Shown in pieces: positions 1-64,000 of a stretch of 64,000 bases of DNA. The stretch is from a bacterium. GTDB taxonomy: Bacteria > Chloroflexota > Dormibacteria > Aeolococcales > Aeolococcaceae. The DNA lies in the NCBI GenBank assembly GCA_021803465.1, contig JAJZLL010000049.1, positions 33,675-97,674 of the forward strand. The letters run 5' to 3'. The notes beneath the pieces are model-generated. The model had not been told where the DNA came from and made no database searches. It saw nothing but the letters and a program-made list of their open reading frames with translations. The position numbers and the translations under genes were made by a program. Numbering within the stretch: the first letter of the stretch is position 1; every line of letters starts with the position of its first letter.

Positions 1-552
1 CGCATTGGCGTTGAGAAGCATGAGTCCCATCGGCCGGCCCACAATGGTGCTCCGGCCAACGACAACTGCATTGGCTCCATCAATGCGCACGCCAGCATGT
101 CGGATGAGTTCCATGCATCCTTTGGGAGTGCACGGAGCGACAATGGGGGAACCCCCTGCTGCAAGCATGCCAAGATTCCAGGGATGGAAGCCGTCCGCAT
201 CTTTATTCGGATCTATCGCATGCATGACCGCATCCACTTCGATGTGGGCTGGAAGTGGTGTCTGGACAAGGATGCCATCCACAAGCGCATTGTCATTGAG
301 CTTTCCGATCATGACAAGAAGCTCACCCGTTGTGACTGCATCCGGGAAGCGGTGGACAGTGAGATCCACGCCAATCTCTTCTGCCCTGCGTGTCTTGTTG
401 CGGACATAGACCTCAGATGCAGGATTGCTCCCCACGAGGATCACTGCAAGCGCAGGAGGAGATCCCCGCTTCTCCCTGACTGCTGCAATCGGGCCAGCAA
501 GGGCGTCAAGCGTCTTCCTCCCGAGGACTTTTCCATCCAGAACAGTTGCCAT
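1..552 (-). CDS. folD: Bifunctional 5,10-methylene-tetrahydrofolate dehydrogenase/cyclohydrolase FolD, N-terminal ~184 aa; C-terminus lies beyond the window start
   Basis: Manual minus-strand translation gives MATVLDGKVLGRKTLDAL...PNKDADGFHPWNLGMLAAGGSPIVAPCTPKGCMELIRHAGVRIDGANAVVVGRSTIVGRPMGLMLLNANA. The GRSxIVGxPM and DADGFHP motifs are typical FolD. The ATG is at ~552. This gene is not in the supplied ORF track because it is truncated. Confidence 0.8.
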   Translation of the reverse strand, partial: MATVLDGKVLGRKTLDALAGPIAAVREKRGSPPALAVILVGSNPASEVYVRNKTRRAEEIGVDLTVHRFPDAVTTGELLVMIGKLNDNALVDGILVQTPLPAHIEVDAVMHAIDPNKDADGFHPWNLGMLAAGGSPIVAPCTPKGCMELIRHAGVRIDGANAVVVGRSTIVGRPMGLMLLNANA

Positions 553-1048
553 GTCGATCCTCCCGATACCTGCCGCATCCCGAGCCTATCACCATCAGCG
601 CAGTTCCTGTCCCGGAACATCTCCTCTGGACACGCTGCGCAATGGGGGTACACTACCCGTATGGAAAACGATCTTTGCCGGGTTTGCCTCAAGAGGCCGG
701 AGATAGCGGATGAGCGTCATGGACGCTGCGAGTCCTGCGTGAAAGCTCAGCGGATTGCCCTCCGCTTCCGCCTCGGCCCCGATGCCACAGGCCATGGTCT
801 CATCGTGAAGGCAGGCGAGCTCTCGCCACGTGCACTGAAGCAGAAGTGGCACGACACGCTTGCCTCGTTTGCTGGCACACCCACAGTGAAGCCCCACCTT
901 GGACTCCATGAGGTTGAAATCGTCACGACAAAGGACCGCATCGACACCATCAGGATCTCGCAGGACCTCGCAGGGCACCTCGATGATGTTCTTCCCCTTC
1001 TCCGCACTGCCTCAGAGCGGACTGATGGAGCCTGGTAGCCCGCCCAGA

Positions 1049-2341
1049 CTATCCGTGGAGAAGTTTCCACAAGATAGATGGACGCCCCACATTCCTTGCG
1101 GGCTGAAGAGGCACACTGCCAAGGCGTTCTGTCCCATCCTGCACTGACAGCTCTCCCACAGTGGCTCCTTTCCCTGCAGGCACTGCTTTTGGCATGTCCT
1201 GCAGCCCGACCTTGAGCGAGTCTCCCGCTATGCCCACAAGCATTCGTGAAGTGCTTCCCGTCCGGAGTGGCACTGTCTCCCAGGGCACCTTCGCCTGGGG
1301 ATCCAGCCTGACCATGATGCTGCCAAGGGACACTGTCCGGATTTCCTGGAAGATGCCATCCACTGCTTCCTTCGCAAGGAGAAACGCAGTCCCCAGTTCT
1401 GGCTGCGCAGGATATGCTGCTGCATCGGGCTTTTGTCCTAGAACTGCTCCCACCACTGTTTCCTGCTGCCCATCCACACTCCTTGTTGCAGAGAACATGA
1501 GACAGCCTCCAGCAGCACCCGTCCAGCCTGTCTTCACACCATTCCAGCCAGGAATGACCCCCAGATACTCGTTGAGGTTGGTGAGTGTACCTACGACAGG
1601 AAATGGCGTGGAGACAGTGTCCACAATGGACCTGAATGACGGAAGCGCCATGGCGTGCGTTCCAAGAACCACAAGGTCCGCAGCAGATGAGACTGTATCG
1701 GGACTGTAGCCACTGGGATCTGCGAAGTGGGTATCCTTCATGCCAAGCTTTGCAGCCGTGGCGTTCATGCGCTGCACAAATGCAGCATCTGAGCCAGACA
1801 CCCAGACTCCAAGCGTCAGGGCAAGGTTGTTCGCAGAAGGGAGCATGAGACCAAGAAGCAGCTGGCGCTCCGTGAGATGTTCACCAAGCTGAACTGGCAC
1901 ATTCGATCCGTCCTCACGGACTGTACTCGTGTAGAAGCCCACATCCCTCGATGTCATCACGAGGGTTGGACCTTCTGATGTTGCCGTAAGCGGATGCGCA
2001 GCAAGCACAAGATATGCAGTCATGACCTTCGCTACCGACCCTGTGGGAAACGGCGTGTGCGCATTCACAGCTAGAAGGGTCCGACCGTCACTGAGGGCAA
2101 CATCCTCGCTCCCTGTTGCAGCGGCTGGTATCTGCAGGGGGCTCCCTGGCAGGGTCACAGTGACGGATTGGCGGGAAACTGCATGAATCCGCGGAAGTGG
2201 AGCCGCAAGCTGATTTCCTCCTGCAATCCCAGCAGCTCCTGCAATGACAGCAACGACACCGATGGCCAAACGGGAAAGAAGGTCCCCAGAACGGGCAGCG
2301 CCCATTCCACCTGGGATCTCCTGCTGCCCATCCTCCATCAT
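1049..2341 (-). CDS. Serine-type D-alanyl-D-alanine carboxypeptidase (S11 penicillin-binding protein)
   Basis: 430-aa ORF with SxxK (SVAKVMTAY), SxN (PSANN) and KTG (VKTGWTG) motifs and an N-terminal TM/signal segment. Confidence 0.85.
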   Translation of the reverse strand: MMEDGQQEIPGGMGAARSGDLLSRLAIGVVAVIAGAAGIAGGNQLAAPLPRIHAVSRQSVTVTLPGSPLQIPAAATGSEDVALSDGRTLLAVNAHTPFPTGSVAKVMTAYLVLAAHPLTATSEGPTLVMTSRDVGFYTSTVREDGSNVPVQLGEHLTERQLLLGLMLPSANNLALTLGVWVSGSDAAFVQRMNATAAKLGMKDTHFADPSGYSPDTVSSAADLVVLGTHAMALPSFRSIVDTVSTPFPVVGTLTNLNEYLGVIPGWNGVKTGWTGAAGGCLMFSATRSVDGQQETVVGAVLGQKPDAAAYPAQPELGTAFLLAKEAVDGIFQEIRTVSLGSIMVRLDPQAKVPWETVPLRTGSTSRMLVGIAGDSLKVGLQDMPKAVPAGKGATVGELSVQDGTERLGSVPLQPARNVGRPSILWKLLHG

Positions 2342-2343
2342 TC

Positions 2344-3372
2344 TCAGGCCCGCTGCTCGAGCGGCTCACCCTTTGAGCTGAAAATGCCAATTCTCTGCTG
2401 GAGTTTCTTCAGGGAATGCTCAGCCTCGATGTACCGGACAGTGCCGGAATATGAGCGCATGACCACACTGTGTGTCCTGGCGCCACCGCCCCAGAACCGG
2501 ACGCCGTCGAGCAGCTCCCCATCCGTTATTCCCGTTGCAGCATAAAAGATGTTCTCCCCAGCACAGAGATCATCGATGGTGTACACCTTGCTGTCATTCA
2601 CACCTTCCCCAGCAGCTATGGGCTCGTCCTCCTCCCGGATCCAGAGCTTCGACTGCATTCCACCACCAATGCACTTCACTGCTGCTGCTGCAAGAACTGC
2701 TTCCGGAGCTCCACCAATACCCATGAGCACATCGATGCCCGTACGGTGCTCCATGGCTGCCATGATGCCTGCAGCAACGTCCCCATCAAGGATGAGCTTC
2801 ACCCGTGCACCCGTGCTTCGGATCTTCCCAAGCAGCTCCTCATGCCGCGGACGGTCAAGCACCACCACGGTAAGATCCTGAACGTCCCGTCCTTCCGCTC
2901 GGGCAATCCGTGCAAGATTCACCTCCACACTGTCAGTGATGTCAATGACATCCCGTGCCCTTGGGCCCACAATGATCTTCTCCATATACGGAATGTGCGT
3001 GTGGAACATCGAGCCCCGTTCCGCAAGGGCGACAGTGCTGAGACCCCCAGGCAGTCCCTGGGCGACAAGCCGAGTCCCGTCAATAGGATCGACTGCAACA
3101 TCGACATGGGGCTCATTTCCGTTCCCAACCTGCTCTCCGATGTAGAGCATTGGCGCCTTGTCCTTCTCCCCCTCGCCGATAACCACAATGCCTTCCATGT
3201 CGACATACTGGAGGCTCTTGCGCATTGCATCCACGGCTGCACCATCCGCCTGCTCTTTCTGGTTCCTTCCCATGAACCGTGCAGCAGCAAGTGCTCCCCC
3301 TTCTGTCACGCGGACAAGCTCGAGGGCTAGGTTTCTGTCAATGGGAACGCCGAGTGTGAATTCCTCGTTCAT
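2344..3372 (-). CDS. glpX: Class II fructose-1,6-bisphosphatase
   Basis: 342-aa ORF with GlpX-like sequence throughout (DAVRKSLQYVDMEGIVVIGEGEKD..., VAVDPIDGT, C-terminal GGGARTHS). Confidence 0.9.
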   Translation of the reverse strand: MNEEFTLGVPIDRNLALELVRVTEGGALAAARFMGRNQKEQADGAAVDAMRKSLQYVDMEGIVVIGEGEKDKAPMLYIGEQVGNGNEPHVDVAVDPIDGTRLVAQGLPGGLSTVALAERGSMFHTHIPYMEKIIVGPRARDVIDITDSVEVNLARIARAEGRDVQDLTVVVLDRPRHEELLGKIRSTGARVKLILDGDVAAGIMAAMEHRTGIDVLMGIGGAPEAVLAAAAVKCIGGGMQSKLWIREEDEPIAAGEGVNDSKVYTIDDLCAGENIFYAATGITDGELLDGVRFWGGGARTHSVVMRSYSGTVRYIEAEHSLKKLQQRIGIFSSKGEPLEQRA

Positions 3373-3502
3373 GGCTACTCCTGTGTCCGCTGCATGCTGT
3401 GCATTGCCGGTAACGGATGCAGTATATACCGGGGGGACAATTCCCCGTAGCGGGCTGCCCTTTTCTCCACGGGCTCAGCTGCGGTTTGCTCCACCAGGAC
3501 TC

Positions 3503-3766
3503 TCATTTTTCACTCTCATCACGCGCATTCTGCGGGGAACGTGTCTTCCAGTAGGGTGTTTCCGTGTGCTCAACTGTCACAGTAAGCCCCTTTTCCCCTC
3601 CAAACGCGAGAGCTGGCAGGAGATGGTTGAGCACCTGCTCCGCAGTCGCCCGGAACACGTTCCCGGCTGAGGAAACCTTGAGCCAACCGTGCTCATCCCG
3701 GTAGTACAGCTCTGTCATGCGTCTTGCAGCCAGCCGTATGCAGTACGTATCGTTCGACATCTTCAT
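3503..3766 (-). CDS. Small hypothetical protein (~87 aa from an internal Met)
   Basis: ORF 3503..3844 has protein-like composition from MKMSNDTYCIRLAARRMTELYYRDEHGW... No recognised motif. Confidence 0.3.
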   Translation of the reverse strand: MKMSNDTYCIRLAARRMTELYYRDEHGWLKVSSAGNVFRATAEQVLNHLLPALAFGGEKGLTVTVEHTETPYWKTRSPQNARDESEK

Positions 3767-4015
3767 GTTCCGTCTCCTGGCATCGTTCCTTCCCGGCCTG
3801 GAGCTCCCTCTGCGCTCTTGGGACAATGCTCTGGCCCTCAGCATGATACATGGGCGGAGAAGGCATGTCCTCCGGAAGCATGCGCTCCCACACTGCGTTG
3901 TGCAGTGGCGTTACTGGCTTGCATACCCACTCTGCACGATCCCGCAACACATTGCAGCTTCTCTGGGATAATGACAGTGCATTTGCCACCACACAACCCT
4001 TGCTTAAGGCTCCAC

Positions 4016-5266
4016 ATGATCTTTCTCACAGACTTTCTCCGCGCTGATATCGTTGATATCAATCAGCAGCGTGCAGGAACGGTGAAGGATCTCATTGTCC
4101 GCATGCGCGAACCGTACCCCATTGTCACTGCGTTTGCCATTCGCGGTGGAAAGCACCTGCCACGGACAATCGACTGGGGTGCCGTACGAGCTGGTGAAAA
4201 CAATGAGCTCAGCCTCAATGTGCCAACTACTGCACTCCGCGAGTATCCACGGGCCAGCTCAGAGACGTGGCTCTCAAGGGACATCCTGGACCGGCAGATC
4301 GTCGACACGGATGGACGCCGCGTTGTCAGAGTCAATGATCTCCAGCTCCAGGTGGTCAATGGATCCCTGGTCCTCATCGGTGTCGACATTGGCACGCGCG
4401 GACTGCTCCGGCGTCTTGGCCTTGAGTCAACTGGAAGAAGACTGACTCGCGTGTTCCACCGGAACTTTCCCCACAAGATCATCTCGTGGGACGTTGTCGA
4501 CCCTGTGCGAAGCGACCAGTCATCCGTGAAGCTCCGCATCTCCCACCGCAAGCTTGGGAAGATGCATCCTGCGGACATTGCGGAGATCGTGAGCCAGCTC
4601 GGATCCACGGACCGGGCCGCAATCATCCAGGGCCTCGATGCGGAGACTGCTGCAGAGACGCTTGAGGAGACGAGTGACGAGATCCAGGCACAGATTCTCG
4701 CCACTCTCGACGACGAGCAGACAGCAGACATCCTCGAAGCGATGTCCCCAGATGAGGCAGCAGACTTCCTTGGAGATCTTCCGGAAGACCGGCGCGAAGA
4801 GCTCATCGCAAAGATGGAGCAGGAAGAGGCGGAAGATGTCACGGAACTTCTCACGTACGAGGACAACACTGCAGGCGGCCTCATGACCACAGAGTACGTC
4901 TCCGTTCCAAGCACACTCACTGCCGAGGAGACGATTGCGGAGATCCGTCTCCGTGCCCCAAGTGCAGAATCCATCTACTACGTCTATGTCATCGACGAGA
5001 TGGAACACCTGCTCGGTGTCCTGAGCCTCAGGGACCTCATTGTCGCTGCGCAGGACACGCCGATCACCTCCCTCATGATTGAGCGGGTAGTGGCCGTTCC
5101 AACTGACGCTGAGCCCGAGGATGTTGCAGCTGTCATCGCAAAATACAATCTCCTTGCCATCCCTGTCGTCGATGAGGAGGACCGCATCCAGGGAATCGTG
5201 ACGATCGACGATGCCATGGACACTGTCATGCCTCAGGGCATGCGCAGAAGGGCAAGGCTCTTGTGA
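4016..5266 (+). CDS. Soluble MgtE-like regulatory protein: PRC-barrel-like N-region, MgtE N-domain and tandem CBS domains, no membrane domain
   Basis: The first 109 codons of ORF 3689..5266 are Cys/Pro-rich junk. The plausible start is ATG 4016 (MIFLTDFL...). The MgtE_N-like acidic helical region (HPADIAEIVSQLGSTDRAAIIQGLDAETAAETLEE...) is followed by two CBS-like segments. The ORF stops with no TM helices. Confidence 0.75.
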   Translation: MIFLTDFLRADIVDINQQRAGTVKDLIVRMREPYPIVTAFAIRGGKHLPRTIDWGAVRAGENNELSLNVPTTALREYPRASSETWLSRDILDRQIVDTDGRRVVRVNDLQLQVVNGSLVLIGVDIGTRGLLRRLGLESTGRRLTRVFHRNFPHKIISWDVVDPVRSDQSSVKLRISHRKLGKMHPADIAEIVSQLGSTDRAAIIQGLDAETAAETLEETSDEIQAQILATLDDEQTADILEAMSPDEAADFLGDLPEDRREELIAKMEQEEAEDVTELLTYEDNTAGGLMTTEYVSVPSTLTAEETIAEIRLRAPSAESIYYVYVIDEMEHLLGVLSLRDLIVAAQDTPITSLMIERVVAVPTDAEPEDVAAVIAKYNLLAIPVVDEEDRIQGIVTIDDAMDTVMPQGMRRRARLL

Positions 5267-6615
5267 CAGGGCGGAAGGAGGCGGACAGCACTTCCCGGCG
5301 GCCAGCATCTTCCCTTCATCAGAAGGTCGTATCCCTCAGGGACCGTTCTCCCGCCCAGGGAATGGGGCGGAAACGGTTCACTCCAGGTCCAGTGCTCAGG
5401 TTTCTTGCAATTGTTGGACCAGGCATCATCATTGCGAATGCGGGAAACGATGCTGGTGGCGTTTTCACCTACAGCAACATCGGTGCGAAATACGGATATT
5501 CCCTGCTCTGGACATTCATCCCCATCACCATTTCGCTCGTGGTTGTGCAGGAAATGGTGGGACGGCTGGGATGCGTTACGGGAAAGGGACTCATGGATCT
5601 CATCCGTGAGCGCTTCGGTGTCAGGTGGACGCTGCTCGTATCCATAGTCGTCATCGTTGCCAATGGGGGAACGCTCCTTGCGGAATTCGCAGGTGTTGCT
5701 GGAGCCCTCGGTCTTCTCGGCATTCCAAAAACACTGGCCATTCTCAGTGCAGCGCTTCTCATCGCAATCATTGTCATGCGGGGAAACCGCCAGCTCGTGG
5801 AACGCATATTCCTTGCGCTCGGCCTGGCATTCTTCAGCTATTTCATCACTGCGTTTCTTGTACCCACACAATGGAAAACGGTTGGTCACTCCTTCCTTGT
5901 CCCTTCGCTATCCCATCCAGGGGTTGCTGGAGGAGCATTCCTCATTGATGTCATTGCACTCATCGGCACAACAATCACGCCGTACATGCAGCTGTACCTT
6001 CAGTCGTCAATCGTGGACAAGGGTTCATCCAGGGGGGATCTGCCGTATGTGCGCGCGGACATCATCTCCGGAGCAGCGTTCAGCAACATCGTGTCCGTAT
6101 TCATCGTCATCACGACTGCAGCAACGCTCTTCAACCATGGACTCGCAGGGATCGGCATCACGAGCACCAGCTCTGCCGCACGCGCACTGACACCACTTGT
6201 AGGCATCCATGCCCAGCAGCTCTTCGCAGTGGGACTTCTTGGCGCATCCCTCCTTGCTGCAGCAGTGCTCCCGCTGAGCACTGCCTTTGTCGTGTGCGAG
6301 GCGTTTGGCGCCGAACGGAGTGTGCAGCGAAAGTTCAGTGAGGCGCCCCTGTTCTTCATGCTCTTTCTTGGACTCATCATCATCACGGCTGGTGTGATGC
6401 TTGTCCCGCACATCTCCATTACTGGAGTCGCAATTGGCACACAGACACTCGACGGCGTGCTTCTCCCTGTGCTCCTCGTCTTCATCTTCATCCTTGCGAA
6501 TGACCGTGCGCTGCTGGGAAAGTACCGGAACTCCCTCCTGCTCAACATCATCTCCTTCATCACCATCATTGCCCTCATCGGCCTAGATGTCGTGCTCCTG
6601 ATGAACTCCCTGTAG
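5263..6615 (+). CDS. NRAMP/SLC11-family transporter of the NRMT (Nramp-related Mg2+ transporter) type
   Basis: 450-aa polytopic protein. TM1 reads GPGIIIANAGNDAGGVF, so canonical DPGN is DAGG. TM6 reads IGTTITPYMQLYL, so canonical A..MPH is T..TPY (Met lost). Alternative start at 5362. 4-nt overlap with the upstream MgtE-like gene. Confidence 0.85.
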   Translation: MTGRKEADSTSRRPASSLHQKVVSLRDRSPAQGMGRKRFTPGPVLRFLAIVGPGIIIANAGNDAGGVFTYSNIGAKYGYSLLWTFIPITISLVVVQEMVGRLGCVTGKGLMDLIRERFGVRWTLLVSIVVIVANGGTLLAEFAGVAGALGLLGIPKTLAILSAALLIAIIVMRGNRQLVERIFLALGLAFFSYFITAFLVPTQWKTVGHSFLVPSLSHPGVAGGAFLIDVIALIGTTITPYMQLYLQSSIVDKGSSRGDLPYVRADIISGAAFSNIVSVFIVITTAATLFNHGLAGIGITSTSSAARALTPLVGIHAQQLFAVGLLGASLLAAAVLPLSTAFVVCEAFGAERSVQRKFSEAPLFFMLFLGLIIITAGVMLVPHISITGVAIGTQTLDGVLLPVLLVFIFILANDRALLGKYRNSLLLNIISFITIIALIGLDVVLLMNSL

Positions 6616-6617
6616 TC

Positions 6618-6651
6618 GCACTCCTGCGACAGACTGCTGTCGCAGGAGTGC
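6618..6651 (+). terminator. Perfect 14-15-bp stem / 4-nt loop hairpin immediately after the NRAMP stop codon (no U-tract)
   Basis: gcactcctgcgacag-actg-ctgtcgcaggagtgc read directly from the sequence. Confidence 0.45.
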
Positions 6652-6686
6652 AGCATGCTCCTCCCATACACACGGAGGACATGCAC

Positions 6687-7517
6687 ATGAGCGCCACTGC
6701 TGAGACTGACATCACCGAAAATGCCTTTTCCCGCCTGACAGCAGGCATCCTCAACCTTTGCACCACTGACCGGTGGATGGAGTGGCTGACGATGGTGAAC
6801 CGCTTCCGCTCCTACAGCGCCCGCAACATCCTCCTCATTGCCTCGCAACGCCCTGAGGCGACACGGGTAGCGAGCTACTCCACCTGGAAGCGCCTTGGCC
6901 GTCAGGTGAGGAAGGGGGAGAAGGCGCTGTACATCGTTGCTCCCCTCCGACCCTCCTCCGAGGAAGGGGAAGACACGGTTCCCTTCGGTTTCCGGTACGT
7001 TCCGGTCTTCGACCTCGCTCAGACGGAGGGAGATGACCTTCCGAGTCCGTGTGAAGTTGTTGCAGCCCAAATCGACAGAAGCACCATCGAGGATGCGTGC
7101 CGCATTGCAGCATCTCTCGGCTTTGCCGTCACCTTCCAGGAACTTGGCAGAGACACGCATGGTGTATGCAGGCCCGCAGCGAAAGCGATCGAGATCAATG
7201 CAGGGGATCCTGAGGGACAGCAGCTCAAGTCCCTCATCCATGAAATCTCCCATGCCATGCTCCATGCTTCCTGTCCGGACAGGACGCGTGCGGAAATCGA
7301 GGCGGAGTCCATAGCCTACATTGTCATGAACCATCTTGGCATTGACAGCAGCCAGTACAGCTTCGGCTATGTCGCAACTTGGGGAAAAGGCGGAAACTCA
7401 GCACTTGAGGTGCTCCGCAAGTCTGCCACCACAATCCGGACGACAGCACTATTCCTCTGTGACCAGTTCGACAGGGGCGCTTCCCTGAGGATCGGACGGA
7501 GCGCGACCTGCGCGTGA
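6687..7517 (+). CDS. ArdC-like antirestriction protein: N-terminal ssDNA-binding DUF1738/ArdC_N domain plus C-terminal zincin metallopeptidase-like domain
   Basis: SYSARNILLIASQRPEATRVASYSTWKRLGRQVRKGEKALYIVAP matches the ArdC N-domain pattern. HExxH motif LIHEISHAMLH lies in the C-terminal half. GGAGG sits 8 nt upstream of ATG 6687 (track start 6648 is a GTG). Confidence 0.65.
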   Translation: MSATAETDITENAFSRLTAGILNLCTTDRWMEWLTMVNRFRSYSARNILLIASQRPEATRVASYSTWKRLGRQVRKGEKALYIVAPLRPSSEEGEDTVPFGFRYVPVFDLAQTEGDDLPSPCEVVAAQIDRSTIEDACRIAASLGFAVTFQELGRDTHGVCRPAAKAIEINAGDPEGQQLKSLIHEISHAMLHASCPDRTRAEIEAESIAYIVMNHLGIDSSQYSFGYVATWGKGGNSALEVLRKSATTIRTTALFLCDQFDRGASLRIGRSATCA

Positions 7518-8378
7518 GCCGTCCCGGAGCTGGTGCACGCCGAAGGCGGAGATAGCGTCGGCAGCACAGAGAAGACCCGCCTCAAGGGCAGCATCGAATG
7601 CCACCGCATGGGCGTCCCCATGCGTGGCAAGCGTTCCAAGGAATCCGCCAGCAAGCGCATCTCCAGCCCCAGTGGGATCGATGACGACATCAACAGGGGC
7701 TGCGGGCTTGCGGAGTGCCCGGTCCCTCGTGATGAGGGCTGCACCCTCTGGACCAAGCTTCACCACCACAGCACGGAGTCGGGGCGCTTCTGCAAGGAAT
7801 GCGCCAGTCCTCTCTTCCCACGCGTCTTCAGGACACTGCAGAAGCGCACTGATCTCATGAATGTTGAGGAACAGGATGTCCGCACGATGGATGACGGAAT
7901 GGACAAGCTCCTGCTCTGATCTGATGAATTCCTCCATGCTGTCAATTCCGATGACAGCGGGACTCTGCACCTGGTCGAGGATCGCGCGCTGCAGATGCGG
8001 ATTCATGCTCCCGATGAAGAGGACATCCGCACTGCGGGCAGCTTCTGAAAGCACAGGCTTCCAGGCAGCATACGCACCGTATTCCGCATGTTCGTCCCTC
8101 GTTCGCCAGATGGAGAAGTCATGGGTCGCATGCCAGCGGTAGGACGGCAGATCGGACACCTCAAGATCTCCAAGATCCACTCTGTGTGAGGAAAGAGTGT
8201 TCCTCACAGAATCCTCTCCGTCCTTTCCCACAATGCCCACGAGATGGACTGGGACAAACCGCGATGCGGCAAGGGAGCAGTACACTGCCGATCCACCCTG
8301 CTGTCCTGTGCGGTGTCCATGTGGTGTGCGTACCTCATCCAGGGCAACAGAGCCGACAACTGTCATGCGCCAGGTCAT
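7449..8378 (-). CDS. PfkB-family carbohydrate/ribokinase-like kinase
   Basis: DPTGAGDALAGGFLG signature near the C-terminus and an N-terminal GG-containing sugar-binding region. Confidence 0.8.
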   Translation of the reverse strand: MTWRMTVVGSVALDEVRTPHGHRTGQQGGSAVYCSLAASRFVPVHLVGIVGKDGEDSVRNTLSSHRVDLGDLEVSDLPSYRWHATHDFSIWRTRDEHAEYGAYAAWKPVLSEAARSADVLFIGSMNPHLQRAILDQVQSPAVIGIDSMEEFIRSEQELVHSVIHRADILFLNIHEISALLQCPEDAWEERTGAFLAEAPRLRAVVVKLGPEGAALITRDRALRKPAAPVDVVIDPTGAGDALAGGFLGTLATHGDAHAVAFDAALEAGLLCAADAISAFGVHQLRDGSRAGRAPSDPQGSAPVELVTEE

Positions 8379-8387
8379 TCCTCTCCC

Positions 8388-8807
8388 CTACCCCAGCACA
8401 GACGGACGGTTCTGGAGAGGAAGCTGGATGATGGTCCCCCGTGTTCCATGTTCCCGCTCCTCAATTGACCGGCTCATGAGTGCCTGCTGCACAAGAAAGA
8501 GGACGTTTCCCACATTCTCCACGCTCCGCTCCCTGCCAAGTGTCGCAAGGAACGTGCGGTCCGTTCTCCAGAGAAACTGTGCAACTGCATCCCACAGCCA
8601 CCGTGGAAGGAGGCTGTGACCACGCACCCTGAACTCCTCCACTACAGCAACAAGATCATCCGACTCGCGGAGTGCACGCCGAGTGCGGCCAATGCGTGAA
8701 CGCCGGAAAAGTGCCTCATGCTCGATTGCCTGCTGCTCAGCTATGGTCGCTGCGAGGTTGTGTTCTGTCACCTGGGATTCTCTGCTCCGTGTCTGGCGGT
8801 GCTGCAC
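8388..8807 (-). CDS. Hypothetical protein
   Basis: 139-aa ORF with protein-like composition, same strand as its neighbours, no motif recognised. Confidence 0.35.
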   Translation of the reverse strand: MQHRQTRSRESQVTEHNLAATIAEQQAIEHEALFRRSRIGRTRRALRESDDLVAVVEEFRVRGHSLLPRWLWDAVAQFLWRTDRTFLATLGRERSVENVGNVLFLVQQALMSRSIEEREHGTRGTIIQLPLQNRPSVLG

Positions 8808-8823
8808 TACTCAGTAGTACACG

Positions 8824-9429
8824 CTACTTCTGGGGAAAATACAAGCACTTCCACATGCCATCTTCAGCAACGACATGCACTGTCTTGCTCATGCGATGGA
8901 CTGTACCCTTGAGCGCAAACGCATACTCCACACGGAGCTCCGCCACATGCTCAAACGCAGCGCCATGAGCTGCATCCTCCCACGACTCAAGAAACTGGCA
9001 TTCACGCACTGCCATCGCAGATACCCTCGTAAGTCCCTGCTGTTCGAGTGACTGGGCGAACTCTCGTGATGAGCTCCATGCTGAGCGGCACTCCTTGGCA
9101 AGAAGAGCAAACGCACGTTCAAACTGCGAGACTTTCAGCAGTTCCATGAACAGGGTTTCCACAAACGCAGGATTGGCATTTGGCCAGGGCTTCCCATCAT
9201 CGGGCTTCGCACGGAGCGCTGTTCTCCACACCCGGTCAAGCGTCGTTGACTGCGCCACACCCTGGACTTCAGTCTCCGACGGTCCATCGAACCGCTCCTC
9301 GACCTGCCATCCAGACTCTGCCGGAACATCAAGCTCCACGCGTTCTCCATCAAACACATCGTCCTCTTCTCCGACAATTGCATGGCGGAGCGAGGAACCC
9401 AGACGTCGAAGCAGCGAATCTGTCGGCAT
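8824..9429 (-). CDS. Hypothetical protein
   Basis: 201-aa acidic ORF, no motif recognised. In a different frame from 8388..8807, so either two genes or one frameshifted gene. Confidence 0.4.
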   Translation of the reverse strand: MPTDSLLRRLGSSLRHAIVGEEDDVFDGERVELDVPAESGWQVEERFDGPSETEVQGVAQSTTLDRVWRTALRAKPDDGKPWPNANPAFVETLFMELLKVSQFERAFALLAKECRSAWSSSREFAQSLEQQGLTRVSAMAVRECQFLESWEDAAHGAAFEHVAELRVEYAFALKGTVHRMSKTVHVVAEDGMWKCLYFPQK

Positions 9430-9556
9430 CGATCATCCCCTCATCACACGAAGTTCTGTGGTGTACGGGCCTGCAACCACAGTGCAGGCGTTCATCTCAC
9501 AAGTGTACGATGCTTGGTTCTTCCAATGCACCCCCCAAAATCTGTAGGATGGTTGC

Positions 9557-9940
9557 ATGTCACAGCGACAGGCCCGTGTCCTCTACGTGGAGGACCAAGA
9601 ACTTGATGCAGCTCCAATCATCCACACCCTGACTCCCCTGATGGCGGAGTTCCGCTGGGTAAAAAGTGCGAGGGAGCTTCGGGCAACTGCGCCAGAGTAT
9701 GCCCCGACCCTCCTCATCCTCGATGCTACGCTCGAAACTGACGGTCTCGAGTACTTCCAGGCAATCCGCTTCTCTCCAGAGCATCCGGATCTCGGAGTCA
9801 TTGTCCTCACAGATCCAGGCGACCGCCTGACTCGCGAGCGTGCGCAGCAGCTTGGGGCTGCTGCCGTGCTCTCGAAGCCCTTCACTCCTGAAGAGGTGCT
9901 CGCCACGATAGACCGCCTCATCGAGATAGGCTCGAACTAG
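9557..9940 (+). CDS. Stand-alone CheY-like response-regulator receiver domain
   Basis: VLYVEDQE acidic pair, phospho-acceptor LLILDATL, conserved SKPF lysine. 127 aa with no output domain. Confidence 0.8.
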   Translation: MSQRQARVLYVEDQELDAAPIIHTLTPLMAEFRWVKSARELRATAPEYAPTLLILDATLETDGLEYFQAIRFSPEHPDLGVIVLTDPGDRLTRERAQQLGAAAVLSKPFTPEEVLATIDRLIEIGSN

Positions 9941-10008
9941 GTCCGTACCTCCCGGGCGGACAATGGGGCATTTTGGGTGTTCAATGTCCGGAACTCTCCG
10001 TACGATGA

Positions 10009-11088
10009 ATGCAGGGTCATCAATTGGAGCAGAGCATGTCCGGTACTGATTGGTGGAATAAGGCGAACATCGCGGAGCGCAATGCTGCCATCCAGCTTTT
10101 TTCCCTTCGTCTTGACTCCCTCTCATCAATTGATCCCTTAAGGACTGCTTCCTCGCACCATGTTGCTCGAGCATCCCACCGGCTCTCTGAGACACTTGAT
10201 GACACAGGGGCTGCATTTCTCCCCTTCCCTGCAGGAGCGCATCTGCGTCTTGCCTGGAAAGCCTTCCTCAGGCACCTCTCGCGGAAGGATATGGACACCA
10301 TCCACTCCATTGCACGTCTCACTGCTGCCACTTCTCCCTACCAGCCGCTGATCCGGAGGCTCACTCCGACGCTTTCCCGCATGCACCATGATGCGGTCGT
10401 AAGCGGAACGGCGAACGAGCCCAGATCATTCCGCATAACACTCAAGGGACGAGAAGTGGCGCTCACGCCAGCAAAGGCAGGCTCCCCAGAACTCCTTCGC
10501 AGTGCACTCCTCCGGGACCGGGTGCGGGACGTTCCCGGAATCCAGCACATCATTGGCATATCCCTCCCTGAGGGTGTGCTGCTCGCAGAGCCTGCTGACG
10601 GCCAGGTGCTCAGTGCGATGGCCCTGAGCGAGCTTTCCCGCCTCAGCACCACACAGGCGCATGAGAATCTCATCCGGACTGTCTCAGCACTTGCAGCGCG
10701 GGGCTGTTCCATACCCACAGATGCGCGCGATGTGCTTGTGAACGACTCCGGCTTCGTCTTTGTCTCACTCGATGGCAGCTCTCCAGGCACAACCCTTCCA
10801 GAGCAGCTTCTGGGCATGTACCGGCAGCTCCGCAACCCGTACAGCAGGACACTTTCTCCCTACAGCCCTGAACTCATCCGTCGTGATGCTGCCTCACAGT
10901 GGACACATGTCGCAACCACCTTTCTTGGTGCTGTGCGATCCGTCTGCGGAACCCGTATGGAGAAGTCCATCACTGCTGTCCTTGCACGAACGCATGAGCT
11001 TCCCCCCAACCTTTCCAGGACCACTCCAGAGAAGCCATATCCTGTACAGGGCACAAGCATGAACCTCCGTGGAGCAGCTCTTTCCTGA
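10009..11088 (+). CDS. Hypothetical protein, possibly kinase-like
   Basis: 359-aa ORF. DARDVLVNDSGFVFVSLDGS resembles a kinase catalytic loop (D-x4-N) followed by a DFG-like Asp. Speculative. Confidence 0.5.
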   Translation: MQGHQLEQSMSGTDWWNKANIAERNAAIQLFSLRLDSLSSIDPLRTASSHHVARASHRLSETLDDTGAAFLPFPAGAHLRLAWKAFLRHLSRKDMDTIHSIARLTAATSPYQPLIRRLTPTLSRMHHDAVVSGTANEPRSFRITLKGREVALTPAKAGSPELLRSALLRDRVRDVPGIQHIIGISLPEGVLLAEPADGQVLSAMALSELSRLSTTQAHENLIRTVSALAARGCSIPTDARDVLVNDSGFVFVSLDGSSPGTTLPEQLLGMYRQLRNPYSRTLSPYSPELIRRDAASQWTHVATTFLGAVRSVCGTRMEKSITAVLARTHELPPNLSRTTPEKPYPVQGTSMNLRGAALS

Positions 11089-11171
11089 TCTCCTGGACGG
11101 ACACTGTAGCCACTTCGGGATAATGGAACTGCAGACCAGTCTGCTGAAGATTGGACATGTGGAGAGACTCG

Positions 11172-12239
11172 ATGACAACGACACTTGTCGTGCTCCATGG
11201 AGACCAGACGGGAGAGGAACTCCTTAGCGAGACGCTCCGGCTTGCAGATCCCTCACTTCTCCACTGCGCATTCGAGCTCAAAGAGTATGACTGCTCGCTT
11301 GCACAGCGCAGGGCCACAGCCAATGGAGTCGTTCGCGATGCAGCTGATGCCATCCGAGAGTACCGTCTCGGACTCAAGGCTGCCACCATCACACCTGAGA
11401 AGGCGGATGATGTGGGGAGCCCCAACGCCCTGCTTCGCGAACGTATTGGAGCCCAGGTCATCGTCCGGACAGGTAGACCCATTCCCGGCATTTCCTCCTT
11501 GGGCTCAGTGGCAACACCGATAACTGTCGTGAGAATGGCCGTGGATGATGCGTACAATGCGAAAGAGTGGCGCGAGGAGCAGGACGGTAACATTGTCGCC
11601 TACCGGACTGAGCACATTTCCCGCACAACCTGCATGGCAGTGGCCCAAACAGCTTTCCACTATGCATCCTCGTGTGACGGCATTGTGTTCGGCGGTCCGA
11701 AATACACGGTTTCTCCCATCTATGAGGGACTCCTCAAGGAAATGCTTGATGCGGCCCACGAGACATGGCCCCATGTCCGCTACGAGCCACAGCTCATTGA
11801 CGCAACGTACGCACTCCTCCTGAGACAGCATGGAGCTCCTCTGGTGATACCCGCCCTCAACCGGGATGGGGACTGCCTTTCCGACCTTGTGCTGGCCCTC
11901 TTCGGATCCCTTGCCGGTGCAGAGTCGCTCATTCTCAGGTACGGGCCCTCCCATGAGAAGCCTGAGGTGGTAGTCGCGGAAGCACCGCATGGAACTGCCC
12001 CAACGCTGGAAGGAAAGAACATAGCCAATCCCATGGCCATGATCCTGGCCCTCGCCTCCACCCTCCAGTACGCGGACGACCCCAAGGCTGTCGATGCTGC
12101 TGGGCGCATACGGGCTGCCGTCAATGGTGTCCTCCACAATGGAATCCGCACTGCGGATCTTGGCGGCACAGCAACAACTTCGGGATTTGTCGATGCAGTG
12201 CTCGATGCGCTTATGGAGACCAGTCCCACCCTGTCATAG
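11172..12239 (+). CDS. Isocitrate/isopropylmalate dehydrogenase-family enzyme
   Basis: C-terminal GIRTADLGGTATTSGFVDAVLDAL and overall IDH/IMDH-like sequence. Probable start MTTTLVVLHGDQTGEEL. Confidence 0.8.
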   Translation: MTTTLVVLHGDQTGEELLSETLRLADPSLLHCAFELKEYDCSLAQRRATANGVVRDAADAIREYRLGLKAATITPEKADDVGSPNALLRERIGAQVIVRTGRPIPGISSLGSVATPITVVRMAVDDAYNAKEWREEQDGNIVAYRTEHISRTTCMAVAQTAFHYASSCDGIVFGGPKYTVSPIYEGLLKEMLDAAHETWPHVRYEPQLIDATYALLLRQHGAPLVIPALNRDGDCLSDLVLALFGSLAGAESLILRYGPSHEKPEVVVAEAPHGTAPTLEGKNIANPMAMILALASTLQYADDPKAVDAAGRIRAAVNGVLHNGIRTADLGGTATTSGFVDAVLDALMETSPTLS

Positions 12240-12291
12240 CAGCAGCGCCATTGCGTACAATCGCATCACACACGCGAGGAATCCCTCACAC

Positions 12292-13476
12292 ATGTCATCC
12301 AGTACAGCCCCTATGCGGATCTACCTTGACCACGCAGCCACCACTCCACCTTCCCGCGCAGCAGTAGCTGCGATGCAGCAGGCGCTCGAAGAATGCTGGG
12401 GAAACCCCTCCTCCATCCATGCTGATGGCCAGCATGCCCGCATGATCCTTGATGGAGCGCGTGACACCCTTGCTGCGTTCACGGGAACAGGCGCACGGAA
12501 TGTTGTCTTCACAGCATCAGGCACGGAAGCTGACAATCTTGCCCTCACAGGAATCCTTGGCCGCTGGGGCAGTTCACGTGGACAGCATATTGTCGTCAGT
12601 TCCATTGAGCATGAGGCAGTACTCTCCACTGCTGAGGCTCTCGCAGACAGTGGAGCTGCCGAAGTGACAATGGTGCATCCTGACCATGACGGAGTCATCC
12701 AGCCATCAGCTGTTGCCCAAGCGCTCCGTCCAGACACTGTGCTCGTCTCGATCATGTACGTGAACAATGAGACCGGTGTCATCCAGGACATCCCCGCGAT
12801 TGCACGGACAGTTCATGCTGCACGTGCGGAGACCTTTGTCCATACCGATGCAGTGCAGGGAGCAGGATACCTGCCATGCGACATGGAGTCGCTCGGTGTG
12901 GATCTCCTTTCCCTGAGCAGCCACAAGCTGTATGGTCCCAAGGGCGCTGGCTGCCTTGTTCTCCGGGACGGTGTCTTTGTCGCACCGGTCATCCATGGAG
13001 GAGGACAGGAGCGGAACAGAAGGTCTGGCACGGAAGCGATACCAGCCATCGCCGGTTTTGCTGCTGCAGTCCGGGAACTTGTCGAACATCGAAGCGCATG
13101 GTGCATGGAGATGGAAAGTCTCCGCACAATGCTCACTTCTGAAGTCAGGAAGGAGCTGCCCGGGACAATCATTCCCGGCGAACGGGCGCAGCGGGTGCCA
13201 TCATGCGCATCGTTCGTATTTCCCGGCATTAGAAATGAGCTCCTTCTCACACGGCTCGATGCTGCTGGCATCTCCGCTTCTGGGGGGTCAGCATGCTCTG
13301 CAGGCACTACCCTCCCCTCGCATGTGCTCACTGCAATGGGGTTTTCCGATGAAGATGCACGCGGTCTTCTCCGCTGCACACTCGGACATGCAACCACCCG
13401 TGAGGATGCCAGGGCTGCTGCAGCAGCCATTGTCGATGCAGTCCGTGCGCTCAGCACATCCATCGCGGACGCCTAG
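12292..13476 (+). CDS. Cysteine desulfurase (class V aminotransferase, NifS/IscS-like)
   Basis: MRIYLDHAATTP..., a SSHKLYGPKG PLP-lysine region and a C-terminal SGGSACS active-site Cys loop. Start taken at MSSSTAPMRIY; the upstream part of ORF 12094.. overlaps the IDH gene. Confidence 0.85.
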   Translation: MSSSTAPMRIYLDHAATTPPSRAAVAAMQQALEECWGNPSSIHADGQHARMILDGARDTLAAFTGTGARNVVFTASGTEADNLALTGILGRWGSSRGQHIVVSSIEHEAVLSTAEALADSGAAEVTMVHPDHDGVIQPSAVAQALRPDTVLVSIMYVNNETGVIQDIPAIARTVHAARAETFVHTDAVQGAGYLPCDMESLGVDLLSLSSHKLYGPKGAGCLVLRDGVFVAPVIHGGGQERNRRSGTEAIPAIAGFAAAVRELVEHRSAWCMEMESLRTMLTSEVRKELPGTIIPGERAQRVPSCASFVFPGIRNELLLTRLDAAGISASGGSACSAGTTLPSHVLTAMGFSDEDARGLLRCTLGHATTREDARAAAAAIVDAVRALSTSIADA

Positions 13477-13515
13477 CCACTGCAATTCCGACCTCAGCAC
13501 TGGTATATTCTTAGT

Positions 13516-14028
13516 ATGGGAATCAGATTTGAGACGGGCGGGGTCTCCCTTCGTGTGACGGAGCGCGCACACTACGCTCTCCGCATGATGACAGTCCTCG
13601 CCAGACACTATCCGTCACGGGAACTTGTGAACCTTCGGGTCATCGCCGAGGAGGAGCGACTGCCCCATCCGTTTCTTGAGCAGCTCTCCATGCCGCTTCG
13701 GCATGCAGGACTTGTCCACAGCGTACGGGGCGTGAAGGGAGGATACATCCTTGCCCGTGATCCCTCAGAGATCTCCCTGTATGACATCGTTGTGGCAACT
13801 GATGGGCCCATTGCGCCTGTCGACTGCCTGGCTCCCCAGTATGTCGAAGGCAGTTGTCCCATGGACAGCCACTGTGTCACAGCTGGCGTGTGGGGGGATC
13901 TCCAGCTTGCCATCATCGCTTTTCTCCAGTCGAAGTCTCTTGACCTTATTGCGGAAAGCACTCCCATCCGTCGTACGCCCCTTGGCACCATTGCTCTCGT
14001 TCCAGACACACAGGTGAATGCATCATGA
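13516..14028 (+). CDS. Rrf2-family (IscR-like) transcriptional regulator
   Basis: TERAHYALRMMTVLA HTH N-terminus and three spaced Cys (CLAP...C....C). 4-nt overlap with sufC. Alternative GTG start at ~13555. Confidence 0.85.
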   Translation: MGIRFETGGVSLRVTERAHYALRMMTVLARHYPSRELVNLRVIAEEERLPHPFLEQLSMPLRHAGLVHSVRGVKGGYILARDPSEISLYDIVVATDGPIAPVDCLAPQYVEGSCPMDSHCVTAGVWGDLQLAIIAFLQSKSLDLIAESTPIRRTPLGTIALVPDTQVNAS

Positions 14029-14804
14029 CTGTTCGCGGACTATCCATTGACAATCTCCACGTCCGGATCGGAGAGACGGACATCCTCCGTGGCGTGACCC
14101 TTGAAGTGCCAGAGGGAGAAGTGCATGCCCTCATGGGCCCAAACGGTTCTGGTAAGAGCACTCTTGCCTACACGATCATGGGACATCCTTCATACACCAT
14201 CACCCGGGGGACAGTCTCCCTCAATGGCACCTCCCTTGGCGAGCTTTCTCCTGAAGAACGGGCACGACTCGGACTCTTCCTCTCTCCCCAGTACCCGACA
14301 GCCATTCCTGGGGTCACTGTCGTGAATTTCCTGAGAGCTTCGCTCAGGGGTCTTGGCAAGGAGCTTCCTGCACGGGCTTTCCTCTCGAGACTTTCGGAAA
14401 CAATGGCATCCCTCCACATGGACGACAGTTTCCGTGGCAGATACATCAATGACGGCTTTTCCGGAGGCGAGAAAAAGCGGACGGAGATTCTCCAGCTCGC
14501 TCTTCTTGAACCAGTATTCGCAGTGCTTGATGAGACGGACTCCGGTCTTGATGTCGATGCGCTGCGTACTGTGGCCGAGGGCGTCAACCGGGTCCGGACA
14601 CCAGAACTTGGCATCCTGCTCATCACCCACTACAACAGGATTCTTGAGCACCTGAAGCCTGACGTGATCCACCTTCTCTACAAGGGACAGATCGTGGCTG
14701 CAGGAGGTCCAGAAATGGCTCAGGAAATCGAGAAGTCAGGATACGCTCCATTCATTGGAACGGGTGCGGAGCCAGAGCCGATGGGAGCACATCATGGCAA
14801 TTGA
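14025..14804 (+). CDS. sufC: Fe-S cluster assembly ATPase SufC
   Basis: Walker [13 protein letters not shown] signature [17 protein letters not shown] region typical of SufC. Confidence 0.9.
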
Positions 14805-16194
14805 CGCGGAACATCTCTCAAAGGAATACCAGTACGGCTTCCATGATGAGGACGCATCGGTGTTCCGCACGGAAAAGGGGCTTTCCGAGGAAGTCATCCG
14901 GGCCATCTCCACACGGAAGAAAGAGCCTGAGTGGATGCTCCGGTTTAGGCTCAAGGCATACAAGCACTTCATGGCACGGCCGATGCCTTCCTGGGGCGCA
15001 GACCTCTCCGGCATTGACTTTGACAATATCTACTATTACGTGAAGCCAACGGACCAGCAGGGTCGCTCCTGGGACGAGGTGCCCGAACAGATCAAGACGA
15101 CCTTTGACAGGTTGGGCATTCCGGAAGCGGAACGGAAGTTTCTTGCAGGTGTCAGTGCGCAGTATGACTCTGAGGTTGTGTACCACAATATTAAAGGAGA
15201 GCTTGAGAAGCAGGGCGTCATCTTCTCCGACTGCGACAGCGGCCTCCGTGACCATGAAGAGATCTTCCGCAAGTACTTCTCAACCATCATTCCCCCGAAT
15301 GACAACAAGTTTGCTGCACTCAACAGCGCAGTCTGGTCTGGCGGCTCGTTTGTCTATGTGCCGCCAGGTGTCCATGTCGACATCCCGCTCCAGGCATACT
15401 TCCGCATCAACAGCGACAACATGGGACAGTTTGAGCGGACTCTCATCATTGCGGATCGGGGGTCACATGTCCACTACATTGAGGGCTGCACAGCACCGAC
15501 CTATTCAGCAGATTCCCTCCACTCCGCTGTTGTCGAGCTCATTGCCCTCGAGGATGCGCACATCAGGTACACCACGATCCAGAACTGGTCAAACAATGTG
15601 TACAACCTCGTCACCAAACGGGCTGTCGCCCAGGCTGGAGCAACGATCGAATGGATCGATGGCAACCTTGGCAGCAAAGTCACAATGAAGTACCCTTCCA
15701 TCTACCTCATGGGGGAACGGGCTCATGGGGAAGTCCTCTCTGCAGCCTTTGCTGGAAGTGGCCAGCATCAGGATGCAGGTGCGAAGTGCATCCATGTTGC
15801 TCCGAACACAACAAGCAACATCGTCTCGCGATCCATTAGCAAGGGCACTGGCCGCACGTCGTACCGGGGCCACATCGTGGTCAACGAGAAGGCTGACAAT
15901 GTCAAGTGCAATGTCCGCTGCGATGCGCTACTTCTTGACGAAACATCGCGCAGCGACACGTATCCCTACATGGACATAAAGAATCCCAATGTGGAGATTG
16001 GCCATGAGGCAAGCGTGAGCAAGGTTGGCGAGGACCAGCTCTTCTACCTGCGGAGCAGAGGCATCTCCGAGCAGGATGCAACAGCACTCATTGTCAATGG
16101 ATTCTTTGAGCCCTTCGTGAAGGAGCTTCCGATGGAATACGCTGTCGAGCTCAACCGGCTTCTCGCAGTCCAGATGGACAATGCTGTCGGATAG
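14794..16194 (+). CDS. sufB: Fe-S cluster assembly protein SufB
   Basis: ~466 aa with SufB-like conserved core. Start [12 protein letters not shown] overlaps the sufC end. Confidence 0.9.
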
Positions 16195-16197
16195 GGG

Positions 16198-17436
16198 ATG
16201 ACCATGACACTTCTTGCCTCTCCCCCTCACATTACTGATGGCGCCTCCAAACGTCTTGCTGAGGGCAGCCAGGAATCAGTGAAGCTCAGGGCGGATGCCT
16301 GGGAAACGCTTCAGCATCTGCCTGTGCCAGCACATCAGGATGAGGACTGGAGAAGGACGGATCCTCGCCCCTTTCTTGCCCGGCTTGACCAGCCTCTTGC
16401 TGACACCAGCTATCTCGTCAGGAAAAGCTCTCTCCCAACCACGGGAGTGCACATCTCCCCGCCTGGTGCAGCAGCAGGAGCTTCGGACAGCGTTCCGGCA
16501 ATGGTGGCGCTTCCTGACAGCCTGCATTCCCGATATTTCACCACTCTCTGGAAGGCGCTCCATGATGGAGGAACTGCCATCGACATCGCTCCTGGCTCTG
16601 CTCCCGAAGCACCTGTAGAGGTCGAGCTCAGCAGCTCAGCATCCGGGTCGATGCACCTTCCTCTTGTCTTCATCCATGTTGGCGCCCATTCTTCACTGAC
16701 TGTGCATCTCCGTGAACGCTTTTCCCATGACAGCGCTCTCATTCTTGGTGGAACTGTCATCGTTCTCGATGATGGCGCCACCTGCACACTCATCCAGTCG
16801 ACCTCAGCAGCCCCTGATGCGCTCCTTTCTGGGTTTCATCACATCGTTCTCGGCAGAGATTCGTCCTTTGAGGGCGTTCTTCTCCGGAACGGGGGCGGGA
16901 GTTCCAAGCACTACCTTGACATAGATCTCGCTGGTGCTGGATCCACAGGCATTCTCACTGCGCTCGATCTGCAGAACGGGGATGTCCACAGGGATCTCCA
17001 GACCCTTCAGCTGCATCGAGCTCCTTCCACCACAAGCTCGTTCCTCGTCCGCAATGTTGTCGATGACCATGCCCACAGCGTCTACTCCGGGCTCATTGAT
17101 GTCTCCGAAGAAGCAGTGAAGACTGACGGTTACGTGCAGAACCGGAATCTCCTCCTCTCCAGGACAGCCCAGGCGGACAGCGTGCCAAGACTTGAAATCA
17201 AGGCGAATGATGTGAAGTGTGGCCACGGCACCACTGCAGGCCACGTAGACCACGAACAGCTCTTCTATCTCGAGTCCCGGGGCATCTCCAGGGAAACCGC
17301 AAGCCGCATGATCATCCAAGGCTTTCTTCTTGAGGGCTGCGCACATATGCGGTCTCCCGAAGCCCGGGCTGCAGCGGAAGCCTTCGTTGCTCAGTTTGCT
17401 CCTGACATGTCATCCCAGGAGAACCCCAATGAGTGA
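16198..17436 (+). CDS. sufD: Fe-S cluster assembly protein SufD
   Basis: 412 aa SufB/D-family C-terminal region, positioned after sufB. Confidence 0.85.
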   Translation: MTMTLLASPPHITDGASKRLAEGSQESVKLRADAWETLQHLPVPAHQDEDWRRTDPRPFLARLDQPLADTSYLVRKSSLPTTGVHISPPGAAAGASDSVPAMVALPDSLHSRYFTTLWKALHDGGTAIDIAPGSAPEAPVEVELSSSASGSMHLPLVFIHVGAHSSLTVHLRERFSHDSALILGGTVIVLDDGATCTLIQSTSAAPDALLSGFHHIVLGRDSSFEGVLLRNGGGSSKHYLDIDLAGAGSTGILTALDLQNGDVHRDLQTLQLHRAPSTTSSFLVRNVVDDHAHSVYSGLIDVSEEAVKTDGYVQNRNLLLSRTAQADSVPRLEIKANDVKCGHGTTAGHVDHEQLFYLESRGISRETASRMIIQGFLLEGCAHMRSPEARAAAEAFVAQFAPDMSSQENPNE

Positions 17437-17767
17437 CTGGATCCGCCTTGCTGATGCTGCAGACTGTCCCCCTGGGTATGCTGTCAGGTTTGAGATTGGC
17501 GACACCCTCATCGCATGCTTCAATGCAGCTGGCACATACTACGTCACGGATGACACCTGCTCGCACGCACAGGCATCGCTTGCGGAAGGCGACCTTGACG
17601 AGGAGCGCTGCACCATAGAGTGCCCGCTCCATGGCTCCTGCTTCGATCTCCGCACGGGAGAACCCCTCAGCCTTCCAGCAACAGAGCCTGTCAGCATCTA
17701 CCCTGTCCGAGCAGATGACAGCGGCATCTATGTCATGCTCGAGACAGCAGCGGAGCGCCACGCATGA
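17429..17767 (+). CDS. Rieske [2Fe-2S] ferredoxin-like protein embedded in the suf operon
   Basis: CSHAQASL...CPLHGSCF (CxH...CxxH Rieske ligands). Starts at MSDWIRL, overlapping the sufD end. Confidence 0.8.
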   Translation: MSDWIRLADAADCPPGYAVRFEIGDTLIACFNAAGTYYVTDDTCSHAQASLAEGDLDEERCTIECPLHGSCFDLRTGEPLSLPATEPVSIYPVRADDSGIYVMLETAAERHA

Positions 17768-19068
17768 CAACTTCTGCCCATCCTTTGGCCCACTTCGATG
17801 TCCAAGAGATCCGGAAGGATTTTCCCATCCTCAACGATGGCACCCGCACGCGGCCACTCAGCTACCTCGACTCCGCTGCCACTTCGCAGAAGCCCGCTGT
17901 CGTTCTCAATGCCATGCACGACTACTATGTGCATGCAAATGCGAATGTCCATCGGGGAGTCCATGAGCTTGGCGATGCAGCAACCTCACGGTTCGAGCAT
18001 GCCCGGCACAGGGTTGCACGATTCCTCAATGCGGATCCCCGTGGGCTCATCTTCGTCAGAAACACGACAGAGGCGCTCAATCTTGTGGCAACCGGCATTG
18101 CGCGCCAGGGTGGGCTCATGGCATCGGACCGTGTTGTTCTGTCCGTCCTTGAACATCACAGCAACATCGTCCCGTGGCAGCTGGAACGCTCCACACATGG
18201 CTTTGCCATCGCAGCAATTCCCCTCCATCCCGATGGTACTCTCGACATGGATGAAGCCAGGAAACTGCTTGCTCCGCCCACCAAACTTCTGAGCATCACG
18301 TATCAGTCAAATGTTCTGGGCACGGTGACTCCTCTCAAAGAGCTCATTGCCATGGCACATGAAGCAGGTATCCTTGTGGCAGTCGATGGTGCCCAGCGAG
18401 TTCCCCATGCCCGTGTCGACATGAAGGATCTCAACTGCGACTTCTTTGCAATGAGCGGACACAAGGTGTACGGCCCCATGGGAAGTGGCATACTCTGGGG
18501 CAAACCAGAGCTCCTTTCCTCGATGAGTCCCTTTCTCGGTGGGGGCAGCATGATCGACACAGTCACCTTCGAACGCACCACCTGGGCAGAACTCCCACAG
18601 AAGTTTGAGGCGGGAACCCCCGATGTTGCAGCGGCAGTTGGCCTTGCAGCTGCATGTGACTACATCGACTCGCTCACCTACGAGGCAATCGAAGCCCATG
18701 AGAAGGATCTCATGCAGCATCTACTTCACATGCTCGACTCTCTACCCTACATCGATGTCTACGGACCCAACGACCGCGAGCGCATTGTGGGAGCAGTCTC
18801 CTTCAATGTCCGTGGCGTGCACGCACATGATGTCGGCACCATCTGTGACCGTCACGGAGTCGCAATCCGAGTCGGACACCACTGCTGCCAACCGCTTATG
18901 CGGCACCTTGGAGTGCCAGCAACTGCACGGGCTAGTGTTGCCGCATACGTGACGCATGACGATATAGATAGCCTGGGCGAAGCGCTTGCGGATGTCGCAT
19001 CCATATTTGGACAAGTCATCACGCAGCACACATCGCCCGCTTCTCAAATGGAGCACCGCCATGCCTGA
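17764..19068 (+). CDS. sufS: Cysteine desulfurase SufS
   Basis: Group II desulfurase features: HKVYGPMGSG, C-terminal RVGHHCCQPLM active-site Cys. Confidence 0.9.
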   Translation: MTTSAHPLAHFDVQEIRKDFPILNDGTRTRPLSYLDSAATSQKPAVVLNAMHDYYVHANANVHRGVHELGDAATSRFEHARHRVARFLNADPRGLIFVRNTTEALNLVATGIARQGGLMASDRVVLSVLEHHSNIVPWQLERSTHGFAIAAIPLHPDGTLDMDEARKLLAPPTKLLSITYQSNVLGTVTPLKELIAMAHEAGILVAVDGAQRVPHARVDMKDLNCDFFAMSGHKVYGPMGSGILWGKPELLSSMSPFLGGGSMIDTVTFERTTWAELPQKFEAGTPDVAAAVGLAAACDYIDSLTYEAIEAHEKDLMQHLLHMLDSLPYIDVYGPNDRERIVGAVSFNVRGVHAHDVGTICDRHGVAIRVGHHCCQPLMRHLGVPATARASVAAYVTHDDIDSLGEALADVASIFGQVITQHTSPASQMEHRHA

Positions 19069-19495
19069 GGATGACCTTTACCGGGAAATCATACTTGAGC
19101 ACGCGTCCCACCCCCACCACCATGGCACTGTGACTTCCGCAACGCATACCACCGAAGGTCGTAATCCTGTCTGTGGAGACGAGATAGCTCTCAGCTGGAA
19201 TGAGAAGGATGGCAAAGTCAGCGACATTGCGTTTGATGGTACTGGCTGCTCCATAAGCCAGGCAGCTGCGAGCATACTCTGCGACAGCGTCATAGGCCTT
19301 CCCACTTCCCAGGCATTGGCATGCGCACGGTCATTCCGCGCAATGCTCGTTGAAGGAACGGCGCCAGAAGATGACATGTCGGACATGGCAGCACTTCAAG
19401 GTGTCCAGGCATATCCTGCCCGCGTGAAGTGCGCGCTTCTTGCCTGGAATCTTCTTGCAGAGTCACTTGAAGCGGAGGAACAATCCCATGACTGA
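19061..19495 (+). CDS. sufU: Fe-S scaffold SufU/IscU-like (NifU N-terminal domain)
   Basis: RNPVCGDEIAL...GTGCSISQA Cys ligands. Start MPEDDLYREIILEH. Confidence 0.85.
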   Translation: MPEDDLYREIILEHASHPHHHGTVTSATHTTEGRNPVCGDEIALSWNEKDGKVSDIAFDGTGCSISQAAASILCDSVIGLPTSQALACARSFRAMLVEGTAPEDDMSDMAALQGVQAYPARVKCALLAWNLLAESLEAEEQSHD

Positions 19496-19862
19496 ACACA
19501 ACGATTCCTCTTCCCCCGCTCCGGATGAAGCCGCAACGGCAACACCGATTCCAACTGCAGCTTCGGAAGACCTCGTGTATGATGCACTGCGCAACATCTA
19601 TGATCCTGAGCTTGGCATAGACATCGTCTCCCTTGGACTGGTGTATGGTGTTGCCCTTGATGAAAACGGTACGCTTGTCGTCGACATGACACTCACCTCT
19701 CCCTACTGTCCTCTGGGAGACATCATCGAGGTGCAGGCGCAGTCCATCTGCTCGTCATTGCCCGGAGTCAACCAGACGCTCATCAACTTCGTGTGGACAC
19801 CACCCTGGGATCCTCGCACAATGGCATCAGATGAAGCCAAGCTGGATCTCGGTATCTACTGA
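19488..19862 (+). CDS. SufT-like DUF59/MIP18-family Fe-S assembly protein
   Basis: VYDALRNIYDPELGIDIVSLGLVYGV...LTSPYCPLG is the DUF59 signature. Start MTEHND. Confidence 0.8.
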   Translation: MTEHNDSSSPAPDEAATATPIPTAASEDLVYDALRNIYDPELGIDIVSLGLVYGVALDENGTLVVDMTLTSPYCPLGDIIEVQAQSICSSLPGVNQTLINFVWTPPWDPRTMASDEAKLDLGIY

Positions 19863-20491
19863 CGTCCCTCGTCATCCATGATGACTGCGTTTGCCACAGC
19901 AGTTGTGTAGTGGGCGTTCGCTGTATCATGCACAGGAACAGGTACTATCTGATCCTTCTCAACATAGCCAGTTTCCCCGGAAGGGAGCTTCACCTTGCAG
20001 AAGGCCCCTTCCAGCACTTCGATCGCTTCAACGCGTGTTGCCGTATACATGTTGCCCCTGCGCGGAGCATCAAACCTTGGTTCTGTGTACAGCACATACG
20101 GCGTGCCTGCCCATGACGCAACAAGCGTTACGGGTCCAAGCGGTATGTTGCGCTCACGATAGTAGGTTCGTGGATCTCCAACAGCCTTCTCAAAGAGCTC
20201 CACAAGCTGTCGGGCCCTTGATCGGGAGGCTTCATCCTTGCTTGCAGTCACTGTGACATGCGTTCCGTCATCAACCACACGTGCTGTGCAGGAGACGAGC
20301 CGTGCTGCCTGAACACCCTCCTTCCACCTTCCCACAAATGTTTTTCGTTCAAACTGGACAATGCGAGCCTCATCATCCTTCACCACTTCAAAACGGTACG
20401 GAGGAGTGCCAATCATCTGCTCCATCACAGCAAATACTTCCCTGGGAGGAGATGAGACGCGAAAGCTCCAAGAGGTTTGTGTAGATGTCAT
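19856..20491 (-). CDS. Hypothetical protein with C-terminal SH3b-like segment
   Basis: ORF 19856..20593 taken from the internal Met MTSTQTSW so that it does not run through the parS sites. Confidence 0.45.
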   Translation of the reverse strand: MTSTQTSWSFRVSSPPREVFAVMEQMIGTPPYRFEVVKDDEARIVQFERKTFVGRWKEGVQAARLVSCTARVVDDGTHVTVTASKDEASRSRARQLVELFEKAVGDPRTYYRERNIPLGPVTLVASWAGTPYVLYTEPRFDAPRRGNMYTATRVEAIEVLEGAFCKVKLPSGETGYVEKDQIVPVPVHDTANAHYTTAVANAVIMDDEGRQ

Positions 20492-20539
20492 TTCCTCTGT
20501 ATTGTACCGAATCTGTGTACCTTGCCTTGAATGCGGAAA

Positions 20540-20555
20540 TGTTTCACGTGAAACA
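20540..20555. promoter_or_regulatory. parS: parS centromere site 1 (TGTTTCACGTGAAACA, perfect consensus)
   Basis: Exact 16-bp palindrome within a 22-bp direct repeat aatgtttcacgtgaaacattgca. Confidence 0.9.
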
Positions 20556-20599
20556 TTGCATTGGCAGGAAAAGGATGTCCCCAGGAATGGCACACTGAA

Positions 20600-20615
20600 T
20601 GTTTCACGTGAAACA
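20600..20615. promoter_or_regulatory. parS: parS centromere site 2 (TGTTTCACGTGAAACA, perfect consensus)
   Basis: Second identical copy 60 bp downstream, ~85 bp upstream of parA. Confidence 0.9.
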
Positions 20616-20700
20616 TTGCAACAGGCAACAGTAGCGAAACGGTGTTCGCAATTGTGTCACGACTTCCCAAAACATAAGGAGTTGTCGTACTCTGTACCTC

Positions 20701-21504
20701 GTGAGCGCTATTGTACTTGCTGTCGTAAACCAAAAGGGCGGTGTTGGCAAAACCACCACTGTCGTCAATCTCGCAGCGTCCCTTGCCGAAAAAGGCAAGA
20801 GAACGCTCATCATCGACTGTGATCCACAGGGTAACTGCACTACGGGTCTCGGGTACATTCCAGAGACAGTAAACAGCAGTGTCTACGACGTCGTCGTCCT
20901 AGGACAACCCATCACATCAGCAACCATACCAACTGCTGTGGAGAATCTCTGGCTCGTTCCTGCCACACTGCAGCTTGCAGGTGCGGAAATTGAACTTGTC
21001 GGACTTCCCCGTCGGGAGTACCGTCTGAGCTATGCGCTTGAAGCGCTTGATGAAGTCTATGACTACGTTCTCATTGACTGCCCCCCAAGCCTCGGCCTTC
21101 TCACTCTCAACGCCATAGTTGCTTCGGTGGGACTTGTTGTCCCCATACAGTGCGAGTTCTATGCTCTTCAGGGGCTGAGCCTTCTTTCGCACACGATTTC
21201 TCTCGTTCGTCAGAGCCTCAAGCCGTCGCTTGTCATCGTCGGCATCATCATGACACTGTACGATGCCCGCCTCTCACTGGCCCATCAGGTTGTTGATGAG
21301 ATTCGTGACCGGTTTGGAGACGAACTGCTTGAGCCGTTCATTCCCCGATCTGTCAGGTTGAGTGAAGCTCCAAGCCATGGACTTCCCATCACTGCTTACG
21401 ATCCAGGTGGGAAAGGAACAAAAGCGTATCTCGCAGTCGCAGACGCTCTGGAAGCACGCATTCATTCACTGTTTCCTACCATCTCGGCCATTCCTGAGGA
21501 GTAG
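20701..21504 (+). CDS. parA: Chromosome partitioning ATPase ParA/Soj
   Basis: Deviant Walker A VVNQKGGVGKTTT, GTG start. Confidence 0.9.
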   Translation: MSAIVLAVVNQKGGVGKTTTVVNLAASLAEKGKRTLIIDCDPQGNCTTGLGYIPETVNSSVYDVVVLGQPITSATIPTAVENLWLVPATLQLAGAEIELVGLPRREYRLSYALEALDEVYDYVLIDCPPSLGLLTLNAIVASVGLVVPIQCEFYALQGLSLLSHTISLVRQSLKPSLVIVGIIMTLYDARLSLAHQVVDEIRDRFGDELLEPFIPRSVRLSEAPSHGLPITAYDPGGKGTKAYLAVADALEARIHSLFPTISAIPEE

Positions 21505-21506
21505 AT

Positions 21507-22415
21507 ATGGCAACCCAGAAGCGGGGCCTGGGACGTGGGCTCGATGCACTGATTCCGCAGACCTCTGCTGCAGTGATCAATCCCCCCGCATCTGGTCTTG
21601 TCGAGATAGATCCAAAGGCAGTTGCTCCCAACCCAGAGCAGCCCCGCCAGGAGTTCGATGAGGATGAGATTGCCCGGCTCGCCAACTCCATAAGTCTGTA
21701 CGGCCTTCTCCATCCCATCGTAGTTGAGAATGTTGGAGGAGCATACCGACTTGTTGCTGGTGAGCGGAGACTTCGCGCCTGCCAGCGCCTCGGACTCACG
21801 CAGATCCCAGCCATAGTGCGTCCAACCTCTGCCAGGCGGGAGTCGCTCGAGCTCGCGCTTACCGAGAACATGTTCCGGTCAAACCTCTCTGCGATCGAGG
21901 AGGCTGCAGCGTACAACCGGCTTGCGGAAACGTTCGGACTCTCCCATGACACGATCGCATCCCGGCTCGGCAAGAGCCGTTCCACCATAACGAACACCAT
22001 CCGCCTTCTCAACCTTCCTGCACCTGTGCAGAAAGCGATCAAAGACGGACAGCTTACTGCTGGTCATGGACGCGCCATCCTCTCACTGCCCTCCGAGGAG
22101 GAACAGGTCGCCTTTGCCGCGCAGATCATCCAGAACTCCTGGAGCGTGCGTGAAACTGAGGAATACGTCCAGCATCCACCATCCGTCGCAGCGCAGAACA
22201 AGGAAGCTGCGGATCCTGGCACACAGGACAAGGGTGCGAAAAGGAATGACTCAGCTTCGGTCGAGGATGCCACATACATTCACGCCCTTGAGACAGTCGT
22301 TGGCATGCCTGTTGCGCTCCGACGCACGAGGAAAGGTGGATATCTGGTACTGAAGTTCACGGACAACGATGACCTGTCAGCGCTGTACAACAGGCTCGGC
22401 GGACCGCCTCTCTGA
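21507..22415 (+). CDS. parB: Chromosome partitioning protein ParB/Spo0J
   Basis: ParB box VAGERRLRA and an HTH region (DTIASRLGKSRSTITNTIRLL). Confidence 0.9.
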   Translation: MATQKRGLGRGLDALIPQTSAAVINPPASGLVEIDPKAVAPNPEQPRQEFDEDEIARLANSISLYGLLHPIVVENVGGAYRLVAGERRLRACQRLGLTQIPAIVRPTSARRESLELALTENMFRSNLSAIEEAAAYNRLAETFGLSHDTIASRLGKSRSTITNTIRLLNLPAPVQKAIKDGQLTAGHGRAILSLPSEEEQVAFAAQIIQNSWSVRETEEYVQHPPSVAAQNKEAADPGTQDKGAKRNDSASVEDATYIHALETVVGMPVALRRTRKGGYLVLKFTDNDDLSALYNRLGGPPL

Positions 22416-22524
22416 CCCACTCTCCTGTCCGTGTGTGAACACATCCTGTTTGCTCTTCACTTAACGACGAAAGACGGGACACAGCCCATTGACCATGCCC
22501 CGTCTTCGCGCGCCTTGGCGACTC

Positions 22525-23151
22525 TTAGCCGATTGCGCGCTCCGCTGTGCCAAGGTATCTCGACTCGGCCTTCGCAACATCAAGGTTCGCAAGGAAGGAC
22601 TCGATGTACTTGCCCCGCTCTGCTGGCTTGTAGTCCAGGAGGAATGCATGCTCCCAAACATCCATGACGATGATTGGCTTGAACCCTGCAATGTTGCCGT
22701 CCTGATGGAGGGTGATCCAATGGTTCGAAAGCCGGTTTGTCGCAGGATCAAGATAGGTTACAGCCCAGCCCACGCCACGCATGCCCCCAATTGCCGTGAA
22801 GTCACGCTTCCAGGTGTCGAGGTCCCCGAAAGATTCCGCAAGCGCACGTCCCAGGGATGAGGATGCCGCAACATCCGATCCGCCACTGCTTGTCATGTTG
22901 TCGAAGTACCACTCATGGAGCACCATGCCGTTGTACTCGAATCCGAGACGGCGGGAGAGTTCCGCATATTCAAGCGATGTCTCCTTGTGCGCCTCGGAAA
23001 GATGGAACAGCTGTTCCGTAAGGAGATTCGTGTTCTTCACATAGCCGCCATACAGACCGAAGTGCACTTCGAGTGTATGGTCAGAGATTCCCACAAGTCC
23101 CGAAAGATTGAACTCCTTCGCCTTGTAGGGTGTTTGCGTCAATAGCGCCAT
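22525..23151 (-). CDS. sodA: Fe/Mn superoxide dismutase
   Basis: DVWEHAF(L) motif and HH...GGYVKN N-terminal region. Confidence 0.9.
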   Translation of the reverse strand: MALLTQTPYKAKEFNLSGLVGISDHTLEVHFGLYGGYVKNTNLLTEQLFHLSEAHKETSLEYAELSRRLGFEYNGMVLHEWYFDNMTSSGGSDVAASSSLGRALAESFGDLDTWKRDFTAIGGMRGVGWAVTYLDPATNRLSNHWITLHQDGNIAGFKPIIVMDVWEHAFLLDYKPAERGKYIESFLANLDVAKAESRYLGTAERAIG

Positions 23152-23278
23152 AGGGTTTCCTCCTGTTTGTGACGGGGATGGTCACATCTGATACTCCCCT
23201 ATTGTGCCAAAGTTCCGAGTTCTCCTGTCGGGAAAGACTGTCGAAGGCAGCGTGCATTCGTATACTGGTGATAGACAG

Positions 23279-24001
23279 ATGCAGACTCCCCAGGACACCC
23301 AGACGACACCTCCCCAGCAGGATCGACGCCAGCTTATCGCATGGCTGCGGGACTCACTTGAGATCATCATCATCGCCATCATCCTGTACTTCGTCGTCTC
23401 CAACATCATCTTCACAGTGCGGGTGGATGGCACAAGCATGGAACCTGGTCTTCAGACAGGGAATCTCCTCATTGTCAACAAGGCTGCCCTCACACTCGGC
23501 ACTCCGCAGCGTGGTGACATCGTTATTCTCAATCCGCCCATTCAGAGTTCGAACGACTTCATCAAGCGCATCATCGGACTTCCTGGAGATGTCATCGAGA
23601 TAGATGGAACCGTGAGCCCCACAAGGATACTGATCAAGCCCGGTGGCAAAGGCCCTTGGGAACAGCTCGTGGAACCGTATCTTCCCTCCGTTCCATGGAC
23701 AGTGCGGAACATGTGCTGCACCCCTGGAGGAGAAGCGTCCGCAATCCCTGCACCTGTCACCGTTCCACCGCACGAGTACTTTGTTCTGGGTGACAACCGC
23801 AACGTCTCGGAGGATTCACGCATCTTCGGTTTCGTGAAGCAGAAAGACATCTTCGCTGTCGCCATTTTCCGGCTCTTCCCGTTCAACGAGTGGGGTACTC
23901 TTGGCGACACACCAACGCTTGTTCCCGTTCCCCAGGCGCTGTCCACCACAGCGCTTCCCGGTTCACATAGAAGCATGCATGATATCGCACGAAGCGCATA
24001 A
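23279..24001 (+). CDS. lepB: Signal peptidase I
   Basis: Catalytic boxes RVDGTSMEP, IKRIIGLPGD, FVLGDNRNVSEDSR. Confidence 0.85.
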   Translation: MQTPQDTQTTPPQQDRRQLIAWLRDSLEIIIIAIILYFVVSNIIFTVRVDGTSMEPGLQTGNLLIVNKAALTLGTPQRGDIVILNPPIQSSNDFIKRIIGLPGDVIEIDGTVSPTRILIKPGGKGPWEQLVEPYLPSVPWTVRNMCCTPGGEASAIPAPVTVPPHEYFVLGDNRNVSEDSRIFGFVKQKDIFAVAIFRLFPFNEWGTLGDTPTLVPVPQALSTTALPGSHRSMHDIARSA

Positions 24002-24022
24002 GTAGCGCGCTGCGAGTATTAT

Positions 24023-24490
24023 CTACGAGGGAACCGCGATCTCCTCAACGATCCAGCCATCGACATTGCGCTTCCAGGAAACGAGTTCCTGCTTCGTGAA
24101 GAAGAGCCCAACCTCAACTTCTGCCCGGGATGGCGAGTCGCTTCCATGGACAATGTTCCGTGCGACATCTATGCCATATGTTCCACGGATCGTTCCTGGC
24201 TGGGCCTGCGCAGGATGCGTTGCACCCATGAGCTTCCGCCCGACTGCGACAGCATCCGGGCCCTCCCACACCATCGCAACAATGGGAGAAGACGTGATGA
24301 AGCTGACGAGACCCTCGTAAAAACCCTTTCCCTTGTGCTCTGCGTAGTGCTCTTCCGCAAGCTCCCGTGAAACCTGCATGAACTTGAGACCCACGCACTT
24401 GAGGCCCGTTCTCTCGAAGGTGCCAATGATCTCACCCATGAGCCCGCGCTGCACACCATCAGGTTTGATGAGTATGAGTGTCCGTTCCAT
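24023..24490 (-). CDS. ndk: Nucleoside diphosphate kinase
   Basis: MERTLILIKPDGVQRG...NIVHGSD motifs. Confidence 0.9.
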   Translation of the reverse strand: MERTLILIKPDGVQRGLMGEIIGTFERTGLKCVGLKFMQVSRELAEEHYAEHKGKGFYEGLVSFITSSPIVAMVWEGPDAVAVGRKLMGATHPAQAQPGTIRGTYGIDVARNIVHGSDSPSRAEVEVGLFFTKQELVSWKRNVDGWIVEEIAVPS

Positions 24491-24559
24491 TGTTCCAGTC
24501 CCCTTCCTCACGAAATGTCCAGTATCACCCAATCGTACCTGAACGGAGCACCCCGGTTG

Positions 24560-25867
24560 CTACAGCCTGCTGTTCCGCCTCTCCACACGCTCCTGCAGCA
24601 GCTCCCTCATGGGCAACGGTCCATCCACTGCGCACGAGATCTCCTGTGCCTGCACAATGTCATGGAGCACAGTCACCACCTCGTCCTCCGTCACAGCCTC
24701 AATGCGGTCCGCAAGCTCCTCCGGCTGGAGGATGCGTCCGAGGAGAATCTCCTGCTCACAGAGGTACTCCGCGACTGCACCCGTGTCCTCGAGTCCCAGG
24801 GCTAGATGTCCTAGGAGGTAGTCTTTCGCCTTTCGCAGCTCCTCTTGCCTGACTCCTCCTTCGACCATGCGGTCCACCGTGTCAAGAGCAGCATCCCACG
24901 CCTCCACTGCAGCATCCGGATCACATGCGAACGCAATGGTGGCATCCCCTGCATCGCAGTAGTTCGTCATGGCTGCCCTGACGTCATACACGAGGCCCGC
25001 ATCCTCACGCAACCGGACAAACAGCCGAGATGACATGCCATCTCCAAGAATGGTGAGCGCAAGGTCCAGAGGAAACCTTCGGTCATCCGTATATGCAAGT
25101 CCCCGTGTCCCCAGCACAACATTCGTCTGCTCCGCATCCCTTGGATTCCACACGAACGATTTCTGGACAGCGGGAGGCGGATCTGAAGTCCGAGATGAGG
25201 GACCACGGGAGCTGCCCAGATGCTTCAACCGCTCCTCCACACTCCGGAGCACACTGTCTCCCGAGCACCCCCCCGTCACGCAGACCACTGCCTGTTCTGG
25301 TCTGTACTCTTCCCCGTGGAAACTCAGCACCTGACTGCGGGTAAGCTGCATGACAGACTCTTCATCGCCAGCCACATCACGGCCGAGCGCATGATGGGGC
25401 CACAGGGCCTCGTCAAACAGGGACTCCACATAGTCCTGTGGAGAATCCTTGTACATGCGAAGCTCCTCAATGACTACCCTCTTCTCCTTGGGGATATCCT
25501 CCTCACGGAATGCGGGTTCAAGAACAATGTCCGCCAGCACATCCCAGGCCTGCTCCCAAGATCCTTTGGGAACCCGGGTCCAAAAGGCTGTCTGCTCGCG
25601 GTCTGTCGATGCGTTGATTGCACCCCCAATCCGCTCAATGGCTTCAGCCACTGCATGAGCAGAACGCCATCTCTGTCCGCCCTTGAACACGAGATGTTCA
25701 ATGAAGTGGGCAATGCCCTCTTCCTTTGGACGTTCCACACGGGAGCCTATGTTCACTGCAAAGACAGTGGAGCAGGACACGCGTCCTGCCATCGGGCAGA
25801 CGATCACGCGAAGACCAGACGGAAGGACTGATCTCTCAACAGCTAGCCTCGGGAGTTCCACTTCCAC
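24560..25867 (-). CDS. M16-family zinc peptidase (insulinase-like)
   Basis: Inverted zincin motif HFIEHLVFKG...E in the N-terminal half. Confidence 0.8.
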   Translation of the reverse strand: MEVELPRLAVERSVLPSGLRVIVCPMAGRVSCSTVFAVNIGSRVERPKEEGIAHFIEHLVFKGGQRWRSAHAVAEAIERIGGAINASTDREQTAFWTRVPKGSWEQAWDVLADIVLEPAFREEDIPKEKRVVIEELRMYKDSPQDYVESLFDEALWPHHALGRDVAGDEESVMQLTRSQVLSFHGEEYRPEQAVVCVTGGCSGDSVLRSVEERLKHLGSSRGPSSRTSDPPPAVQKSFVWNPRDAEQTNVVLGTRGLAYTDDRRFPLDLALTILGDGMSSRLFVRLREDAGLVYDVRAAMTNYCDAGDATIAFACDPDAAVEAWDAALDTVDRMVEGGVRQEELRKAKDYLLGHLALGLEDTGAVAEYLCEQEILLGRILQPEELADRIEAVTEDEVVTVLHDIVQAQEISCAVDGPLPMRELLQERVERRNSRL

Positions 25868-25879
25868 GTTCCTGTACGC

Positions 25880-26683
25880 CTACCTGTCGTAATGGGAACC
25901 GTTTCTCCGGCCCTGGCCCCACTGGCTTCTGTTGCCGTATGCGCTGCCAGGACGTCGTGTCGCATTCTCGGGATTGGTGGGAATGACTGCCACCCGGCGC
26001 CGGGGCTCAGCCCCTGTGCTTTCCGTCCGGACCCCCTCCTCCTCCTGGAGAGTCACGTGGACCACGCGACGCTCATAGGGCTGCATTGGATCGAGAACGT
26101 ACCGCTCGCCGGTTTCCCTGACGCGCTGCGCAATCCTGTGGGCAAGACTCCGTACATACTCCTCACGTCGGAGCCGGTACCGCTCCACATCAATGTAGAC
26201 CTTGCGGGCGGAGTCGTCATCACTCGCAATCATGAGATGGATGAGTGTCTGGATGGCCTGGAGCGTCTCTCCTCTCCAGCCAATGAGGAGACCAAGATCG
26301 TCACCACTCACATCAAGAATGACTGGTGGCACATCTCCTGCTGGATGGCTTCCAAGATGGCCCCTCCTCGCTGTGATTGTGGCCTCGGCACCCATCTTGT
26401 CAAGCAGTCCAGAAAGAATTTCCCTGGCATGACTTGTGAGAGCATCCATCTTCCAGACTCGTACTTTGGCACGTGATCCGGAAACGGTCTCGCCGGGAAG
26501 TGCTGTGACGCCCTGGGAGAGAACGAGCACCTCCGCATCCAGTTCCTCAATGCCAAGCTTTGCGCACGCCTGAGCGACCGCTTCATCGACCGTGTCTGCC
26601 GCTTCCTCCAGCCCGCCATCATTGACAGGGACTGTCTGGACATAACCAGACTCGACCTGCTGTGTTGTGTCATCCATCTCCAT
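25880..26683 (-). CDS. jag: Jag/KhpB RNA-binding protein (KH + R3H)
   Basis: KH-like LLIGWRGETLQAIQTLI and C-terminal R3H region. Conserved position upstream of yidC. Confidence 0.8.
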   Translation of the reverse strand: MEMDDTTQQVESGYVQTVPVNDGGLEEAADTVDEAVAQACAKLGIEELDAEVLVLSQGVTALPGETVSGSRAKVRVWKMDALTSHAREILSGLLDKMGAEATITARRGHLGSHPAGDVPPVILDVSGDDLGLLIGWRGETLQAIQTLIHLMIASDDDSARKVYIDVERYRLRREEYVRSLAHRIAQRVRETGERYVLDPMQPYERRVVHVTLQEEEGVRTESTGAEPRRRVAVIPTNPENATRRPGSAYGNRSQWGQGRRNGSHYDR

Positions 26684-26728
26684 GTGTACTCCTCACCTTC
26701 GTGCTGTGTATTGGGTATCGCTAGGATG

Positions 26729-27646
26729 TCAGCTTTTCGAAGCAGCCTTTGCTGCCCCTCCCGTGCCCTTGCTACGGATTCGCTCCTCGATGCGCTTCTC
26801 CCGACGGGCAATGAGCTCCGCAGTACGCTTTGTGCCTGGGAACCAGGAGGGAACCGTAAGGTTTCCCCACCCCATGATCACGTACTGCTGGATAACGCTG
26901 AAGACAGTGATCGTGAGGTAGTAGAGCACAAGGCCCTGGGAGAACTCAAGTGCAAAAACAAAGAGCATGATGCCCGAGATTGCCCCCATCGACTTTCCCA
27001 TTGATGCGCCCATCTGCTGCTGCTGGTCCGTTGCTCCGGGAATGTTTGTCTGTCCAATCATGCGGAACTGCATGAAGGAAAGAATGCCCGTCACGACGGG
27101 AAGGAGAAAGAGGTCGATATGGATCACTATCGCGGGTATCATCCCGATGATGCCGCCCTGCACGCCATGGCAGCACGCGGTGAGTGCGGACTTGCTGAGA
27201 TCCGGAATCCAGAGAAACCCAGGATGCACGCGTATGTGCGCCGATGCGGAACGGATGGCATCGTACATTGCGAAGAGGAATGGAATCTGGATGAGAAGGG
27301 GCAGGCAGCCCGCAAGGTTCGCATACGGACTCATGCCAAGATCCTTGTACATCTTCATCATTTCACGGTTGAGCGCTTGGGGATCCCCCTTATGCTTCTT
27401 CCGCAGCTCCTTGAGCCGTGGCCCAAGGATCGTGTTGTCCGCAGCCATGTTGAGCTGTGTCTGGTACTGCCATCGAAAGAGGGGAAGGAGTATGAGGCGA
27501 ATCACAATCGTCACGATGAGAATGGCAAGCCCGAATGCGCCAACCGCATTCGCTGCCGGATTGCCAGCCAGCCAGTTTGCCAGATGCTCAATCGACCACT
27601 GGATGAGATTGTAGATCCCGACAAACGGTGCGATGATTGGGTTCAT
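26729..27646 (-). CDS. yidC: Membrane protein insertase YidC/Oxa1 (short form)
   Basis: Polytopic ~300-aa YidC-like protein with a basic C-tail, in the conserved rpmH-rnpA-yidD-yidC order. Confidence 0.85.
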   Translation of the reverse strand: MNPIIAPFVGIYNLIQWSIEHLANWLAGNPAANAVGAFGLAILIVTIVIRLILLPLFRWQYQTQLNMAADNTILGPRLKELRKKHKGDPQALNREMMKMYKDLGMSPYANLAGCLPLLIQIPFLFAMYDAIRSASAHIRVHPGFLWIPDLSKSALTACCHGVQGGIIGMIPAIVIHIDLFLLPVVTGILSFMQFRMIGQTNIPGATDQQQQMGASMGKSMGAISGIMLFVFALEFSQGLVLYYLTITVFSVIQQYVIMGWGNLTVPSWFPGTKRTAELIARREKRIEERIRSKGTGGAAKAASKS

Positions 27647-27963
27647 TGCTCCTTCTTCCTCGCTTGACGGTCACGCTTCAGACGCCGCGCGTCTCGCCAT
27701 GACATGTAGACATCTGGAACGGGGTCATATCCATAGCCCCCAAACGGTTGGCACCGAGCTATCCGACGCAGGGCGAGCCACCACCCACGTCTCCATCCAA
27801 ATCGCTCTATTGAAGTATACGCATATTGGGAACATGTCGGAGTGTACCTGCAGGAGCTCATGACGCCAAACACTGGGGAGAGCGTGTGCTTGTAGATCCT
27901 GATGACAATGAGGCTTGCCCTGGCTGCCAGGCCAGGGCGGTGGGGCTCAGATGTTGACATCAT
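27643..27963 (-). CDS. yidD: Membrane protein insertion efficiency factor YidD
   Basis: CRYTPTCSQYA...RCQPFGGYGYDP signature. Start chosen at an internal Met. Confidence 0.8.
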   Translation of the reverse strand: MMSTSEPHRPGLAARASLIVIRIYKHTLSPVFGVMSSCRYTPTCSQYAYTSIERFGWRRGWWLALRRIARCQPFGGYGYDPVPDVYMSWRDARRLKRDRQARKKEQ

Positions 27964-28321
27964 TGGCCACCTGGGAAGCAGGAATGCGCCTGAGTACGCC
28001 CTCGATCTCGGCGAGCAGCCTGTTCCAGGGAAGCTGGGCCACCTGCTCATCCCCCACAAGAACAATGTCACAACCGCTGGCAAGGCAATACCTCAACTCA
28101 TGGAGTGCTGCCTTGAGCCGTCTCCGGATCCGGTTCCTTCTCACTGCACCCTTCATCTTCCGTGAAGACACGGCAAACCTGACTTCTGCATCAGCAGGAT
28201 CATGCATGTGCACGAAGACTGCAACAGACCCAACGCGCCTGCGCACACCCTGTCTCCTCACCCGGCTGACCTCTGTCTTTGGAGTTAGCCGTGTCCACGT
28301 CTGTGTGGCTACTTGCCCCAT
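27947..28321 (-). CDS. rnpA: RNase P protein component
   Basis: Basic RNR motif [18 protein letters not shown]. Start overlaps the rpmH stop. Confidence 0.8.
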
Positions 28322-28455
28322 GACGGAGTGAGCACCTTCCGTCCCTTCAGGCGGCGAGCCTTGATAACACGACGGCCACCAGGACTTGACATCCGGACCA
28401 TGAATCCGTGGGTCTTTCCCCAATACCGGCGCTTTGGTTGAAAAGTTCGTTTCAT
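28309..28455 (-). CDS. rpmH: 50S ribosomal protein L34
   Basis: Manual translation [48 protein letters not shown]. Not resolved as its own ORF in the supplied track. Confidence 0.85.
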
Positions 28456-29428
28456 CTTGCCCTGTACCCTGCGTTATCCACCACTCTGGTGCGTACCCTT
28501 CAGTATACACAAGGCAGCATGTTCTCCCGCACTCAGGTGGCTAGAGGCTTTCGAGGACAGCTCTGTCCACCTCTGCGCTTGCTGCTTCCCGCTTCTTCCA
28601 TTCCCGGTCGTTGACAACCTCCCGCACGACATGGGAAAGATCGCAGAGGTTTCCCTCTTCCCGTGCCTGCCCGCATGCCGACCAGGTTGTCGATTGCGTC
28701 CCGTCCGTCCAGGTAAGACTGTCCAGGCTTGGTGCTGCAGCAAGTGTGAGCGTCGCACCAGTCCTCGTGGTGGCAGTGAGCACTGTCTCCCGGGATCCTG
28801 CTGGCTGCGGAACCTCGTCCCATATCAGCCTGCCCTGCCGTGTGAGCGCAATGACTGCTGCAAACACCTGGACGCCTCTCATGTCGTGATCTGGTGCGTT
28901 CCCATTCCCAACTTGCTCCGCATTATTGCTGTGCATGTCTTCCATCACCAACTCCTTTTCCGCTTTACCCTGTTCCTTTCGGGGCGTTCCGTTGCACCAT
29001 CGTATGCTATCCTTCACGATTCCTCGCAGCAGTCCCGTCCGCCAATGGGCTGCACGCCTGGAGAAACTCCATCAATGGTGCCCTTATGGATGACTGCACG
29101 TGATTCGCAAGATCCTCTCACACATTGGGCAACCTGCTCATCCATCAGGCGAAGGAACCAGGCATCTGGCCCGATGGAGTGCAGACAAACATGATCAAGG
29201 CTCCCGAGCAGGGCGCAGCAACCTGGACTTCCGGAAGCGCTATGCTGCCTGCAGCTTCAAGTGCCGAATGATCATGGGCCACTGCGCAATTCCCTCTGCA
29301 TTACCCCATGCTGTCTTCGCAGTATATCCACCCTGCTGGGACATGCTGACGGACAGTGTCGCAGCGTGAAGGAAGGTTGCCGCTTTGTCCGTGCCACGTC
29401 CGTGTCAGAAGGCTTAAACCAGAGACAA

Positions 29429-31594
29429 ATGAACGGGGTGCAGACCCCACCAACGTCCGACCCGCGACAGACGGACACGGTGGTTCGTTCGGTGAATCGG
29501 AGCACTCACATCCCCATGAGGGAGGTGATCTCTGCCGCAGAACTGGAATCGGAACAGGAAGACGCGAAGAAGAGGCTACGGGAGGTACAGCCGAAACGGT
29601 CAGACATAGGCATTGACCGTGACGACGTTACCGATGTGCTTCTTGCGACGGCTGAGCCTGAGGGCGGAAACCACGTACTTCTGTACGGACCCCGCGGAAC
29701 TGGGAAAACAACGAGTGCAGCACGTGCCCGCTTTCTCTCTCCGGATGAAACACCTCAGCCCGTGTATTCCATCACGCTCACAAGCGAACAGTCAGCAGCA
29801 TCGCTTTGGGGACACTGGATGCCCAAGGGCGACCAGTTTGTCTGGAATGATGGACCGATGCTTCGTGCCTGGAAGGAGGGAGCGCTTCTCGTCATCAACG
29901 AGATCGACCATGCTTCAGAGGACGTGCAGAACGTTCTCCATGTCCTCCTCGATGATCCCGAGGTCGCCCAGTTCACACTCCCCACAGGCGAGACTGTCCG
30001 TCCGGGAAAGGGTTTCCGCTGCATTGCCACAATGAACGGATTTCCTGAGGACATTGCAGAGCCCGTGCTCGACAGGTTCAGCCTCACAGTGGATGTGGAC
30101 CGTCCCAGCACAGAGATGATTGAGGCACTGCCAGAGGATCTCCGCGAGGAGGCACGCTGGCAGTACAAGCATGTCGATGATGAGCGTGGGGAGCCTGCAG
30201 TCACGTACAGGCAGCTCGAAATGTTCGCTTCCCTCAGGAAGACGCTGTCAGCAGAGACTGCTGCTGCGCTCGTATTCGGATATGACAAGTCCCGGGCCTC
30301 TCAGCTTGTGAAGGCTTCAGCCTCAGCTGCGCAGCATTTCCAGTGGGAACGCCAGTTCTCCGATCCCGAGGCATTCAATGCCCTGGAGCGTGAATGGGAG
30401 AAGCGCCATGCAGCACGCCAGGACGCTCTCGACAGGGAACTCCAGACAATTACTGCACGATATCCCAGTCCACCGGAACCAGTTCCTGTCACACCTGACC
30501 TGCCAGTGCGGCCAAAGGACTCCATTTTCCATCGGGGAGAAATTGCTGCATGGGAAGAGGCCTGTGAGCGCATCAGGAGTGAGGCCGACCACACGTACCG
30601 CACAGCACTGGACGCATGGTATGCGGACTCGAGCCGTATCGAGCGGACCCGGAGAGAGCTCGTCCGTCCCCTTCGTGAACACTTCTCCACGGAGGAGGAG
30701 GCTGACCCTCAGCCAATGAAAGCCAAGGAGCCGAAGCTGCACCATGTGAAGCAGGAGACGGAAGATCTCTCGGAGGCAGCACTCGCACCGGTTGCCAGGG
30801 ATGAACTGGGAAACTTCCTCAAAACATGCGCGCAGCCCGAAGGTGGAATGCATGCGCTCCTGTTTGGACCTCCCGGAACGGGGAAAACCTCGGCCGCAGT
30901 TGCTGCTGCTCTCACAGGCTCCACAGGATCCCAGCCCGTGTACTCTGTGACGCTCACGAGCGAACAGTCAGCAGCATCTCTCTGGGGCCACTGGGTGCCC
31001 AAAGGCGACAGCTTTGTGTGGAATGACGGTCCCTTCCTCATGGCCTGGAGGGAAGGAGCGCTTCTAGTTGTCAATGAGCTGAACCATGCGTCAGAGGATG
31101 TGAGCAACATGCTCCATGTGCTTCTTGACAATCCGGAGGTTGCCCAGGTGACTCTTCCAACCGGGGAAACTGTGAGGCCACAACAAGGATTCCGGTGCAT
31201 TGCAACAATGAATGGCACCATCGATGATGATGTTGCACCCGCAGTCCTTGACCGGTTCTCCATCATTTCACCTGTCATTGAGCCAAGCACTGCAATGATT
31301 GATGCACTTCCGGAACACCTGCGCGCCTTTGCCCGATACCTTTACTCCGACAAGAACCATGACCGTCTGGATGATGGATCTCCTGCAATCACCTATCGCA
31401 CCCTAAGCAAGTTTGGAGAACTTCTCGAGGACATCCCTGAGCCATTCGCAGCAAGCGTTGCAACCCATGGGGATCTCCAGCGAGCCCAGAGTCTCCTTGA
31501 AGCATCGGTGGGGGGACGGGCAAAGCTCATGGAGCAGAAGGGCAAGCAGTCCCCGGCAGCATCGGCTCCTTCCCAGCATGCGGAAGTGGAATAG
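29429..31594 (+). CDS. Tandem double-AAA+ ATPase of the MoxR/AAA_5 (dynein/midasin-related) type
   Basis: Two Walker A loops (LLYGPRGTGKTT, LLFGPPGTGKTS). Each is followed by LLV(I/V)NE(I/L)(D/N)HA, then CIATMNG and DRFS sensor regions. Start uncertain (track ORF begins 29261; candidates 29429, 29516). Confidence 0.8.
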   Translation: MNGVQTPPTSDPRQTDTVVRSVNRSTHIPMREVISAAELESEQEDAKKRLREVQPKRSDIGIDRDDVTDVLLATAEPEGGNHVLLYGPRGTGKTTSAARARFLSPDETPQPVYSITLTSEQSAASLWGHWMPKGDQFVWNDGPMLRAWKEGALLVINEIDHASEDVQNVLHVLLDDPEVAQFTLPTGETVRPGKGFRCIATMNGFPEDIAEPVLDRFSLTVDVDRPSTEMIEALPEDLREEARWQYKHVDDERGEPAVTYRQLEMFASLRKTLSAETAAALVFGYDKSRASQLVKASASAAQHFQWERQFSDPEAFNALEREWEKRHAARQDALDRELQTITARYPSPPEPVPVTPDLPVRPKDSIFHRGEIAAWEEACERIRSEADHTYRTALDAWYADSSRIERTRRELVRPLREHFSTEEEADPQPMKAKEPKLHHVKQETEDLSEAALAPVARDELGNFLKTCAQPEGGMHALLFGPPGTGKTSAAVAAALTGSTGSQPVYSVTLTSEQSAASLWGHWVPKGDSFVWNDGPFLMAWREGALLVVNELNHASEDVSNMLHVLLDNPEVAQVTLPTGETVRPQQGFRCIATMNGTIDDDVAPAVLDRFSIISPVIEPSTAMIDALPEHLRAFARYLYSDKNHDRLDDGSPAITYRTLSKFGELLEDIPEPFAASVATHGDLQRAQSLLEASVGGRAKLMEQKGKQSPAASAPSQHAEVE
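29636..30145 (+). repeat. Intragenic direct repeat copy 1 (AAA module 1, ~510 bp)
   Basis: ~80% nucleotide and ~75% amino-acid identity with 30812..31321. Confidence 0.8.
30812..31321 (+). repeat. Intragenic direct repeat copy 2 (AAA module 2)
   Basis: Copy of the 29636..30145 module; cagcccgtgt... begins both cores. Confidence 0.8.
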
Positions 31595-31605
31595 GAGGAT
31601 ATGTG

Positions 31606-33480
31606 ATGGCACAGACCTCTCACCGCAATGAACTTGGATACCTGGTGGATGGCTGGTCCCCTTCCGACAAACCATGGAAAGTGTCTCCCTCGGGAAACGG
31701 AGAGGGAGCGACCGATGCTGCAGCAAAGACTGCTGTCGTTCCACAGGCGGACAGCGCAGCACGACGTGCAGTCCGTCTGCACGAGGCCATCCATGCTGCA
31801 GTTGGTGAACAGCAGTTCCATTCTCCCTGGGAGAAGGCGCTCGAGGAGATGCGCGTTGATGCCATTGCCCATGGCCAGGGAGTGGACACGTCCCGACGGC
31901 TCGATGAGTATGATCTCTCGAGGCGTACTGTTCCCACTGTCCACGAGGACGCTGCACGCGTCTGGCTCCAGCTTGCGAGTGCTGCCTGCACTCCTGAGAG
32001 CCTCGCGAACGGCGCACCTGCTTTCCGTCCAGACATTCCTGGGGATCTGGAGAAGCTGACTGAGCGCGTGTTCGAGACGCTCTCTCCTGAGGAGAAGCGG
32101 GCAGTGACTGCTGCAGCTGAAACGCTCTACCATTCCCCAGCAGCCTCCACCCGTGATGTGCTGGCACGATCCCTGACGAGAAGATTCTCCGGCATGTCCA
32201 CAGGCGATCCGTCTCTTTCCCAGAACGGAAACGGGAAAGACGGACAGCCGGATGCTGGCTCACCGGGACAGCCTTCAACCTCAGGAAGCGAAAGGAATAC
32301 TCCTTCTGAATCCATGGCTCCGTCCCAGAACGCTTCAGCTGGTGAGGCACCATCTGAGGAGCAGACCAGCGCTTCCTCCGGCGAAGCCGGCTCTTCGGAG
32401 AACGTGGGAGTCGGCGAGCAGAATCCTGGAGCTTCCAGTGCTGAACAGCAATCCTCTTCAGGGGGAAGCGCCCCCACTCAGCCTTCACAAGGCGGAAGCA
32501 CAGGTGCCCTCCCTGCAACACCCAGCGACTCCATGGACAGTGGCAGCACCAAAGAGGCCAGTAGCCAGGACTCCGTCCAGAGTGGCTCTTCCAGCAGCGT
32601 TTCTGGAGAACGCACACGAGTCGAACCCCTCGGATGCACGGACGAGTCCACCCAGGAGGAAACCCAACAGCCAGATGGGTCGTGGAACACGTCCGGTCCC
32701 ATGCACATCCAGCATGCCAGTTCCCACCCACCGCAGGAGCTGCCCAAAAAGCTCTCCAATGGAAAGCGCGAGCATGATGGGCCACGGTCAACTGGCTCCG
32801 CTGGGAGTTCCACCCACTCCATAGGGCGACTTGTCATCGATGAGCATACGAACAGGAGCCACTCCGCCATCCCCATCACCCAGCCTGCAGGAGCAACGGA
32901 CACAGGACAGATCCCGGAGGTGATGGAGCGGTGGGCTGAGGACAAGCAGGTGTTCCGCACACGGCGTGGAGGGGGAACAATCCTCATCGACTGCTCTGGC
33001 TCGATGTCGTGGGACTGGGATGAGCTCAAGAAGGCAATCAAACGGTTTCCCACGCTTTGCATTGCCGTGTACAGTGGCCGCGACAGCAGTGGAAGACTCT
33101 GCATCATTGGCAAGGATGGCCGCTGGGCGGATTTCGATCCATCCCATATGAGCGGCGGCAACGAGGTTGACCTGGAAGCGCTCACCTGGCTCAGCTCCCA
33201 GAAGGGACCTCGGGTATGGCTGTCTGATGGATGCATATGCGGAGGACGGGTGGGAGCGCTCGGACTTGATGCTGCAGCCCGGGAGGCGCGGTCTCTTGCA
33301 GTCCATGCGAAAGTCATCCGGGCTGGGTCCATCGACGCGGCTCTTGGCGTCCTCCGTGTCCACGGCATGCGTGCTGTCAAGGGATCGTTCAATGCGCATT
33401 CGCCAGAATTCATTCCGAGCAGCTGGATTGAGTCGCGGTCCTACCGGCCGTACCGGTCCTCATATGGCATGGGCTTCTAA
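31606..33480 (+). CDS. vWA-domain protein with HExxH N-domain and long acidic S/G/Q/E-rich disordered linker; translationally coupled partner of the tandem AAA+ ATPase
   Basis: MIDAS motif ILIDCSGSMS near residue 470. HEAIH at residues ~60-64. Roughly 200 aa of low-complexity SGSERNTPSESMAPSQNASAGEAPSEEQTSASSGE.... AGGAGG RBS overlaps the upstream stop, 7 nt before ATG 31606. Confidence 0.8.
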   Translation: MAQTSHRNELGYLVDGWSPSDKPWKVSPSGNGEGATDAAAKTAVVPQADSAARRAVRLHEAIHAAVGEQQFHSPWEKALEEMRVDAIAHGQGVDTSRRLDEYDLSRRTVPTVHEDAARVWLQLASAACTPESLANGAPAFRPDIPGDLEKLTERVFETLSPEEKRAVTAAAETLYHSPAASTRDVLARSLTRRFSGMSTGDPSLSQNGNGKDGQPDAGSPGQPSTSGSERNTPSESMAPSQNASAGEAPSEEQTSASSGEAGSSENVGVGEQNPGASSAEQQSSSGGSAPTQPSQGGSTGALPATPSDSMDSGSTKEASSQDSVQSGSSSSVSGERTRVEPLGCTDESTQEETQQPDGSWNTSGPMHIQHASSHPPQELPKKLSNGKREHDGPRSTGSAGSSTHSIGRLVIDEHTNRSHSAIPITQPAGATDTGQIPEVMERWAEDKQVFRTRRGGGTILIDCSGSMSWDWDELKKAIKRFPTLCIAVYSGRDSSGRLCIIGKDGRWADFDPSHMSGGNEVDLEALTWLSSQKGPRVWLSDGCICGGRVGALGLDAAAREARSLAVHAKVIRAGSIDAALGVLRVHGMRAVKGSFNAHSPEFIPSSWIESRSYRPYRSSYGMGF

Positions 33481-33619
33481 GGCAGGACGGGATGGACACG
33501 TGATACACTGCACTTCGTTGTGAGGAGGATCCGGCCTGCGATCGGACGACTCCTTCCACCCGTGTACTGGGCGTCCTGCACACATTTCTGCCACCCGCAC
33601 GAGACAATTGTCAGCAAAG

Positions 33620-33639
33620 TTATCCACTTCCTGTGGATA
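33620..33639. promoter_or_regulatory. Pair of inverted DnaA boxes (TTATCCAC / TGTGGATA) in the dnaA promoter region
   Basis: agttatccacttcctgtggatagg, about 75 bp upstream of the dnaA ATG. Confidence 0.7.
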
Positions 33640-33711
33640 GGTTGGGGATAACTACGGTAGAATGCACGAAATGCGGGGGCTCTCCCCTCGCACATACAGC
33701 AGTGGACAGGC

Positions 33712-35127
33712 ATGGATGAAGTCACACGAGAACTCGACGGGGAAGTAACCTTTGATCCCCACCGGGTCTGGGAGATCGCACAGGAAGAGCTCAAATTCCA
33801 GTTGACGCGTCCCGGATACGAGACCTGGCTTGCGAACGCGAAGCTCGTCAATGCGGAAGGCGCTACCTACACGATCGGCGTTCCCACAAAGCTCGCACGT
33901 GACTGGCTCACAGAGCGGTATGCGCCACTCATCAAGGAGACTCTCGCAGGCATCCTTTCGAAGGAGTGCGACCTCGTCATCACTGTTGTCGACACTCCCG
34001 AGGCCCTTCCCATTCCCGATGATCCGCCAGTGCGGGAAGCTGAGGAGTTTTCCGCCTCCACATACGGCTCCCAGTTCGAAGATGACTCCAACGATGCAGT
34101 CATCAACCCAAACTTCACCTTTTCAACATTCGTTGTTGGCAACAGCAGCAGGTTCGCCCATGCAGCGTGCCTGGCTGTCGCGGAAGCTCCAGGGAAGGCG
34201 TACAATCCGCTCTTCATCTACGGCGGTGTGGGTCTGGGGAAAACACACCTCATGCACGCCATAGGAAACGCTGTGCGTGCGAAGACACGCCGTCCACCAA
34301 AAGTCGTGTATGTGACTTCAGAAAAGTTCACCAATGAGATGGTGCTTGCCATCCAGCAGGCCAAGACGAACGAGTTCCGGCAGAAGTACCGGTCCGTCGA
34401 TGTCCTCCTCATTGACGACATCCAGTTTCTTGCAGGCAAGGACCGAACCCAGGAGGAGTTCTTCCATACGTTCAATGCCCTTTACGAGGTTAGCAAGCAG
34501 GTCGTAGTCTCAAGCGACCGTCCACCGAAGGACATCCCCACGCTCGAAGACCGCCTCCGCAGCAGGTTCGAGGGTGGCCTCATCGCTGACATCAAGCCAC
34601 CGGACTTTGAAACCCGTCTCGCAATCCTCCACAGCAAACTCGGTGCGAAATCGTGGCTTGTGAGTGAAGAAGTGTGCGCATTCATGGCCCACCGCATCCA
34701 GAAGAACATCCGTGAACTCGAAGGTGCCCTCATCCGCGTTCTGGCGCATGCATCAATCAATCAGCGTCCTGTCTCCCTTGAGGAGGCACAGAGCATTCTT
34801 GCGGACATCATTCCCGATGCCACGCCCCTTTCCTCACTCAGCATTTCCGCCATCCAGCTCAATGTGGCTACGTACTTCGGCATTTCGCTTGAGGAAATGA
34901 ACGGGAAACGCCGTGACAAGCAGTTCGTCCTCCCACGACAGGTGGCGATGTACCTCTGCAGGGAAGAGACCGATGCATCCCTTCCCGCAATAGGAGCAGC
35001 ATTTGGCGGAAGGGACCATACGACTGTCCTCCATGCGATTGAGAAGATATCGGAACTCATGGGCGAGGATGAACGACTTGCATCGGATCTCGTCGCTCTT
35101 CAGACGCTTCTCCAGAACACACAGTGA
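33712..35127 (+). CDS. dnaA: Chromosomal replication initiator DnaA
   Basis: AAA+ Walker A GGVGLGKTHL, Walker B VDVLLIDDIQF, C-terminal DNA-binding signature (VAMYLCREETDASLPAIGAAFGGRDHTTVLHA). Confidence 0.95.
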   Translation: MDEVTRELDGEVTFDPHRVWEIAQEELKFQLTRPGYETWLANAKLVNAEGATYTIGVPTKLARDWLTERYAPLIKETLAGILSKECDLVITVVDTPEALPIPDDPPVREAEEFSASTYGSQFEDDSNDAVINPNFTFSTFVVGNSSRFAHAACLAVAEAPGKAYNPLFIYGGVGLGKTHLMHAIGNAVRAKTRRPPKVVYVTSEKFTNEMVLAIQQAKTNEFRQKYRSVDVLLIDDIQFLAGKDRTQEEFFHTFNALYEVSKQVVVSSDRPPKDIPTLEDRLRSRFEGGLIADIKPPDFETRLAILHSKLGAKSWLVSEEVCAFMAHRIQKNIRELEGALIRVLAHASINQRPVSLEEAQSILADIIPDATPLSSLSISAIQLNVATYFGISLEEMNGKRRDKQFVLPRQVAMYLCREETDASLPAIGAAFGGRDHTTVLHAIEKISELMGEDERLASDLVALQTLLQNTQ

Positions 35128-35383
35128 TGAGGGATAAACCTGTGGATGAAACTGCTCAGCCGGTGTGGAAACTGTGGACAGCGTGCACCCCTGTCACCTG
35201 CCTGTGGACAAACCGGCCAGATATGCACAGCGCCCCAACGTCAAAACCTGTTGTGCTAACACGCTTTTTTGAGTTATCCCCAGAATCCCCAGCTTATACT
35301 ACTGCATCTATTTGATATATCAGTTCATGGTTACTATTAATGTGTGTGCATAATTCCAACATCAGGCACGAAGGATGGTTGAT
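35128..35383. promoter_or_regulatory. oriC: Candidate oriC: DnaA-box cluster plus AT-rich unwinding element between dnaA and dnaN
   Basis: tgtggatga, tgtggaaac, tgtggacag, tgtggacaa and ttatcccca 9-mers, then the AT-rich run cttatactactgcatctatttgatatatcagttcatggttactattaatgtgtgtgcataattcc (~35293-35362). Confidence 0.75.
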
Positions 35384-36526
35384 ATGAAGTGTACGTTTCT
35401 TCCCTCACAGCTCAGCCAGGGCCTGTCCCTAGTCCAGCGGGCTGTTTCGCAGCGCTCCACCCTTCCTGTTCTGGGAAATGTGCTTATTGAGACTGTTCCT
35501 GGAGGTCTCAGACTTTCTGCAACAAACCTTGACCTCGCCATTGTCGACACTGTTCCTGCAGAAGTCGCAAAGGAGGGCAAGACGTCTGTCCCCGCAAAGC
35601 TGCTTGCGGACTACGTTGGATCCCTTCTTGAAGTTCCCTGCACCATGGAGCTCGACCCGCAGGGCCGTGTGCTCAACCTGACGTGCGGACTCCACAAGAC
35701 GAAACTTCATGTCATCGATCCTGCGGAATTCCCACCGCTTCCTGTTGCGGAGGGGGGGACATCCGTCATCGTTGATGGGAAGACGTTCGCGGCAGGCGTT
35801 GCCCAGACCGTCATTGCTGCAAGCAGCGATGAGACGGAACGCGTGTATACGGGCGTGCGGATCAAGGTGGATCCTTCAGCCCAGACAGTGACCCTCGCAG
35901 CCACGGACAGGCACCGTCTTGCCCTGAAAACGCTGCCTGCAAAGGAAATCCCTGATGGTGATGAGCAGCTCATAGCCATCGTTCCCGCCAAGCATCTGCA
36001 GGAAGTGGCAAGGGCAGTGAACGAGGCAAGGAAGGAAGTGGCCATCGCTCTTGGTGGCACGACCTCATTTGTGACATTCACGGTTGGGGATGTTGTGGTG
36101 ACAACGCGCACCATTGAGGGAAGATATCCCAAAGTTGAACAGGCCATCCCTGATGCTGCGGGGACAACGGTCGTGCTTCCAACTGCGGATCTGCGTCGGG
36201 AAGCAAAGACTGCATCCATCCTGGCCCGTGAGGAGTCGAATCCTGTGCGGATGTCCATAACCAGCGGAACGGTCGTGCTCACAGCGTGGTCGTCGGATGT
36301 CGGAGATGATGAAGTGCCCATACCTGCGGATGTCACAGGAGAGGGACTGGAGATTTCATTCAACTCAGGGTACTTCCTTGCTGCTCTGGAAGCGCTTGAC
36401 AGCGATACCGTCCACATGTCGTTCAACAAGGCTGAAGAACCTGGAACAATCCGTCCCCATGGACGGGAGGATTACGTTTACCTCCTCATGCCTGTCCTTC
36501 ATCCCTCTCTTCGGCCTTCCCTCTAG
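35384..36526 (+). CDS. dnaN: DNA polymerase III beta sliding clamp
   Basis: MKCTFLPSQLSQGLSLVQRAVSQRSTLPVLGNVLIE is typical DnaN. RBS aagga before ATG 35384 (track start 35375). Confidence 0.95.
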   Translation: MKCTFLPSQLSQGLSLVQRAVSQRSTLPVLGNVLIETVPGGLRLSATNLDLAIVDTVPAEVAKEGKTSVPAKLLADYVGSLLEVPCTMELDPQGRVLNLTCGLHKTKLHVIDPAEFPPLPVAEGGTSVIVDGKTFAAGVAQTVIAASSDETERVYTGVRIKVDPSAQTVTLAATDRHRLALKTLPAKEIPDGDEQLIAIVPAKHLQEVARAVNEARKEVAIALGGTTSFVTFTVGDVVVTTRTIEGRYPKVEQAIPDAAGTTVVLPTADLRREAKTASILAREESNPVRMSITSGTVVLTAWSSDVGDDEVPIPADVTGEGLEISFNSGYFLAALEALDSDTVHMSFNKAEEPGTIRPHGREDYVYLLMPVLHPSLRPSL

Positions 36527-36583
36527 AGACGCTGTGAACCACATGTTCATGGAAGCGCGCACACATGTGCGCACTGGCAGACA

Positions 36584-37201
36584 GTGAGGTCTCAGCAGAC
36601 GCTCAGCGAGCCTGACAGGCGTCTTGTCGCTCATTGGGAAGCGGACTGCGCAGAGGGGGTTCTGGAACTGTTCGAGGAGGAATGCCCAACGGATACGCGG
36701 CCCCGTGCTCTCATAGAACGTGCCCGTGCGTTCGCAGGAGGAGAACTGGCTGCAGGGGATGCCATCCGCCAGCGGTTTGTCGGTGGTGTTTGCACGAATG
36801 AAGCGATGAGCGAAGCCGCCAGGGCAGCAGTCTGTCACATGGGAGCGCATGGATTGGGAGCAGCAGCGTATGCAGCAGTGGCAGTTGGCCTGGCTGCATT
36901 TGACGTTCCCGAAGCTGCAGGGAACGAGATTCGGTGGCATGTTTCCCACATGTCTGAAGCAGTGCAATGCGCTCTCAGCACGCTCCCGCCAGTGGGTGTG
37001 GACAGCTCTGGTCCCCTTGGCCCAGGACTTCTCTCTCGAGGGAAGCTCCTGGAAAACGTTCGTGAGCTCCAGCTCTCTCTTGCCCAGAGCAATTCACCCG
37101 GGAATGAGCGCAGTGGACTAGGATTCGCAGGAGAGGGATGGTTTCTGGGAAGCCAACAGCTACTGGCGGACCCGGAATGTGCTGATAGTGCCCTCGCCTA
37201 G
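36584..37201 (+). CDS. Hypothetical Ala-rich protein
   Basis: 205-aa ORF with reasonable composition. Overlaps the convergent DUF721 gene 3' end by ~40 nt. No motif recognised. Confidence 0.4.
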   Translation: MRSQQTLSEPDRRLVAHWEADCAEGVLELFEEECPTDTRPRALIERARAFAGGELAAGDAIRQRFVGGVCTNEAMSEAARAAVCHMGAHGLGAAAYAAVAVGLAAFDVPEAAGNEIRWHVSHMSEAVQCALSTLPPVGVDSSGPLGPGLLSRGKLLENVRELQLSLAQSNSPGNERSGLGFAGEGWFLGSQQLLADPECADSALA

Positions 37202-37462
37202 CCGCGCATTGAGCGTGTCGATGATGCGCTGCTGGTCATAGTGGAGCTGTGTCGCGAAAGATGCATTCGCTACCTGGACATTAAGGTGGCCACTGCGAAA
37301 AGAGACGTGCGTGCAGAGCGCGAAGAGGTCTGGTCCAAGGAGATCCCGCAGGGACTCCTCAACACGCGCAGTCGTGACTGGAGTGTACACGCCAAGGGAC
37401 CTGAGAGAAGCGTTGAGAAGGTCTCCGATATGATTTTCCCGATGGTGTTCCTGATCAGTCAT
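37160..37462 (-). CDS. DUF721-family protein (actinobacterial recF-neighbour, DciA-like)
   Basis: ~100-aa protein MTDQEHHRENHIGDLLNASLRSLG... immediately downstream of recF, the conserved position of DUF721 (Rv0004-like). ATGA-type overlap with the recF stop. Confidence 0.65.
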   Translation of the reverse strand: MTDQEHHRENHIGDLLNASLRSLGVYTPVTTARVEESLRDLLGPDLFALCTHVSFRSGHLNVQVANASFATQLHYDQQRIIDTLNARLGEGTISTFRVRQ

Positions 37463-38612
37463 CCGTGCTGGAAACCTCCCCATTCCTGACTGTCAGGTGG
37501 TGATCGGGGCGTGCGAGGCGCAGAAGGTCGTCTGCAGCATCCGTGGCTGTAATGAGGATTTGGGACGTTGCTGGAGCGCGGAGTCGCTCAAGAAACCGCT
37601 CCTGGCGATCCGCATCGAGCTCACTGAGCACATCATCCAGGAGGAGAAGCGGAGGAGTTTCCGTATGGTTCCTGAGAAGGTCGACAGAGGAGAGGAGCAG
37701 TGCGAGGACAATGCTTCTCCGCTGCCCCTGGGAGGCAACTGACCGTGCTGGCCGGGAATGGATGGAAAGGAGCAGATCATCCCGATGCGGTCCAAAGCTT
37801 GTGGAACCAGCCGCAACATCCCGGGAAAGCCGCGCATGCATTTCCGAGAGGAACTGCTCACGGGTTGGGAATTGACCGCTTTCCCTTCCACATGGAGCGT
37901 AGCAGAGAGCTGTCACTTCCGCATCGGGTGTGAAGGCGGACAGGTGATCCGTGAAGGCCCCTGCGAGTTCGGAGATGACCCTCTGGCGGTGCGCCATCAC
38001 AGCGATGGCGGAAGCGATGCACATTTCAGTGAATGCAGGGAGCTCCATTCCATCGCTTGTGCCATCCCGCATGGCACGGAGAAGATGGTTCCTCTGGAGA
38101 AGAGACCGGGAATACCTGAGGAGATCGTTCCTGCCATCGCCAGGGAGCTGCGTGAGAACGATGTCTAGGAAACGGCGTCTCTCTTCAGGTCCACCGGAAA
38201 CGAGACTGAGGTGGTCTGGTGTGAAGAGGACTGTGGGAAGGCGGCCAATGAGGGCGCTTGCAGCTACACTCTCCCCATTGAGCAGGAGACGCTTCCGAGG
38301 CATTCCCTCGCGCGCATCAATCTCCACGATGCACTCATCGAGTCCACGTTCACCTGTATCCAGCACACCGCGGATGCGGGAATATGTGGCATCCCACTTC
38401 ATGGATTCCCGAAGAGAGGCTGAACGCGGGGATTTCGTGAGTCCAATGGTTGCAACAGCCTCAAGAATGTTCGTCTTTCCCTGTCCATTGGCTCCAGTGA
38501 TGAGTGTGATTCCTCGGGGAATGCTGAGCTGGAGCCGGTTCATGTTGCGGAAGGCGACGAGTTCAAGCTCCGTAAGGAGCGTATCAACTGTGGCTGGTGC
38601 GTTACGGTGCAT
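37455..38612 (-). CDS. recF: DNA replication and repair protein RecF
   Basis: Walker A GANGQGKTNILEA, SMC-like signature and D-loop at the C-terminus. Start MHRNAPATVDTLLTELELVAFRN. Confidence 0.9.
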   Translation of the reverse strand: MHRNAPATVDTLLTELELVAFRNMNRLQLSIPRGITLITGANGQGKTNILEAVATIGLTKSPRSASLRESMKWDATYSRIRGVLDTGERGLDECIVEIDAREGMPRKRLLLNGESVAASALIGRLPTVLFTPDHLSLVSGGPEERRRFLDIVLTQLPGDGRNDLLRYSRSLLQRNHLLRAMRDGTSDGMELPAFTEMCIASAIAVMAHRQRVISELAGAFTDHLSAFTPDAEVTALCYAPCGRESGQFPTREQFLSEMHARLSRDVAAGSTSFGPHRDDLLLSIHSRPARSVASQGQRRSIVLALLLSSVDLLRNHTETPPLLLLDDVLSELDADRQERFLERLRAPATSQILITATDAADDLLRLARPDHHLTVRNGEVSSTDD

Positions 38613-39777
38613 TGGCGGATCCGGATGCGCTTTTTGAGGTGAACGATGTGATGAGATCTGCAATGTTGCTGCTTGCATGTGGCGTTGCCAGTGCACGTAT
38701 CCTCTCAAGCAGAGCCTGACGTTCAGATGGTGGGTACACAAGTACCTCGTTGATGTAGTCGACGACGCGGCGAGGATTTGGGGAATACCTGCTCACCCGG
38801 TGCTGACGGAGCCAGGTGACTGTTCCCCGTTCCTGTCCGGGAAGATACCAGCAGAGAACAAATGGAGTGCCACTGCACAGTGCCTCCATCACTGTTCCAG
38901 GGCCAGCTTTTGTGACGACGACATCCGCAGCACGCAGCCAGTCAACCATGTTCGAGACAAAGCCCTGGATGACAAGACTGCGGTCAGGGGGAGCAGCGAG
39001 CTTGACGAGTTCCTCCCGAAGGTGCTCATTCCTGCCACAAATGACAACAGTGTCAACAGGATCCTGCCTGTTGAGCAGTTCCTCAGTGATGCCCTTGAGC
39101 TTTCCTGCACCGTCAGCTCCGCCACAGATGACAACAAGAGGACGGTTGCTGAGGCAGCCAAGGTCGCTTCTCAGGCGCTTCTTTTCCTTCACATCAGGCA
39201 TGGGGGCTATGAATGAGGGTCCAATGGGAAGTCCGAAGACATGGCACCTGTCCGGACGGATGCCGTGCTGGAGACAGCTCCGCAGAGCCTGGGTGGTGGG
39301 GAGCACGATGGCATCCGCTTCAGGGGAAAACCAGAACGGATGGAGGTTGATGAAATCGGTGACGACGGTGAGGAAGGGAGGACGCTCCTCTGCTGGGAGG
39401 GCATGGAGGATGCGGCCAGTCACATGGTTGAGAAGGGGATGGAACGAAACGACTGCTGCAGGCGAGAGATCGTGAATGAGGGAACGGATGCCAGGAGCGA
39501 GCAGCGTGAGGATTGAACGTGAGACCCCTTCCACTGCGAGGGAGGAATTTGTCGCGTAGTAAATTCCTCCCCACAGCCATCGCACATGGCGCGCAATGGG
39601 CGCATAGAGGCCCGTTGTCGCTCCAGCGAAGGCTGGTGCTGCCTCGACGAATGGATCAATGATGGAGATGTCGTACTGGTCAGGATGGCTGGCATTGAGT
39701 GCGGCGGCAACCGCATTTGCAGAGGCCCGATGGCCTCCGCCTGTATCCGCTATGAGAAAGAGCAGTCGCTGCGTCAT
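38602..39777 (-). CDS. GT28/MGDG-synthase-like glycosyltransferase (diacylglycerol glycosyltransferase family)
   Basis: N-terminal LFLIADTGGGHRASANAV motif and GT-B fold C-terminal half. Overlaps the recF start by 11 nt (operon). Confidence 0.75.
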   Translation of the reverse strand: MTQRLLFLIADTGGGHRASANAVAAALNASHPDQYDISIIDPFVEAAPAFAGATTGLYAPIARHVRWLWGGIYYATNSSLAVEGVSRSILTLLAPGIRSLIHDLSPAAVVSFHPLLNHVTGRILHALPAEERPPFLTVVTDFINLHPFWFSPEADAIVLPTTQALRSCLQHGIRPDRCHVFGLPIGPSFIAPMPDVKEKKRLRSDLGCLSNRPLVVICGGADGAGKLKGITEELLNRQDPVDTVVICGRNEHLREELVKLAAPPDRSLVIQGFVSNMVDWLRAADVVVTKAGPGTVMEALCSGTPFVLCWYLPGQERGTVTWLRQHRVSRYSPNPRRVVDYINEVLVYPPSERQALLERIRALATPHASSNIADLITSFTSKSASGSANAP

Positions 39778-39826
39778 ATGTTGTTACGGTACACGGAACA
39801 GTGAATTGGCGTCATGTCCTTTTCGA

Positions 39827-41623
39827 TCATGACGGTATGGTCAGTCCCTGAAATGCCATCCTCCATGCGCCACTGAAGGGAGGTTTCGTTGCAAGAATGG
39901 AACTTGCGGAGATGGAGGTTGGCTGCACGGAAAGCACAGGATGGGCCGCACTCCCAGCAAGATATGCCACAAGCTGTCCATTTGCAGACACGGCAATGGG
40001 CGTATTGGGAACTGCAGCAGAGGAAAGAGCAGCGAAATCACCACTGGAGAGACTGAGAAAGCCAAGCTCACCAGGATGAGCAACAGGGGACGCAACAACG
40101 GAGGAACTGTTGGTCACGCCGAAAAGGGCATAGCCTGCAGCAAGCGAGGTTGCAGTGGAGGGTGTCACGGTGAGGGATGACCACCAGACGGACGTTGGAT
40201 CCGTGGGAACTGCCCGGCCAAGATACACAAGGAGGCTGTGGTCTGGAGAGGTGAGGGGGGTGTAGGCGAAGAGGGGGAGATTGGGAATGGGTGCGTATGC
40301 ATCAAGTGACGGGGAGAAGCTCACTATGGAAGGAGGTGAGGACGCCTGCCCCTGAAACGAGAGATAGAGGAGACTTCCTGCACCATTCCACTGGGGAGGA
40401 GAGAGAAGGGGCGATGGCATGGGGAAGGATGCAGTGGTGCCAGAGATGGTGTTGTAGATGTTGAGCTGTGAAGTGCCGGACATGTATGCAAGAAGGTGTC
40501 CATTCGGGGACCAGGAGAGCTTGCGTGCATCGGAGCCAATGATTCGGTCCTTGCCACTGACAACGCTGATGACGTGGAGCTGTGAAATTCCCGTTGAGGA
40601 TTGCACCACTGTGAGTGCGAGGTAGTCCGTGCCAAGAGAGAGCGCTGCAGTGCCAACGGTGGTGGATGGGGCTCCAGAGAAAAGGTGGATGTAGGGTACG
40701 GGAGCATGGATGTCCGTAGAACTTGGTACAGGCAGCAGGTCCACTGTGTTCTGAGAAGCGAGGAGCAGATGGGGAAGCACGCTGAGCGTTGAGCCAGTGG
40801 TGAAGTGGATGACCGTGCTTCGTGAAAGCTTCGCGTATGTGATGTCCCGAACATGTGTCGAAACAGTGAGCGTGTACGCATGGTCAGGAAGGAGGAGATG
40901 GCCGGGAAGGATGTCAAACTGGGCTGGAGAGGAGACGTCCTGGACAATGGTGGTGCCTGGAACTGCGGGAGAAAGGGAGATTCCAGAGCTGCTCCCTGGG
41001 AGCATTGCCCTGGAGAAGGATACCGTGAGGATGCTGTCGACAGGTATGTTCTTTGCTTGCTGAGATGGATATGAGCCCTGGAATCTGGGTGCGACATCCG
41101 TCGTGATGTTCCAGGTGTGGCTGAAGACATTCACGGAGCCATCGACGGCATGGAGCCCGGAAGTGAGCGAAAAGGTGTACTTCGTGTTCGACGCAAAGGG
41201 TGTGGTTGGATGGAAGAGGGTAAACCCAGGTTCAGACGTGAGCCATGTGATCCAGCACGCATGCTGCTTCAGGCCCTCTGCCGCCTGCGCAAGGTTGCAG
41301 CCTGGCAGTCCGGGAGACATGAGAAAATGCGCAGCGATGGAAGAGTGGACAACAGGCTTGTCGAACACGACGCTCACTGGCGCGTTTGCCTCGACTCCTG
41401 TTGCGCCGTGATTTGGCGTGAGGGAAAGAATCTGGGGTGGCGAACTCGCGCAGCCAGCCAGAAGTCCGGACAGCACAAGTCCGCTGCACAGCCCGGCAGC
41501 TATACGCCTCAGGCGGAATGGGAACGCGGACAGGAAGGGTCCCGCCTGTCTAGAAGCCCATGATCGCCTTGATGTCGAGAGGAGATACCGAGCCACTGCT
41601 CGTGCGAACTTCGATGCGTGCAT
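39827..41623 (-). CDS. Secreted lipoprotein with Ig-like (SbsA-type) domain(s) and C-terminal TolB-like beta-propeller
   Basis: Lipobox LLAGCASS, Ig-like PNHGATGVEANAPVSVVFDKPV, PD40-like KLSWSPNGHLLAY repeats. N-terminal start uncertain. Confidence 0.6.
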   Translation of the reverse strand: MHASKFARAVARYLLSTSRRSWASRQAGPFLSAFPFRLRRIAAGLCSGLVLSGLLAGCASSPPQILSLTPNHGATGVEANAPVSVVFDKPVVHSSIAAHFLMSPGLPGCNLAQAAEGLKQHACWITWLTSEPGFTLFHPTTPFASNTKYTFSLTSGLHAVDGSVNVFSHTWNITTDVAPRFQGSYPSQQAKNIPVDSILTVSFSRAMLPGSSSGISLSPAVPGTTIVQDVSSPAQFDILPGHLLLPDHAYTLTVSTHVRDITYAKLSRSTVIHFTTGSTLSVLPHLLLASQNTVDLLPVPSSTDIHAPVPYIHLFSGAPSTTVGTAALSLGTDYLALTVVQSSTGISQLHVISVVSGKDRIIGSDARKLSWSPNGHLLAYMSGTSQLNIYNTISGTTASFPMPSPLLSPPQWNGAGSLLYLSFQGQASSPPSIVSFSPSLDAYAPIPNLPLFAYTPLTSPDHSLLVYLGRAVPTDPTSVWWSSLTVTPSTATSLAAGYALFGVTNSSSVVASPVAHPGELGFLSLSSGDFAALSSAAVPNTPIAVSANGQLVAYLAGSAAHPVLSVQPTSISASSILATKPPFSGAWRMAFQGLTIPS

Positions 41624-42803
41624 TTTGCTCTTTTGTGAGTGCAGTGACACGGGACGCATCAGTTGTGGGGGAACGGTCATTCTCCGTATATGATCCCAGC
41701 ACCTGTCCCTCATGCAGCAGGATGAGTCCTATCTCCGTTCCACCAGTCACAAGCACATGTCCAGTCGTTTTCTGCTCCTGCAGATAGCTGAGGAGGGCAC
41801 CGAAGTCGATGAAGCGGCCCATGAGCTGTGTGTAGAGATATTGTCCTGTATAGAACTGCGAGAGCGCTGTCACTACCTTGTCCTCGATCTCCACCACATC
41901 AAGAAGTCCCACCTCGGCATCCATCTGCTTGCGAAACTCCACGAAGGCGTCCTCGCCATGGACAACGCCCTCCAGCGTGGAGAGACCCTCAACGAGATCC
42001 CCATTGAGGAAGAGAAGACAGCATTCCTTCTCGCTGTCCTTGGGAAGATACAGCTTGATGTAGCCAGTGTGGGAGTCGTTCTTGAGTGTGCGGAGGAGCC
42101 TGGAAAAGTCAATGAAAGAGCTTTTGAGATGCTCGTACAGCACGCTCCCGGCAGGGAGGGGATATGCGAGAAGAGTGACTTCCGAAGAGAACACCTCCGT
42201 TGCAGCGCCACCAGCTGCGCTCTGGGGAGCGGCAGTCACTGGAGCTGCCTCTGGCACTGGAGCTGGCTCCTCAGGTTCACCCTGAGGGGCTTCTGCCTCT
42301 TGTGTCGAATAGGTCAGGCCTCCGCCAGACGTCTGGGCAACATGGTAGACGCCATCGTCCTCTTCCTGGGGCTGTTCAGCGACACTCTCAGGAGCAGCAG
42401 GCTGTGCCCAGTCAGGCTCAGGTGCTGGTTCCCATGATCCTCCCTCATTGGAAACCACCGACTGTTCGGCCATGTTTCCTCCTTCATATTCGGATGCTGT
42501 GGCAACGCGGAGCTGGGCTTGCGCAATGAGCTCGGAAGCAGAGGCGGTAATGGTCTCCTCAGGGGGAAGCTTGGCACGGGGATCGAAGGTGAACGCTCCA
42601 TCCTTCCAGCCAAGCGACTCCAGGACAACTTCTTCTCCTTTGCCAGACGATCCTTCCGCGTGGAAAAGGTGTCCAAACAGGAAGTACAGGGAGCTTGTGG
42701 AGCTTCCCTGCTCGAGATAGAGTGTCCCAGTAGCCCGCTCAGCCTGCATTGACTGCAGCAGGGAACCGAGATCCGTGTCTTGGAGAGATCCTTGGCTTTG
42801 CAC
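41550..42803 (-). CDS. DUF4388 (PATAN-like) domain protein with P/A/E-rich linker and additional C-terminal domains
   Basis: N-terminal LGSLLQSMQAERATGTLYLEQG...GEEVVLESLGWKDGAFTFD matches the DUF4388 pattern. A second DUF4388-like segment (HTGYIKLYLPKD...GEDAFVEF) follows. Confidence 0.6.
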   Translation of the reverse strand: MQSQGSLQDTDLGSLLQSMQAERATGTLYLEQGSSTSSLYFLFGHLFHAEGSSGKGEEVVLESLGWKDGAFTFDPRAKLPPEETITASASELIAQAQLRVATASEYEGGNMAEQSVVSNEGGSWEPAPEPDWAQPAAPESVAEQPQEEDDGVYHVAQTSGGGLTYSTQEAEAPQGEPEEPAPVPEAAPVTAAPQSAAGGAATEVFSSEVTLLAYPLPAGSVLYEHLKSSFIDFSRLLRTLKNDSHTGYIKLYLPKDSEKECCLLFLNGDLVEGLSTLEGVVHGEDAFVEFRKQMDAEVGLLDVVEIEDKVVTALSQFYTGQYLYTQLMGRFIDFGALLSYLQEQKTTGHVLVTGGTEIGLILLHEGQVLGSYTENDRSPTTDASRVTALTKEQNARIEVRTSSGSVSPLDIKAIMGF

Positions 42804-43024
42804 GTGGGGACTCCTTCGATTATTGTGTCTTGTGGGCTTGGCTGAATGTCTGGGGAGCTGGTGAGATCATATCAGGCACCGTATGCGATGCACCCTACCG
42901 ATCTGCCATTTACTTATACCATGTAACTTTACAACTGACATGTGTTCTGCGAGAAGGATGGTTTACGATCATGCGACGCTTCTGTCACATGACATGCCAC
43001 TCTTTTCACCATACAACGAAGCAC

Positions 43025-43465
43025 CTATGCTTCCCTGGCACGCATCGACTTCCTGAGCTGCGCACGGGCATAGAGCTCATCTATTGTGGCCCGAACAGTT
43101 TCCTCAGCGGGAACGATGTGCTCTTCAGTGAAGGCGTAGGATCCGGAGTTCCAGGTGAGCACATCGACCACGAGACTTTCCCCCACAGCGCTGTTGTCAG
43201 CAGTGTGCGCGTGAAACAGTGTGCCGATGAGAAGCAGAAGGGTTGCAGTCTCTCCGTCGCGAGTGCACTCGAGCGTGCCGGAAGCGCGTGAGGTGTGGAG
43301 TTCCTGGAGGATGCGGATGAGTCCCGTGTCGTCTATCGTGCCTGAGTGTTCCATTCGTTCTCCTTCAGCGGCGGGGAGCGGATATGCTGCAGTGTCCACA
43401 TGAATACTGCCCGGCTGAGGTACGTGGACAGTGCCCTTGCTGCAGGGATTCATGTGCATTGGCAT
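43025..43465 (-). CDS. Stand-alone DUF4388 (PATAN-like) domain protein
   Basis: IRILQELHTSRASGTLECTRDGETATLLLLIGTLFHAHTADNSAVGESLVVDVLTWNSGSYAFTEE. Confidence 0.6.
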   Translation of the reverse strand: MPMHMNPCSKGTVHVPQPGSIHVDTAAYPLPAAEGERMEHSGTIDDTGLIRILQELHTSRASGTLECTRDGETATLLLLIGTLFHAHTADNSAVGESLVVDVLTWNSGSYAFTEEHIVPAEETVRATIDELYARAQLRKSMRAREA

Positions 43466-43807
43466 ACTACACTACGGATCTGCGCTACAGCCAGCTGTTG
43501 CACAACTGCGATATCCCCAAGCTACCCGGATCCGTGCACTTCTGCAGTTGCCTCTGGCGAAACGGCTTGGCCATAGGCTATAGTAGCGATAGAAATCCCA
43601 TCGCGATTAAGAAGTACCGGCTTGCCGTGGAACCTTCGCAGGGGACACTGTCCAGCAAGGACAGTGCACGTATTAGGGACAAGGGGTCATATTTGGGTGC
43701 GCAATGCGCGTTGTCCACGATAGTGTGAGGTAGTACCACTGGTTACTCCAGATCTTTCTCTCGACACTCTGCATTTTCTCGTACCTGAGCAGAGTGATGC
43801 TCTCGTA

Positions 43808-46411
43808 GTGCTCACTGCGCTTGCTGGCGAGCAGTCCGATGATCCGCGGCGTATGTTTCAGGCGCATCTTGAGGCTGCGGAACATTTTTCCGTCTCCTTT
43901 GCCAGTGACAGCGGAGAACGGATCATGGTGTTCCTGCCGGATCTCGCCATGCAGTGTACGCCGCAGCCAGCGGATGACGGGAACGACCAGCATCTCGCTC
44001 TCCGCATTGATGCGATACGTCCCCAGTCCGGACATCCCTCAGACACGCATCTGCTCACTGTCACTGCGAAATCCATGCAGGTGAGTGCCACCAACGGCAC
44101 ATCGAGCGATACCCACCGTCTCCTCGACTGGCAGCGGTCGAGTGCAGCAGCAGCATCGTCCCCCATTCTGTTTGGAACACTCAAGCTTATTGACAGGCTG
44201 GAGGGGGAGGACCGTGCACGTGCGCAGCAGCACCGTGTGCATTATGTCGATACGAAGGAGTACTGGAGATGCCGTGCCTGCCGGGGATTCTGGCAGCCTG
44301 GACAGCACCAGCAGTGTCCATCCTGCGGAAGACCCTTTACCGAGCAGGACCGGAGACAGCCTGAAGTGGGCAAGATAGAGTTCAGTGTCCCCCGTGATGA
44401 GAAGATCACTCTCCAGCAGGACATGGCAGTTCTTGTGGAACCTGAAGATGGCCCGAGCATTGTTGCCCGGGTGAACAAGGTCGACAACAGGCGTCACCGG
44501 ATCGAGGTCACCTGCAGGTCCTTCGAACATCCGGGGCCGGAAGGAGCCATATCACCTTCATACAACAGGTCTCACTACCTGGCAAAGCGGAGTGTGCTTG
44601 CTTCCCTCGCCTCACGGGATTTCGGTGTGGGACTCCTAGCCCAGCTCCTTGTGGAACCACAGAAGGTGTGCGCTCCAGCCTACAGGCCTGGAGAAGGTGG
44701 TGACTGGCTCACTGGAGGCATGATTGCGAATCCACCTCAGGACAGGGCCGTATCCCTCCTCTCAACAATGAAGGCCGGGGAGGCGCTTCTCATCCAGGGA
44801 CCTCCTGGAACCGGGAAAACCACAGTCATAGTCGAAGCGATCAAGCGGAGGCTCACTGCCAATCCGGATGAGCGCATCCTTGTCACCTCGCACAGCAATC
44901 TCGCCGTTGACAACGCACTTGAGCGCCTTGCGGGAACTCCAGGAATGCGTGCTGTACGCGTTGCAAGGGCAGAGAGGGTGCATCCAGCTGTCGACCAGTA
45001 CCGCTGCGATGATGAGGATGATCCGCGGCTCCTTGAGGCGAACTGCTATTTCGCTACCTGCGCGACAGCCTCCACCTCAGCGATCACTGACATGAATTTC
45101 GACCTCGTCATCCTTGATGAGGCGAACAAGGCCCGTGTGGACGAGGCCCTGCCTGCGCTCAGGCTCGGTTCAGCAATCGCCATGGTGGGAGACCACAAGC
45201 AGCTGCCACCGGTTGAGGACGACTCGCTGTACAGCATTGTCGAGACAGATCCAGAACTTGAGGATCTTGTGAACATGAGTTTCTTTGAGCAGTGCTGGGA
45301 GGGAGGTGTGCCCGAGGAGGCGAAGTGCCTTCTCACAGTGCAGCACCGCATGCATCCCCAGATTGCAGGCTACATTTCAACCATGTCGTATGAGGGCCAG
45401 CTGCTCAATGCCCCTGAAGTAACTGCGTATGACTTTGTCACGCGGCAGCCATTTCCGGTGGCGCTTCATTTTGTCGATACGGTGAATACCCAGGGTGGGG
45501 AAAAACGGGGTCCAGGCGGTGCGCTGCGAAACGAACTCGAAGTGCGTGTCGCAGCCCATGTGGTGCGGCTCCTCGATGAACGCTGTCCACGGAACCTTTC
45601 CATGGCCATTATTGCCATGTATGCGGAGCAGGTAGAACGTCTGAGGCAGGCGCTGGGAAGAAGAAACTTCAAGCGTCCTGTGAAGATCGATACGGTCGAT
45701 TCCTTCGAGGGGCGGGAAGAGGACATTGTTGTCATCTCGCTAGTGAGAAGCAATGAGCGGGGACGCATAGGTTTCCTGAGGGTTCCCAACCGTCTCAATG
45801 TGGCCATATCACGGGCCAAGAGGCTCGTGGCGTGCATTGGCGACAGTGCAACGCTCCGGGCAGGCGAGGAATCCATGTATGGCGTCCTGGTCGACCAGGC
45901 GCGGGAATGTGGAGGCTGGATTGATGCCAAGGAACTTCTGCCACCTTCACACAAGTCTCGGCGCAACCGGAAGAAGAAGAGGCCCACAGCCGCCACTGGC
46001 GATGAAGCCCAGGTGCAGGATACTCCGCCTGGAGAAGGGCAGCAGGCCGAGGGGGCTGGTTCAGCAGCAACGAGGAGGCGTCGCAGACGTCGTCGTCGCA
46101 GAAAGGGAGGCAGCACTGCGCCAGGAGGAACACCTCCCCAGGGTGAGGGCGGTATGCCCAGCAGCGCAGGAGGTCCACAGCAGGGAACACTGCCGTTCAC
46201 GGATTCCAGCCGCGAGGCTGCTCCATCCTCATCTGAGGGAAGTGCGCCAGAGGATGGCCATGAATGGCATTTCGAGCCTGGCAAGAGGACACGGTCATTC
46301 CGTCCACAGCGGTCACGGGCGAACAATCACAAGACGACTCCTGTGGATGGTGAAGTCCCGTCTCTGACTGCTCCATCAGCAGTGCGCGAGGGATCAGGAG
46401 AGGAGGTTTGA
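43808..46411 (+). CDS. Superfamily-1 helicase of the Upf1/DNA2/NAM7 type with N-terminal CxxC...CxxC zinc ribbon and C-terminal poly-Arg/Lys low-complexity tail
   Basis: Walker A LIQGPPGTGKTT, Walker B LVILDEANKA, GDHKQLPP, VQHRMHPQI, VDSFEGREEDIVVISLV and RLNVAISRAKRL helicase motifs. Zinc ribbon CRACRGFW...CPSCGRPF. Tail RRRRRRRRRRRK. True start uncertain (overlaps minus ORF 43673..44035). Confidence 0.8.
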   Translation: MLTALAGEQSDDPRRMFQAHLEAAEHFSVSFASDSGERIMVFLPDLAMQCTPQPADDGNDQHLALRIDAIRPQSGHPSDTHLLTVTAKSMQVSATNGTSSDTHRLLDWQRSSAAAASSPILFGTLKLIDRLEGEDRARAQQHRVHYVDTKEYWRCRACRGFWQPGQHQQCPSCGRPFTEQDRRQPEVGKIEFSVPRDEKITLQQDMAVLVEPEDGPSIVARVNKVDNRRHRIEVTCRSFEHPGPEGAISPSYNRSHYLAKRSVLASLASRDFGVGLLAQLLVEPQKVCAPAYRPGEGGDWLTGGMIANPPQDRAVSLLSTMKAGEALLIQGPPGTGKTTVIVEAIKRRLTANPDERILVTSHSNLAVDNALERLAGTPGMRAVRVARAERVHPAVDQYRCDDEDDPRLLEANCYFATCATASTSAITDMNFDLVILDEANKARVDEALPALRLGSAIAMVGDHKQLPPVEDDSLYSIVETDPELEDLVNMSFFEQCWEGGVPEEAKCLLTVQHRMHPQIAGYISTMSYEGQLLNAPEVTAYDFVTRQPFPVALHFVDTVNTQGGEKRGPGGALRNELEVRVAAHVVRLLDERCPRNLSMAIIAMYAEQVERLRQALGRRNFKRPVKIDTVDSFEGREEDIVVISLVRSNERGRIGFLRVPNRLNVAISRAKRLVACIGDSATLRAGEESMYGVLVDQARECGGWIDAKELLPPSHKSRRNRKKKRPTAATGDEAQVQDTPPGEGQQAEGAGSAATRRRRRRRRRRKGGSTAPGGTPPQGEGGMPSSAGGPQQGTLPFTDSSREAAPSSSEGSAPEDGHEWHFEPGKRTRSFRPQRSRANNHKTTPVDGEVPSLTAPSAVREGSGEEV

Positions 46412-46415
46412 CGAC

Positions 46416-46994
46416 ATGGCGGATGCTGTCACTGTGTACGTCCGGCCACATGATGCTCAGTGTGACAGGGTGCGTTCGTATCTTGATGAGAAAGGCATTG
46501 CGTACACACTCCGTGATGTGACGCAGGATCCTGGCGCAAGCGCTGTCCTGTTTGGCTACTACGGCAAGGTGGTCACCCCTGTGGTGAGGAAGAACGACAC
46601 CATGGTTGCAGGCTACGATCCGATCCAGCTCGCGAAGCTCTTTCCATCCACTGGACCTGAAGAAGAGCATGTGCGTCTTGGCGCAGCAGTCAGGACTGTG
46701 ACTGCAGAGCGTGCAGCGGAACTGGGCCTGCCATTTCCTTTTGGAGTGGAGGTTGGGCCAGTTGGCGCGGATTCTCCAGCCTCAGAGGCTGGCATACATG
46801 AAGGCGATGTGATACTCACCATCGGTTCGTACACCCTTGACAGGGGGCTGCAGCAGTTTCAGCAGGCAATCAGCTCGCGTCAGCCAGGAACTTCCATGGA
46901 TGTGGAGATCTGGAGACAGGGATCGCGGCTGCCAGCGTCAATCCATTTTCCTGCAACGCAGGTCACTTCCCCTGAGGGCACACAGGAAGAGTAG
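46416..46994 (+). CDS. Glutaredoxin/NrdH-like thioredoxin-fold domain (single Cys, DAQC) fused to a PDZ domain
   Basis: VTVYVRPHDAQCDRVRSYLDEKGIAYTLRDV plus PDZ-like GVEVGPVGADSPASEAGIHEGDVILTIG. Starts 4 nt after the helicase stop. Confidence 0.65.
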   Translation: MADAVTVYVRPHDAQCDRVRSYLDEKGIAYTLRDVTQDPGASAVLFGYYGKVVTPVVRKNDTMVAGYDPIQLAKLFPSTGPEEEHVRLGAAVRTVTAERAAELGLPFPFGVEVGPVGADSPASEAGIHEGDVILTIGSYTLDRGLQQFQQAISSRQPGTSMDVEIWRQGSRLPASIHFPATQVTSPEGTQEE

Positions 46995-47003
46995 GACGTG
47001 AAC

Positions 47004-47261
47004 TCACCAGCCTGGCGGTGGCTCCTTGCGGTTGAGCAGCTTGAGGAAATCCTCGGCACGGGCAACAGCTTCCCATCGACGGGAGAAGAAATCCTGGCAA
47101 ATGAGCTTCTGGTCGTCGAGCCGAGTAACGGATACAGCCCACTGGTTGAGCGCTTTTGTTACCTCAACTTCGTATGTCTCCGCCTCATTGCGGTACGACA
47201 TTGTCTGGTTGGCAGGGCTCTGACGTGTCCGGTCATTGCGTCGGGGAGAGGCCATGGGCAT
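47004..47261 (-). CDS. Small hypothetical protein (~85 aa)
   Basis: AAAGGAGGG RBS 6 nt before ATG (MPMASPRR...). C-terminal part TYEVEVTKALNQWAVSVTRLDD... has a HicB/UPF0150-like flavour (speculative). Confidence 0.45.
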   Translation of the reverse strand: MPMASPRRNDRTRQSPANQTMSYRNEAETYEVEVTKALNQWAVSVTRLDDQKLICQDFFSRRWEAVARAEDFLKLLNRKEPPPGW

Positions 47262-47420
47262 TCCTACCCTCCTTTTGGTGAAGCTGCTCAAACGTGTATC
47301 GCTGGATATCCATGCGCATGCCAAGTCGTTCGGCACGCACAGCAACGCACGTTGTGCGTCACAACTAGTGTACCCCGTTTCCGGAATTCTCGTCAGTGAA
47401 CGCAGGTGTGAAAGCTTCCC

Positions 47421-48539
47421 TTGGAGGTGCTGACTACAATGCTGGACACCACGTTCGTGCCAGCAAGAGGGTACCATACGGTAATGGCTGATCATGCTCC
47501 TGCGCACGGCAAAGGAACTTCCGACGCCACATCAGAGCGTGGGGACTCGACGCATGCTGCCCTCAGGGTGATCTGGGGAAGTGCGGCGATCCTTGCAGTC
47601 GCAGCCACACTTGAGATCGCGATCGGCATCGCAGCACACAGTGCCGGCGTTCTTGCTGATGGATTCCACAATGGTGGAGATGTGGCTAGCGCGTTCGCCA
47701 TTGCCATTGCGTTCAGGATGAGCAGCCGTGCACCAAGCAGGGAGTATCCGTATGGCTGGCACCGGTCTGAGGATGTGGCGACACTTGTCGTTCTTCTGCT
47801 CATTGTCGGAAGCGCAGTGGCGTCAGGATTGACCTCAATCGAAAAGCTGCTGCACCCCATGGCCATTCACGATGTTCTCCTTGCAACAGTCACTGCGCTC
47901 ATCGGGTTCGGAGCAAACGAGGTCGCTGGCCAGTACAAGATCCGTGCTGGCAGGCGGCTTGGAAGCATGGCGCTCTCAGCCGATGGAAAGCACTCCCGCC
48001 TTGATGGCCTCGCTTCGCTTGGTGCTGCTTTGGGGGTGCTCGGGACAGTCGTGCACCTTCCCCTTCTCGATCCCATTGCAGGACTTGTCATTACGGCACT
48101 CATCGTTCTTGTGGCATGGGAAACGCTCACGCAGATTGGAGGGAGGCTCTTTGACCAGGCGGACGCGGACATGCTCCATGCGATTCGGGATGTCGCAGGT
48201 GGAGTGCCTGAAGTGCATGACATCTCATCAGTGCGAGCGCGCTGGATTGGAAGGAGACTGTACGCGGAACTCAGCATTGAGGTAGATGGAAAGCTCACGG
48301 TGCAGGAGGCGCACGCCATTGGAGAGGATGTCCGGTACCATCTCCACCATGCCATTGAACCGCTTGCTGACATCGTGCTCCACTTTGATCCCGCGCATGA
48401 TCCCCATGCGCATGAAATTCCCCCGCATCACCGCGGTGGTGCGTATCCGCATGAGGATTCCCTGCACCATGTGGATGCTGCCCTCATGCATGGACATCAC
48501 CATGGCCATGGTGATGCCCACGCTCATTCCGATGAGTGA
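47421..48539 (+). CDS. Cation diffusion facilitator (CDF) metal efflux transporter with His-rich C-terminus
   Basis: Six-TM CDF core (SAGVLADGFHNGGDVAS..., HxxxD sites) and cytoplasmic C-domain ending HGHHHGHGDAHAH. Confidence 0.8.
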   Translation: MEVLTTMLDTTFVPARGYHTVMADHAPAHGKGTSDATSERGDSTHAALRVIWGSAAILAVAATLEIAIGIAAHSAGVLADGFHNGGDVASAFAIAIAFRMSSRAPSREYPYGWHRSEDVATLVVLLLIVGSAVASGLTSIEKLLHPMAIHDVLLATVTALIGFGANEVAGQYKIRAGRRLGSMALSADGKHSRLDGLASLGAALGVLGTVVHLPLLDPIAGLVITALIVLVAWETLTQIGGRLFDQADADMLHAIRDVAGGVPEVHDISSVRARWIGRRLYAELSIEVDGKLTVQEAHAIGEDVRYHLHHAIEPLADIVLHFDPAHDPHAHEIPPHHRGGAYPHEDSLHHVDAALMHGHHHGHGDAHAHSDE

Positions 48540-48557
48540 TGCGTGATGAAGTCCGTC

Positions 48558-49310
48558 CTACAGGGAATCGCGGATCCGCTCCACAAGGAAAATTGAGACA
48601 AATACGAGAATCACGGTTGCGGACACGGTCATTCCTGCAGCAGGACCGTAGGCACTGAAACCGCCCCCTCCCGCAATGGCGCCAACGCTTCCGATGAGGT
48701 TGGAGGGTATCCATCGTGCAGCAAGGGACGATGCGCCAAGGAAAGGAATGACAAGCAGGAAAGCGACAGTGAATCCCAGGGCGGGCAGGACTGCTCGCAC
48801 GAGCGTGCAAAGCGCAAGGGCAAGAGCAAGAGCAAAGGAGATGTACGTGCAGGAAAGGATTGACCCAACCAGTACCCTGCCAAGAGACACGTGTCCAAGA
48901 ACGAGTGAGGACTCTCCCCAGCAGAGGAGCAGACCCACCATGAAGGAAACGACGGTTGCAGCAAGAATGACAAGGTATTTCGGAATGATGAGTTTTCCCG
49001 CATTGGGCACTCTGGATCTGTAGAACAGCGAGAGCCCCCTGTGCGCATCGACAGTGAAGGGGGACACTGCAGCAATGATCGCAACGAACACACCAAGTGC
49101 AAGCGCATTGTCAACGTAGTAGGTGATGCCGTCATAGGGGTGTGGCGGGAATACCTGAATCCTAATGGAACCTGTTGTCGCAGGGACAAGCCGCGGGAGA
49201 AAGTAGGCCGTGACAGGCGCTAGCACTCCGAGGAGCACAAATATTCCAAGAATGGCGAGCCACCGCTTCGTGCGGATGAGACGGAGCCATTCCAGGGTCC
49301 ACCGTGTCAT
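48558..49310 (-). CDS. ABC-2-type exporter permease
   Basis: 250-aa six-TM protein immediately downstream of, and overlapping, the ABC ATPase. Confidence 0.7.
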   Translation of the reverse strand: MTRWTLEWLRLIRTKRWLAILGIFVLLGVLAPVTAYFLPRLVPATTGSIRIQVFPPHPYDGITYYVDNALALGVFVAIIAAVSPFTVDAHRGLSLFYRSRVPNAGKLIIPKYLVILAATVVSFMVGLLLCWGESSLVLGHVSLGRVLVGSILSCTYISFALALALALCTLVRAVLPALGFTVAFLLVIPFLGASSLAARWIPSNLIGSVGAIAGGGGFSAYGPAAGMTVSATVILVFVSIFLVERIRDSL

Positions 49311-50278
49311 GCCTCCTCCTCCTCGTCATCATCCGGAGCAGGATGTGTGGGAAGCGTCCCCACAGGACGGCGGGAAGGCTTCTTCTTTTCTGTTGTGATG
49401 CTCGTGACAACCCGTTCAAGGATGTTCTCGAGATCACTTCCGACCGGTTCAAGGGCAACGAGGGCTGCATGGGCTCTGGAAAGCACGGGGGCCATCTGCT
49501 CTTCCGCATGGGCCAGGGAGCTTGCCTCGATCTCAATCTCGTTGTTGCCATGTTCAGTAACGTTGAGAACCCAGGGCTGGCTCCTGAGGACAATGGCAAC
49601 GGCTGCAGCTCCACCATGAAGGCGCACTCTCCAAACTGGCTTCACATGGTCCCTGAGCAGGGTGTCAAGCTTCCCCTGCCAGATGAGTGAACCCTGCTGG
49701 AGTACGCCAATGTTTGTGCAGATCTGCTGCACATCGGAGAGAACGTGGCTGGAAAGGATGACGCTCGCTTTCCGCTGGTAGGTTCCGATGAGGGAGAGGA
49801 TCTCTGCCCTGCCTTCCGGATCCAGGGCAGAGCAGGGCTCGTCGAGAACAATGACAGAGGGATCGTCAATGAGAGCCGTTGCCACAGCAAGCCGCTGGGT
49901 CATGCCCCTGGAGAACCCTTCGACCCGGCGGTCCATGGCAGAATCGAGTCCCACCTGGGCAAGCATTGTGGAGATGCGCGCCTCATCAGCGTCATGCTTC
50001 CTGAGACCGCATGCAAGGCGGAGCACCTCGCGGGGTGTAAGCCAGGGCTCAAACTCCGGAACATCCGGGCAGAAGCCGATCCTGCTCCCTGGCGCATCAC
50101 GGTCGAGAGTGCCCTCTGTCGCCTGCAGAAGTCCTGCGAGAATCGCAAGGAGCGTTGTCTTGCCTGCACCATTTGCCCCAACGAGACCGTAGATGGATCC
50201 CTTCGGGATTGCCACGCTGACATCGTTCAGGGCTGTGACGGAGCCGTAGCGTTTGATCAGGTGTGTTGTTCGGATCAT
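49307..50278 (-). CDS. ABC transporter ATP-binding protein (ABC-2 exporter family)
   Basis: Walker A GANGAGKTT, signature FSRGMTQRL, Walker B VIVLDEP. Start at MIRTTHLIKRYG. Confidence 0.85.
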   Translation of the reverse strand: MIRTTHLIKRYGSVTALNDVSVAIPKGSIYGLVGANGAGKTTLLAILAGLLQATEGTLDRDAPGSRIGFCPDVPEFEPWLTPREVLRLACGLRKHDADEARISTMLAQVGLDSAMDRRVEGFSRGMTQRLAVATALIDDPSVIVLDEPCSALDPEGRAEILSLIGTYQRKASVILSSHVLSDVQQICTNIGVLQQGSLIWQGKLDTLLRDHVKPVWRVRLHGGAAAVAIVLRSQPWVLNVTEHGNNEIEIEASSLAHAEEQMAPVLSRAHAALVALEPVGSDLENILERVVTSITTEKKKPSRRPVGTLPTHPAPDDDEEEEA

Positions 50279-50415
50279 GAAAATATTGCAGCTGACGTGG
50301 GGACTACTCGTGAGTATACAGGCGATCTGGGAGAAATGGGATGCAACGATACGTGCGGAATGCGCGCACCTGCGCCGGGAAGCTCGTATACTACATCCGT
50401 GGCCGCCCCCAACCC

Positions 50416-51435
50416 ATGTCATGGAGCCCTGCTCGCGTGAGAGTGCTCGAAGTCACGAACCTCAAGACGTACATCCGTCAGAAGAAGCAGCTTGTGCATG
50501 CTGTGGACGGAGTATCGATCACAGTGGACCAGGGCGAGACGCTTGGCATTGTCGGTGAGTCTGGCAGTGGCAAGAGCATGCTGGGACTTTCCATCATGAG
50601 GCTGCTTCCTCCAGGAGGCTTCATCGAGAGTGGCTCAATCTCCCTGAACGGGGAAGACATCACCAAAGCGGATGAACGACGGATGCAGCGCATCCGGGGC
50701 CAGCATGTCGGCATGGTCTTCCAGGATCCAATGACATCCCTCAATCCCACCAAGCGAATAGGAACACAGATTGCTGAGGGCTATCGCCATCACAACAAGG
50801 TGTCCAAGGAGGAGGGACGAACACGGGCTCTGGAGGTAATGAGGCAGGTTGGCATCCCATCGCCGGAAGAGCGGCTCCGTTCGTATCCCCACCAGCTGTC
50901 CGGTGGTCTCCGCCAACGGGTCATGATTGCCATGGCGCTTGCCTGCCGGCCGGATCTGCTCATTGCCGATGAGCCGACAACTGCGCTCGATGTGACCATC
51001 CAGGCTCAGATTCTTGACCTTATTGACCAGCTGCGGAAGGATCTCTCGATGAGCGTCATTCTTGTCACGCACGACATGGGTGTCATAGCAGGACGTGCTG
51101 ACCGGGTAGTAGTCATGTACGCGGGCCAGATCGTCGAGACTGCGGAGACAAGGGAACTGTTCAGCAATACGAAGCACCAGTACACCAAAGCCCTTCTCGA
51201 GGCAATTCCGCGGCTCGATGACGATTCGAAACAGAGGCTTTACAGCATCCCTGGGCTGCCTCCGAGTCTTGTTGATCCACCAGCGGGCTGCAGGTTCGCT
51301 GCACGGTGCCGATTCGCAACTGACCTCTGCAGAGCCACGGAACCGCCACTGACTGACCTTGGAAATGGACACCTGTTCATGTGCCATCATCCAGCAGGAG
51401 TTGCTGAAGCCGTTTCCCCAGGAGCAGAGGCATGA
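50416..51435 (+). CDS. oppD: Oligopeptide/dipeptide ABC transporter ATP-binding protein OppD-like
   Basis: [28 protein letters not shown] and C-terminal oligopeptide-family extension ([10 protein letters not shown]). Confidence 0.85.
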
Positions 51436-52511
51436 TGGCGCAGAACACTCCCCAGAAGGATGTGCCCATTCTTTCTGTTGAGCACGCAGTGAAGGAGTTC
51501 CCTGTGGGAACGCCACTTCCGGGTGCGAAGAAGCGGATAGTCCATGCCGTGTCCGATGTGAGCTTCGCACTGAAGCGGCAGGAGACGTTTGGTCTTGTGG
51601 GCGAGTCAGGGTGTGGAAAGACCACGCTTGGCAGACTCATTGTCGGACTCGATCCTCTTACTGCTGGAAAGATTGTCATCGAGGGTGTTGAGTTTTCCCG
51701 TCTTCACAGAAGGAGACTCAAAGCCATGCGGCGTGAGGTCCAGATGATGTTCCAGGACCCGTACGCATCGCTTGATCCAAGGATGCGGGTGAGAAACATT
51801 GTGCGTGAGCCACTTGCCATCCACCGTATGGGGACAAGATTGCAGCAGCTTGACCAGGTTGCGGAACTGCTCAATGATGTGGGTCTCTCAGAAGATGTCA
51901 TGGACCGTCTACCGCATGAGTTTTCCGGAGGACAGCGGCAACGGATCGGGCTTGCCCGTGCCCTCGCTCTTCGGCCGAAGCTCATCGTTGCCGATGAGCC
52001 AGTCTCTGCACTCGATGTGTCCATCAGATCCCATGTGCTCAACCTCATGAACGATCTCCAGCTGAAGTACGGCCTCACGTACATTGTCATCTCGCATGAT
52101 CTCTCTGTCGTTCGGTACATTTCCCACAGGATTGGTGTCATGTACCTTGGAAAGCTTGTGGAGGTTGCTCCCAGCAGCGAAATCTATACTGCGCCTGCCC
52201 ATCCGTATACAAAGGGACTCCTGGGGGCCATTCCCATTCCCGATCCTGAAGCAGAGCGGAGCAAGGAGAAGATTCCCATCAGCGGCGAAATTCCGTCCGC
52301 CATAACCCCTCCATCTGGCTGCAGGTTCCGCACACGCTGCAAATTTGCCCAGGATATCTGCAGCACCACGGAGCCAGAGCTCAAGGAGCGTTCAGCTGAC
52401 CACCTTGTTGCATGCCATTTCCCCCTTGCAGCGCCGGATGCCAGCTCAGCAGCAGGGAGTACTGGCACCAGCTCCAGTTCTGGCGATGCCACTGCCTTGG
52501 ACAGGGGATGA
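51432..52511 (+). CDS. oppF: Oligopeptide/dipeptide ABC transporter ATP-binding protein OppF-like
   Basis: GESGCGKTT, FSGGQRQR, IVADEPVSALD, C-terminal CRFRTRC. Confidence 0.85.
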   Translation: MMAQNTPQKDVPILSVEHAVKEFPVGTPLPGAKKRIVHAVSDVSFALKRQETFGLVGESGCGKTTLGRLIVGLDPLTAGKIVIEGVEFSRLHRRRLKAMRREVQMMFQDPYASLDPRMRVRNIVREPLAIHRMGTRLQQLDQVAELLNDVGLSEDVMDRLPHEFSGGQRQRIGLARALALRPKLIVADEPVSALDVSIRSHVLNLMNDLQLKYGLTYIVISHDLSVVRYISHRIGVMYLGKLVEVAPSSEIYTAPAHPYTKGLLGAIPIPDPEAERSKEKIPISGEIPSAITPPSGCRFRTRCKFAQDICSTTEPELKERSADHLVACHFPLAAPDASSAAGSTGTSSSSGDATALDRG

Positions 52512-52572
52512 CAGCTGCGAGAAGAGCGCCCAGGCTGGGATTGGCCCATTGCTTGCGATGGGACCGGATCGG

Positions 52573-53475
52573 CTATTTGATTCGCTGCTCAAGAGCGCTC
52601 CGTAGGGCATCTCCGACAAAGTTGAAGGCGACAACAGTCAGCACAATGGCTGCACCAGGGAAGTAGATGAGCCACCAGTAGCCTGCAAGAATGAAGTTCG
52701 TACCAGATGCGAGCATGTCGCCCCAGTTGGTTGCTGGCGGTGGTACCCCAAGTCCCAGATAGCCAAGGGCTGCGACAAGAAGAATCGCATCCGCAATCTG
52801 GAAAGAGGCATTCACCATGATCGTTCCGATGGTGTTTGGAATGATATGGAGAAATATGGCACGAAATGAACTTCCTCCCATCATACGGACAGCCTGGACA
52901 TATTCCCTGCTCTTCAGGCTCAGGGCTTCGCCACGGATGAGTCGGGATGGTATGAGCCATGCCACGAGTGCGACGATGAAGATCAGGTCCTGTGAGGTTA
53001 TCGTCACGACTGCTGCAAGGAAGAGGGTCAGAAACAGTGAGGGAATTGCAAGCATGGTGTCGACAACCCTCATCATGACGGAGTCTACAATTCCCCCGTA
53101 ATAGCCAGCGAACGCTCCCCAGATGGCTCCAAACATTGTTGCGAGGAAGGCGGCAAGAAACCCAATGATGAGGGCAGTCTGCCCACCAACCATGAGCCGC
53201 CCAAGGAGGTCATAGCCATCCTGGTCTGTGCCAAGAATGTGACCTGGCGAGCCAGGGGGAAGGTGCAAGTTGGTGATGTTGGCGTTGATCTGGTTGGTGT
53301 GGTACACAAGTGGACCCACAAAGCAGAACAGCACCATGAACATGAGAAATACCATTCCCACGATGCCCAGACGGTCAGCCAGGAACGCCTCGGCCACAAG
53401 CCGGAAGCTCCCTTTCGATTTCGTGTGGATAGCAGCAGTCTCAAGCTGAGTCTGGGGCAGGGGCGTGGAGCTCAT
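52573..53475 (-). CDS. oppC: Oligopeptide ABC transporter permease OppC-like
   Basis: Six-TM BPD-transport permease with EAA-like loop. Confidence 0.8.
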   Translation of the reverse strand: MSSTPLPQTQLETAAIHTKSKGSFRLVAEAFLADRLGIVGMVFLMFMVLFCFVGPLVYHTNQINANITNLHLPPGSPGHILGTDQDGYDLLGRLMVGGQTALIIGFLAAFLATMFGAIWGAFAGYYGGIVDSVMMRVVDTMLAIPSLFLTLFLAAVVTITSQDLIFIVALVAWLIPSRLIRGEALSLKSREYVQAVRMMGGSSFRAIFLHIIPNTIGTIMVNASFQIADAILLVAALGYLGLGVPPPATNWGDMLASGTNFILAGYWWLIYFPGAAIVLTVVAFNFVGDALRSALEQRIK

Positions 53476-53486
53476 GTGGCTGTTCC

Positions 53487-54440
53487 TCAGCTGTACCGAA
53501 TGCGTGGATCGACAATTGCATACATGATGTCAGCAAGAAGGCTGCCTGCAAGGGTGGCTACAGAGACGATGAGTGTAGTGGCAAGGAGGGTCGGGTAGTC
53601 GGAGGACTGGGCAGCCTGCCAGAAAAGAAGTCCCATGCCCGGGTAGTTGAAGATGGATTCGGTAAGTAGCGCACCTGCAAACAGGGCTGGGAGACTCACA
53701 CCGAGAAGGGTCAGAAGGGGTATGAGTGAGTTCCGGAGCACATGGCGACCCAGCGTCTGCATCGATGTGAGACCCTTCGATCGGGCAGTGCGGACATGGT
53801 CCTGGACGAGGCTGTCCATCACGGCGGACCGCTGGTATCTGCTGAACTGGGCAATGGTGATGAGGGCGAGAGTGATGACAGGAAGGGCAAGTCCTGCGAC
53901 AAGCTGGGAGTCGAACGATGCCTGACCGAGGTTTCCCTGCGGTGCTGTTGGGGGCAGCCATTGCAGCTGAACACTGAAGATGAGGATGAGGACAAGCCCC
54001 AGCCAGTATGGGGGCATGCTGTAGAAGAGGAAGGAAAACGCAGTGAGGGTATAGTCATCGAACTTGTTGTGGCGTACACCCTGGAGTATGCCAAGGGGGA
54101 TTGCGACAATGAGGGCCACAAGGTACGAAGCGCCCATGAGGACAAGCGTCTTGGGCAAATCTGTTCCTATGAGCTGAGCGACTGGAGCATTGAACCTATA
54201 CGAGTAGCCGAGGTTTCCATGAAGAATGTTGTTGAGCCAGGTGAAGTACTGTACTGGAAGCGGTTTATCAAGTCCAAGCTCGCGATTGAACGCAATGATG
54301 TCCGCCTGGGTTGCCTTTGGGCCAAGAAGTGCGCGCGCCTCACCACCAGGAATGAGATGCAGGAGTACGAAAACGACGATCGTGACACCGAACAGGACGA
54401 TGACCGACTGAATCAGCCTGCGTACGATATAGCCAACCAC
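53487..54440 (-). CDS. oppB: Oligopeptide ABC transporter permease OppB-like
   Basis: MVGYIVRRLIQSVIVLFGVTIVVF N-terminus typical of OppB/DppB. Confidence 0.8.
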   Translation of the reverse strand: MVGYIVRRLIQSVIVLFGVTIVVFVLLHLIPGGEARALLGPKATQADIIAFNRELGLDKPLPVQYFTWLNNILHGNLGYSYRFNAPVAQLIGTDLPKTLVLMGASYLVALIVAIPLGILQGVRHNKFDDYTLTAFSFLFYSMPPYWLGLVLILIFSVQLQWLPPTAPQGNLGQASFDSQLVAGLALPVITLALITIAQFSRYQRSAVMDSLVQDHVRTARSKGLTSMQTLGRHVLRNSLIPLLTLLGVSLPALFAGALLTESIFNYPGMGLLFWQAAQSSDYPTLLATTLIVSVATLAGSLLADIMYAIVDPRIRYS

Positions 54441-54559
54441 ATGCTGCAGTATACGTGATGGAATGCGTATCGGCGTAGAAACTGCAGCAACTGTGACACA
54501 AGAAAAGGGCCCCGATTGCTCGGGGCCCTTTGGCAGCGTTACTCAGGGGAGCAACTGGT

Positions 54560-56383
54560 CTAGCTGAAGTACCAGTTCTCTGGGTTGAGGTTGAGCAGGG
54601 GGTCCTGCGGTGTTGCACCTTTGAGGTTGGTGCTGATTTCGGAAAGCTGCGCGTACGCGACAGGAAGCCAGATGACAGGAAGGTTCTTGGCCATGAAATC
54701 CTCATAGTTCTTGAGGTCCTGAAGTGTACCGCCTGCAAGCTCCGTCTTCTGGATCAGTGCATCCGCAGTTGGATTGCTGTACGCACCGGAGTTGGATCCT
54801 GCGCCTGTTGCCCAAAGCTCGTCGCCAGTCGGGTAGTAGTCTGGCGCGTAGATCCAGCCACCACCCCAGAATGCCATGTCCCAGTTGCAGGGTGTTCCAG
54901 CAGTACAGGGCACTGCGTCCTGGAGCACCTGGTTGAATGGCTTCGCGGAGATGTTGAGCTGGATGCCGGCCTTGCTCCATGCTGAAGAAAGCTGCTTCAC
55001 CTCTGAGGTCACGACCTGTGTGCCGGACACATACTCAAAGTTGAAGGAAAGCTTCGCTCCTGCAGGAACGCCAGCACCGCACTGGTTTGAACCAGTTCCA
55101 GGGTTTGAGCAGACATCCGCACCATTGACAGTGATCGTCCAGCCGTGGCTCTTGAGAAGGTCGACAGCCTTTGTTGGATCATAGGGATACGGGTTGTTCA
55201 GCTCTGTCTTGTCGACGAACTGGGAGGCTGGCTTCAGAGGAATTGGACCATAGGTCGGATAGGCATAGCCGTTGAAGATTCCCTTGATGTACCCAGGCTG
55301 GTCCACAAGCATCTGCATTGCCTGTCGGATATAGAGCTGGTTGAACATCGGGGCGCTCTTCGGATTGCTGAAGTTGAGGGGGAAGTACGTGATCTGCCAT
55401 CCTGCCCATGGGGCGAAGGTATAGCCAGACACATTCTTCACATTCGTGTCCTGTGCGGGAACGAACCCATAGTCGATTTTGGTTCCGCCACCAGGGTTCC
55501 GGAGCTGGTTGAACTCGGCAGTGTCCGTGGTGAAGGGAAGCTCGATGAACTTCTTGATCTTCGGCTTCACGGGGCCTGAGTAGTTCGGGTTTGGCACCAT
55601 TGTCACCTGGCCGGATGTTGTGAAGCCAGTGAGCTTGAATGGTCCATCAACAACCTGCCAGAGAGGGTTGGTTGCGTAGGAAGCCGTATCCTGGGCCTGG
55701 CCCGCAAGGAACTTGTAGACCTGAAGGGCGCCTGCAGGAGTCGTGTCGTAGTTGCCCACGGCACCAGTGACGCTCGTCTTGTCCCAGGCATGCTGTGGGA
55801 GGGGGTTGAGCTGGCTCAGCTGGTTGTACGTGAAGTAGTTGTCGCTGTAGGCCTTCGTGAGGTGGAGCACGATCGTTGAGCTGTTCGGAGTATCGAAGCT
55901 TGCGATGTTGTCCGGGAACAGTGAGGGAACGTATCCTGCCCAGTTTGCGGTGTTGTCCGCAACTGCAGCCTTCACGAGATTTATCCAGAAGCCAACGTCA
56001 CGTGACGTGACTGGCTGCCCATCCGACCACATGTACTTCTTCATGGTGATCGTGACAGTCTTGCCGCCGTCCGAGTAAACGGGAGCGTTCGCGAGGCTCA
56101 GCTTCTCATTGAGAGCGACTGAACCGTTGCTTCCGAACCAGTACAGGGGACGGAACATGAGCACCTGGAACTGGTTGATGTTGGCAACGCTGAAGTTCTG
56201 CAGCGATGCCAACGGGAAGATGTAGTTTGGCGGTGCTGACGGGCCCTCTGCGAAAGTGGCTGTTGTCTGTGTAGACGATCCACCTCCTGAAGTGCCTGAG
56301 CCGCACGCCGCAAGAATGAGCGAGGCTGCAGTCATGCAGCCGACGGCTGCAAGACGCTTCGCTGTCAAGCGATGCGATTTCAT
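54560..56383 (-). CDS. oppA: Family-5 solute-binding lipoprotein (OppA-like)
   Basis: Lipobox LILAACGSG and 600-aa SBP_bac_5-like sequence. Confidence 0.8.
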   Translation of the reverse strand: MKSHRLTAKRLAAVGCMTAASLILAACGSGTSGGGSSTQTTATFAEGPSAPPNYIFPLASLQNFSVANINQFQVLMFRPLYWFGSNGSVALNEKLSLANAPVYSDGGKTVTITMKKYMWSDGQPVTSRDVGFWINLVKAAVADNTANWAGYVPSLFPDNIASFDTPNSSTIVLHLTKAYSDNYFTYNQLSQLNPLPQHAWDKTSVTGAVGNYDTTPAGALQVYKFLAGQAQDTASYATNPLWQVVDGPFKLTGFTTSGQVTMVPNPNYSGPVKPKIKKFIELPFTTDTAEFNQLRNPGGGTKIDYGFVPAQDTNVKNVSGYTFAPWAGWQITYFPLNFSNPKSAPMFNQLYIRQAMQMLVDQPGYIKGIFNGYAYPTYGPIPLKPASQFVDKTELNNPYPYDPTKAVDLLKSHGWTITVNGADVCSNPGTGSNQCGAGVPAGAKLSFNFEYVSGTQVVTSEVKQLSSAWSKAGIQLNISAKPFNQVLQDAVPCTAGTPCNWDMAFWGGGWIYAPDYYPTGDELWATGAGSNSGAYSNPTADALIQKTELAGGTLQDLKNYEDFMAKNLPVIWLPVAYAQLSEISTNLKGATPQDPLLNLNPENWYFS

Positions 56384-56504
56384 GGGTATTTTCTCCTCCT
56401 GTTTGAGTACCCTGAGGGGGCTGATGGGTCACACTATAGCGTAAACACTTGCGCTCTGCGTGCAATGGATATCCGATGCTGCGTACGACACCCTCCAGAC
56501 ACGC

Positions 56505-56532
56505 GGAACGCCCTTCATGCAAAGGGCGTTCC
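56505..56532 (-). terminator. Perfect 11-bp stem / 6-nt loop hairpin 20 nt downstream of the HU stop (no U-tract)
   Basis: ggaacgccctt-catgca-aagggcgttcc. Confidence 0.5.
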
Positions 56533-56551
56533 GGTGATGTGGTTCGTTCGC

Positions 56552-56875
56552 TTAGGCGCGACGTCCCTTCGAGGACTGCGAGCGCGGGGTGCGTACCGTG
56601 TCGACAAGCGTGGTGCTTGGCGCGAACCGTACGACCTTGCGTGCGGGAACCTTGATGGTCTCCCCTGTCCGAGGATTGCGGCCTGTGCGGGCTGGGCGCT
56701 CCGAGGTGCGGAATGCTCCGAACCTGTGGATGTGGACTTCCTCTCCACGGCTGAGCGCTTCGGAGATGGTGTCAAAGAAGCTGCGAACGAGGTCCTGGGC
56801 ATCGGTCTTGCTCAACCCCTGCCAGTCTTTCGCAAGCTTCTCTGCAAGCGTTGAACGAGTCACGACAGATCCCAT
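56552..56875 (-). CDS. hup: HU-family nucleoid protein with basic C-terminal tail
   Basis: MGSVVTRSTLAEKLAKD...IHRFGAFRTSERPARTGRNPRTGETIKVPARKVVRF is classic HU, with an extra basic tail (PRSQSSKGRRA). Confidence 0.85.
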   Translation of the reverse strand: MGSVVTRSTLAEKLAKDWQGLSKTDAQDLVRSFFDTISEALSRGEEVHIHRFGAFRTSERPARTGRNPRTGETIKVPARKVVRFAPSTTLVDTVRTPRSQSSKGRRA

Positions 56876-57012
56876 TTCAGAAAACCTCCTGTGTATATGG
56901 GAGTTGAAGGATTGTACGTGCCGAATTGTAAGCAAATTCAAGGGACTTTGCAAATAGGGAAAGGAAAACTGCAGCAGTTCCACTCGCTGCAGTGTGGTAG
57001 GGTTGAGCAGAG

Positions 57013-57984
57013 ATGGAGCAGACTGCGACGGATACTGGCACTTGGATCACGGGCTGGGATGAGGCACTCGCACGTGCGGAGGGCCATGTGCTGCAGGGCA
57101 CAGCATGGGGAGCCGTGCAGGAGGCCCTTGGGTACCCCGCAACATTCCTCTCAGGAACTGGATGGCATGGACTTGGAGTCATCCAGCGTCGTCCTCTATT
57201 CGGCTACGGCTACTTTCCCTACGGTCCTGTGATTGATGACGGTGCGGACATAGGAACGATGGCGAGGGAACTTCAGTCATGGGGAAGGGCGGAAGGACTT
57301 GCGTTCGTGCGCATTGAGCCATTTGGATGTCTTCCTGAACGGCTCAAGGGCTGCACCCTTCTCAGAAAAGGACGGGACATCCAGCCTCCGTATACGTGGA
57401 GACTGGATCTCCGGCCGAGCGAGGAGGTGCTCCGTGGAGCTCTTCGCACCCGACTCCGTGGCTACATCAACACTGCAGCAAAGCGTGGAATCACCATCCG
57501 TGCTACAACAGCGGATGAGGATCTCGAGACGTTTGTGTCCCTCCTTGAGAAGACTGCGGAAAACCGCTTTGCCACTCATGGCACGAAGTACTACCGGACA
57601 GTTCTCAGGGAGCTTGCACTCAGGGGGGCTGGACAGATGCGGTTCGCAGAACATGGGGGAGCACCCATTGCTGCGATCCTCTCTTTTGACTCTACAACTG
57701 TCAGGTACTATGCCCATGTGGCGGTTGATGATGCAGCGAACAGGACGCTCAAGGCATCTGGTCCACTCGCCTGGGAGGACATTCTCGATGCGAAACGCTC
57801 TGGAAAGCTGTGGTATGACTTCTGGGGAGTGCTTCCCGAGGAAGTGCCTGGCCACCCATGGAACGGTTTCACTGCATTCAAGAAGAGCTTTGGAGGAGAG
57901 CTTGTCGCGAGTGCGGGGAGCTGGGAGATTCCCGTTTCACCAGTCCGCCACAGGGTGGCACGTGGCATTGCGAAGGTGCGCTGA
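57013..57984 (+). CDS. FemAB/FemX-family peptidoglycan branch aminoacyl-transferase (paralogue 1)
   Basis: FemAB-like N-region (W...GW...Q...W), the RLDL...LRTRLRGYINTAAKRG region, and DFWGV near the C-terminus. Confidence 0.7.
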   Translation: MEQTATDTGTWITGWDEALARAEGHVLQGTAWGAVQEALGYPATFLSGTGWHGLGVIQRRPLFGYGYFPYGPVIDDGADIGTMARELQSWGRAEGLAFVRIEPFGCLPERLKGCTLLRKGRDIQPPYTWRLDLRPSEEVLRGALRTRLRGYINTAAKRGITIRATTADEDLETFVSLLEKTAENRFATHGTKYYRTVLRELALRGAGQMRFAEHGGAPIAAILSFDSTTVRYYAHVAVDDAANRTLKASGPLAWEDILDAKRSGKLWYDFWGVLPEEVPGHPWNGFTAFKKSFGGELVASAGSWEIPVSPVRHRVARGIAKVR

Positions 57985-59024
57985 TGCGGCCCGTCTACCC
58001 TGAGGAGCGGAACACCTGGGATGACCTCGTCTCCAGGAATGGCGATGGGGGCAACATGCTCCAGGGAGCATGCTGGGCTGCCTTCAAGGAGAAATGGGGC
58101 TGGAAAGCGGAACGCTTCATTGATGATCCGACTGCAACTGCTGTACTCGTGCTCACCCGCAACATTCCCATCATGGGAAGGATTGCCTACATTCCAAAGG
58201 GTCCAGGTTGCGCACTGCCAGGTGAGCTGGGAAGGATGGTGCGGGAACTCATGCCGCTTCTTCCCCACTGCGTTGCTGTCCAGGTGGAGCCGGAGTGGGA
58301 TGCGACAGATGTGATGCGCAAAGCGCTTGAGCGGGAAGGCTTCATCAAGAGCGCAGTTGACGTTCAGCTCACCCATGCGACGATGGTTGTTGAGCTGTCC
58401 GGATCCATGGAGGACATTCGTGCCCGGTATCGGCCCAAGGGCCGGTACAACCTTGGTGTCGCGAAGCGCCACGGAGTGCATGTTGCAGTGACAGCCACTC
58501 CAACGCAGCAGGAACTGGATGCCCTTGATGAGCTTGTGGACATCACCAATGACCGTGCGCAGTACACAGTCCGGCGGGCAGGGTATCTTCAGTCCTCCTG
58601 GCAGGAGTTTCTCGCTGCCAGTAAGGGTTTCCTTGCGCTTGCGTACTTCAACGATGAGCCAGTTGCTGGCGCATTTGTCACCATCCTTGGGAACAAGGCG
58701 TGGTACAAGGATGGGGGTTCAAGCAGAAACCATCGGGAGGTGATGGCACCGTATCTACTCCACGACACCATCATTGAGCAGCTGCTGACAATGGGCATCA
58801 CGTCATATGACCTTGGGTCAGTTCCCCCTCCCGATGAGGTTAATGAGCACCACGCGCTGTACGGGCTCTACCGGTTCAAGAAGGCGTTTGGCGCCCGGCA
58901 TGACACCTATGTCGGCACCTGGGATTTTCCTGTGAAGCGGCAGCGATACCTTCTCTGGAGGCAGTTCATCCAGAAACTCGTGTCCCGCCTGTACGTCTCG
59001 ATACGGCACATGTCCTGGTACTAG
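57984..59024 (+). CDS. FemAB/FemX-family peptidoglycan branch aminoacyl-transferase (paralogue 2)
   Basis: Same family features. ATG overlaps the TGA of paralogue 1 (TGATG). Confidence 0.7.
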   Translation: MRPVYPEERNTWDDLVSRNGDGGNMLQGACWAAFKEKWGWKAERFIDDPTATAVLVLTRNIPIMGRIAYIPKGPGCALPGELGRMVRELMPLLPHCVAVQVEPEWDATDVMRKALEREGFIKSAVDVQLTHATMVVELSGSMEDIRARYRPKGRYNLGVAKRHGVHVAVTATPTQQELDALDELVDITNDRAQYTVRRAGYLQSSWQEFLAASKGFLALAYFNDEPVAGAFVTILGNKAWYKDGGSSRNHREVMAPYLLHDTIIEQLLTMGITSYDLGSVPPPDEVNEHHALYGLYRFKKAFGARHDTYVGTWDFPVKRQRYLLWRQFIQKLVSRLYVSIRHMSWY

Positions 59025-59095
59025 CAGTGTCATGGGAAACCTGCTGATCCCAACAGGGATATCGAGTCACAAGGGATTGTCGATGGGAGTGTGCG

Positions 59096-59608
59096 ATGCC
59101 AAGTCAGAATCGTGATGGGAGGAATGCAGTGCATAAGCATTCTCCTGACAGCCAGGAGGAGCAGGTGATCCGGACAATCCTTCTCTCGCTCTCCGTCGCA
59201 TGGGGAGCGCTCGCAGTGCTCGGTTTTCTCCTCGATGGACTGTGGGTGCTTCTTGGCAGGATACGCATTGTCGAGTCGGGATATGCGGCACTCTGCATCA
59301 GCGGGCTTGCAGTACTGGGAGCAACATGTGGCCGTGCTGCGGAACAGCCAAACCGGACACACTCTCACTGGATCAGGTGGCTGTCCGAGCCCCTGTTCGG
59401 CCTCATTGCCATGATGGTGTATGCCGTGAGTGTCACAGCACTCGCATTTGTCTTCTCCATGCTGGGGCTGACCCGGGCTTGGGTGGATCTGCAGCCACTT
59501 CTTCTGCTCATCTTTCCGGTGTACCTTGTCATGTCGATCATGGGCCGGTGGGCACGGAATCACCTCGCTGCGTGGAGAAGCGGAACTGAATGGGTCCAAA
59601 AGGAGTGA
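59096..59608 (+). CDS. Hypothetical 4-TM membrane protein
   Basis: Hydrophobic segments read from the ORF, no motif recognised. Confidence 0.45.
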   Translation: MPSQNRDGRNAVHKHSPDSQEEQVIRTILLSLSVAWGALAVLGFLLDGLWVLLGRIRIVESGYAALCISGLAVLGATCGRAAEQPNRTHSHWIRWLSEPLFGLIAMMVYAVSVTALAFVFSMLGLTRAWVDLQPLLLLIFPVYLVMSIMGRWARNHLAAWRSGTEWVQKE

Positions 59609-60870
59609 ATGTGGGTAATCGCGCATGGATTTCAATCACAGCGTTCTTGCTCTGTGGTGCCCTTGCTTCATGTGGCTCCACTGCCGAGACTGCACGTGGA
59701 GGCCCCGCAACGACTGTCAGCATTGCAGGCACATGGCAGGTTCACAGAGTGGGAGAACCCTTCTCGCAATCCGTTGCGGGCATCAGCTGCGTGAATCAGA
59801 ACCTCTGCTACGCAATCACAAGTTCAACGGCCAACCTTTCGATGAGAACTCCTGGGCTCGCAACAATCACTGCGTCTGGAATGCGCACCACGCCATTGAC
59901 TCATTGGGTCTACGGATCCATCGCATGCACATCGAACGGCGCGTGCTGGCTTCCCTACCTCGATGGGATATATCGGCTGCACCGTTCGAAGCTTGCATCG
60001 GTGCAATACAGCAATTTCACTGGGCCAGTGGGATCGTGCGTCGACCCCTCGAAGTTCTGCCTCAGCATCATAACCTGCCATTCGGACACGGAGTGCCTGG
60101 GCGTCGATTGGTCACAGTTCGCAACAATTGGCAATGCGGTAGCCCCTTCACCCAAGGTTGCGATGTACAACGGTGCCATCTGGAAGGTCGTTTCCCTTCC
60201 CGGGGTGCCAATTGACACATCGAAATGCGTGTATGAGTGCCAGATCAATCCAAGCCAGCCTGTCTGCTTCTCGCAAACGGACTGTTCAATTGAGGGAACG
60301 TACTGGCTGGAAGCTGACCATCTACCAGTGCCATATACCGTAACGTACTCCTGGAATGGTGCAGCGTGGAGCGCCAGCGGGAGCACAGCACATGTGGCTG
60401 TTGCTGGTCGGTACTGCTACGACAGTTCCCTGTGCTGGATCTGGGGGCAAGACAGCGCATCTTCCCACGGACCGTTTCTTGGTGCTGAGGCACTGTATGG
60501 CGGCAAAAGCCATTCCCTTCGCTTCCCTTTTTCGACCAACTCAGCGGTCCCATATGGATGCCTATCCATTGTGGAATGTGGCGTGAGTGCCATTTCGTGC
60601 GTTTCCCAGGCGACATGCTGGATTGCTGGACTCACTCTTGGGAATGAGCCATTTCTCCTGAGATGGAACCAAACAGGCAGCTCAGCACCAAGCGTGCAGA
60701 AGATTGACGTGAACCTGCCCGGAAGGGTGAGCTCAATAGTCTGTCCTTCGAGCACATATTGTGTCGCCATCGGAGGAGAACTGACAGCAAACACGTGTTC
60801 TGGATACGAATGCGCACCCAAACCGGTGGACCATCCGTTCTACGCAGTCTTCAGGAGTGCTGGCTCATGA
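59590..60870 (+). CDS. Lipoprotein with divergent Cys-pair repeats (S/I-x-C-x3-4-C-x-A)
   Basis: Lipobox LLCGALASCGS. Recurrent ISCVNQNLCYAI, IACTSNGACWLPY, SCVDPSKFCLSI, ISCVSQATCWIAG, IVCPSSTYCVAIGG. Confidence 0.6.
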   Translation: MGPKGVNVGNRAWISITAFLLCGALASCGSTAETARGGPATTVSIAGTWQVHRVGEPFSQSVAGISCVNQNLCYAITSSTANLSMRTPGLATITASGMRTTPLTHWVYGSIACTSNGACWLPYLDGIYRLHRSKLASVQYSNFTGPVGSCVDPSKFCLSIITCHSDTECLGVDWSQFATIGNAVAPSPKVAMYNGAIWKVVSLPGVPIDTSKCVYECQINPSQPVCFSQTDCSIEGTYWLEADHLPVPYTVTYSWNGAAWSASGSTAHVAVAGRYCYDSSLCWIWGQDSASSHGPFLGAEALYGGKSHSLRFPFSTNSAVPYGCLSIVECGVSAISCVSQATCWIAGLTLGNEPFLLRWNQTGSSAPSVQKIDVNLPGRVSSIVCPSSTYCVAIGGELTANTCSGYECAPKPVDHPFYAVFRSAGS

Positions 60871-61017
60871 AAACCCTGATGGTTCGTCGAGGCTGGGAGT
60901 GAGGAGCAGCACTGACATTTCGCTGTGTGCAAATCCCCAGGCAACAGAAGGCGTGGCAGTGTCACAAAATATCCGCATGCACTAGTTCTTCCGGAATGGA
61001 CTGCTAAAATTCAGAAC

Positions 61018-62058
61018 ATGAATCCACTGCATATGCTCATGCCGTTTCGGCAGTCTTCGAATATCCGAAATCGTGGGATCAGTGGAGCAGTGATGCTTGC
61101 AGTCATATGCATCACGGCAGCATGTGGTCAGGCTCCCCATTCTTCAGTCAGTTCCCCTCAGCCGACATCTCATCCAGTCAAGACAACGAGCACAGAACGG
61201 CCATCACCAACAGTCCCTCCTGCACAGGTCAGTCCCATAGGCTGGAATGAACCGCGCCTCGTTTCAGGGGGAAACTTCAGTTCCATTTCTTGCCCAACAA
61301 CGGCCTTCTGTGTTGCAGTGGACAACTTGCAGACCAATAACATCTACACCTACCATGCGGGAAAGTGGTCGACAGCAACGTCCCGCACAGGTCTGGAATC
61401 AGTCTCCTGCGTGAGCAGCACATTCTGTGTCGCAGTGGGCAACGTCTATGCGCTCGTCTACAACGGCTCGAGCTGGTCAGCACCTGTGACAGACAGCCCA
61501 AGTTTTCTCACCTCGGTCTCCTGCATCAGCAGCACATTCTGCGCAGCATCGGAATACCACGGGAATGTTGAAGTCTACAATGGCAGTTCCTGGAAAGAGT
61601 CATATGTTCCAGGCTCGAGTGGTCTTGCATCAATCTCCTGCACATCGCCAACGTTCTGTGTTGCGGTTGGCGGAGGGAGCGTGGTGATGTTCAACGGAAG
61701 TTCCTGGAGCTCTCCAGTGTCAGTAGATCCAGGAACACAGCTTTCGTCCGTATCCTGCACAAGCAGCCAATTTTGCATGGCGGTTGGAGGGACAAGTGCT
61801 GTGCCCTTCAATGGAAAGAAATGGATGGCACCAGAACCAGTCGGCAATTATGGACTTGCAGCAGTTTCATGCTCAGGAAAGACTTTTTGCATCGCGTCTG
61901 GTGGCAATGGTGATGCATTCACCTACAACGGCTCGGGCTGGTCAGACCCTTCGCAGATGGATTCCACCTACAATGTTGTCTCGCTCTCGTGTCCGGAACT
62001 GTACAGCTGCGCTGCAGCGGACGATGTGGGGCGTATCACATTCTCCTCGGGCTGGTGA
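61018..62058 (+). CDS. Lipoprotein composed of seven ~38-aa repeats (L-x-S-V-S-C-x-S-x-x-F-C-x-A-V-G ... Y-N-G-S-S-W-S)
   Basis: Lipobox VICITAACGQ. Seven evenly spaced SVSCxSSTFCVAVG / YNGSSWS units read directly from the ORF. Confidence 0.65.
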   Translation: MNPLHMLMPFRQSSNIRNRGISGAVMLAVICITAACGQAPHSSVSSPQPTSHPVKTTSTERPSPTVPPAQVSPIGWNEPRLVSGGNFSSISCPTTAFCVAVDNLQTNNIYTYHAGKWSTATSRTGLESVSCVSSTFCVAVGNVYALVYNGSSWSAPVTDSPSFLTSVSCISSTFCAASEYHGNVEVYNGSSWKESYVPGSSGLASISCTSPTFCVAVGGGSVVMFNGSSWSSPVSVDPGTQLSSVSCTSSQFCMAVGGTSAVPFNGKKWMAPEPVGNYGLAAVSCSGKTFCIASGGNGDAFTYNGSGWSDPSQMDSTYNVVSLSCPELYSCAAADDVGRITFSSGW

Positions 62059-62130
62059 CCACTGGTAGCGGGATCTTCCCAGGGATGCGCCAAGCAGCAG
62101 GGCTGGGACAGGAAGTGGAGCAGCCCCACC

Positions 62131-63486
62131 CTATCGCCAGATGCGGCGCATGATGACCTTCGCAAGCTTGTCCGGATCGTGGTGGGAGGGGGTGTCCTTT
62201 GAGACGACATCCGCAAGCACGTAGTGGATGGGACGCTGCATCGCCTGGTCCTTGTCAAACAGCACCCGGGTGATGCCAGCATCGACAGCGGCCTCAGGAA
62301 GCGGGTACGAGAGGTTGCTGTTCACGATGACATAGTCGAAGAGTCCCTCACCGACATGCTGTTCGATGACATCAAGGTGTTTGCTGACCGAGTATCCAAG
62401 CGTTTCTCCCGGCTGGGAAGCGACATTGCAGATGTAGACCTTGAGTGCTGGAGTGGAGCGGAGGGTCATTGCCATGCCATCGACAAGCAGGTTCGGAAGG
62501 ATCGAGGTGTACAGCGATCCCGGACCAATGAGCACAATGTCCGCATCAAGGAGTGCCTGCTGTGCTTCAGGATTGATGGGCGGGTCTGGCGGATCGAGAA
62601 ACACCCTGTCTATCTCGCCAAGGCCATGGGGAACGCTCGACTCTCCAATGCGGATCTCCCGGCCAGCCTCAGCGCAGAGAAGGATGTCCTGGAGGGTGCT
62701 CGGGACGATCTGGCCACGCACAGCAAGGACCCTTCCTGACTCCCGGAGCGCATGTTCGAAGTCACCAGTGATCTCCGTCATTGCAGTGATGAAGAGGTTG
62801 CCAAACGAATGACCACCGAGATCTCCAGTACCGCTGAACCGGTGCTGGAAGAGCTGGGTCATGAGGGGTTCCGTTTCTGCAAGCGCAGTGAGACACTGGC
62901 GGAAGTCGCCTGGTGGAAGAATGCGGTACTGGGAGCGGATTCTGCCACTCGATCCACCATCGTCTGCGACTGTCACAATGGCAACGATGTTTCCCGTGTA
63001 CTTCTTGATGCCACGGAGCAGGGAGCTCAGGCCCGTGCCACCACCGATCGTGACGACCCGAGGTCCCTTCGAGAGCATCCTGTACGAGTAGAGCCGGTCA
63101 ATGATGCCTGCGGCATCACCACCGCGTGCTTCGATGAGCGGACCGAGGATGGACTGCCCAAGCTTGTAGAAGCTGAGAAGCAGCAGGCCCACGCCTAGCA
63201 CTGCAAAGAGCGATGCGCGAACAAGACGTGGAAGGAACTGGAGCGTGAGGGTCTGCACCCAGACTGGGAAGCGGATCGTGCTGTAGGCATCCCTCAGGGC
63301 ATACTCTGCCCCAAGGCTCAGCATGAGGATGCTGAAGAAAAGCAGGAGAAGCCAGCGCTTGACATGGATCCCTGGAAGGAACCACGCTGCGATGGCATGT
63401 CGACGTCGACCTTGTCGTACACTCATCACGATGGAATGCATTGTCCCACAAATGCAAAATGTCCGTAGTAGCGGCATGCGAAGCAA
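62131..63486 (-). CDS. YvcK/CofD-like (UPF0052, gluconeogenesis factor family) protein with N-terminal two-TM extension
   Basis: VVTIGGGTGLSSLLRGIKKYTGNIVAIVTVADDGGSSGRIR core, preceded by ~120 aa containing hydrophobic helices. Confidence 0.75.
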   Translation of the reverse strand: MLRMPLLRTFCICGTMHSIVMSVRQGRRRHAIAAWFLPGIHVKRWLLLLFFSILMLSLGAEYALRDAYSTIRFPVWVQTLTLQFLPRLVRASLFAVLGVGLLLLSFYKLGQSILGPLIEARGGDAAGIIDRLYSYRMLSKGPRVVTIGGGTGLSSLLRGIKKYTGNIVAIVTVADDGGSSGRIRSQYRILPPGDFRQCLTALAETEPLMTQLFQHRFSGTGDLGGHSFGNLFITAMTEITGDFEHALRESGRVLAVRGQIVPSTLQDILLCAEAGREIRIGESSVPHGLGEIDRVFLDPPDPPINPEAQQALLDADIVLIGPGSLYTSILPNLLVDGMAMTLRSTPALKVYICNVASQPGETLGYSVSKHLDVIEQHVGEGLFDYVIVNSNLSYPLPEAAVDAGITRVLFDKDQAMQRPIHYVLADVVSKDTPSHHDPDKLAKVIMRRIWR

Positions 63487-63498
63487 AGGGGAACTGAA

Positions 63499-64000
63499 GT
63501 GACTGCGCAGGACCAGGGCGAACGAGCTTCCCTCCTCACCGAGGCACGGGAGGTCGCAGCAACAGCGATGGAGATGATTCGCCTTGCAGGTGCGGAACCC
63601 CAGTCATGGGAGCACGTTGCGACAAAGTCGCTTGGCGACTATGTCACGGAGCACGATGTCGCAGTGGAAACGCGCATCCGGGAGGAGTTTGCGAAGCGGA
63701 CCCCGCACATCCCGCTTCTTGGGGAAGAGTCCGGAGGAGGCAGCCATGACCGCATGTGGGTGGTGGATCCCATTGATGGCACGACGAACTTTGCGAGGAG
63801 ATATCCCATTGTCGGTGTGAGCATTGCGCTTGTCGAGGAGATGGTGCCAACAGTTGGTGTTGTGGGAGCTCCGTTTCTTGGGCACATGTGGACCGGCATC
63901 CTGGGTGAAGGAGCCCACGATGATGCTGGTCATGCGCTCAATGTCCGCGGAGAGGGGGAAGGCATCGTTGCAGCACTCGGCTTTCCCTTCCGGAAGCGTG
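63499..64000 (+). CDS. Inositol monophosphatase-family protein (5' part; continues past window end)
   Basis: Manual translation from GTG 63499 gives ...WVVDPIDGTTNFARRYPIVGVSIALVEE (WxxDPIDGT IMPase motif). Not in the ORF track because there is no stop before the window end. Confidence 0.7.
   Translation, partial: MTAQDQGERASLLTEAREVAATAMEMIRLAGAEPQSWEHVATKSLGDYVTEHDVAVETRIREEFAKRTPHIPLLGEESGGGSHDRMWVVDPIDGTTNFARRYPIVGVSIALVEEMVPTVGVVGAPFLGHMWTGILGEGAHDDAGHALNVRGEGEGIVAALGFPFRKR

Follow-up and report, generated by a model that had tools for sequence, protein, structure and literature searches.

A PRC-extended, pore-less MgtE-like protein encoded upstream of an NRMT-clade transporter in a Dormibacterota locus

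Introduction

Most NrmT genes lie beside a gene that encodes only the cytoplasmic domain of MgtE, as reported by Shin et al. in 2014 (PMC4072509, Fig. S5), and this MgtE fragment was proposed to act in "cytoplasmic feedback regulation" or as a chaperone. In the same study, Clostridium transporters restored Mg2+ uptake in the absence of the partner. The NrmT-clade protein of A. capsulatum rescued Mg2+ auxotrophy only at low-millimolar Mg2+ but fully rescued a Mn2+ uptake mutant, behaving mainly as a Mn2+ transporter, and co-expression of its partner gave no further gain in Mg2+ rescue. The structurally characterised member of the group, EleNRMT, carries Mn2+ in addition to Mg2+ and requires T224 for its interaction with Mg2+ (PMC8806188). 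For the MgtE channel of T. thermophilus (TtMgtE), E59, D91 and D95 were described as ligands of Mg7, Mg4 and Mg6, respectively (PMC5882242). More than ten years after the MgtE-like fragment of nrmT operons was first noticed, the literature searched yielded no follow-up work on its role, on its interaction with the transporter or on regulation by it.

Here we describe a locus of this kind in the chromosome of a Candidatus Dormibacterota member, an uncultured soil bacterium. It lies in a stretch of 64,000 nucleotides that was analysed as a whole (hereafter, the window). The locus almost certainly belongs to the published family of operons that join an MgtE cytoplasmic fragment to nrmT. Both the gene pair and the proposal of a sensor acting on the transporter have been in print since 2014 and are not new, and the window locus is therefore one more example.

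Results

Gene order, translation start and upstream region

The unit consists of two genes on the same strand, the MgtE-fragment partner at 4016-5266 (+) and the NRMT gene at 5263-6615 (+), in agreement with the coordinates given in an earlier note on this DNA. The partner reading frame closes at TGA 5264-5266. The 4-nt overlap (GTGA) claimed in that note holds provided that GTG 5263 is the start codon of the NRMT gene, which is likely but not certain, because other gene callers took ATG 5362, yielding a 417-aa product (P0122). The two closest orthologous loci (L001 and L002) show GTGA and the SD-like GGGCAAGG preceding it without any change, and do not keep the alternative ATG 5362. Among the NRMT loci compared, this overlap is confined to the window locus and these two orthologues, whereas the conserved feature of the other loci is same-strand adjacency, with gaps mostly of 11-125 nt.

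The intergenic region upstream of the pair (3845..4015, +) is the presumed promoter site. No Rfam match at the gathering score was obtained across the whole window, and the M-box model (RF00380) was not found at 3300-4200 even when the threshold was relaxed to E<=10; in that interval, Rfam gave two chance-level matches only (E>7). As a positive control, RF00380 was detected at 148-153 bits upstream of the gene pair in three Clostridium loci (L061, L067 and L073). In 13 Dormibacterota and Actinomycetota loci, neither the M-box nor another riboswitch was found. An M-box or other riboswitch upstream of the pair is thus ruled out by the searches at the gathering score and at the relaxed E-value.

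The downstream gene encodes an NRMT-clade transporter

The product of the downstream gene (5263..6615, +; 450 aa from GTG 5263) matches the Nramp family (PF01566, 2.3e-79). Its best solved relative is EleNRMT (7qia, E=1.8e-95, 42% identity over 407 columns), and canonical MntH structures, including DraNramp, match at 1e-23 or weaker, which bears out the NRMT assignment proposed in the earlier note. The motif substitutions on which that proposal drew were also found. In TM1, DAGG replaces DPGN, D63-A-G-G66 aligning with D55-A-G-G58 of EleNRMT; 23 relatives show no variation at these positions, and 79 of 80 loci encode AGNDAGG. In TM6, the T..TPY motif corresponds to T236-T-I-T239-P-Y241, with loss of the selectivity Met. 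The canonical DPGN and MPH motifs, looked for by alignment, are not present in the transporter.

Residue T236, which takes the place of the Ala preceding the selectivity Met, aligns with EleNRMT T224, and T239 occupies the canonical Met position, which is Ala227 in EleNRMT. Across 80 loci, this position is held by Ser (45), Thr (28) or Ala (7). The two canonical His positions of helix 6b are filled by Y241 and L246, EleNRMT having a Trp at the former, while E141 in helix 3 and Q394 in helix 10 align with EleNRMT E133 and Q379. Substitutions at these TM1, TM6 and proton-pathway sites are those described for NRMTs (PMC8806188). The TM6 stretch GTTITPYM is identical in the transporter and in three Clostridium NRMTs with an M-box in the operon. 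We classify the protein by its sequence as an NRMT-clade member of SLC11. By analogy with EleNRMT and Clostridium NrmT, its most likely activity is an import of Mg2+, and probably also of Mn2+, that is not coupled to protons. Its selectivity could differ from that of EleNRMT, the one NRMT with a characterised structure, because the Met position is Thr here and Ala there.

The Arg-rich N-terminus of the transporter was considered as a docking site for the partner and rejected, as such a terminus is present in partner-less NRMTs and absent from partnered Clostridium NRMTs.

The upstream gene encodes a soluble protein with MgtE N and CBS domains

The partner (416 aa) contains an MgtE N domain at about residues 176-285 (4541..4870, +; PF03448, 3.4e-29, matched at residues 183-284), which aligns with TtMgtE residues 22-124, and a CBS pair at about residues 286-405 (4871..5230, +; PF00571, 1.5e-15). 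Its closest solved relative is the cytosolic domain of T. thermophilus MgtE (2yvy, E=1.8e-42). In a Foldseek comparison with 2yvy, the AF2 model of the partner (pLDDT 84.8) fits the cytosolic domain of MgtE in its Mg2+-bound form with an rmsd of 2.0 A over 231 columns and a TM-score of 0.86 by target length. The membrane domain PF01769 is absent from the partner in the Pfam search. Against TIGR00400 (mgtE), the protein scores 197 bits, below the cut-off of 232.75, and covers only positions 23-252 of the 450 in the model. The chain ends 11 residues past the CBS pair; no continuation into an MgtE membrane domain is present in another frame downstream of 5266, the NRMT gene filling that space. 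The partner is therefore a soluble, pore-less protein that combines an MgtE N domain with a CBS pair. The earlier note was right in substance in reading it as the sensor part of MgtE without the pore, but its description of a protein made of these two parts only is incomplete, since residues 1-175 form PRC-barrel-like modules (see below). The database label "magnesium transporter" is common on these soluble proteins; it is misleading, because the partner lacks the PF01769 pore and falls below the TIGR00400 cut-off.

Alignment to TtMgtE shows which Mg2+ ligands are kept. Partner E214, D246 and D250 align with E59 (Mg7), D91 (Mg4) and D95 (Mg6), and D399 and D402 align with D247 and D250 (Mg4 and Mg5). 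The ligands of Mg4 (D246/D399), Mg6 (D250) and Mg7 (E214) are thus retained, and D246 and D250 are conserved in 35 of 36 soluble relatives. TtMgtE D226 is replaced by N378, which leaves half of Mg5 in place (N378/D402). The lack of a plug helix removes Mg2 and Mg3, and the lack of a membrane pore removes Mg1. ATP binding by the CBS pair was considered as well: at the positions of the MgtE ATP site, Y322, R339 and D340 are retained, and two adenine-contacting residues differ (N203 to I355 and F227 to L379). Since the Mg4, Mg6 and Mg7 ligands are retained, Mg2+ sensing by the partner is plausible.

PRC-barrel modules and a basic tail distinguish the partner

Residues 1-175, or 42% of the partner, are predicted to fold as tandem PRC-barrel-like modules. 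The whole protein scores 26.6 bits against PF05239 (cut-off 21.2), the match covering residues 2-61. This first module (residues 1-85; 4016..4270, +) is supported by Pfam, AF2 and Foldseek and is modelled as all-beta with a pLDDT of 88-97. The second (residues 86-175; 4271..4540, +) is modelled by AF2 as a beta-barrel with an inserted helical hairpin (helices 127-147). It scores 13.5 bits against PF05239 (E=0.076), below threshold, and 17.4 bits in one homologue; its residues D92, Q94, D97, D108, D124 and R132 are invariant in soluble and full-length relatives. The AF2 model of the N-terminal region (pLDDT 84.5) retrieved PRC-barrel proteins in Foldseek, namely CdpB1/B2, the reaction-centre H subunit, RimM and MTH1859 (best E=2.4e-4), the best fold matches being the archaeal division proteins CdpB1/B2. 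The tandem arrangement is probable rather than proven, because module 2 alone remains below the PF05239 threshold. No paper combining "PRC-barrel" and "MgtE" was found in the literature search.

At its C-terminus, the partner carries a basic tail, PQGMRRRARLL, followed by the stop codon (5231..5266, +). The tail pattern P-x-x-[W/V/L/M]-R-x-R is shared by partner proteins of Dormibacterota, Acidobacteriota, Actinomycetota and Clostridium. In full-length PRC-MgtE proteins, this position is taken by an acidic helix (VMEEESAEDL...). The conserved basic tail stands in for the acidic plug helix and pore of MgtE.

Full-length MgtE channels of about 600 aa that combine PRC, MgtE_N, CBS and PF01769 exist (such as P0247, P0253 and P0282), and the partner corresponds to the whole cytoplasmic assembly of such a PRC-extended MgtE, minus the acidic plug helix and the pore. 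Because these channels exist, the partner likely originated from a PRC-extended MgtE that lost its pore and not by excision from a canonical MgtE.

The gene pair is conserved in four phyla

Of 75 NRMT loci that could be assessed, 64, from four phyla, carry the partner gene upstream of the NRMT gene and in the same orientation. The pair occurs in Dormibacterota, Acidobacteriota, Actinomycetota and Clostridium, and the upstream ORF has the same four modules throughout. The association is strongly non-random. The remaining 11 loci have no partner inside 4 kb, and some distant soluble MgtE_N-CBS proteins adjoin no Nramp gene, their neighbours being uvrB/uvrA or hpaB.

In loci with large gaps, the ORFs lying between the two genes are unrelated to each other, so a conserved third component was discarded. 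Four apparent Nramp-MgtE fusions (P0241-P0244), retrieved with a concatenated partner and NRMT query, are frameshifted gene models with R/P/G-rich out-of-frame stretches at the junction and within the membrane region. As all four are artefacts, there is no Rosetta-stone support.

All seven loci with Ala at the Met position of the transporter lack the partner. A neighbour-joining tree places six of them in a single clade, so that at most two independent events are represented and the link between Ala and the absence of the partner is a lead only.

Discussion

Taken as a whole, the explanation towards which we lean slightly is that of an MgtE-fragment and nrmT operon whose first product gives feedback on NRMT uptake. 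Gene 2 encodes an NRMT-clade carrier, which would import Mg2+, and probably Mn2+ too, uncoupled from protons. Gene 1 encodes a soluble protein made, in order, of a PRC barrel, a PRC-like barrel, an MgtE N domain, a CBS pair and a short basic tail. We infer both the physical interaction and the direction of regulation: the partner would dock on the transporter and lower uptake, with the basic tail, the PRC modules or both as the contact, providing post-translational feedback in a lineage without the M-box riboswitch. We propose tentatively, at somewhat less than an even chance, that the partner acts on the transporter as a Mg2+-dependent negative regulator. Points against it are the A. capsulatum partner, whose co-expression brought no further Mg2+ rescue, the Clostridium transporters that work without theirs, the missing Mg2 and Mg3 sites and the Asn at Mg5, the two altered ATP-site residues, the artefactual nature of the fusions, the 11 loci with no partner, the soluble relatives away from Nramp genes and the Thr at the Met position. 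A more specific version, in which the partner is a detachable trans-acting gating module derived from a PRC-extended MgtE by exchange of the acidic plug helix for the Arg-rich tail, and in which Mg2+ closure of the N/CBS clamp docks the tail and the PRC barrels into or onto the cytoplasmic vestibule of the NRMT, is unlikely.

The metal itself may be a different one. The transporter could be mainly an importer of Mn2+ or another divalent metal, with a partner that senses or handles that metal or has a role unrelated to Mg2+. The A. capsulatum protein, which also has an adjoining MgtE fragment and no M-box, preferred Mn2+ (PMC4072509), and EleNRMT transports Mn2+ as well (PMC8806188); the window locus lacks an M-box, and its Met position is Thr and not the Ala of EleNRMT. 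Nevertheless, the transporter has exactly the TM1 and TM6 motifs of the M-box-regulated Clostridium NRMTs, T236 corresponds to the EleNRMT T224 needed for Mg2+ interaction, and the acidic residues that the partner retains are ligands of Mg2+ sites in MgtE. We regard a system centred on Mn2+ or another divalent metal as somewhat unlikely.

It is also conceivable that the partner does not gate the transporter and that the linkage reflects co-regulation only. The partner could then be a co-expressed Mg2+ buffer, a chaperone, an assembly factor or a sensor that acts on something else. PRC barrels are general protein-interaction modules with CdpB1/B2 as best fold matches here, and might bind another protein or the membrane. 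Transporters function without the partner in heterologous hosts (PMC4072509), 11 of the 75 NRMT loci have none, and related soluble MgtE_N-CBS proteins occur away from Nramp, beside uvrB/uvrA or hpaB. Against this stand the close same-strand adjacency over four phyla, tightened to a 4-nt overlap in the window clade, and the family-specific tail: its conservation in the place of the plug helix is more suggestive of a dedicated interface than of a free buffer. We regard a non-gating partner as quite unlikely. The probability that the upstream ORF is an artefact, produced by misassembly or representing an mgtE pseudogene with a truncation or frameshift, is negligible. Databases do often call these proteins "magnesium transporter", and frameshifted gene models occur in the family. 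However, 7772 of 8000 scored candidates had E<=1e-10, and a length of about 416 aa together with this domain set recurs in nearly all of the 120 that were listed; the tail and stop are conserved over four phyla, the next gene begins inside the partner stop codon, and no PF01769 signal is found downstream in any frame. Homologues of about 416 aa with a common end point, the tail and the overlapping start refute a truncated or frameshifted mgtE.

The locus brings no new principle. What it adds, and what may guide experiments, is the five-part composition of the partner, PRC-MgtE channels as its likely ancestors and a basic tail shared by four phyla; it also exposes the recurrent mis-annotation of soluble partners as "magnesium transporter". 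If a portable Mg2+ sensor does act in trans on a transporter with a different fold, this would clearly exemplify how a regulatory domain can be reused as a module and would account for the control of an uncoupled Mg2+ carrier in lineages without an M-box. If the gating-module version were true, a single Mg2+ sensor would have been transferred between two unrelated transport architectures, MgtE and the LeuT-type NRMT.

Among known systems, the locus resembles the C. acetobutylicum Ca_c0685 locus and A. capsulatum ACP2976-ACP2977 in having an MgtE-fragment gene directly upstream of an NrmT-clade transporter. The TM1 and TM6 motifs equal those of the M-box-linked Clostridium members, but the M-box, present in the Clostridium loci, is absent here as in A. 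capsulatum. The partner is a single 416-aa gene in the window and is split in two in C. acetobutylicum. Compared with the loci of Shin et al. (PMC4072509), the window locus differs in its Dormibacterota lineage and 4-nt gene overlap, and the PRC-barrel half and basic tail go unmentioned in that text. EleNRMT of Eggerthella lenta (7QIA/7QIC) has D55/G58, T224, E133 and Q379 in common with the transporter, and both helix 6b His residues are replaced in the two proteins; the window transporter differs in Thr239 (Ala227 in EleNRMT), in a Tyr in place of Trp and in a longer, Arg-rich N-terminus. The text of the EleNRMT paper (Ramanadane et al. 2022, PMC8806188) does not discuss a partner protein. 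With T. thermophilus MgtE (2YVX/2YVY), the partner shares the N domain and CBS pair in fold and sequence, but it lacks the plug helix and the pore and has in addition a 175-residue PRC-barrel N-terminus and the basic tail. The PRC-extended MgtE channels share its PRC, PRC-like, MgtE_N and CBS modules, with 36-46% identity across all 416 aa, and, whereas they continue into an acidic plug helix and a PF01769 pore, the partner ends in an 11-residue basic tail.

A conserved transporter gene paired with a soluble MgtE-like gene

Two consecutive genes on the forward strand of the window encode ORF A (4016-5266, 416 aa) and ORF B (5263-6615, 450 aa). ORF B belongs to the Nramp family (PF01566, 2.3e-79). 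Among solved structures, it comes closest to the Mg2+ transporter EleNRMT of Eggerthella lenta (7qia; E=1.8e-95, 42% identity, 407 columns), whereas canonical MntH structures matched at 1e-23 or weaker, in agreement with the NRMT type assigned in an earlier note. Residues were mapped from the HMMER alignment to EleNRMT. In TM1, ORF B D63-A-G-G66 equals EleNRMT D55-A-G-G58 instead of the canonical DPGN. T236, E141 and Q394 match EleNRMT T224, E133 and Q379, the two histidines of canonical helix 6b are replaced by Y241 and L246, and T239 occupies the canonical Met position (Ala227 in EleNRMT). These are the NRMT substitutions described by Ramanadane et al. 2022 (PMC8806188), so the earlier reading of DAGG for DPGN and of T..TPY for A..MPH in TM6, with loss of the selectivity Met, was accurate. 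AGNDAGG is found in TM1 of 79 of 80 related loci, with Ser (45), Thr (28) or Ala (7) at the Met position.

ORF A starts at ATG 4016, where the consensus of its homologues also begins (MIFLSD); the longer frame from 3689 gave no family match in the domain search. Pfam detected MgtE_N (residues 183-284, 3.4e-29), a CBS pair (1.5e-15) and a PRC domain (residues 2-61; 26.6 bits, cut-off 21.2). Of the solved structures, the Thermus thermophilus MgtE (TtMgtE) cytosolic domain matches best (2yvy, E=1.8e-42), and the last 230 residues of ORF A can be superposed on the Mg2+-bound form of the MgtE cytosolic domain (TM 0.86, target-length normalised; rmsd 2.0 A). The pore domain PF01769 was absent in the domain search, and TIGR00400 (mgtE) matched only over model positions 23-252 of 450, with 197 bits against a cut-off of 232.75. 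“Magnesium transporter”, the name often given to these pore-less proteins by public sources, is therefore a mis-annotation of the family.

The protein had been described as an MgtE N-domain and CBS pair only; the lack of a pore stood, but the non-MgtE residues 1-175 (42% of the protein), which are PRC-barrel-like, had been missed. AF2 models of this part (pLDDT 84.5 for residues 1-176; 84.8 for all of ORF A) contain two beta-barrel modules, with a helical hairpin inserted in the second. Foldseek matched the N-terminal model to the PRC-barrel proteins CdpB1/CdpB2 (best E=2.4e-4), and further to reaction-centre H subunits, RimM and MTH1859. The second module by itself scored under the PRC threshold (13.5 bits; 17.4 bits in a homologue) and is probably a PRC barrel too.

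ORF B has only two candidate starts: GTG 5263, which overlaps the ORF A stop (TGA 5264-5266), and ATG 5362, which other gene callers chose, so that their product has 417 aa (P0122). L001 and L002, the closest two orthologous loci, keep the GTGA and the SD-like GGGCAAGG before it unchanged and show no indels over the next 100 nt; the ATG is not conserved there. Most relatives of ORF B also have an Arg-rich N-terminus of ~35-50 residues. These comparisons make GTG 5263 the likelier start. The reported 4-nt overlap holds with this start, but is limited to the window and these two orthologues, the gap elsewhere being mostly 11-125 nt.

Distribution and genomic setting

A scan of GTDB species representatives yielded 80 NRMT loci, and HMMs of the four ORF A parts, made from homologues, were run on all their ORFs. 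The co-occurrence was borne out: a PRC-PRC-MgtE_N-CBS ORF lies upstream on the same strand in 64 of the 75 loci that extend far enough upstream, leaving 11 without a partner. In large-gap loci, the genes between the pair are unrelated to one another. None of the seven NRMTs that share the Ala of EleNRMT at the Met position (L016, L017, L025, L033-L036) has an MgtE-like partner within 4 kb; six of these fall in one clade of a neighbour-joining tree, which reduces the pattern to two independent events at most. Only four assessable Ser/Thr-type loci lack the partner. An M-box riboswitch precedes the pair in three Clostridium loci (148-153 bits, positive control); the riboswitch search detected none in the window or in 13 Dormibacterota and Actinomycetota loci.

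For both proteins, the nearest homologues are found in metagenome-assembled genomes of Candidatus Dormibacterota. Directly 3' of ORF B, the gene at 6648-7517 (+) codes for an ArdC N-terminal domain (PF08401, 1.2e-10) together with a region resembling HExxH metallopeptidases, a combination whose usual setting is conjugative elements; the ArdC-domain neighbour recurs in another metagenome contig (L081). Upstream of the pair, a divergent 113-aa ORF (3503-3844, -), a putative gene, has no Pfam or NCBIfam match. Two SufB/D-family genes and two class-V aminotransferase genes of the cysteine-desulfurase type lie at 12094-19068 (+), in what appears to be an ordinary region for SUF iron-sulfur cluster assembly. 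A dnaA gene lies at 33712-35127 (+; Bac_DnaA 1.5e-71, plus DnaA N and C domains), where the cumulative GC skew reaches its minimum and turns (~34-36 kb). The window is thus chromosomal and probably spans the replication origin.

Origin of ORF A

A search with concatenated ORF A and ORF B returned many full-length MgtE channels of ~600 aa with PRC, MgtE_N, CBS and PF01769 domains, 36-46% identical to ORF A across its whole length. ORF A thus looks like the entire cytoplasmic assembly of a PRC-extended MgtE that has lost the pore and had its plug helix replaced. After the CBS pair, MgtE carries an acidic plug helix with E258 and D259 (sites Mg2, Mg3); in its place, ORF A ends in PQGMRRRARLL. This basic tail, P-x-x-[W/V/L/M]-R-x-R, is kept in partners from Dormibacterota, Acidobacteriota, Actinomycetota and Clostridium.

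The PRC-extended MgtE subfamily is widespread (P0247, P0253, P0282 and ~80 others), including in Armatimonadota, Dehalococcoidia and Actinomycetota. Apparent Nramp-MgtE fusions (P0241-P0244; Nramp, MgtE_N and CBS) were rejected, as out-of-frame R/P/G-rich stretches indicate frameshifted gene models in high-GC assemblies. Among more distant soluble MgtE_N-CBS proteins, P0290 (L085) is encoded directly upstream of an Nramp gene. P0251 (515 aa; L083 4001-5548) and P0322 (498 aa; L086 4001-5497) have uvrB/uvrA and an hpaB-like gene as neighbours and no adjacent Nramp gene, which shows that MgtE sensor proteins without a pore are not confined to nrmT operons.

Putative Mg2+ sensing and regulation

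We compared the Mg2+ ligands listed by Maruyama et al. 2018 (PMC5882242) using the alignment of ORF A to TtMgtE, with counts over 36 soluble relatives. E59 (site Mg7) corresponds to E214, with E or D in 36/36; D91 and D247 (Mg4) to D246 and D399, each D in 35/36; and D95 (Mg6) to D250, D in 35/36. Site Mg5 is half kept (D226 to N378, D250 to D402), and Mg2 and Mg3 have no counterpart, the plug helix being absent. These residues make it plausible that the N/CBS interface senses Mg2+. Of the MgtE ATP-site residues (PMC5529423), ORF A retains Y170 (as Y322), R187 (as R339) and D188 (as D340), and has I355 and L379 in place of N203 and F227.

We tentatively favour a model in which ORF A acts as a Mg2+-dependent negative regulator of ORF B. 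ORF B would be an uncoupled uptake carrier for Mg2+ (and Mn2+), on which ORF A would dock via its PRC modules and/or basic tail; Mg2+ would close the N/CBS clamp, and ORF A would restrain the carrier in trans. That the pair is mainly a Mn2+ system seems rather unlikely; in favour of this reading, the Acidobacterium capsulatum transporter, whose locus has the same pairing, fully rescued a Mn2+ uptake mutant (PMC4072509). Somewhat less probable again is a partner serving as a buffer, a chaperone or a sensor with another output, a reading favoured by the soluble relatives away from any Nramp gene and by the partnerless NRMT loci. An artefact has next to no probability.

Comparison with known systems

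The NrmT clade was named by Shin et al. 2014, who reported that Clostridium transporters function without the partner (PMC4072509). The observation made in the earlier note was confirmed with two corrections, on the N-terminal half and on the basic tail that takes the place of the plug helix; its interpretation, that an MgtE sensor regulates the transporter, is partly supported and repeats the hypothesis published in that study. In the literature searched, there was no later work on the MgtE-fragment partner and no paper joining “PRC-barrel” with “MgtE”, and the partner goes undiscussed in the text of the EleNRMT paper (PMC8806188). ORF B differs from EleNRMT in having the Met replaced by Thr rather than Ala. 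We are highly confident that the window pair is a member of the known MgtE-fragment/nrmT operon type, to which the PRC-barrel half, the conservation of the basic tail and the likely descent from PRC-MgtE channels add useful refinements rather than a new system.

Follow-up and report, generated by a model that had tools for sequence, protein, structure and literature searches.

Several pairs of a MoxR-class ATPase and a vWA protein have been described. CobS and CobT are the motor and the adaptor of the aerobic cobaltochelatase CobNST. According to a preprint, CobT consists of an M48C-like N-terminal domain with one helix, a three-stranded sheet and further helices, a disordered acidic linker and a vWA variant whose MIDAS residues are D422/S424/S426/N518/D546. 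NorQ-NorD, CbbQ-CbbO, RavA-ViaA and CoxD-CoxE are MoxR-vWA chaperone pairs. In the solved complexes, the shaft of CobT and the finger of NorD reach into the AAA pore. A MoxR ATPase together with a metallopeptidase-vWA protein, annotated as 'cobST' or as 'peptidase' plus cobS, is found in T4-like cyanophages, haloviruses and group 2.2 jumbo phages (Iyer et al., 2021, PMC7824862; Liu et al., 2021, PMC8651126). The MoxR-vWA ternary conflict systems are defined by a third component and a variable effector (Kaur et al., 2020, PMC7159879).

A two-gene module with such an ATPase and a vWA protein is located between rpmH and dnaA in a small group of uncultured soil Candidatus Dormibacteria. In the window, which is the whole 64-kb stretch of DNA analysed here, the insertion is flanked on the left by rpmH (ribosomal protein L34; 28309-28455, minus strand, assigned from the ORF translation) and on the right by dnaA (33712-35127, plus strand; Pfam Bac_DnaA, 1.5e-71), as stated in a preliminary description of the locus. 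The rpmH orthologue of the relative L001 matches Pfam Ribosomal_L34. The rpmH-side spacer (28456-28517) is kept in L001 and in a second relative, L002, with the blastn synteny block ending at 28517, and contains a single DnaA-box-like site, TTATCCACC (28474-28482). It is followed by a species-specific variable spacer (28518-29381) of 864 bp, compared to 147 bp in L001 and 258 bp in L002. An ORF of 134 aa inside this spacer (28541-28945, minus strand) is annotated as a gene in two public assemblies but has no family match, the only Pfam signal being a sub-threshold CobT_C match (E 0.084). This ORF and an Imm5-like immunity gene are accessory insertions in the origin-proximal region, both of which are absent from L001. 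The conserved leader in front of the ATPase gene (29382-29515, plus strand) would encode an N-terminal extension of the ATPase if translation begins at the ATG at 29429. Its DNA identity to the relatives is about 97% versus a background of about 80%; an RNA fold signal is absent (z 0.19) and no Rfam match was obtained.

On the other side of the module, a triplet of DnaA boxes, TTATCCACT, TGTGGATAG and TGGGGATAA (33620-33651), is located upstream of dnaA. It is conserved in Dormibacteria irrespective of whether they carry the module and was therefore left intact by the insertion. The dnaA-dnaN spacer (35141-35353) contains four DnaA-box-like sites and an AT-rich stretch at about 35286-35350. 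Judged from these elements, it is most likely the candidate unwinding part of oriC, about 1.7 kb from the module. The cumulative GC skew has its minimum near 33-35 kb of the window and the origin context is real.

The first gene (29516-31594; all features of the module lie on the plus strand) encodes a tandem AAA_5 ATPase, which is CobS-like and of the MoxR class. It has 692 aa from the start used in public annotations and 721 aa from the ATG at 29429. Two MoxR-like P-loop modules had been proposed, and Pfam AAA_5 was indeed matched twice (E 1e-39, 136 bits, cut-off 22), with the Walker A, sensor-1 and Arg motifs intact and the two halves 57% identical to one another. AAA+ module 1 (29648-30280; dN/dS 0.043) carries the Walker A motif GPRGTGKT (29687-29710), the Walker B variant LLVINEID (29885-29908), sensor-1 (30020-30040) and LDRFS (30068-30082). 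The corresponding elements of module 2 (30797-31465; dN/dS 0.028) are GPPGTGKT (30866-30889), LLVVNELN (31061-31084), sensor-1 (31196-31216) and LDRFS (31247-31261). The sensor-1 sequence is CIATMNG in both halves. In Walker B of both modules, asparagine takes the place of the aspartate (NE, not DE), so the ATPase activity is putative. In the AF2 model (pLDDT 77.7), both modules show the same secondary-structure pattern with two beta-hairpin inserts each and are separated by a long helical hairpin (30287-30703; model helices at residues 258-315 and 340-396). This hairpin linker evolves fastest within the ATPase (57% identity to L001, dN/dS 0.11). The closest solved sequences in the PDB are Midasin (3.5e-29), NorQ (1e-17) and CbbQ. 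Midasin/Rea1 also has covalently linked AAA_5 modules and a MIDAS tethered by a long acidic linker. However, it is one eukaryotic polypeptide of 4,800 aa with six AAA modules, whereas two modules are present here and the MIDAS is located on a separate protein. The resemblance is one of principle only.

The second gene (31606-33480; ATG, alternative GTG at 31603) encodes a CobT-like adaptor of 624 aa. An AGGAGG ribosome-binding site (31593-31598) overlaps the TAG stop codon of the ATPase gene (GAATAGGAGGATATGTGATGG) and the ATG at 31606 follows seven bases further, in agreement with the preliminary description. The partner gene is translationally coupled to the ATPase gene. The peptidase-like N-terminal domain (residues 10-195, 31633-32190; pLDDT >92) is modelled as one helix, a three-stranded sheet and a bundle of seven helices. 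It contains a gluzincin-like HExxH...EExR motif (HEAIH, 31780-31794; EEMR, 31843-31854), which is retained in 48-54 of 59 relatives. Comparison by hhalign with the 'peptidase' encoded beside cobS in cyanophage P-RSM4 gave 84% probability (E 7e-6), and the alignment spans the HExxH...EDxR motif. Foldseek returned weak matches to ArdC, PprI and abylysin. The domain is followed by a disordered linker rich in Ser, Gly, Glu and Pro (residues 199-398, 32200-32799; pLDDT <50), which varies in length and sequence (46% identity to L001, dN/dS 0.26). The C-terminal vWA/MIDAS domain (32803-33435) contains the MIDAS sites DCSGS (32989-33003), N519/D522 (33154-33171) and D541 (33220-33231), and the assignment as a tightly coupled vWA/MIDAS protein was correct. 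The N-terminal HExxH domain, the long disordered linker and the membership in a mostly phage-borne family had been missed.

The pair has several features in common with CobS-CobT. In both, an AAA_5-type ATPase is combined with a partner of roughly 630 aa which has the same N-domain topology, a disordered linker and a C-terminal vWA domain with a D-x-S-x-S...N...D MIDAS; residues D462/S464/S466/N519/D541 parallel those of CobT. The sizes in L003, a relative with a single AAA module, agree as well (330 aa and 637 aa). In contrast to CobS-CobT, the ATPase is a tandem fusion with NE in Walker B and the partner linker is twice as long. No CobS, CobT or vWA model of Pfam or NCBIfam matched the partner, so that its likeness to CobT is based on the architecture and one preprint. 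For the pair as a whole, no CobS/CobT model of these databases was significant, and only TIGR02442 gave a sub-threshold match (16.5 bits, cut-off 779).

It is quite unlikely that the module is a true but divergent CobS-CobT motor which, with a CobN/ChlH-type subunit encoded elsewhere, inserts cobalt in B12 synthesis. Such a role would fit the shared architecture including the MIDAS, the match of the ATPase to phrog_249 and its weak match to annotated cyanophage CobS. A hijack of host CobN has been proposed in the literature for viral cobST. L003, which is the closest single-AAA relative, is located within 10 kb of MetH, a PduO-type adenosyltransferase, MeaB and methylmalonyl-CoA mutase. However, these neighbours are users rather than producers of B12 and were seen at one locus only. 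No CobN or corrin genes are present near the module, no ORF in the 64-kb window has the size of CobN, and a scan of ten large ORFs did not reveal any B12 gene. The conserved HExxH suggests a catalysis other than chelation, and the phage cassettes are placed in DNA-metabolism modules.

The module differs from the NorQ-NorD, CbbQ-CbbO, RavA-ViaA and CoxD-CoxE pairs in that nor, cbb or cox client genes are missing. In addition, no CbbQ_C domain was detected, the partner carries the HExxH domain and the long linker, and the family is not a housekeeping one in this lineage. A housekeeping annotation such as NorQD or CoxDE, which the preliminary description had named as evidence against its reading, was found on neither gene, so the reading was not overturned on this point.

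The partner matches phrog_33218 and belongs to a large family without a Pfam model (1,941 clusters at 50% identity), mostly encoded on phage-like contigs. Of 80 testable loci, 74 have an AAA_5 ATPase directly upstream of the partner and four more have one nearby or overlapping. Relatives are encoded on 138 IMG/VR contigs, and at three loci (L085, L086 and L172) the pair is embedded in phage-like gene arrays. The phage cobST pair has both domain architectures, and the ATPase matches phrog_16448 (1.7e-54) and phrog_249, annotated as 'porphyrin biosynthesis' (phage CobS; 1.8e-47). In contrast to the phage pair, the Dormibacteria module is fixed in a bacterial chromosome, its ATPase is duplicated in tandem and the ATPase gene is the first of the two, unlike in P-RSM4, where cobS follows the 'peptidase'. 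A tblastn search of the partner against 50,697 isolated-phage records revealed no relative, and the Dormibacteria pair thus forms a distinct, deeply divergent branch. From the distribution of the family, rather than from a rooted tree, we infer a transfer from phage to bacterium. Against this direction, the closest relatives (P0011/P0005, P0012, L003 and L171) are located on short or bacterial-looking contigs. At the window locus, no other phage genes, no client gene and no third gene are visible.

In P-RSM4, the related cassette lies between gp46 and gp45/gp44, and one contig with a related cassette also carries DnaB. Among the 21 viral loci scanned, an exonuclease adjoins the cassette in 16 and an SSAP in five. 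These replication and recombination neighbours, the location directly upstream of the boxes in front of dnaA, some 1.7 kb from the likely unwinding element, and the unusually conserved leader could indicate a role of the module in replication initiation or at the replisome, such as the remodelling or cleavage of DnaA, DnaN or a helicase loader, with its position reflecting this function. We regard this as very unlikely. None of 125 related loci is near dnaA, dnaN, yidC, rnpA or recF, sister Dormibacteria replicate without the module, and unrelated genes are routinely mixed in phage early regions. The module also has neither a DNA-binding domain nor detectable similarity to known DnaA regulators. 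The earlier suggestion of an action on origin-proximal processes was not borne out, and nothing shows that the function of the module is tied to the replication origin.

The module was found in the window species, L001, L002 and one Logan contig, whose DnaA proteins are at least 96% identical to that of the window; all carriers belong to one DnaA cluster (90% or higher). In Dormibacteria with 78%, 71% and 68% DnaA identity, the rpmH-dnaA spacer is without the module and the flanking synteny is the same. In L088, L089 and L090, which share the flanking synteny, the module is absent. It is an insertion, as had been supposed, and is lineage-specific and not ancestral. The dN/dS values are 0.059 for the ATPase, 0.133 for the partner and 0.03-0.07 for all folded domains, every value being approximate because dS is saturated (>1). 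Intact copies of both ORFs are present in four or more independent assemblies differing by dS >1. The module is under purifying selection. A decaying remnant of a prophage or mobile element without present function would agree with an isolated two-gene island adjoining a variable spacer, with no integrase or att-like repeats found at the window locus. The dN/dS values already largely refute this explanation, and together with the intact ORFs, the retention of all catalytic-type motifs and a G+C content equal to that of the flanks they make it extremely improbable.

The core of a MoxR-class ATPase and a vWA protein is also shared with the ternary conflict systems, and the ATPase gave a weak match to Pfam bpMoxR above the cut-off (35 vs 27 bits). 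In contrast to these systems, the module is binary, without a VMAP, iSTAND, FtsH or beta-propeller component, and its vWA protein lacks the variable C-terminal effector. An anti-phage role, in which the host kept a phage-derived cassette for superinfection exclusion or abortive infection, is unlikely. A phage protein would then be recognised by the AAA+/vWA pair, with the HExxH domain as the proteolytic effector. The conserved HExxH...EExR motif could supply such an activity, the cassettes of this family are carried mainly by phages, whose genes of this kind are co-opted by hosts, and the accessory insertions of the window species mentioned above are origin-proximal. However, the PADLOC matches were short and limited to the P-loop (mad8 and IetA, about 32 bits), the module lies outside any defence island, and its domains are under strong purifying selection without diversification. 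The exonuclease, SSAP and replication genes beside the phage cassettes are expected for a function of the phage itself. The defence or conflict role that the preliminary description had considered is not supported. Of its view of a largely uncharacterised conflict module at the origin, the position stands but the novelty was overstated, given the CobT architecture with HExxH domain and disordered linker and the large, mostly phage-borne cassette family. Overall, its observation is confirmed and its interpretation partly supported.

The best explanation, which we consider probable, is that the two genes encode an AAA+ motor and its adaptor, of the MoxR-vWA class, and form a phage-type CobS/CobT-like cassette which was acquired once and is kept by selection. 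In this type of cassette, the AAA_5 ATPase precedes a protein with an M48C-like HExxH domain, a disordered linker and a vWA/MIDAS domain. The uptake would have taken place in the ancestor of a single narrow clade of Dormibacteria; the module entered the spacer between rpmH and dnaA, upstream of the DnaA boxes next to dnaA, and has been retained by purifying selection since. By analogy with the solved complexes of NorQ-NorD and CobS-CobT, a pseudo-hexameric ring may be built from three tandem-AAA polypeptides. Its pore would receive the extension preceding the vWA core of the partner, and the partner N domain would dock onto an AAA lid. A client protein could be held at the MIDAS face, and ATP hydrolysis would pull the linker and thereby remodel the client, for example in metal or cofactor loading or in assembly. 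Given the conserved HExxH...EExR motif, cleavage of the client may occur as well. The pair is a member of a very large, mostly phage-borne CobS/CobT-like cassette family and a variant of a known architecture, and its site beside dnaA is best understood as one that tolerates integration rather than as a functional link.

The window contains a normal bacterial origin region. The genes jag, yidC, yidD, rnpA and rpmH (25880-28455) are located on the minus strand, and dnaA (33712-35127) and dnaN (35375-36526) on the plus strand. The cumulative GC skew reaches its minimum at about 33-35 kb, and two clusters of DnaA-box-like sites were found at 33620-33651 and 35141-35353, the second of which adjoins an AT-rich stretch. 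As the preliminary description had stated, the interval from rpmH to dnaA contains two plus-strand genes: an ATPase gene, which starts at 29429 or at 29516 (the start used in public annotations) and ends at 31594, and a partner gene (31606-33480). The two are coupled. The AGGAGG of the partner gene overlaps the ATPase stop codon and the ATG follows seven bases beyond it, which was also seen correctly before. This module is best read as a MoxR-vWA motor of the phage CobS/CobT-like form. What is new is that its AAA modules are fused in tandem and that the pair has a fixed chromosomal site between rpmH and dnaA.

Downstream of dnaN, a DciA-like gene and recF (37160-38741) are encoded on the minus strand, opposite to dnaA-dnaN, an arrangement common to all Dormibacteria loci examined (L001, a module-bearing relative, and the outgroups L089 and L090). 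A plus-strand gene of 205 aa (36584-37201) is found between dnaN and the DciA-like gene, whose end it overlaps; it encodes a putative polymorphic-toxin immunity protein (Pfam Imm5_like, E 1.7e-19). The segment 36529-37154 is wholly absent from L001, where DciA directly follows dnaN, and forms a second insertion at the origin that is specific to the species. As three unrelated genes (ADH, ABC transporter and MFS) separate dnaN from DciA in L089, this junction is variable as well. A superfamily-1 helicase of 867 aa (43808-46411, plus strand; Pfam AAA_11 and AAA_12), located about 10 kb from the origin, is unrelated to the module. The AT skew is clearly positive (0.08-0.12) over 29000-34000 and close to zero over most of the window, with unchanged G+C. 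The raised skew across the module may reflect amino-acid composition or foreign origin.

Comparison of the rpmH-dnaA interval among relatives bears out the proposed insertion. By its DnaA homologues, the organism belongs to Candidatus Dormibacteria. DnaA identity to the window is 96% within the module-bearing cluster, then 78%, then 71% or less. In the outgroup L088 (78%), yidC-yidD-rnpA-rpmH is followed by dnaA after about 340 bp, and the module is absent. It is also absent from L089 (71%) and L090 (68%), in which synteny is complete from parAB through recF and further, and rnpA and dnaA are about 490 bp apart. A DnaA-box triplet just upstream of dnaA is kept in all three outgroups and in the window. 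Since the outgroups lack the module and keep the triplet, the insertion took place between the rpmH-proximal sequence, which ends at 28517, and the triplet, which was left intact. Inspection for insertion scars and att sites revealed no meaningful direct or inverted flanking repeats and no integrase, and the G+C content of the module matches that of its flanks. The module is under purifying selection. Between the window and L001 (dS >1), the ATPase has a dN/dS of 0.059 (modules, 0.04 and 0.03) and the partner one of 0.133 (folded domains, 0.065 each; linker, 0.26), with dnaA (0.008) and yidC (0.024) as references. These low values contradict the idea that the pair is a decaying remnant, which is extremely improbable; the module was acquired long ago and has been maintained.

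Over the leader and first codons of the ATPase gene (29420-29560), DNA identity to L001 and to a further module-bearing relative, L002, is 93-97%, third codon positions included, compared to about 80% elsewhere. A perfect GGAGGTGA directly follows the ATG at 29516. An RNA element in the leader was unsupported, with no match in Rfam and a folding z-score of 0.19, although the three distinct sequences are too few for covariation. The conserved leader may mark a start site or be a regulatory element. Between rpmH and the ATPase gene, the window has a spacer of 864 bp (28518-29381), compared with 147 bp for L001 and 258 bp for L002, and no similarity was found to the spacers of these two, to other fetched loci or to the module itself. 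The spacer contains a minus-strand ORF (28541-28945), called as a 134-aa gene in two public assemblies and without family match. A CobT_C match to a 158-aa spacer ORF was sub-threshold (E 0.084) and regarded as noise, the ORF being unrelated to the module.

The first gene encodes two complete AAA+ modules, and the earlier assignment of two MoxR-like P-loop modules was thus correct. Pfam AAA_5 matches twice at full length (136 bits against a cut-off of 22, E 1e-39), spanning residues 82-217 and about 475-610 of the 721-aa form. Each half carries a Walker A motif (GPRGTGKT and GPPGTGKT), the sensor-1 sequence CIATMNG and the arginine motif LDRFS, and the halves are 57% identical to each other. 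Walker B reads hhhhNE in both modules (LLVINE and LLVVNE; 29885-29908 and 31061-31084), with the glutamate kept and Asp changed to Asn. NE is common to close homologues and one large viral group, and DE is found in other relatives; judged from these sequences, NE is a family-level substitution of the predicted Mg-coordinating aspartate. The AlphaFold model of the ATPase (pLDDT 77.7) has two AAA+ modules with the same secondary-structure pattern and a long helical hairpin between them. In a test of the AF2 model for the helix-2 insert and the pre-sensor-1 hairpin, beta-hairpins were predicted at 99-112 and 491-504 (pLDDT about 80) and short paired strands at about 153-161 and 545-553. Two beta-hairpin inserts per module are typical of this AAA+ clade. 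Among proteins of solved structure, Midasin, NorQ and CbbQ are closest in sequence.

A tandem fusion is also seen in P0004, a more distant homologue. Its modules are 56% alike each other and 41-46% alike the window modules. A single ancient tandem duplication was therefore judged unlikely, and the covalent fusion probably arose more than once, as far as these sequence identities indicate. Gene conversion may alternatively account for the likeness of the modules within one protein.

The partner found no match among Pfam, NCBIfam and PADLOC models. Its AlphaFold model, based on an alignment of 59 of 1,941 related clusters, comprises an ordered N domain (residues 10-195, pLDDT >92), a disordered flexible linker (199-398) and a C-terminal domain (400-610, pLDDT 85-98), with the last ordered residue at about 610 of 624. 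The C-terminal domain has the Rossmann-like alpha/beta fold of a vWA domain, and the MIDAS residues D462, S464, S466, N519, D522 and D541 are invariant in the 59 sequences. The vWA/MIDAS assignment of the preliminary description was hence upheld by fold and MIDAS residues. It was not upheld by profiles: none of the 59 relatives matched a Pfam or NCBIfam vWA profile, and the partner-family profile against PDB sequences gave low-complexity noise only and did not find vWA. The N domain, which the preliminary description had not noted, consists of one helix, a three-stranded sheet and seven helices, and bears the conserved motif R-x-H-E-x-x-H, followed by E-[ED]-x-R sixteen residues past the second histidine; H59, E60, H63, E80, E/D81 and R83 are kept in 48-54 of the 59 sequences. 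Foldseek matched this domain weakly to small metallopeptidases (ArdC, PprI, abylysin and a PolyVal domain).

This build resembles CobT. The N domain of CobT (637 aa) is M48C peptidase-like and consists of one helix, a three-stranded sheet and eight helices; it is followed by a disordered linker of about 90 residues and a variant vWA domain with the MIDAS residues D422, S424, S426, N518 and D546 (2026 cobalt chelatase preprint). As modelled, the partner shares the M48C-like N domain, the disordered linker, the vWA domain with a D-S-S-N-D MIDAS and the AAA_5 ATPase mate. However, neither gene matches the CobT, CobT_C or CobS models (PF06213, PF11775, TIGR cobS/cobT) at significance, and the sole cobaltochelatase row among the matches (NCBIfam TIGR02442) reached a sub-threshold 16.5 bits against a cut-off of 779.45. 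The module is therefore termed CobS/CobT-like in build and probable working, and is not assigned to that enzyme family. A true cobaltochelatase, to which the CobS/CobT architecture would point, is a rather unlikely reading, as no CobN-size ORF was found in the 64-kb window and no B12 or corrin genes were seen among the ten large ORFs scanned there. Beyond architecture, its sole support comes from another locus, L003, with the closest single-AAA pair (9007-11914; 330 and 637 aa). The genes for MetH, a PduO-type cobalamin adenosyltransferase, MeaB and methylmalonyl-CoA mutase are found no more than about 10 kb from that pair, and each is B12-dependent or B12-handling; as a single locus, this could be chance.

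Several other MoxR-type systems were compared to the CobS/CobT-like module. Housekeeping pairs such as NorQ/NorD and CoxD/CoxE had been named as an identity that would speak against the preliminary reading. The families listed for the ATPase lack CbbQ_C, and the module's neighbours are rpmH and dnaA rather than client genes, which separates it from NorQ/NorD, CbbQ/CbbO and CoxD/CoxE. MoxR-vWA ternary conflict systems possess a third component (VMAP, iSTAND, FtsH or beta-propeller) and variable effectors C-terminal to vWA (Kaur et al., 2020; PMC7159879). In contrast, only two genes are located between rpmH and dnaA, in the window as in L001, without a third component, and the partner has no effector domain C-terminal to its vWA domain, which ends the protein. 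In PADLOC-DB 2.0 the best ATPase matches reached 32 bits over 19-43 residues at the P-loop, with no full-length match, and the partner gave none. The earlier suggestion of a defence module is thus not supported, and we consider it unlikely.

The relatives of the module point to phages. An exhaustive HMMER search identified 1,941 partner-related clusters at 50% identity, of which 722 reached an E of 1e-30 or better; the majority are 400-520 aa long and match both profile ends. Word-based searches found only 8 and 6 homologues. Among PHROGs, the ATPase matches phrog_16448 (1.7e-54) and phrog_249, the phage "CobS" (1.8e-47), and the partner matches phrog_33218 (1.1e-8), which its relative P0014 matches at 5e-25. 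The module's closest relatives are found in L001, L002, L215 and L216, MAGs from this clade that all have the order rpmH-[ATPase-partner]-dnaA. In three loci with more distant pairs (L085, L086 and L172) the pair lies within long one-directional arrays of small unannotated ORFs, in L086 also with a DnaB gene. Such arrays are typical of phages. The pairs of L003 and L171, also more distant, lie in bacterial-looking DNA. By two short peptide patterns alone, 138 IMG/VR viral contigs encode relatives, and a metagenome scan gave at least 40 loci. An AAA_5 ATPase is located directly upstream on the same strand in 74 of the 80 loci with enough upstream sequence, and overlaps or lies within 1.8 kb in four more. 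On one IMG/VR contig of 572 kb (L098, 4234-8960), two complete cassettes stand in tandem (ATPase-partner-ATPase-partner), the second partner matching phrog_33218 at 6e-24. Searches by tblastn against isolated phages gave no match for the ATPase (E up to 1e-10), the partner, a viral partner or the vWA domain, nor did the vWA domain match plasmids. A single AAA module weakly matches annotated phage CobS at E up to 1e-3.

For group 2.2 jumbo phages, the same pair was reported as a MoxR-vWA chaperone, in which an N-terminal metallopeptidase is fused to the vWA subunit. In cyanophage P-RSM4, the partner-family profile aligns with the "peptidase" preceding cobS across the sheet and HExxH...EDxR (hhalign, 84% probability, E 7e-6, 75 columns), which gives moderate support for homologous N-terminal domains; this cassette sits between gp46 and gp45/gp44. 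Of the 21 viral loci of the main group with neighbours scanned, 16 have an exonuclease after the cassette and 5 a single-strand annealing protein (SSAP). The literature offers two conflicting readings of cassette function, cobalt chelation and a virion-assembly chaperone or protease, and neighbourhoods of exonuclease, SSAP, clamp and clamp loader fit poorly with both. A remodeller or protease acting on initiator, clamp or loader, which tunes or takes over replication and for which the rpmH-dnaA site is functional, would agree with the location of phage cassettes in DNA replication and recombination modules and with the capture beside dnaA in this Dormibacteria clade. However, dnaA, dnaN, yidC, rnpA or recF were near related cassettes in none of 125 loci, and an origin-acting role, also proposed in the preliminary description, is not supported; we regard it as quite improbable. 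If true, a family of some 1,900 clusters that now carries the label 'porphyrin biosynthesis' or 'peptidase' would need a new assignment.

For the CobS/CobT-like motor, a working mode can be proposed from the known machines. In CobS-CobT, a shaft ahead of the vWA core of CobT reaches into the CobS ring, the CobT N domain docks on the CobS lid, and the CobS hexamer binds up to three CobT. A 2:1 AAA-to-adaptor ratio was proposed as ideal for CobS:CobT and has not yet been observed (CobS:CobT study). The NorQ-NorD structure follows the same finger-in-pore principle. By analogy to both, three tandem ATPase polypeptides would form a pseudo-hexameric ring, in which a 1:1 polypeptide ratio would correspond to 2:1 AAA to adaptor. 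A conserved hairpin and extension of the partner (residues 400-450) would enter the pore, the N domain would bind the AAA lid and the MIDAS face would hold a client protein. ATP hydrolysis would then pull the linker and remodel the client, which might also be cleaved, given the conserved HExxH...EExR motif.

The module represents a clean, datable case in which foreign genes entered the rpmH-dnaA interval, left the DnaA-box cluster undisturbed and were then kept by selection. It demonstrates neither a new kind of system nor a tie to the function of the origin. The tandem fusion matches the 2:1 ideal and so provides a ready-made construct for structural studies of MoxR-vWA machines. The module further points to a very large, mostly phage family (about 1,900 clusters at 50% identity) for which Pfam has no model. 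Its members are CobT-like HExxH-vWA adaptors and are nearly always accompanied by an AAA_5 ATPase.

Follow-up and report, generated by a model that had tools for sequence, protein, structure and literature searches.

Two predicted lipoproteins of Candidatus Dormibacterota assigned to an uncurated superfamily of seven-bladed propellers with a cysteine pair in each blade

Two genes on the forward strand of a 64,000-nucleotide stretch of DNA (the window) encode proteins, here named A and B, that are probably paralogous lipid-anchored extracytoplasmic propellers of an uncurated superfamily, acting as disulfide-stapled binding platforms. The superfamily is found mainly in Actinomycetota-like MAGs, and the host of A and B is an uncultured soil bacterium of Candidatus Dormibacterota. 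The protein of a neighbouring YvcK gene shares 96% identity with one from a 'Candidatus Dormibacteria bacterium', and all its named matches come from Dormibacter(i)ota. The original prediction had placed a pair of lipoproteins at 59590-62058, and both open reading frames were recovered on the plus strand, A at 59590-60870 and B ending at 62058. The features of the locus are listed below; the blades of B were delimited from the Cys spacing, the repeat alignment and the AF2 model.

57013..59024, + strand: two tandem FemAB-family genes directly upstream (Pfam FemAB, E 2e-22 and 2e-25)
59096..59608, + strand: hydrophobic protein of 170 aa with several hydrophobic segments (ORF; publicly called gene upstream of A)
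59590..60870, + strand: protein A, 426 aa, putative divergent long-subtype propeller lipoprotein (ORF, profiles, AF2)
59590..59673, + strand: signal peptide of A with a canonical lipobox L-A-S-C and predicted lipidated Cys28 (sequence)
59767..60867, + strand: predicted propeller domain of A, seven blades (C-x5-C anchors, family alignment, AF2, Foldseek)
60925..62058, + strand: ORF B in its longest form; 61018/61039-62058 as a lipoprotein (sequence)
61039..61125, + strand: putative signal peptide of B, MPFRQSSNIRNRGISGAVMLAVICITAAC, with lipobox I-T-A-A-C (sequence)
61126..61236, + strand: Pro/Ser/Thr-rich tether of B, from the predicted lipidated Cys to the propeller (composition)
61237..61266, + strand: N-terminal segment IGWNEPRLVS of B, with short AF2 strands at domain residues 8 and 12-13
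61267..61383, + strand: B blade 1, aa 115-153, C123/C129
61384..61497, + strand: B blade 2, aa 154-191, C162/C168
61498..61614, + strand: B blade 3, aa 192-230, C200/C206
61615..61731, + strand: B blade 4, aa 231-269, C239/C245
61732..61845, + strand: B blade 5, aa 270-307, C278/C284
61846..61965, + strand: B blade 6, aa 308-347, C316/C322
61966..62055, + strand: B blade 7, aa 348-377, C356/C362, ending after the Trp

In protein B, seven repeats of 38-40 aa follow a lipoprotein-type signal and a linker rich in Pro, Ser and Thr. Evenly spaced repeats with paired cysteines, seven in number, had been predicted for it, and exactly seven C-x5-C pairs were found at the positions listed. The repeats can be written in register as [L]-x-S-[VI]-S-C-x-S-x-x-F-C-x-A-x-G ... 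[YF]-N-G-S-S-W-S. The N-G-S-S-W element, described earlier as conserved throughout, is clear as N-G-S-x-W in five blades but degenerate in blade 1 (HAGKW) and blade 7 (FSSGW). A tandem repeat was sought at the DNA level and none was found, so the duplications that gave rise to the blades are old. The C-terminus stops directly past the Trp of blade 7, and the segment IGWNEPRLVS resembles the strand that follows a blade, W-S-x-P-x-x-[IV]. This segment is probably the outer strand of blade 7, which would close the propeller by a velcro arrangement.

In AF2 modelling, the repeat domain of B folded as a propeller with high confidence (pLDDT 94.1, pTM 0.92), all-beta and with three to four strands per repeat. 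Foldseek returned Ycf48 as the top match of the model (E 1.8e-12, TM 0.76), then the WD40 proteins RACK1, G-beta and WDR5 (TM 0.79-0.84), and all the neighbours were seven-bladed propellers (TM 0.75-0.84). The model of A was weaker than that of B (pLDDT 66.8, pTM 0.73); its neighbours were likewise seven-bladed propellers, with Ycf48 the best. A seven-bladed beta-propeller, as first proposed for B, is thus strongly supported by the model of B, with the weaker model of A in agreement. Each blade would open with the hairpin L-x-S-V-S-C-x-S-x-x-F-C-x-A-V-[DG], in which the two invariant Cys would flank the tight turn joining strands 1 and 2; a third strand would come next, and the [YF]-[ND]-G-S-x-W turn would then lead into the outer strand. 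The alternative offered with the propeller, a beta-solenoid, would account for the regular repeat length and nothing more. The neighbours of the B model are closed seven-bladed propellers only, and the copy number in the family is quantised at 7 or ~14, as expected of closed propellers; the solenoid was rejected on these predictions and counts, and we give it next to no credence.

Protein A carries its main C-x5-C pairs at 67/73, 113/119, 163/169, 226/232, 276/282, 337/343 and 385/391, with a blade spacing of 46-63 aa. Applied to A, the profile of the B repeat scored 17.3 bits, whereas 200 shuffled versions of A reached at most 6.7 bits, and the repeat recurs in 116 homologues, so the pattern shared by A and B is not due to chance. 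Each of the 14 main Cys of A falls on a Cys that is invariant among long-subtype relatives, to which A is related with E as low as 2e-13. Four further Cys pairs lie between the blades, at 213/217, 403/408, 324/330 and 150/157 (C-x3-C, C-x4-C, C-x5-C and C-x6-C, respectively). It had been proposed that A is a divergent paralogue built on I-x-C-x3-4-C-x-A. The divergence of its repeats was borne out, but the spacing was not, as the seven main pairs are C-x5-C and the pairs spaced by three or four residues are the extras between blades.

The repeat is widespread. The B type was found at a cut-off of E<=1e-3 in at least 1,879 database proteins (best E 2e-80), most of them from Actinomycetota-like MAGs and nearly all annotated "hypothetical" because neither Pfam nor NCBIfam detects the module. 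Among 927 repeat copies in 116 independent homologues, the Trp is present in 99% and both Cys are kept in 924, a near-invariance that is partly an effect of ascertainment, as the detecting HMM itself includes the Cys. In 35 aligned domains all 14 Cys are invariant. The copy number per domain is nearly always 7, or 12-14, and the Cys pair is fixed at i/i+6 while the spacing between blades varies from 31 to 60 aa. The family repeat has the consensus L-x-SVSC-PSxSFC-VAVD-xxGNALTYNGSSWSxPxxID, and the superfamily signature is L-x-x-[VI]-[ST]-C-x5-C-x-A-[VI]-[GD] followed by [WYF]-[ND]-G-x-x-W, in 7 or ~14 copies. Two subtypes can be distinguished, a short one with 38-40 aa per blade, to which B belongs, and a long one with a period of ~50 aa, to which A belongs. 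An hhalign comparison of the two alignments (99.9%, E 4.2e-37) placed the seven blades in register, showing at the level of sequence profiles that the subtypes form one superfamily, and both A and B are assigned by the same kind of evidence to this C-x5-C ... N-G-x-x-W propeller superfamily.

The repeat had been called unfamiliar and outside any named repeat family. For A and B themselves this was confirmed, since neither matched a Pfam or NCBIfam model above threshold. The statement does not extend to the whole superfamily, however, because some relatives touch Pfam Tectonin, and the repeat, although uncurated, is not peculiar to this locus, as the number of relatives shows. WD40 proteins share the seven-bladed architecture and gave the highest TM scores with B, but Pfam WD40 (PF00400) left A and B unmatched at E<=1 and the 35 members unmatched at E<=0.01, and the GH...WD signature is absent from the repeat alignment of B. 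Most WD40 proteins are cytoplasmic, and disulfides are missing from their blades.

The signal peptide of a bacterial lipoprotein has a positively charged n-region and a hydrophobic h-region and ends in a lipobox; A fits this, B does so if translation starts ahead of 61093, and lipidation is predicted for both. The signal sequence of A ends in ...AFLLCGALAS-C; the public gene call begins 7 codons later, giving 419 aa. For B the true start is uncertain. In-frame ATGs occur at 61018, 61033, 61039 and 61093, of which the first three provide a proper charged n-region, and the public call uses ATG 61093, with GGAG 5 nt upstream. Starting at 61039 places MPFRQSSNIRNR and GISGAVMLAVIC ahead of I-T-A-A-C, whose cysteine is Cys67 in the numbering from 60925. 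This lipobox lies outside the strict pattern [LVI][ASTVI][GAS]C and is presumably compatible with relaxed Gram-positive patterns only. The lipobox of B would hold only with a start upstream of the publicly called 61093. The linker that follows has 39 aa (residues 68-106), 56% of them Pro, Ser or Thr.

An N-terminal hydrophobic segment, taken as an export signal, is present in 90 of 106 full-length short-type relatives and 18 of 23 long-type relatives; a lipobox-like motif occurs in only 8 of the 106. Genuine partner domains in relatives are cutinase, PASTA, Ig-like, fn3, TIG and DUF3298. Together with the lipoboxes of A and B, the export signals and these extracellular partners support the location on the cell surface that had been predicted. 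In the window, the 170-aa hydrophobic protein, for which no Pfam family was matched, is probably co-translated with A, as its stop codon and the A start overlap or adjoin. The two FemAB-family genes are possible operon partners, and serve here as context only. FemAB proteins are peptidoglycan interpeptide-bridge transferases. Hints of a link of A and B to peptidoglycan come only from the FemAB and YvcK neighbours at this locus and from the PASTA fusions in relatives. The gene neighbourhoods of homologues, when compared, did not share the A/B context, so the FemAB genes may stand here by chance. A gene for a glutaredoxin-PDZ protein is found 13 kb upstream.

By analogy with the plant receptor CRINKLY4, each blade of A and B could plausibly carry one disulfide. 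Crystal structures of CRINKLY4 display an extracellular seven-bladed propeller with one disulfide per blade, a feature which the authors termed unique to these receptors and read as adaptive in an extracellular or cell-wall setting (bioRxiv 10.1101/2020.08.10.245050). B resembles CRINKLY4 (ACR4/PpCR4) in its seven blades, ~39-aa repeats and predicted extracellular location, which makes the latter the best analogue for the role of the Cys, whereas a pore-plugging N-terminal strand, a TNFR-like domain, a eukaryotic origin and a kinase fusion set CRINKLY4 apart from A and B. Its Cys spacing presumably differs as well from that of the A/B family. PDB sequence searches with the short- and long-subtype alignments and with the relative P0062 (E<=1-10) returned no ACR4 or PpCR4 match, and CRINKLY4 was absent from the top Foldseek matches of both models.

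The geometry of the model bears on how the Cys might be joined. In the DSSP assignment for the B model, strand 1 continues for two residues past Cys1, a turn of two residues follows, and Cys2 comes second in strand 2. A strict 2:2 hairpin register would put the two side chains on opposite faces of the sheet, so that a bond within the hairpin would be disfavoured and one between blades would be possible. The strands are 8 and 6 residues long in six of the seven blades, however, and this mismatch hints at a bulge that would place both Cys on one face and restore pairing within the blade. A closed ring of seven staples, each from Cys2 of blade i to Cys1 of blade i+1, would agree with the modelled register, in which a blade's two Cys appear to point towards both of its neighbours, and the small residues on the hairpin face (S, S, A) would permit tight packing of blades. 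Such a ring is nonetheless unlikely in our judgement. Besides the suggested bulge, a disulfide could not, by a rough geometric estimate, reach from strand A of one blade to strand B of the blade after it; the strict i/i+6 spacing of the Cys contrasts with the variable spacing between blades; the extra pairs of A are all local (x3 to x6); and the bonds in CRINKLY4 are intra-blade, with the terminal blades unlinked. Even less probable is a functional role of the pairs, with the propeller as a scaffold for sites that are redox-active or bind metal. That both Cys are so extremely conserved would be compatible with such sites, and the glutaredoxin-PDZ gene could be taken in their favour, but they would be seven equivalent sites, one per blade, buried in the model where the two inner strands begin, with neither His/Asp partners nor CxxC/CxxCH motifs, on proteins that are exported, and in the extracellular analogue CRINKLY4 the role of such pairs is structural.

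As to what the propellers do, a tentative possibility is that A and B are lectins that bind glycans, with sugar sites between the blades and a remote homology to tectonin or to PropLec7C (BP39L); their display at the cell surface would serve adhesion or the recognition of cell-wall glycans. Tectonin, which comprises fungal Tectonin 2 and tachylectin-like lectins, is the only curated sequence family touched by some relatives. Pfam Tectonin (PF19193) matched 8 of 35 relatives (best E 2.6e-10), with matches spanning several blades and scores mostly of 20-27 bits; one, P0062, reached 38 bits against a gathering threshold of 30 bits. A and B gave no match to this model and are not members; the family as a whole is peripheral to Tectonin. 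In Tectonin as in the A/B family, a G-x-x-W turn comes after a hairpin, and the Pfam profile has 216 positions, or ~36 aa per blade if six-bladed. Tectonin is six-bladed in the literature, however, against seven blades in A and B, and presumably lacks a conserved Cys pair. Its hallmark is the binding of O-methylated glycans. A second link runs through the long subtype, whose profile found BP39L as its best PDB sequence match, with 236 aligned residues covering ~4.7 blades and including [DE]RWNG, at an E of 0.19 that is below significance; over the whole domain it scored 14.0 bits, well clear of the 4.4 bits that were the most any of 1,000 shuffles reached. BP39L/CV39L (PropLec7C, IPR016285, PDB 6gxr) resembles the long subtype in its seven blades and period of ~50 aa, but has Ile and Val where the long subtype has Cys. 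Tectonin propellers bind sugars (PMC12203525), as does the bacterial BP39L, with fucose and mannose as ligands (PMC11186620), and a cutinase fusion among the relatives would also fit a lectin. Against this reading, the links to Tectonin and BP39L are below significance for A and B themselves, a single-repeat profile did no better on BP39L than on shuffles, the short-subtype (B) profile did not match BP39L, the top 50 Foldseek matches included neither tectonin nor PLL structures, and the conserved Asp of the family is gone from most B blades. Far less probable is that A and B are Ycf48-like assembly or chaperone factors docking nascent membrane complexes at the outer face of the membrane. Ycf48/HCF136, a Photosystem II assembly factor (PDB 2xbg, 5oj5), is similar in size and number of blades and tops the Foldseek lists of both models, the cyanobacterial protein is itself described as a lipidated seven-bladed propeller (PMC8038367), and a co-oriented small membrane protein is encoded at the locus. 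The identity is only 12-14%, however, and generic WD40 propellers reach equal or higher TM scores. The turns of Ycf48 are Asp-box-like (D-G-G-x-T-W), whereas those of the A/B family, [YF]-[ND]-G-[ST]-x-W, are one residue shorter. The Ycf48 family model (PF14870 PSII_BNR) matched none of the family members, so that the likeness is structural only, and BNR_2 was matched by 1 of 35 members with an E of only 9e-4. Phototrophs are not known among the Dormibacterota, nor are per-blade Cys pairs known in Ycf48.

The reading we prefer for A and B remains that of lipid-anchored, stapled binding platforms. Both proteins would be exported by Sec and then lipidated at the +1 Cys, and the blade Cys would oxidise after export to give one disulfide per blade. 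These disulfides would staple the propeller for extracytoplasmic life, as in the plant CRINKLY4 ectodomain. In B, a rigid disc on a flexible Pro/Ser/Thr tether may form the binding platform, and its ligand would come from the cell envelope or the environment, most plausibly a glycan.

The propeller fold itself is ordinary; the superfamily is without a Pfam or NCBIfam description. Its module is a very common extracytoplasmic one, present in at least 1,879 sequence clusters and often fused to Ig-like, fn3, PASTA and cutinase domains. With the family defined, thousands of surface proteins would gain an annotation, and the two subtype alignments could serve as seeds. As a highly idealised natural repeat with a built-in Cys staple, it would lend itself to propeller design and to the study of how secreted proteins gain stability in bacteria that use oxidative folding. 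A more speculative proposal, which we hold as a possibility only, is that of a large, essentially undescribed extracellular propeller superfamily, thousands of members strong and with two subtypes, in which every blade is Cys-stapled and whose members are surface lectins distantly related to tectonin and PropLec7C; a bolder variant would have the Cys join neighbouring blades into a closed covalent ring. If true, bacteria would have evolved independently, in this superfamily, a counterpart to the per-blade disulfide of CRINKLY4. To our knowledge, almost nothing is known of the surface biology of the abundant uncultured soil lineages, Candidatus Dormibacterota included, and if the weak links to tectonin and BP39L are true, these proteins would be candidate surface lectins of such lineages.

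A pair of neighboring genes, A and B, appears from the sequence and from the modeling described here to encode lipid-anchored, seven-bladed propellers that contain cysteine pairs. ORF calling confirmed the positions that the original prediction had given for both genes and placed both on the forward strand; they are listed below with the other features discussed here.

43808-46411, forward strand: superfamily-1 helicase of 867 aa (AAA_11/AAA_12 domains)
46416-46994, forward strand: 192-aa protein with an N-terminal glutaredoxin and a C-terminal PDZ domain, an unusual-looking architecture
57013-59024, forward strand: two tandem FemAB-family genes (peptidoglycan interpeptide-bridge), directly upstream of the locus
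59096-59608, forward strand: 170-aa protein with several hydrophobic segments and no Pfam family
59590-60870, forward strand: A, lipoprotein-type ORF of 426 aa
within 60925-62058, forward strand: B, repeat ORF with several candidate starts
62131-63486, reverse strand: YvcK/CofD-family gene, convergent, downstream of B

Based on a reading of the sequence, the N-terminus of A is MGPKGVNVGNRAWISITAFLLCGALAS-C, with the canonical lipobox L-A-S-C (Cys28). Four candidate ATG starts are available for B (61018, 61033, 61039 and 61093). The public gene calls for the locus (contig DAHXKY010000027.1, GCA_027366095.1) begin B at 61093 (P0001, 321 aa), where GGAG lies 5 nt upstream and just MLAVICITAA stands ahead of the Cys. 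The start at 61039 gives MPFRQSSNIRNRGISGAVMLAVICITAA-C, which has a normal charged n-region, a hydrophobic core and a relaxed lipobox. A tether of 39 residues, 56% of them Pro, Ser or Thr, follows the Cys. The number of sites in a promoter and terminator scan was not above that in shuffled sequence, and an Rfam scan of the window gave no matches. The G+C content of the window is lowest at 60001-62000 (0.538 vs 0.54-0.60 elsewhere), where B and the 3' part of A lie; repeats rich in Ser, Thr and Asn may account for this, or the stretch may be of foreign origin.

Beyond the tether, B consists of seven repeats of 38-40 aa that align in register, every one with a C-x5-C pair (ORF residues 123/129, 162/168, 200/206, 239/245, 278/284, 316/322 and 356/362). 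The cysteine motif of A had been described as C-x3-4-C, which is only partly right: the seven main pairs, spaced 46-63 aa apart, are C-x5-C, and four extra local Cys pairs are present. A tandem-repeat search detected no tandem repeat at the DNA level, which argues that the blade duplications are ancient. Within the 64-kb window, only A and B match the family profiles.

The fold was modeled with AlphaFold2 on alignment A1, which joins the B repeat domain to 34 trimmed seven-repeat homologue domains (35 members) and in which 14 of 14 cysteines and five blade tryptophans are invariant. The model of B is all-beta with a regular strand pattern in each repeat (pLDDT 94.1, pTM 0.92), and a Foldseek comparison with the PDB returned seven-bladed propellers exclusively. 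The photosystem II assembly propeller Ycf48 gave the best E-values (1.8e-12, TM 0.76, 14% identity), followed by RACK1, G-beta and WDR5 with TM of about 0.8. The model of A is of moderate quality (pLDDT 66.8, pTM 0.73) and also led to seven-bladed propellers, Ycf48 first. The original prediction had left the choice between a seven-bladed propeller and a beta-solenoid; the beta-solenoid is excluded by the model and its propeller-only neighbors, and the propeller option for B, together with the wider guess of seven-bladed propellers with Cys pairs, agrees well with the modeling. The N-terminal segment GWNEPRLV of B resembles the W-S-x-P-x-x-[IV] strand found after each blade, and the C-terminus comes directly after the Trp of blade 7. 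From these two features we infer the usual 'velcro' closure, with the last blade completed by the strand at the N-terminus.

B belongs to a large set of relatives, with at least 1,879 proteins at E<=1e-3, a best non-self E of 2e-80 and an identity to B of 28-47% among the matches listed. The named ones belong to MAGs of Acidimicrobiales, Solirubrobacterales and Jatrophihabitans, with 'hypothetical protein' as the annotation of nearly all; a cluster look-up for names found none, and a genome-collection scan with a single protein gave one Solirubrobacterales relative only, the source genome not being among the matches. Nearly all of 120 retrieved relatives have 7 copies, or between 8 and 14 if they are longer (roughly 450-600 aa), and such quantization is as expected for closed propellers, single or double. 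In both subtypes, many relatives with a length of about 600-1,360 aa carry 12-14 repeats (P0002, P0014, P0019-P0023, P0247, P0249-P0251, P0253, P0258-P0260, P0263 and P0266) and are probably tandem double propellers.

For A, an indexed search returned its own near-identical copy as the sole match, and HMMER, run exhaustively over 1.84 billion representatives, gave 26 weak matches, the best non-self one at 1.9e-13. These matches carry a longer repeat variant, L-x-G-V-S-C-x-S-x-x-x-C-x-A-V-G ... P-L-x-E-R-W-N-G-x-x-W-S; its period is about 50, and the copies mostly number 7 or 13-14. When A was aligned with 15 long-type seven-repeat units (alignment A2), all seven of its main Cys pairs coincided with invariant pairs, and the W-N-G-x-x-W motif proved to be partly lost. 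A profile-profile comparison of A1 and A2 gave a probability of 99.9% (E 4.2e-37) with seven blades in register. A and B are thus paralogues that represent two subtypes within a single superfamily.

Where the cysteines of exported proteins are strictly conserved and evenly paired, disulfides are usually present. The repeat consensus of the short subtype, taken from 927 repeats, is G-x-x-L-x-S-V-S-C-P-S-x-S-F-C-V-A-V-D-x-G-N-A-L-T-Y-N-G-S-S-W-S-x-P-x-x-I-D, with the Trp in 99%. Both cysteines are present in 924 of these repeats, a sample in which Cys-less repeats are under-represented because the detecting HMM includes Cys; three repeats lack one Cys and none lacks both, too few losses to inform on the disulfide. 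In the model of B, DSSP places the first Cys two residues before the end of strand one and the second Cys at position two of the strand that follows, with a two-residue turn between the strands. A strict 2:2 hairpin would turn the two Cys side chains to opposite sides of the sheet, an arrangement that would favor pairing between blades rather than within them. However, the first strand is two residues longer than the second in six of the seven blades, which suggests a bulge that could place both cysteines on one face. On the strength of this model feature, a putative disulfide would probably lie within a blade, pairing between blades being the less likely arrangement. The plant receptor CRINKLY4 has an extracellular seven-bladed propeller with a conserved disulfide in each blade. 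Its authors regard this feature as peculiar to such receptors and as one that adapts them to the environment of the cell wall (bioRxiv 10.1101/2020.08.10.245050). CRINKLY4 has no sequence relationship to the A/B family, so a shared disulfide design would be a convergence.

The original prediction had not been able to match the repeat to a named repeat family. Pfam-A and NCBIfam scans bear this out for A and B: no model reached threshold, and the nearest ones, DUF4971 (E 0.007) and DUF2007_rel (E 0.28), are noise. No family was consistent across the 35 members of A1. Tectonin (PF19193) matched eight of them, with a best E of 2.6e-10, and in full-length relatives it scored mostly 20-27 bits (cutoff 30) and once 38 bits. 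Tectonins are propeller lectins that recognize O-methylated glycans (PMC12203525). The labels CBM_5_12 (PF02839), NfeD (PF01957) and Qn_am_d_aII (PF14930) on relatives were rejected as matches of 12-30-residue motifs inside blades, at the Y-N-G-S-S-W region, and are likely systematic false annotations in public resources. PDB sequence searches, made with the profiles of both types and with a consensus-like member, gave nothing significant. The best match of the long-type profile was BP39L (E 0.19, not significant), a seven-bladed PropLec7C lectin that binds fucose and mannose (PMC11186620). The alignment spans 236 residues, keeps the repeat register and takes in the [DE]RWNG motif. The score was 14.0 bits vs a maximum of 4.4 in 1,000 composition shuffles. 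A single-repeat profile did no better than shuffles, and homology to BP39L is therefore taken as a lead only.

A hydrophobic N-terminal segment precedes the repeats in 90 of the 106 short-type relatives that look full-length and in 18 of the 23 long-type ones, and a lipobox-like motif occurs in only eight of the 106. Partner domains that proved genuine comprise an N-terminal cutinase, PASTA, Big_3_5/Big_7/TIG/fn3 and DUF3298. Together, these sequence features argue that the family is extracytoplasmic and that the lipid anchor is a local solution. In a tblastn search of annotated plasmids, matches were confined to the Ig-like domain in the query. In two other MAGs, family members (L004 5173-6399 and L005 6001-7323) adjoin phage-type integrases, a resolvase, IS110 transposases and a PemK toxin; these surroundings are variable or mobile regions.

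At the locus itself, the stop codon of the 170-aa gene and the first ATG of A (59590) overlap, and the start in the public gene call lies immediately next to this stop. Translation of the 170-aa protein is probably coupled to that of A, and the protein may serve as a dedicated membrane partner. The source organism is a Candidatus Dormibacterota MAG: the YvcK protein is 96% identical to one from 'Candidatus Dormibacteria bacterium', with all named matches in the same phylum. Dormibacterota is described as the lineage closest to Chloroflexota, a member of the Terrabacteria (PMC10608941). The FemAB and YvcK/CofD neighborhood hints at a cell-wall theme, with which the PASTA fusions in relatives agree. 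The gene contexts of three relatives, each on a long contig, are unrelated, and two of the three adjoin integrases or transposases, so we give this theme little weight and build no functional argument on it. Elsewhere in the window, the GC skew changes sign at about 30000-36000, being negative before about 30 kb and positive after about 36 kb with a cumulative minimum at about 34-36 kb, which could mark a strand-bias switch (origin or terminus) or merely a change of gene orientation.

The parent superfamily is large, has two subtypes and is not described by current curated libraries; the fold itself is very well known. In P0047 and P0101, an N-terminal cutinase is joined to a C-terminal seven-repeat Cys-pair propeller, a fusion which suggests that the propeller can target a secreted esterase to its substrate. 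The best-supported guess for the role of A and B is a disulfide-stabilized surface binding module, possibly a lectin.
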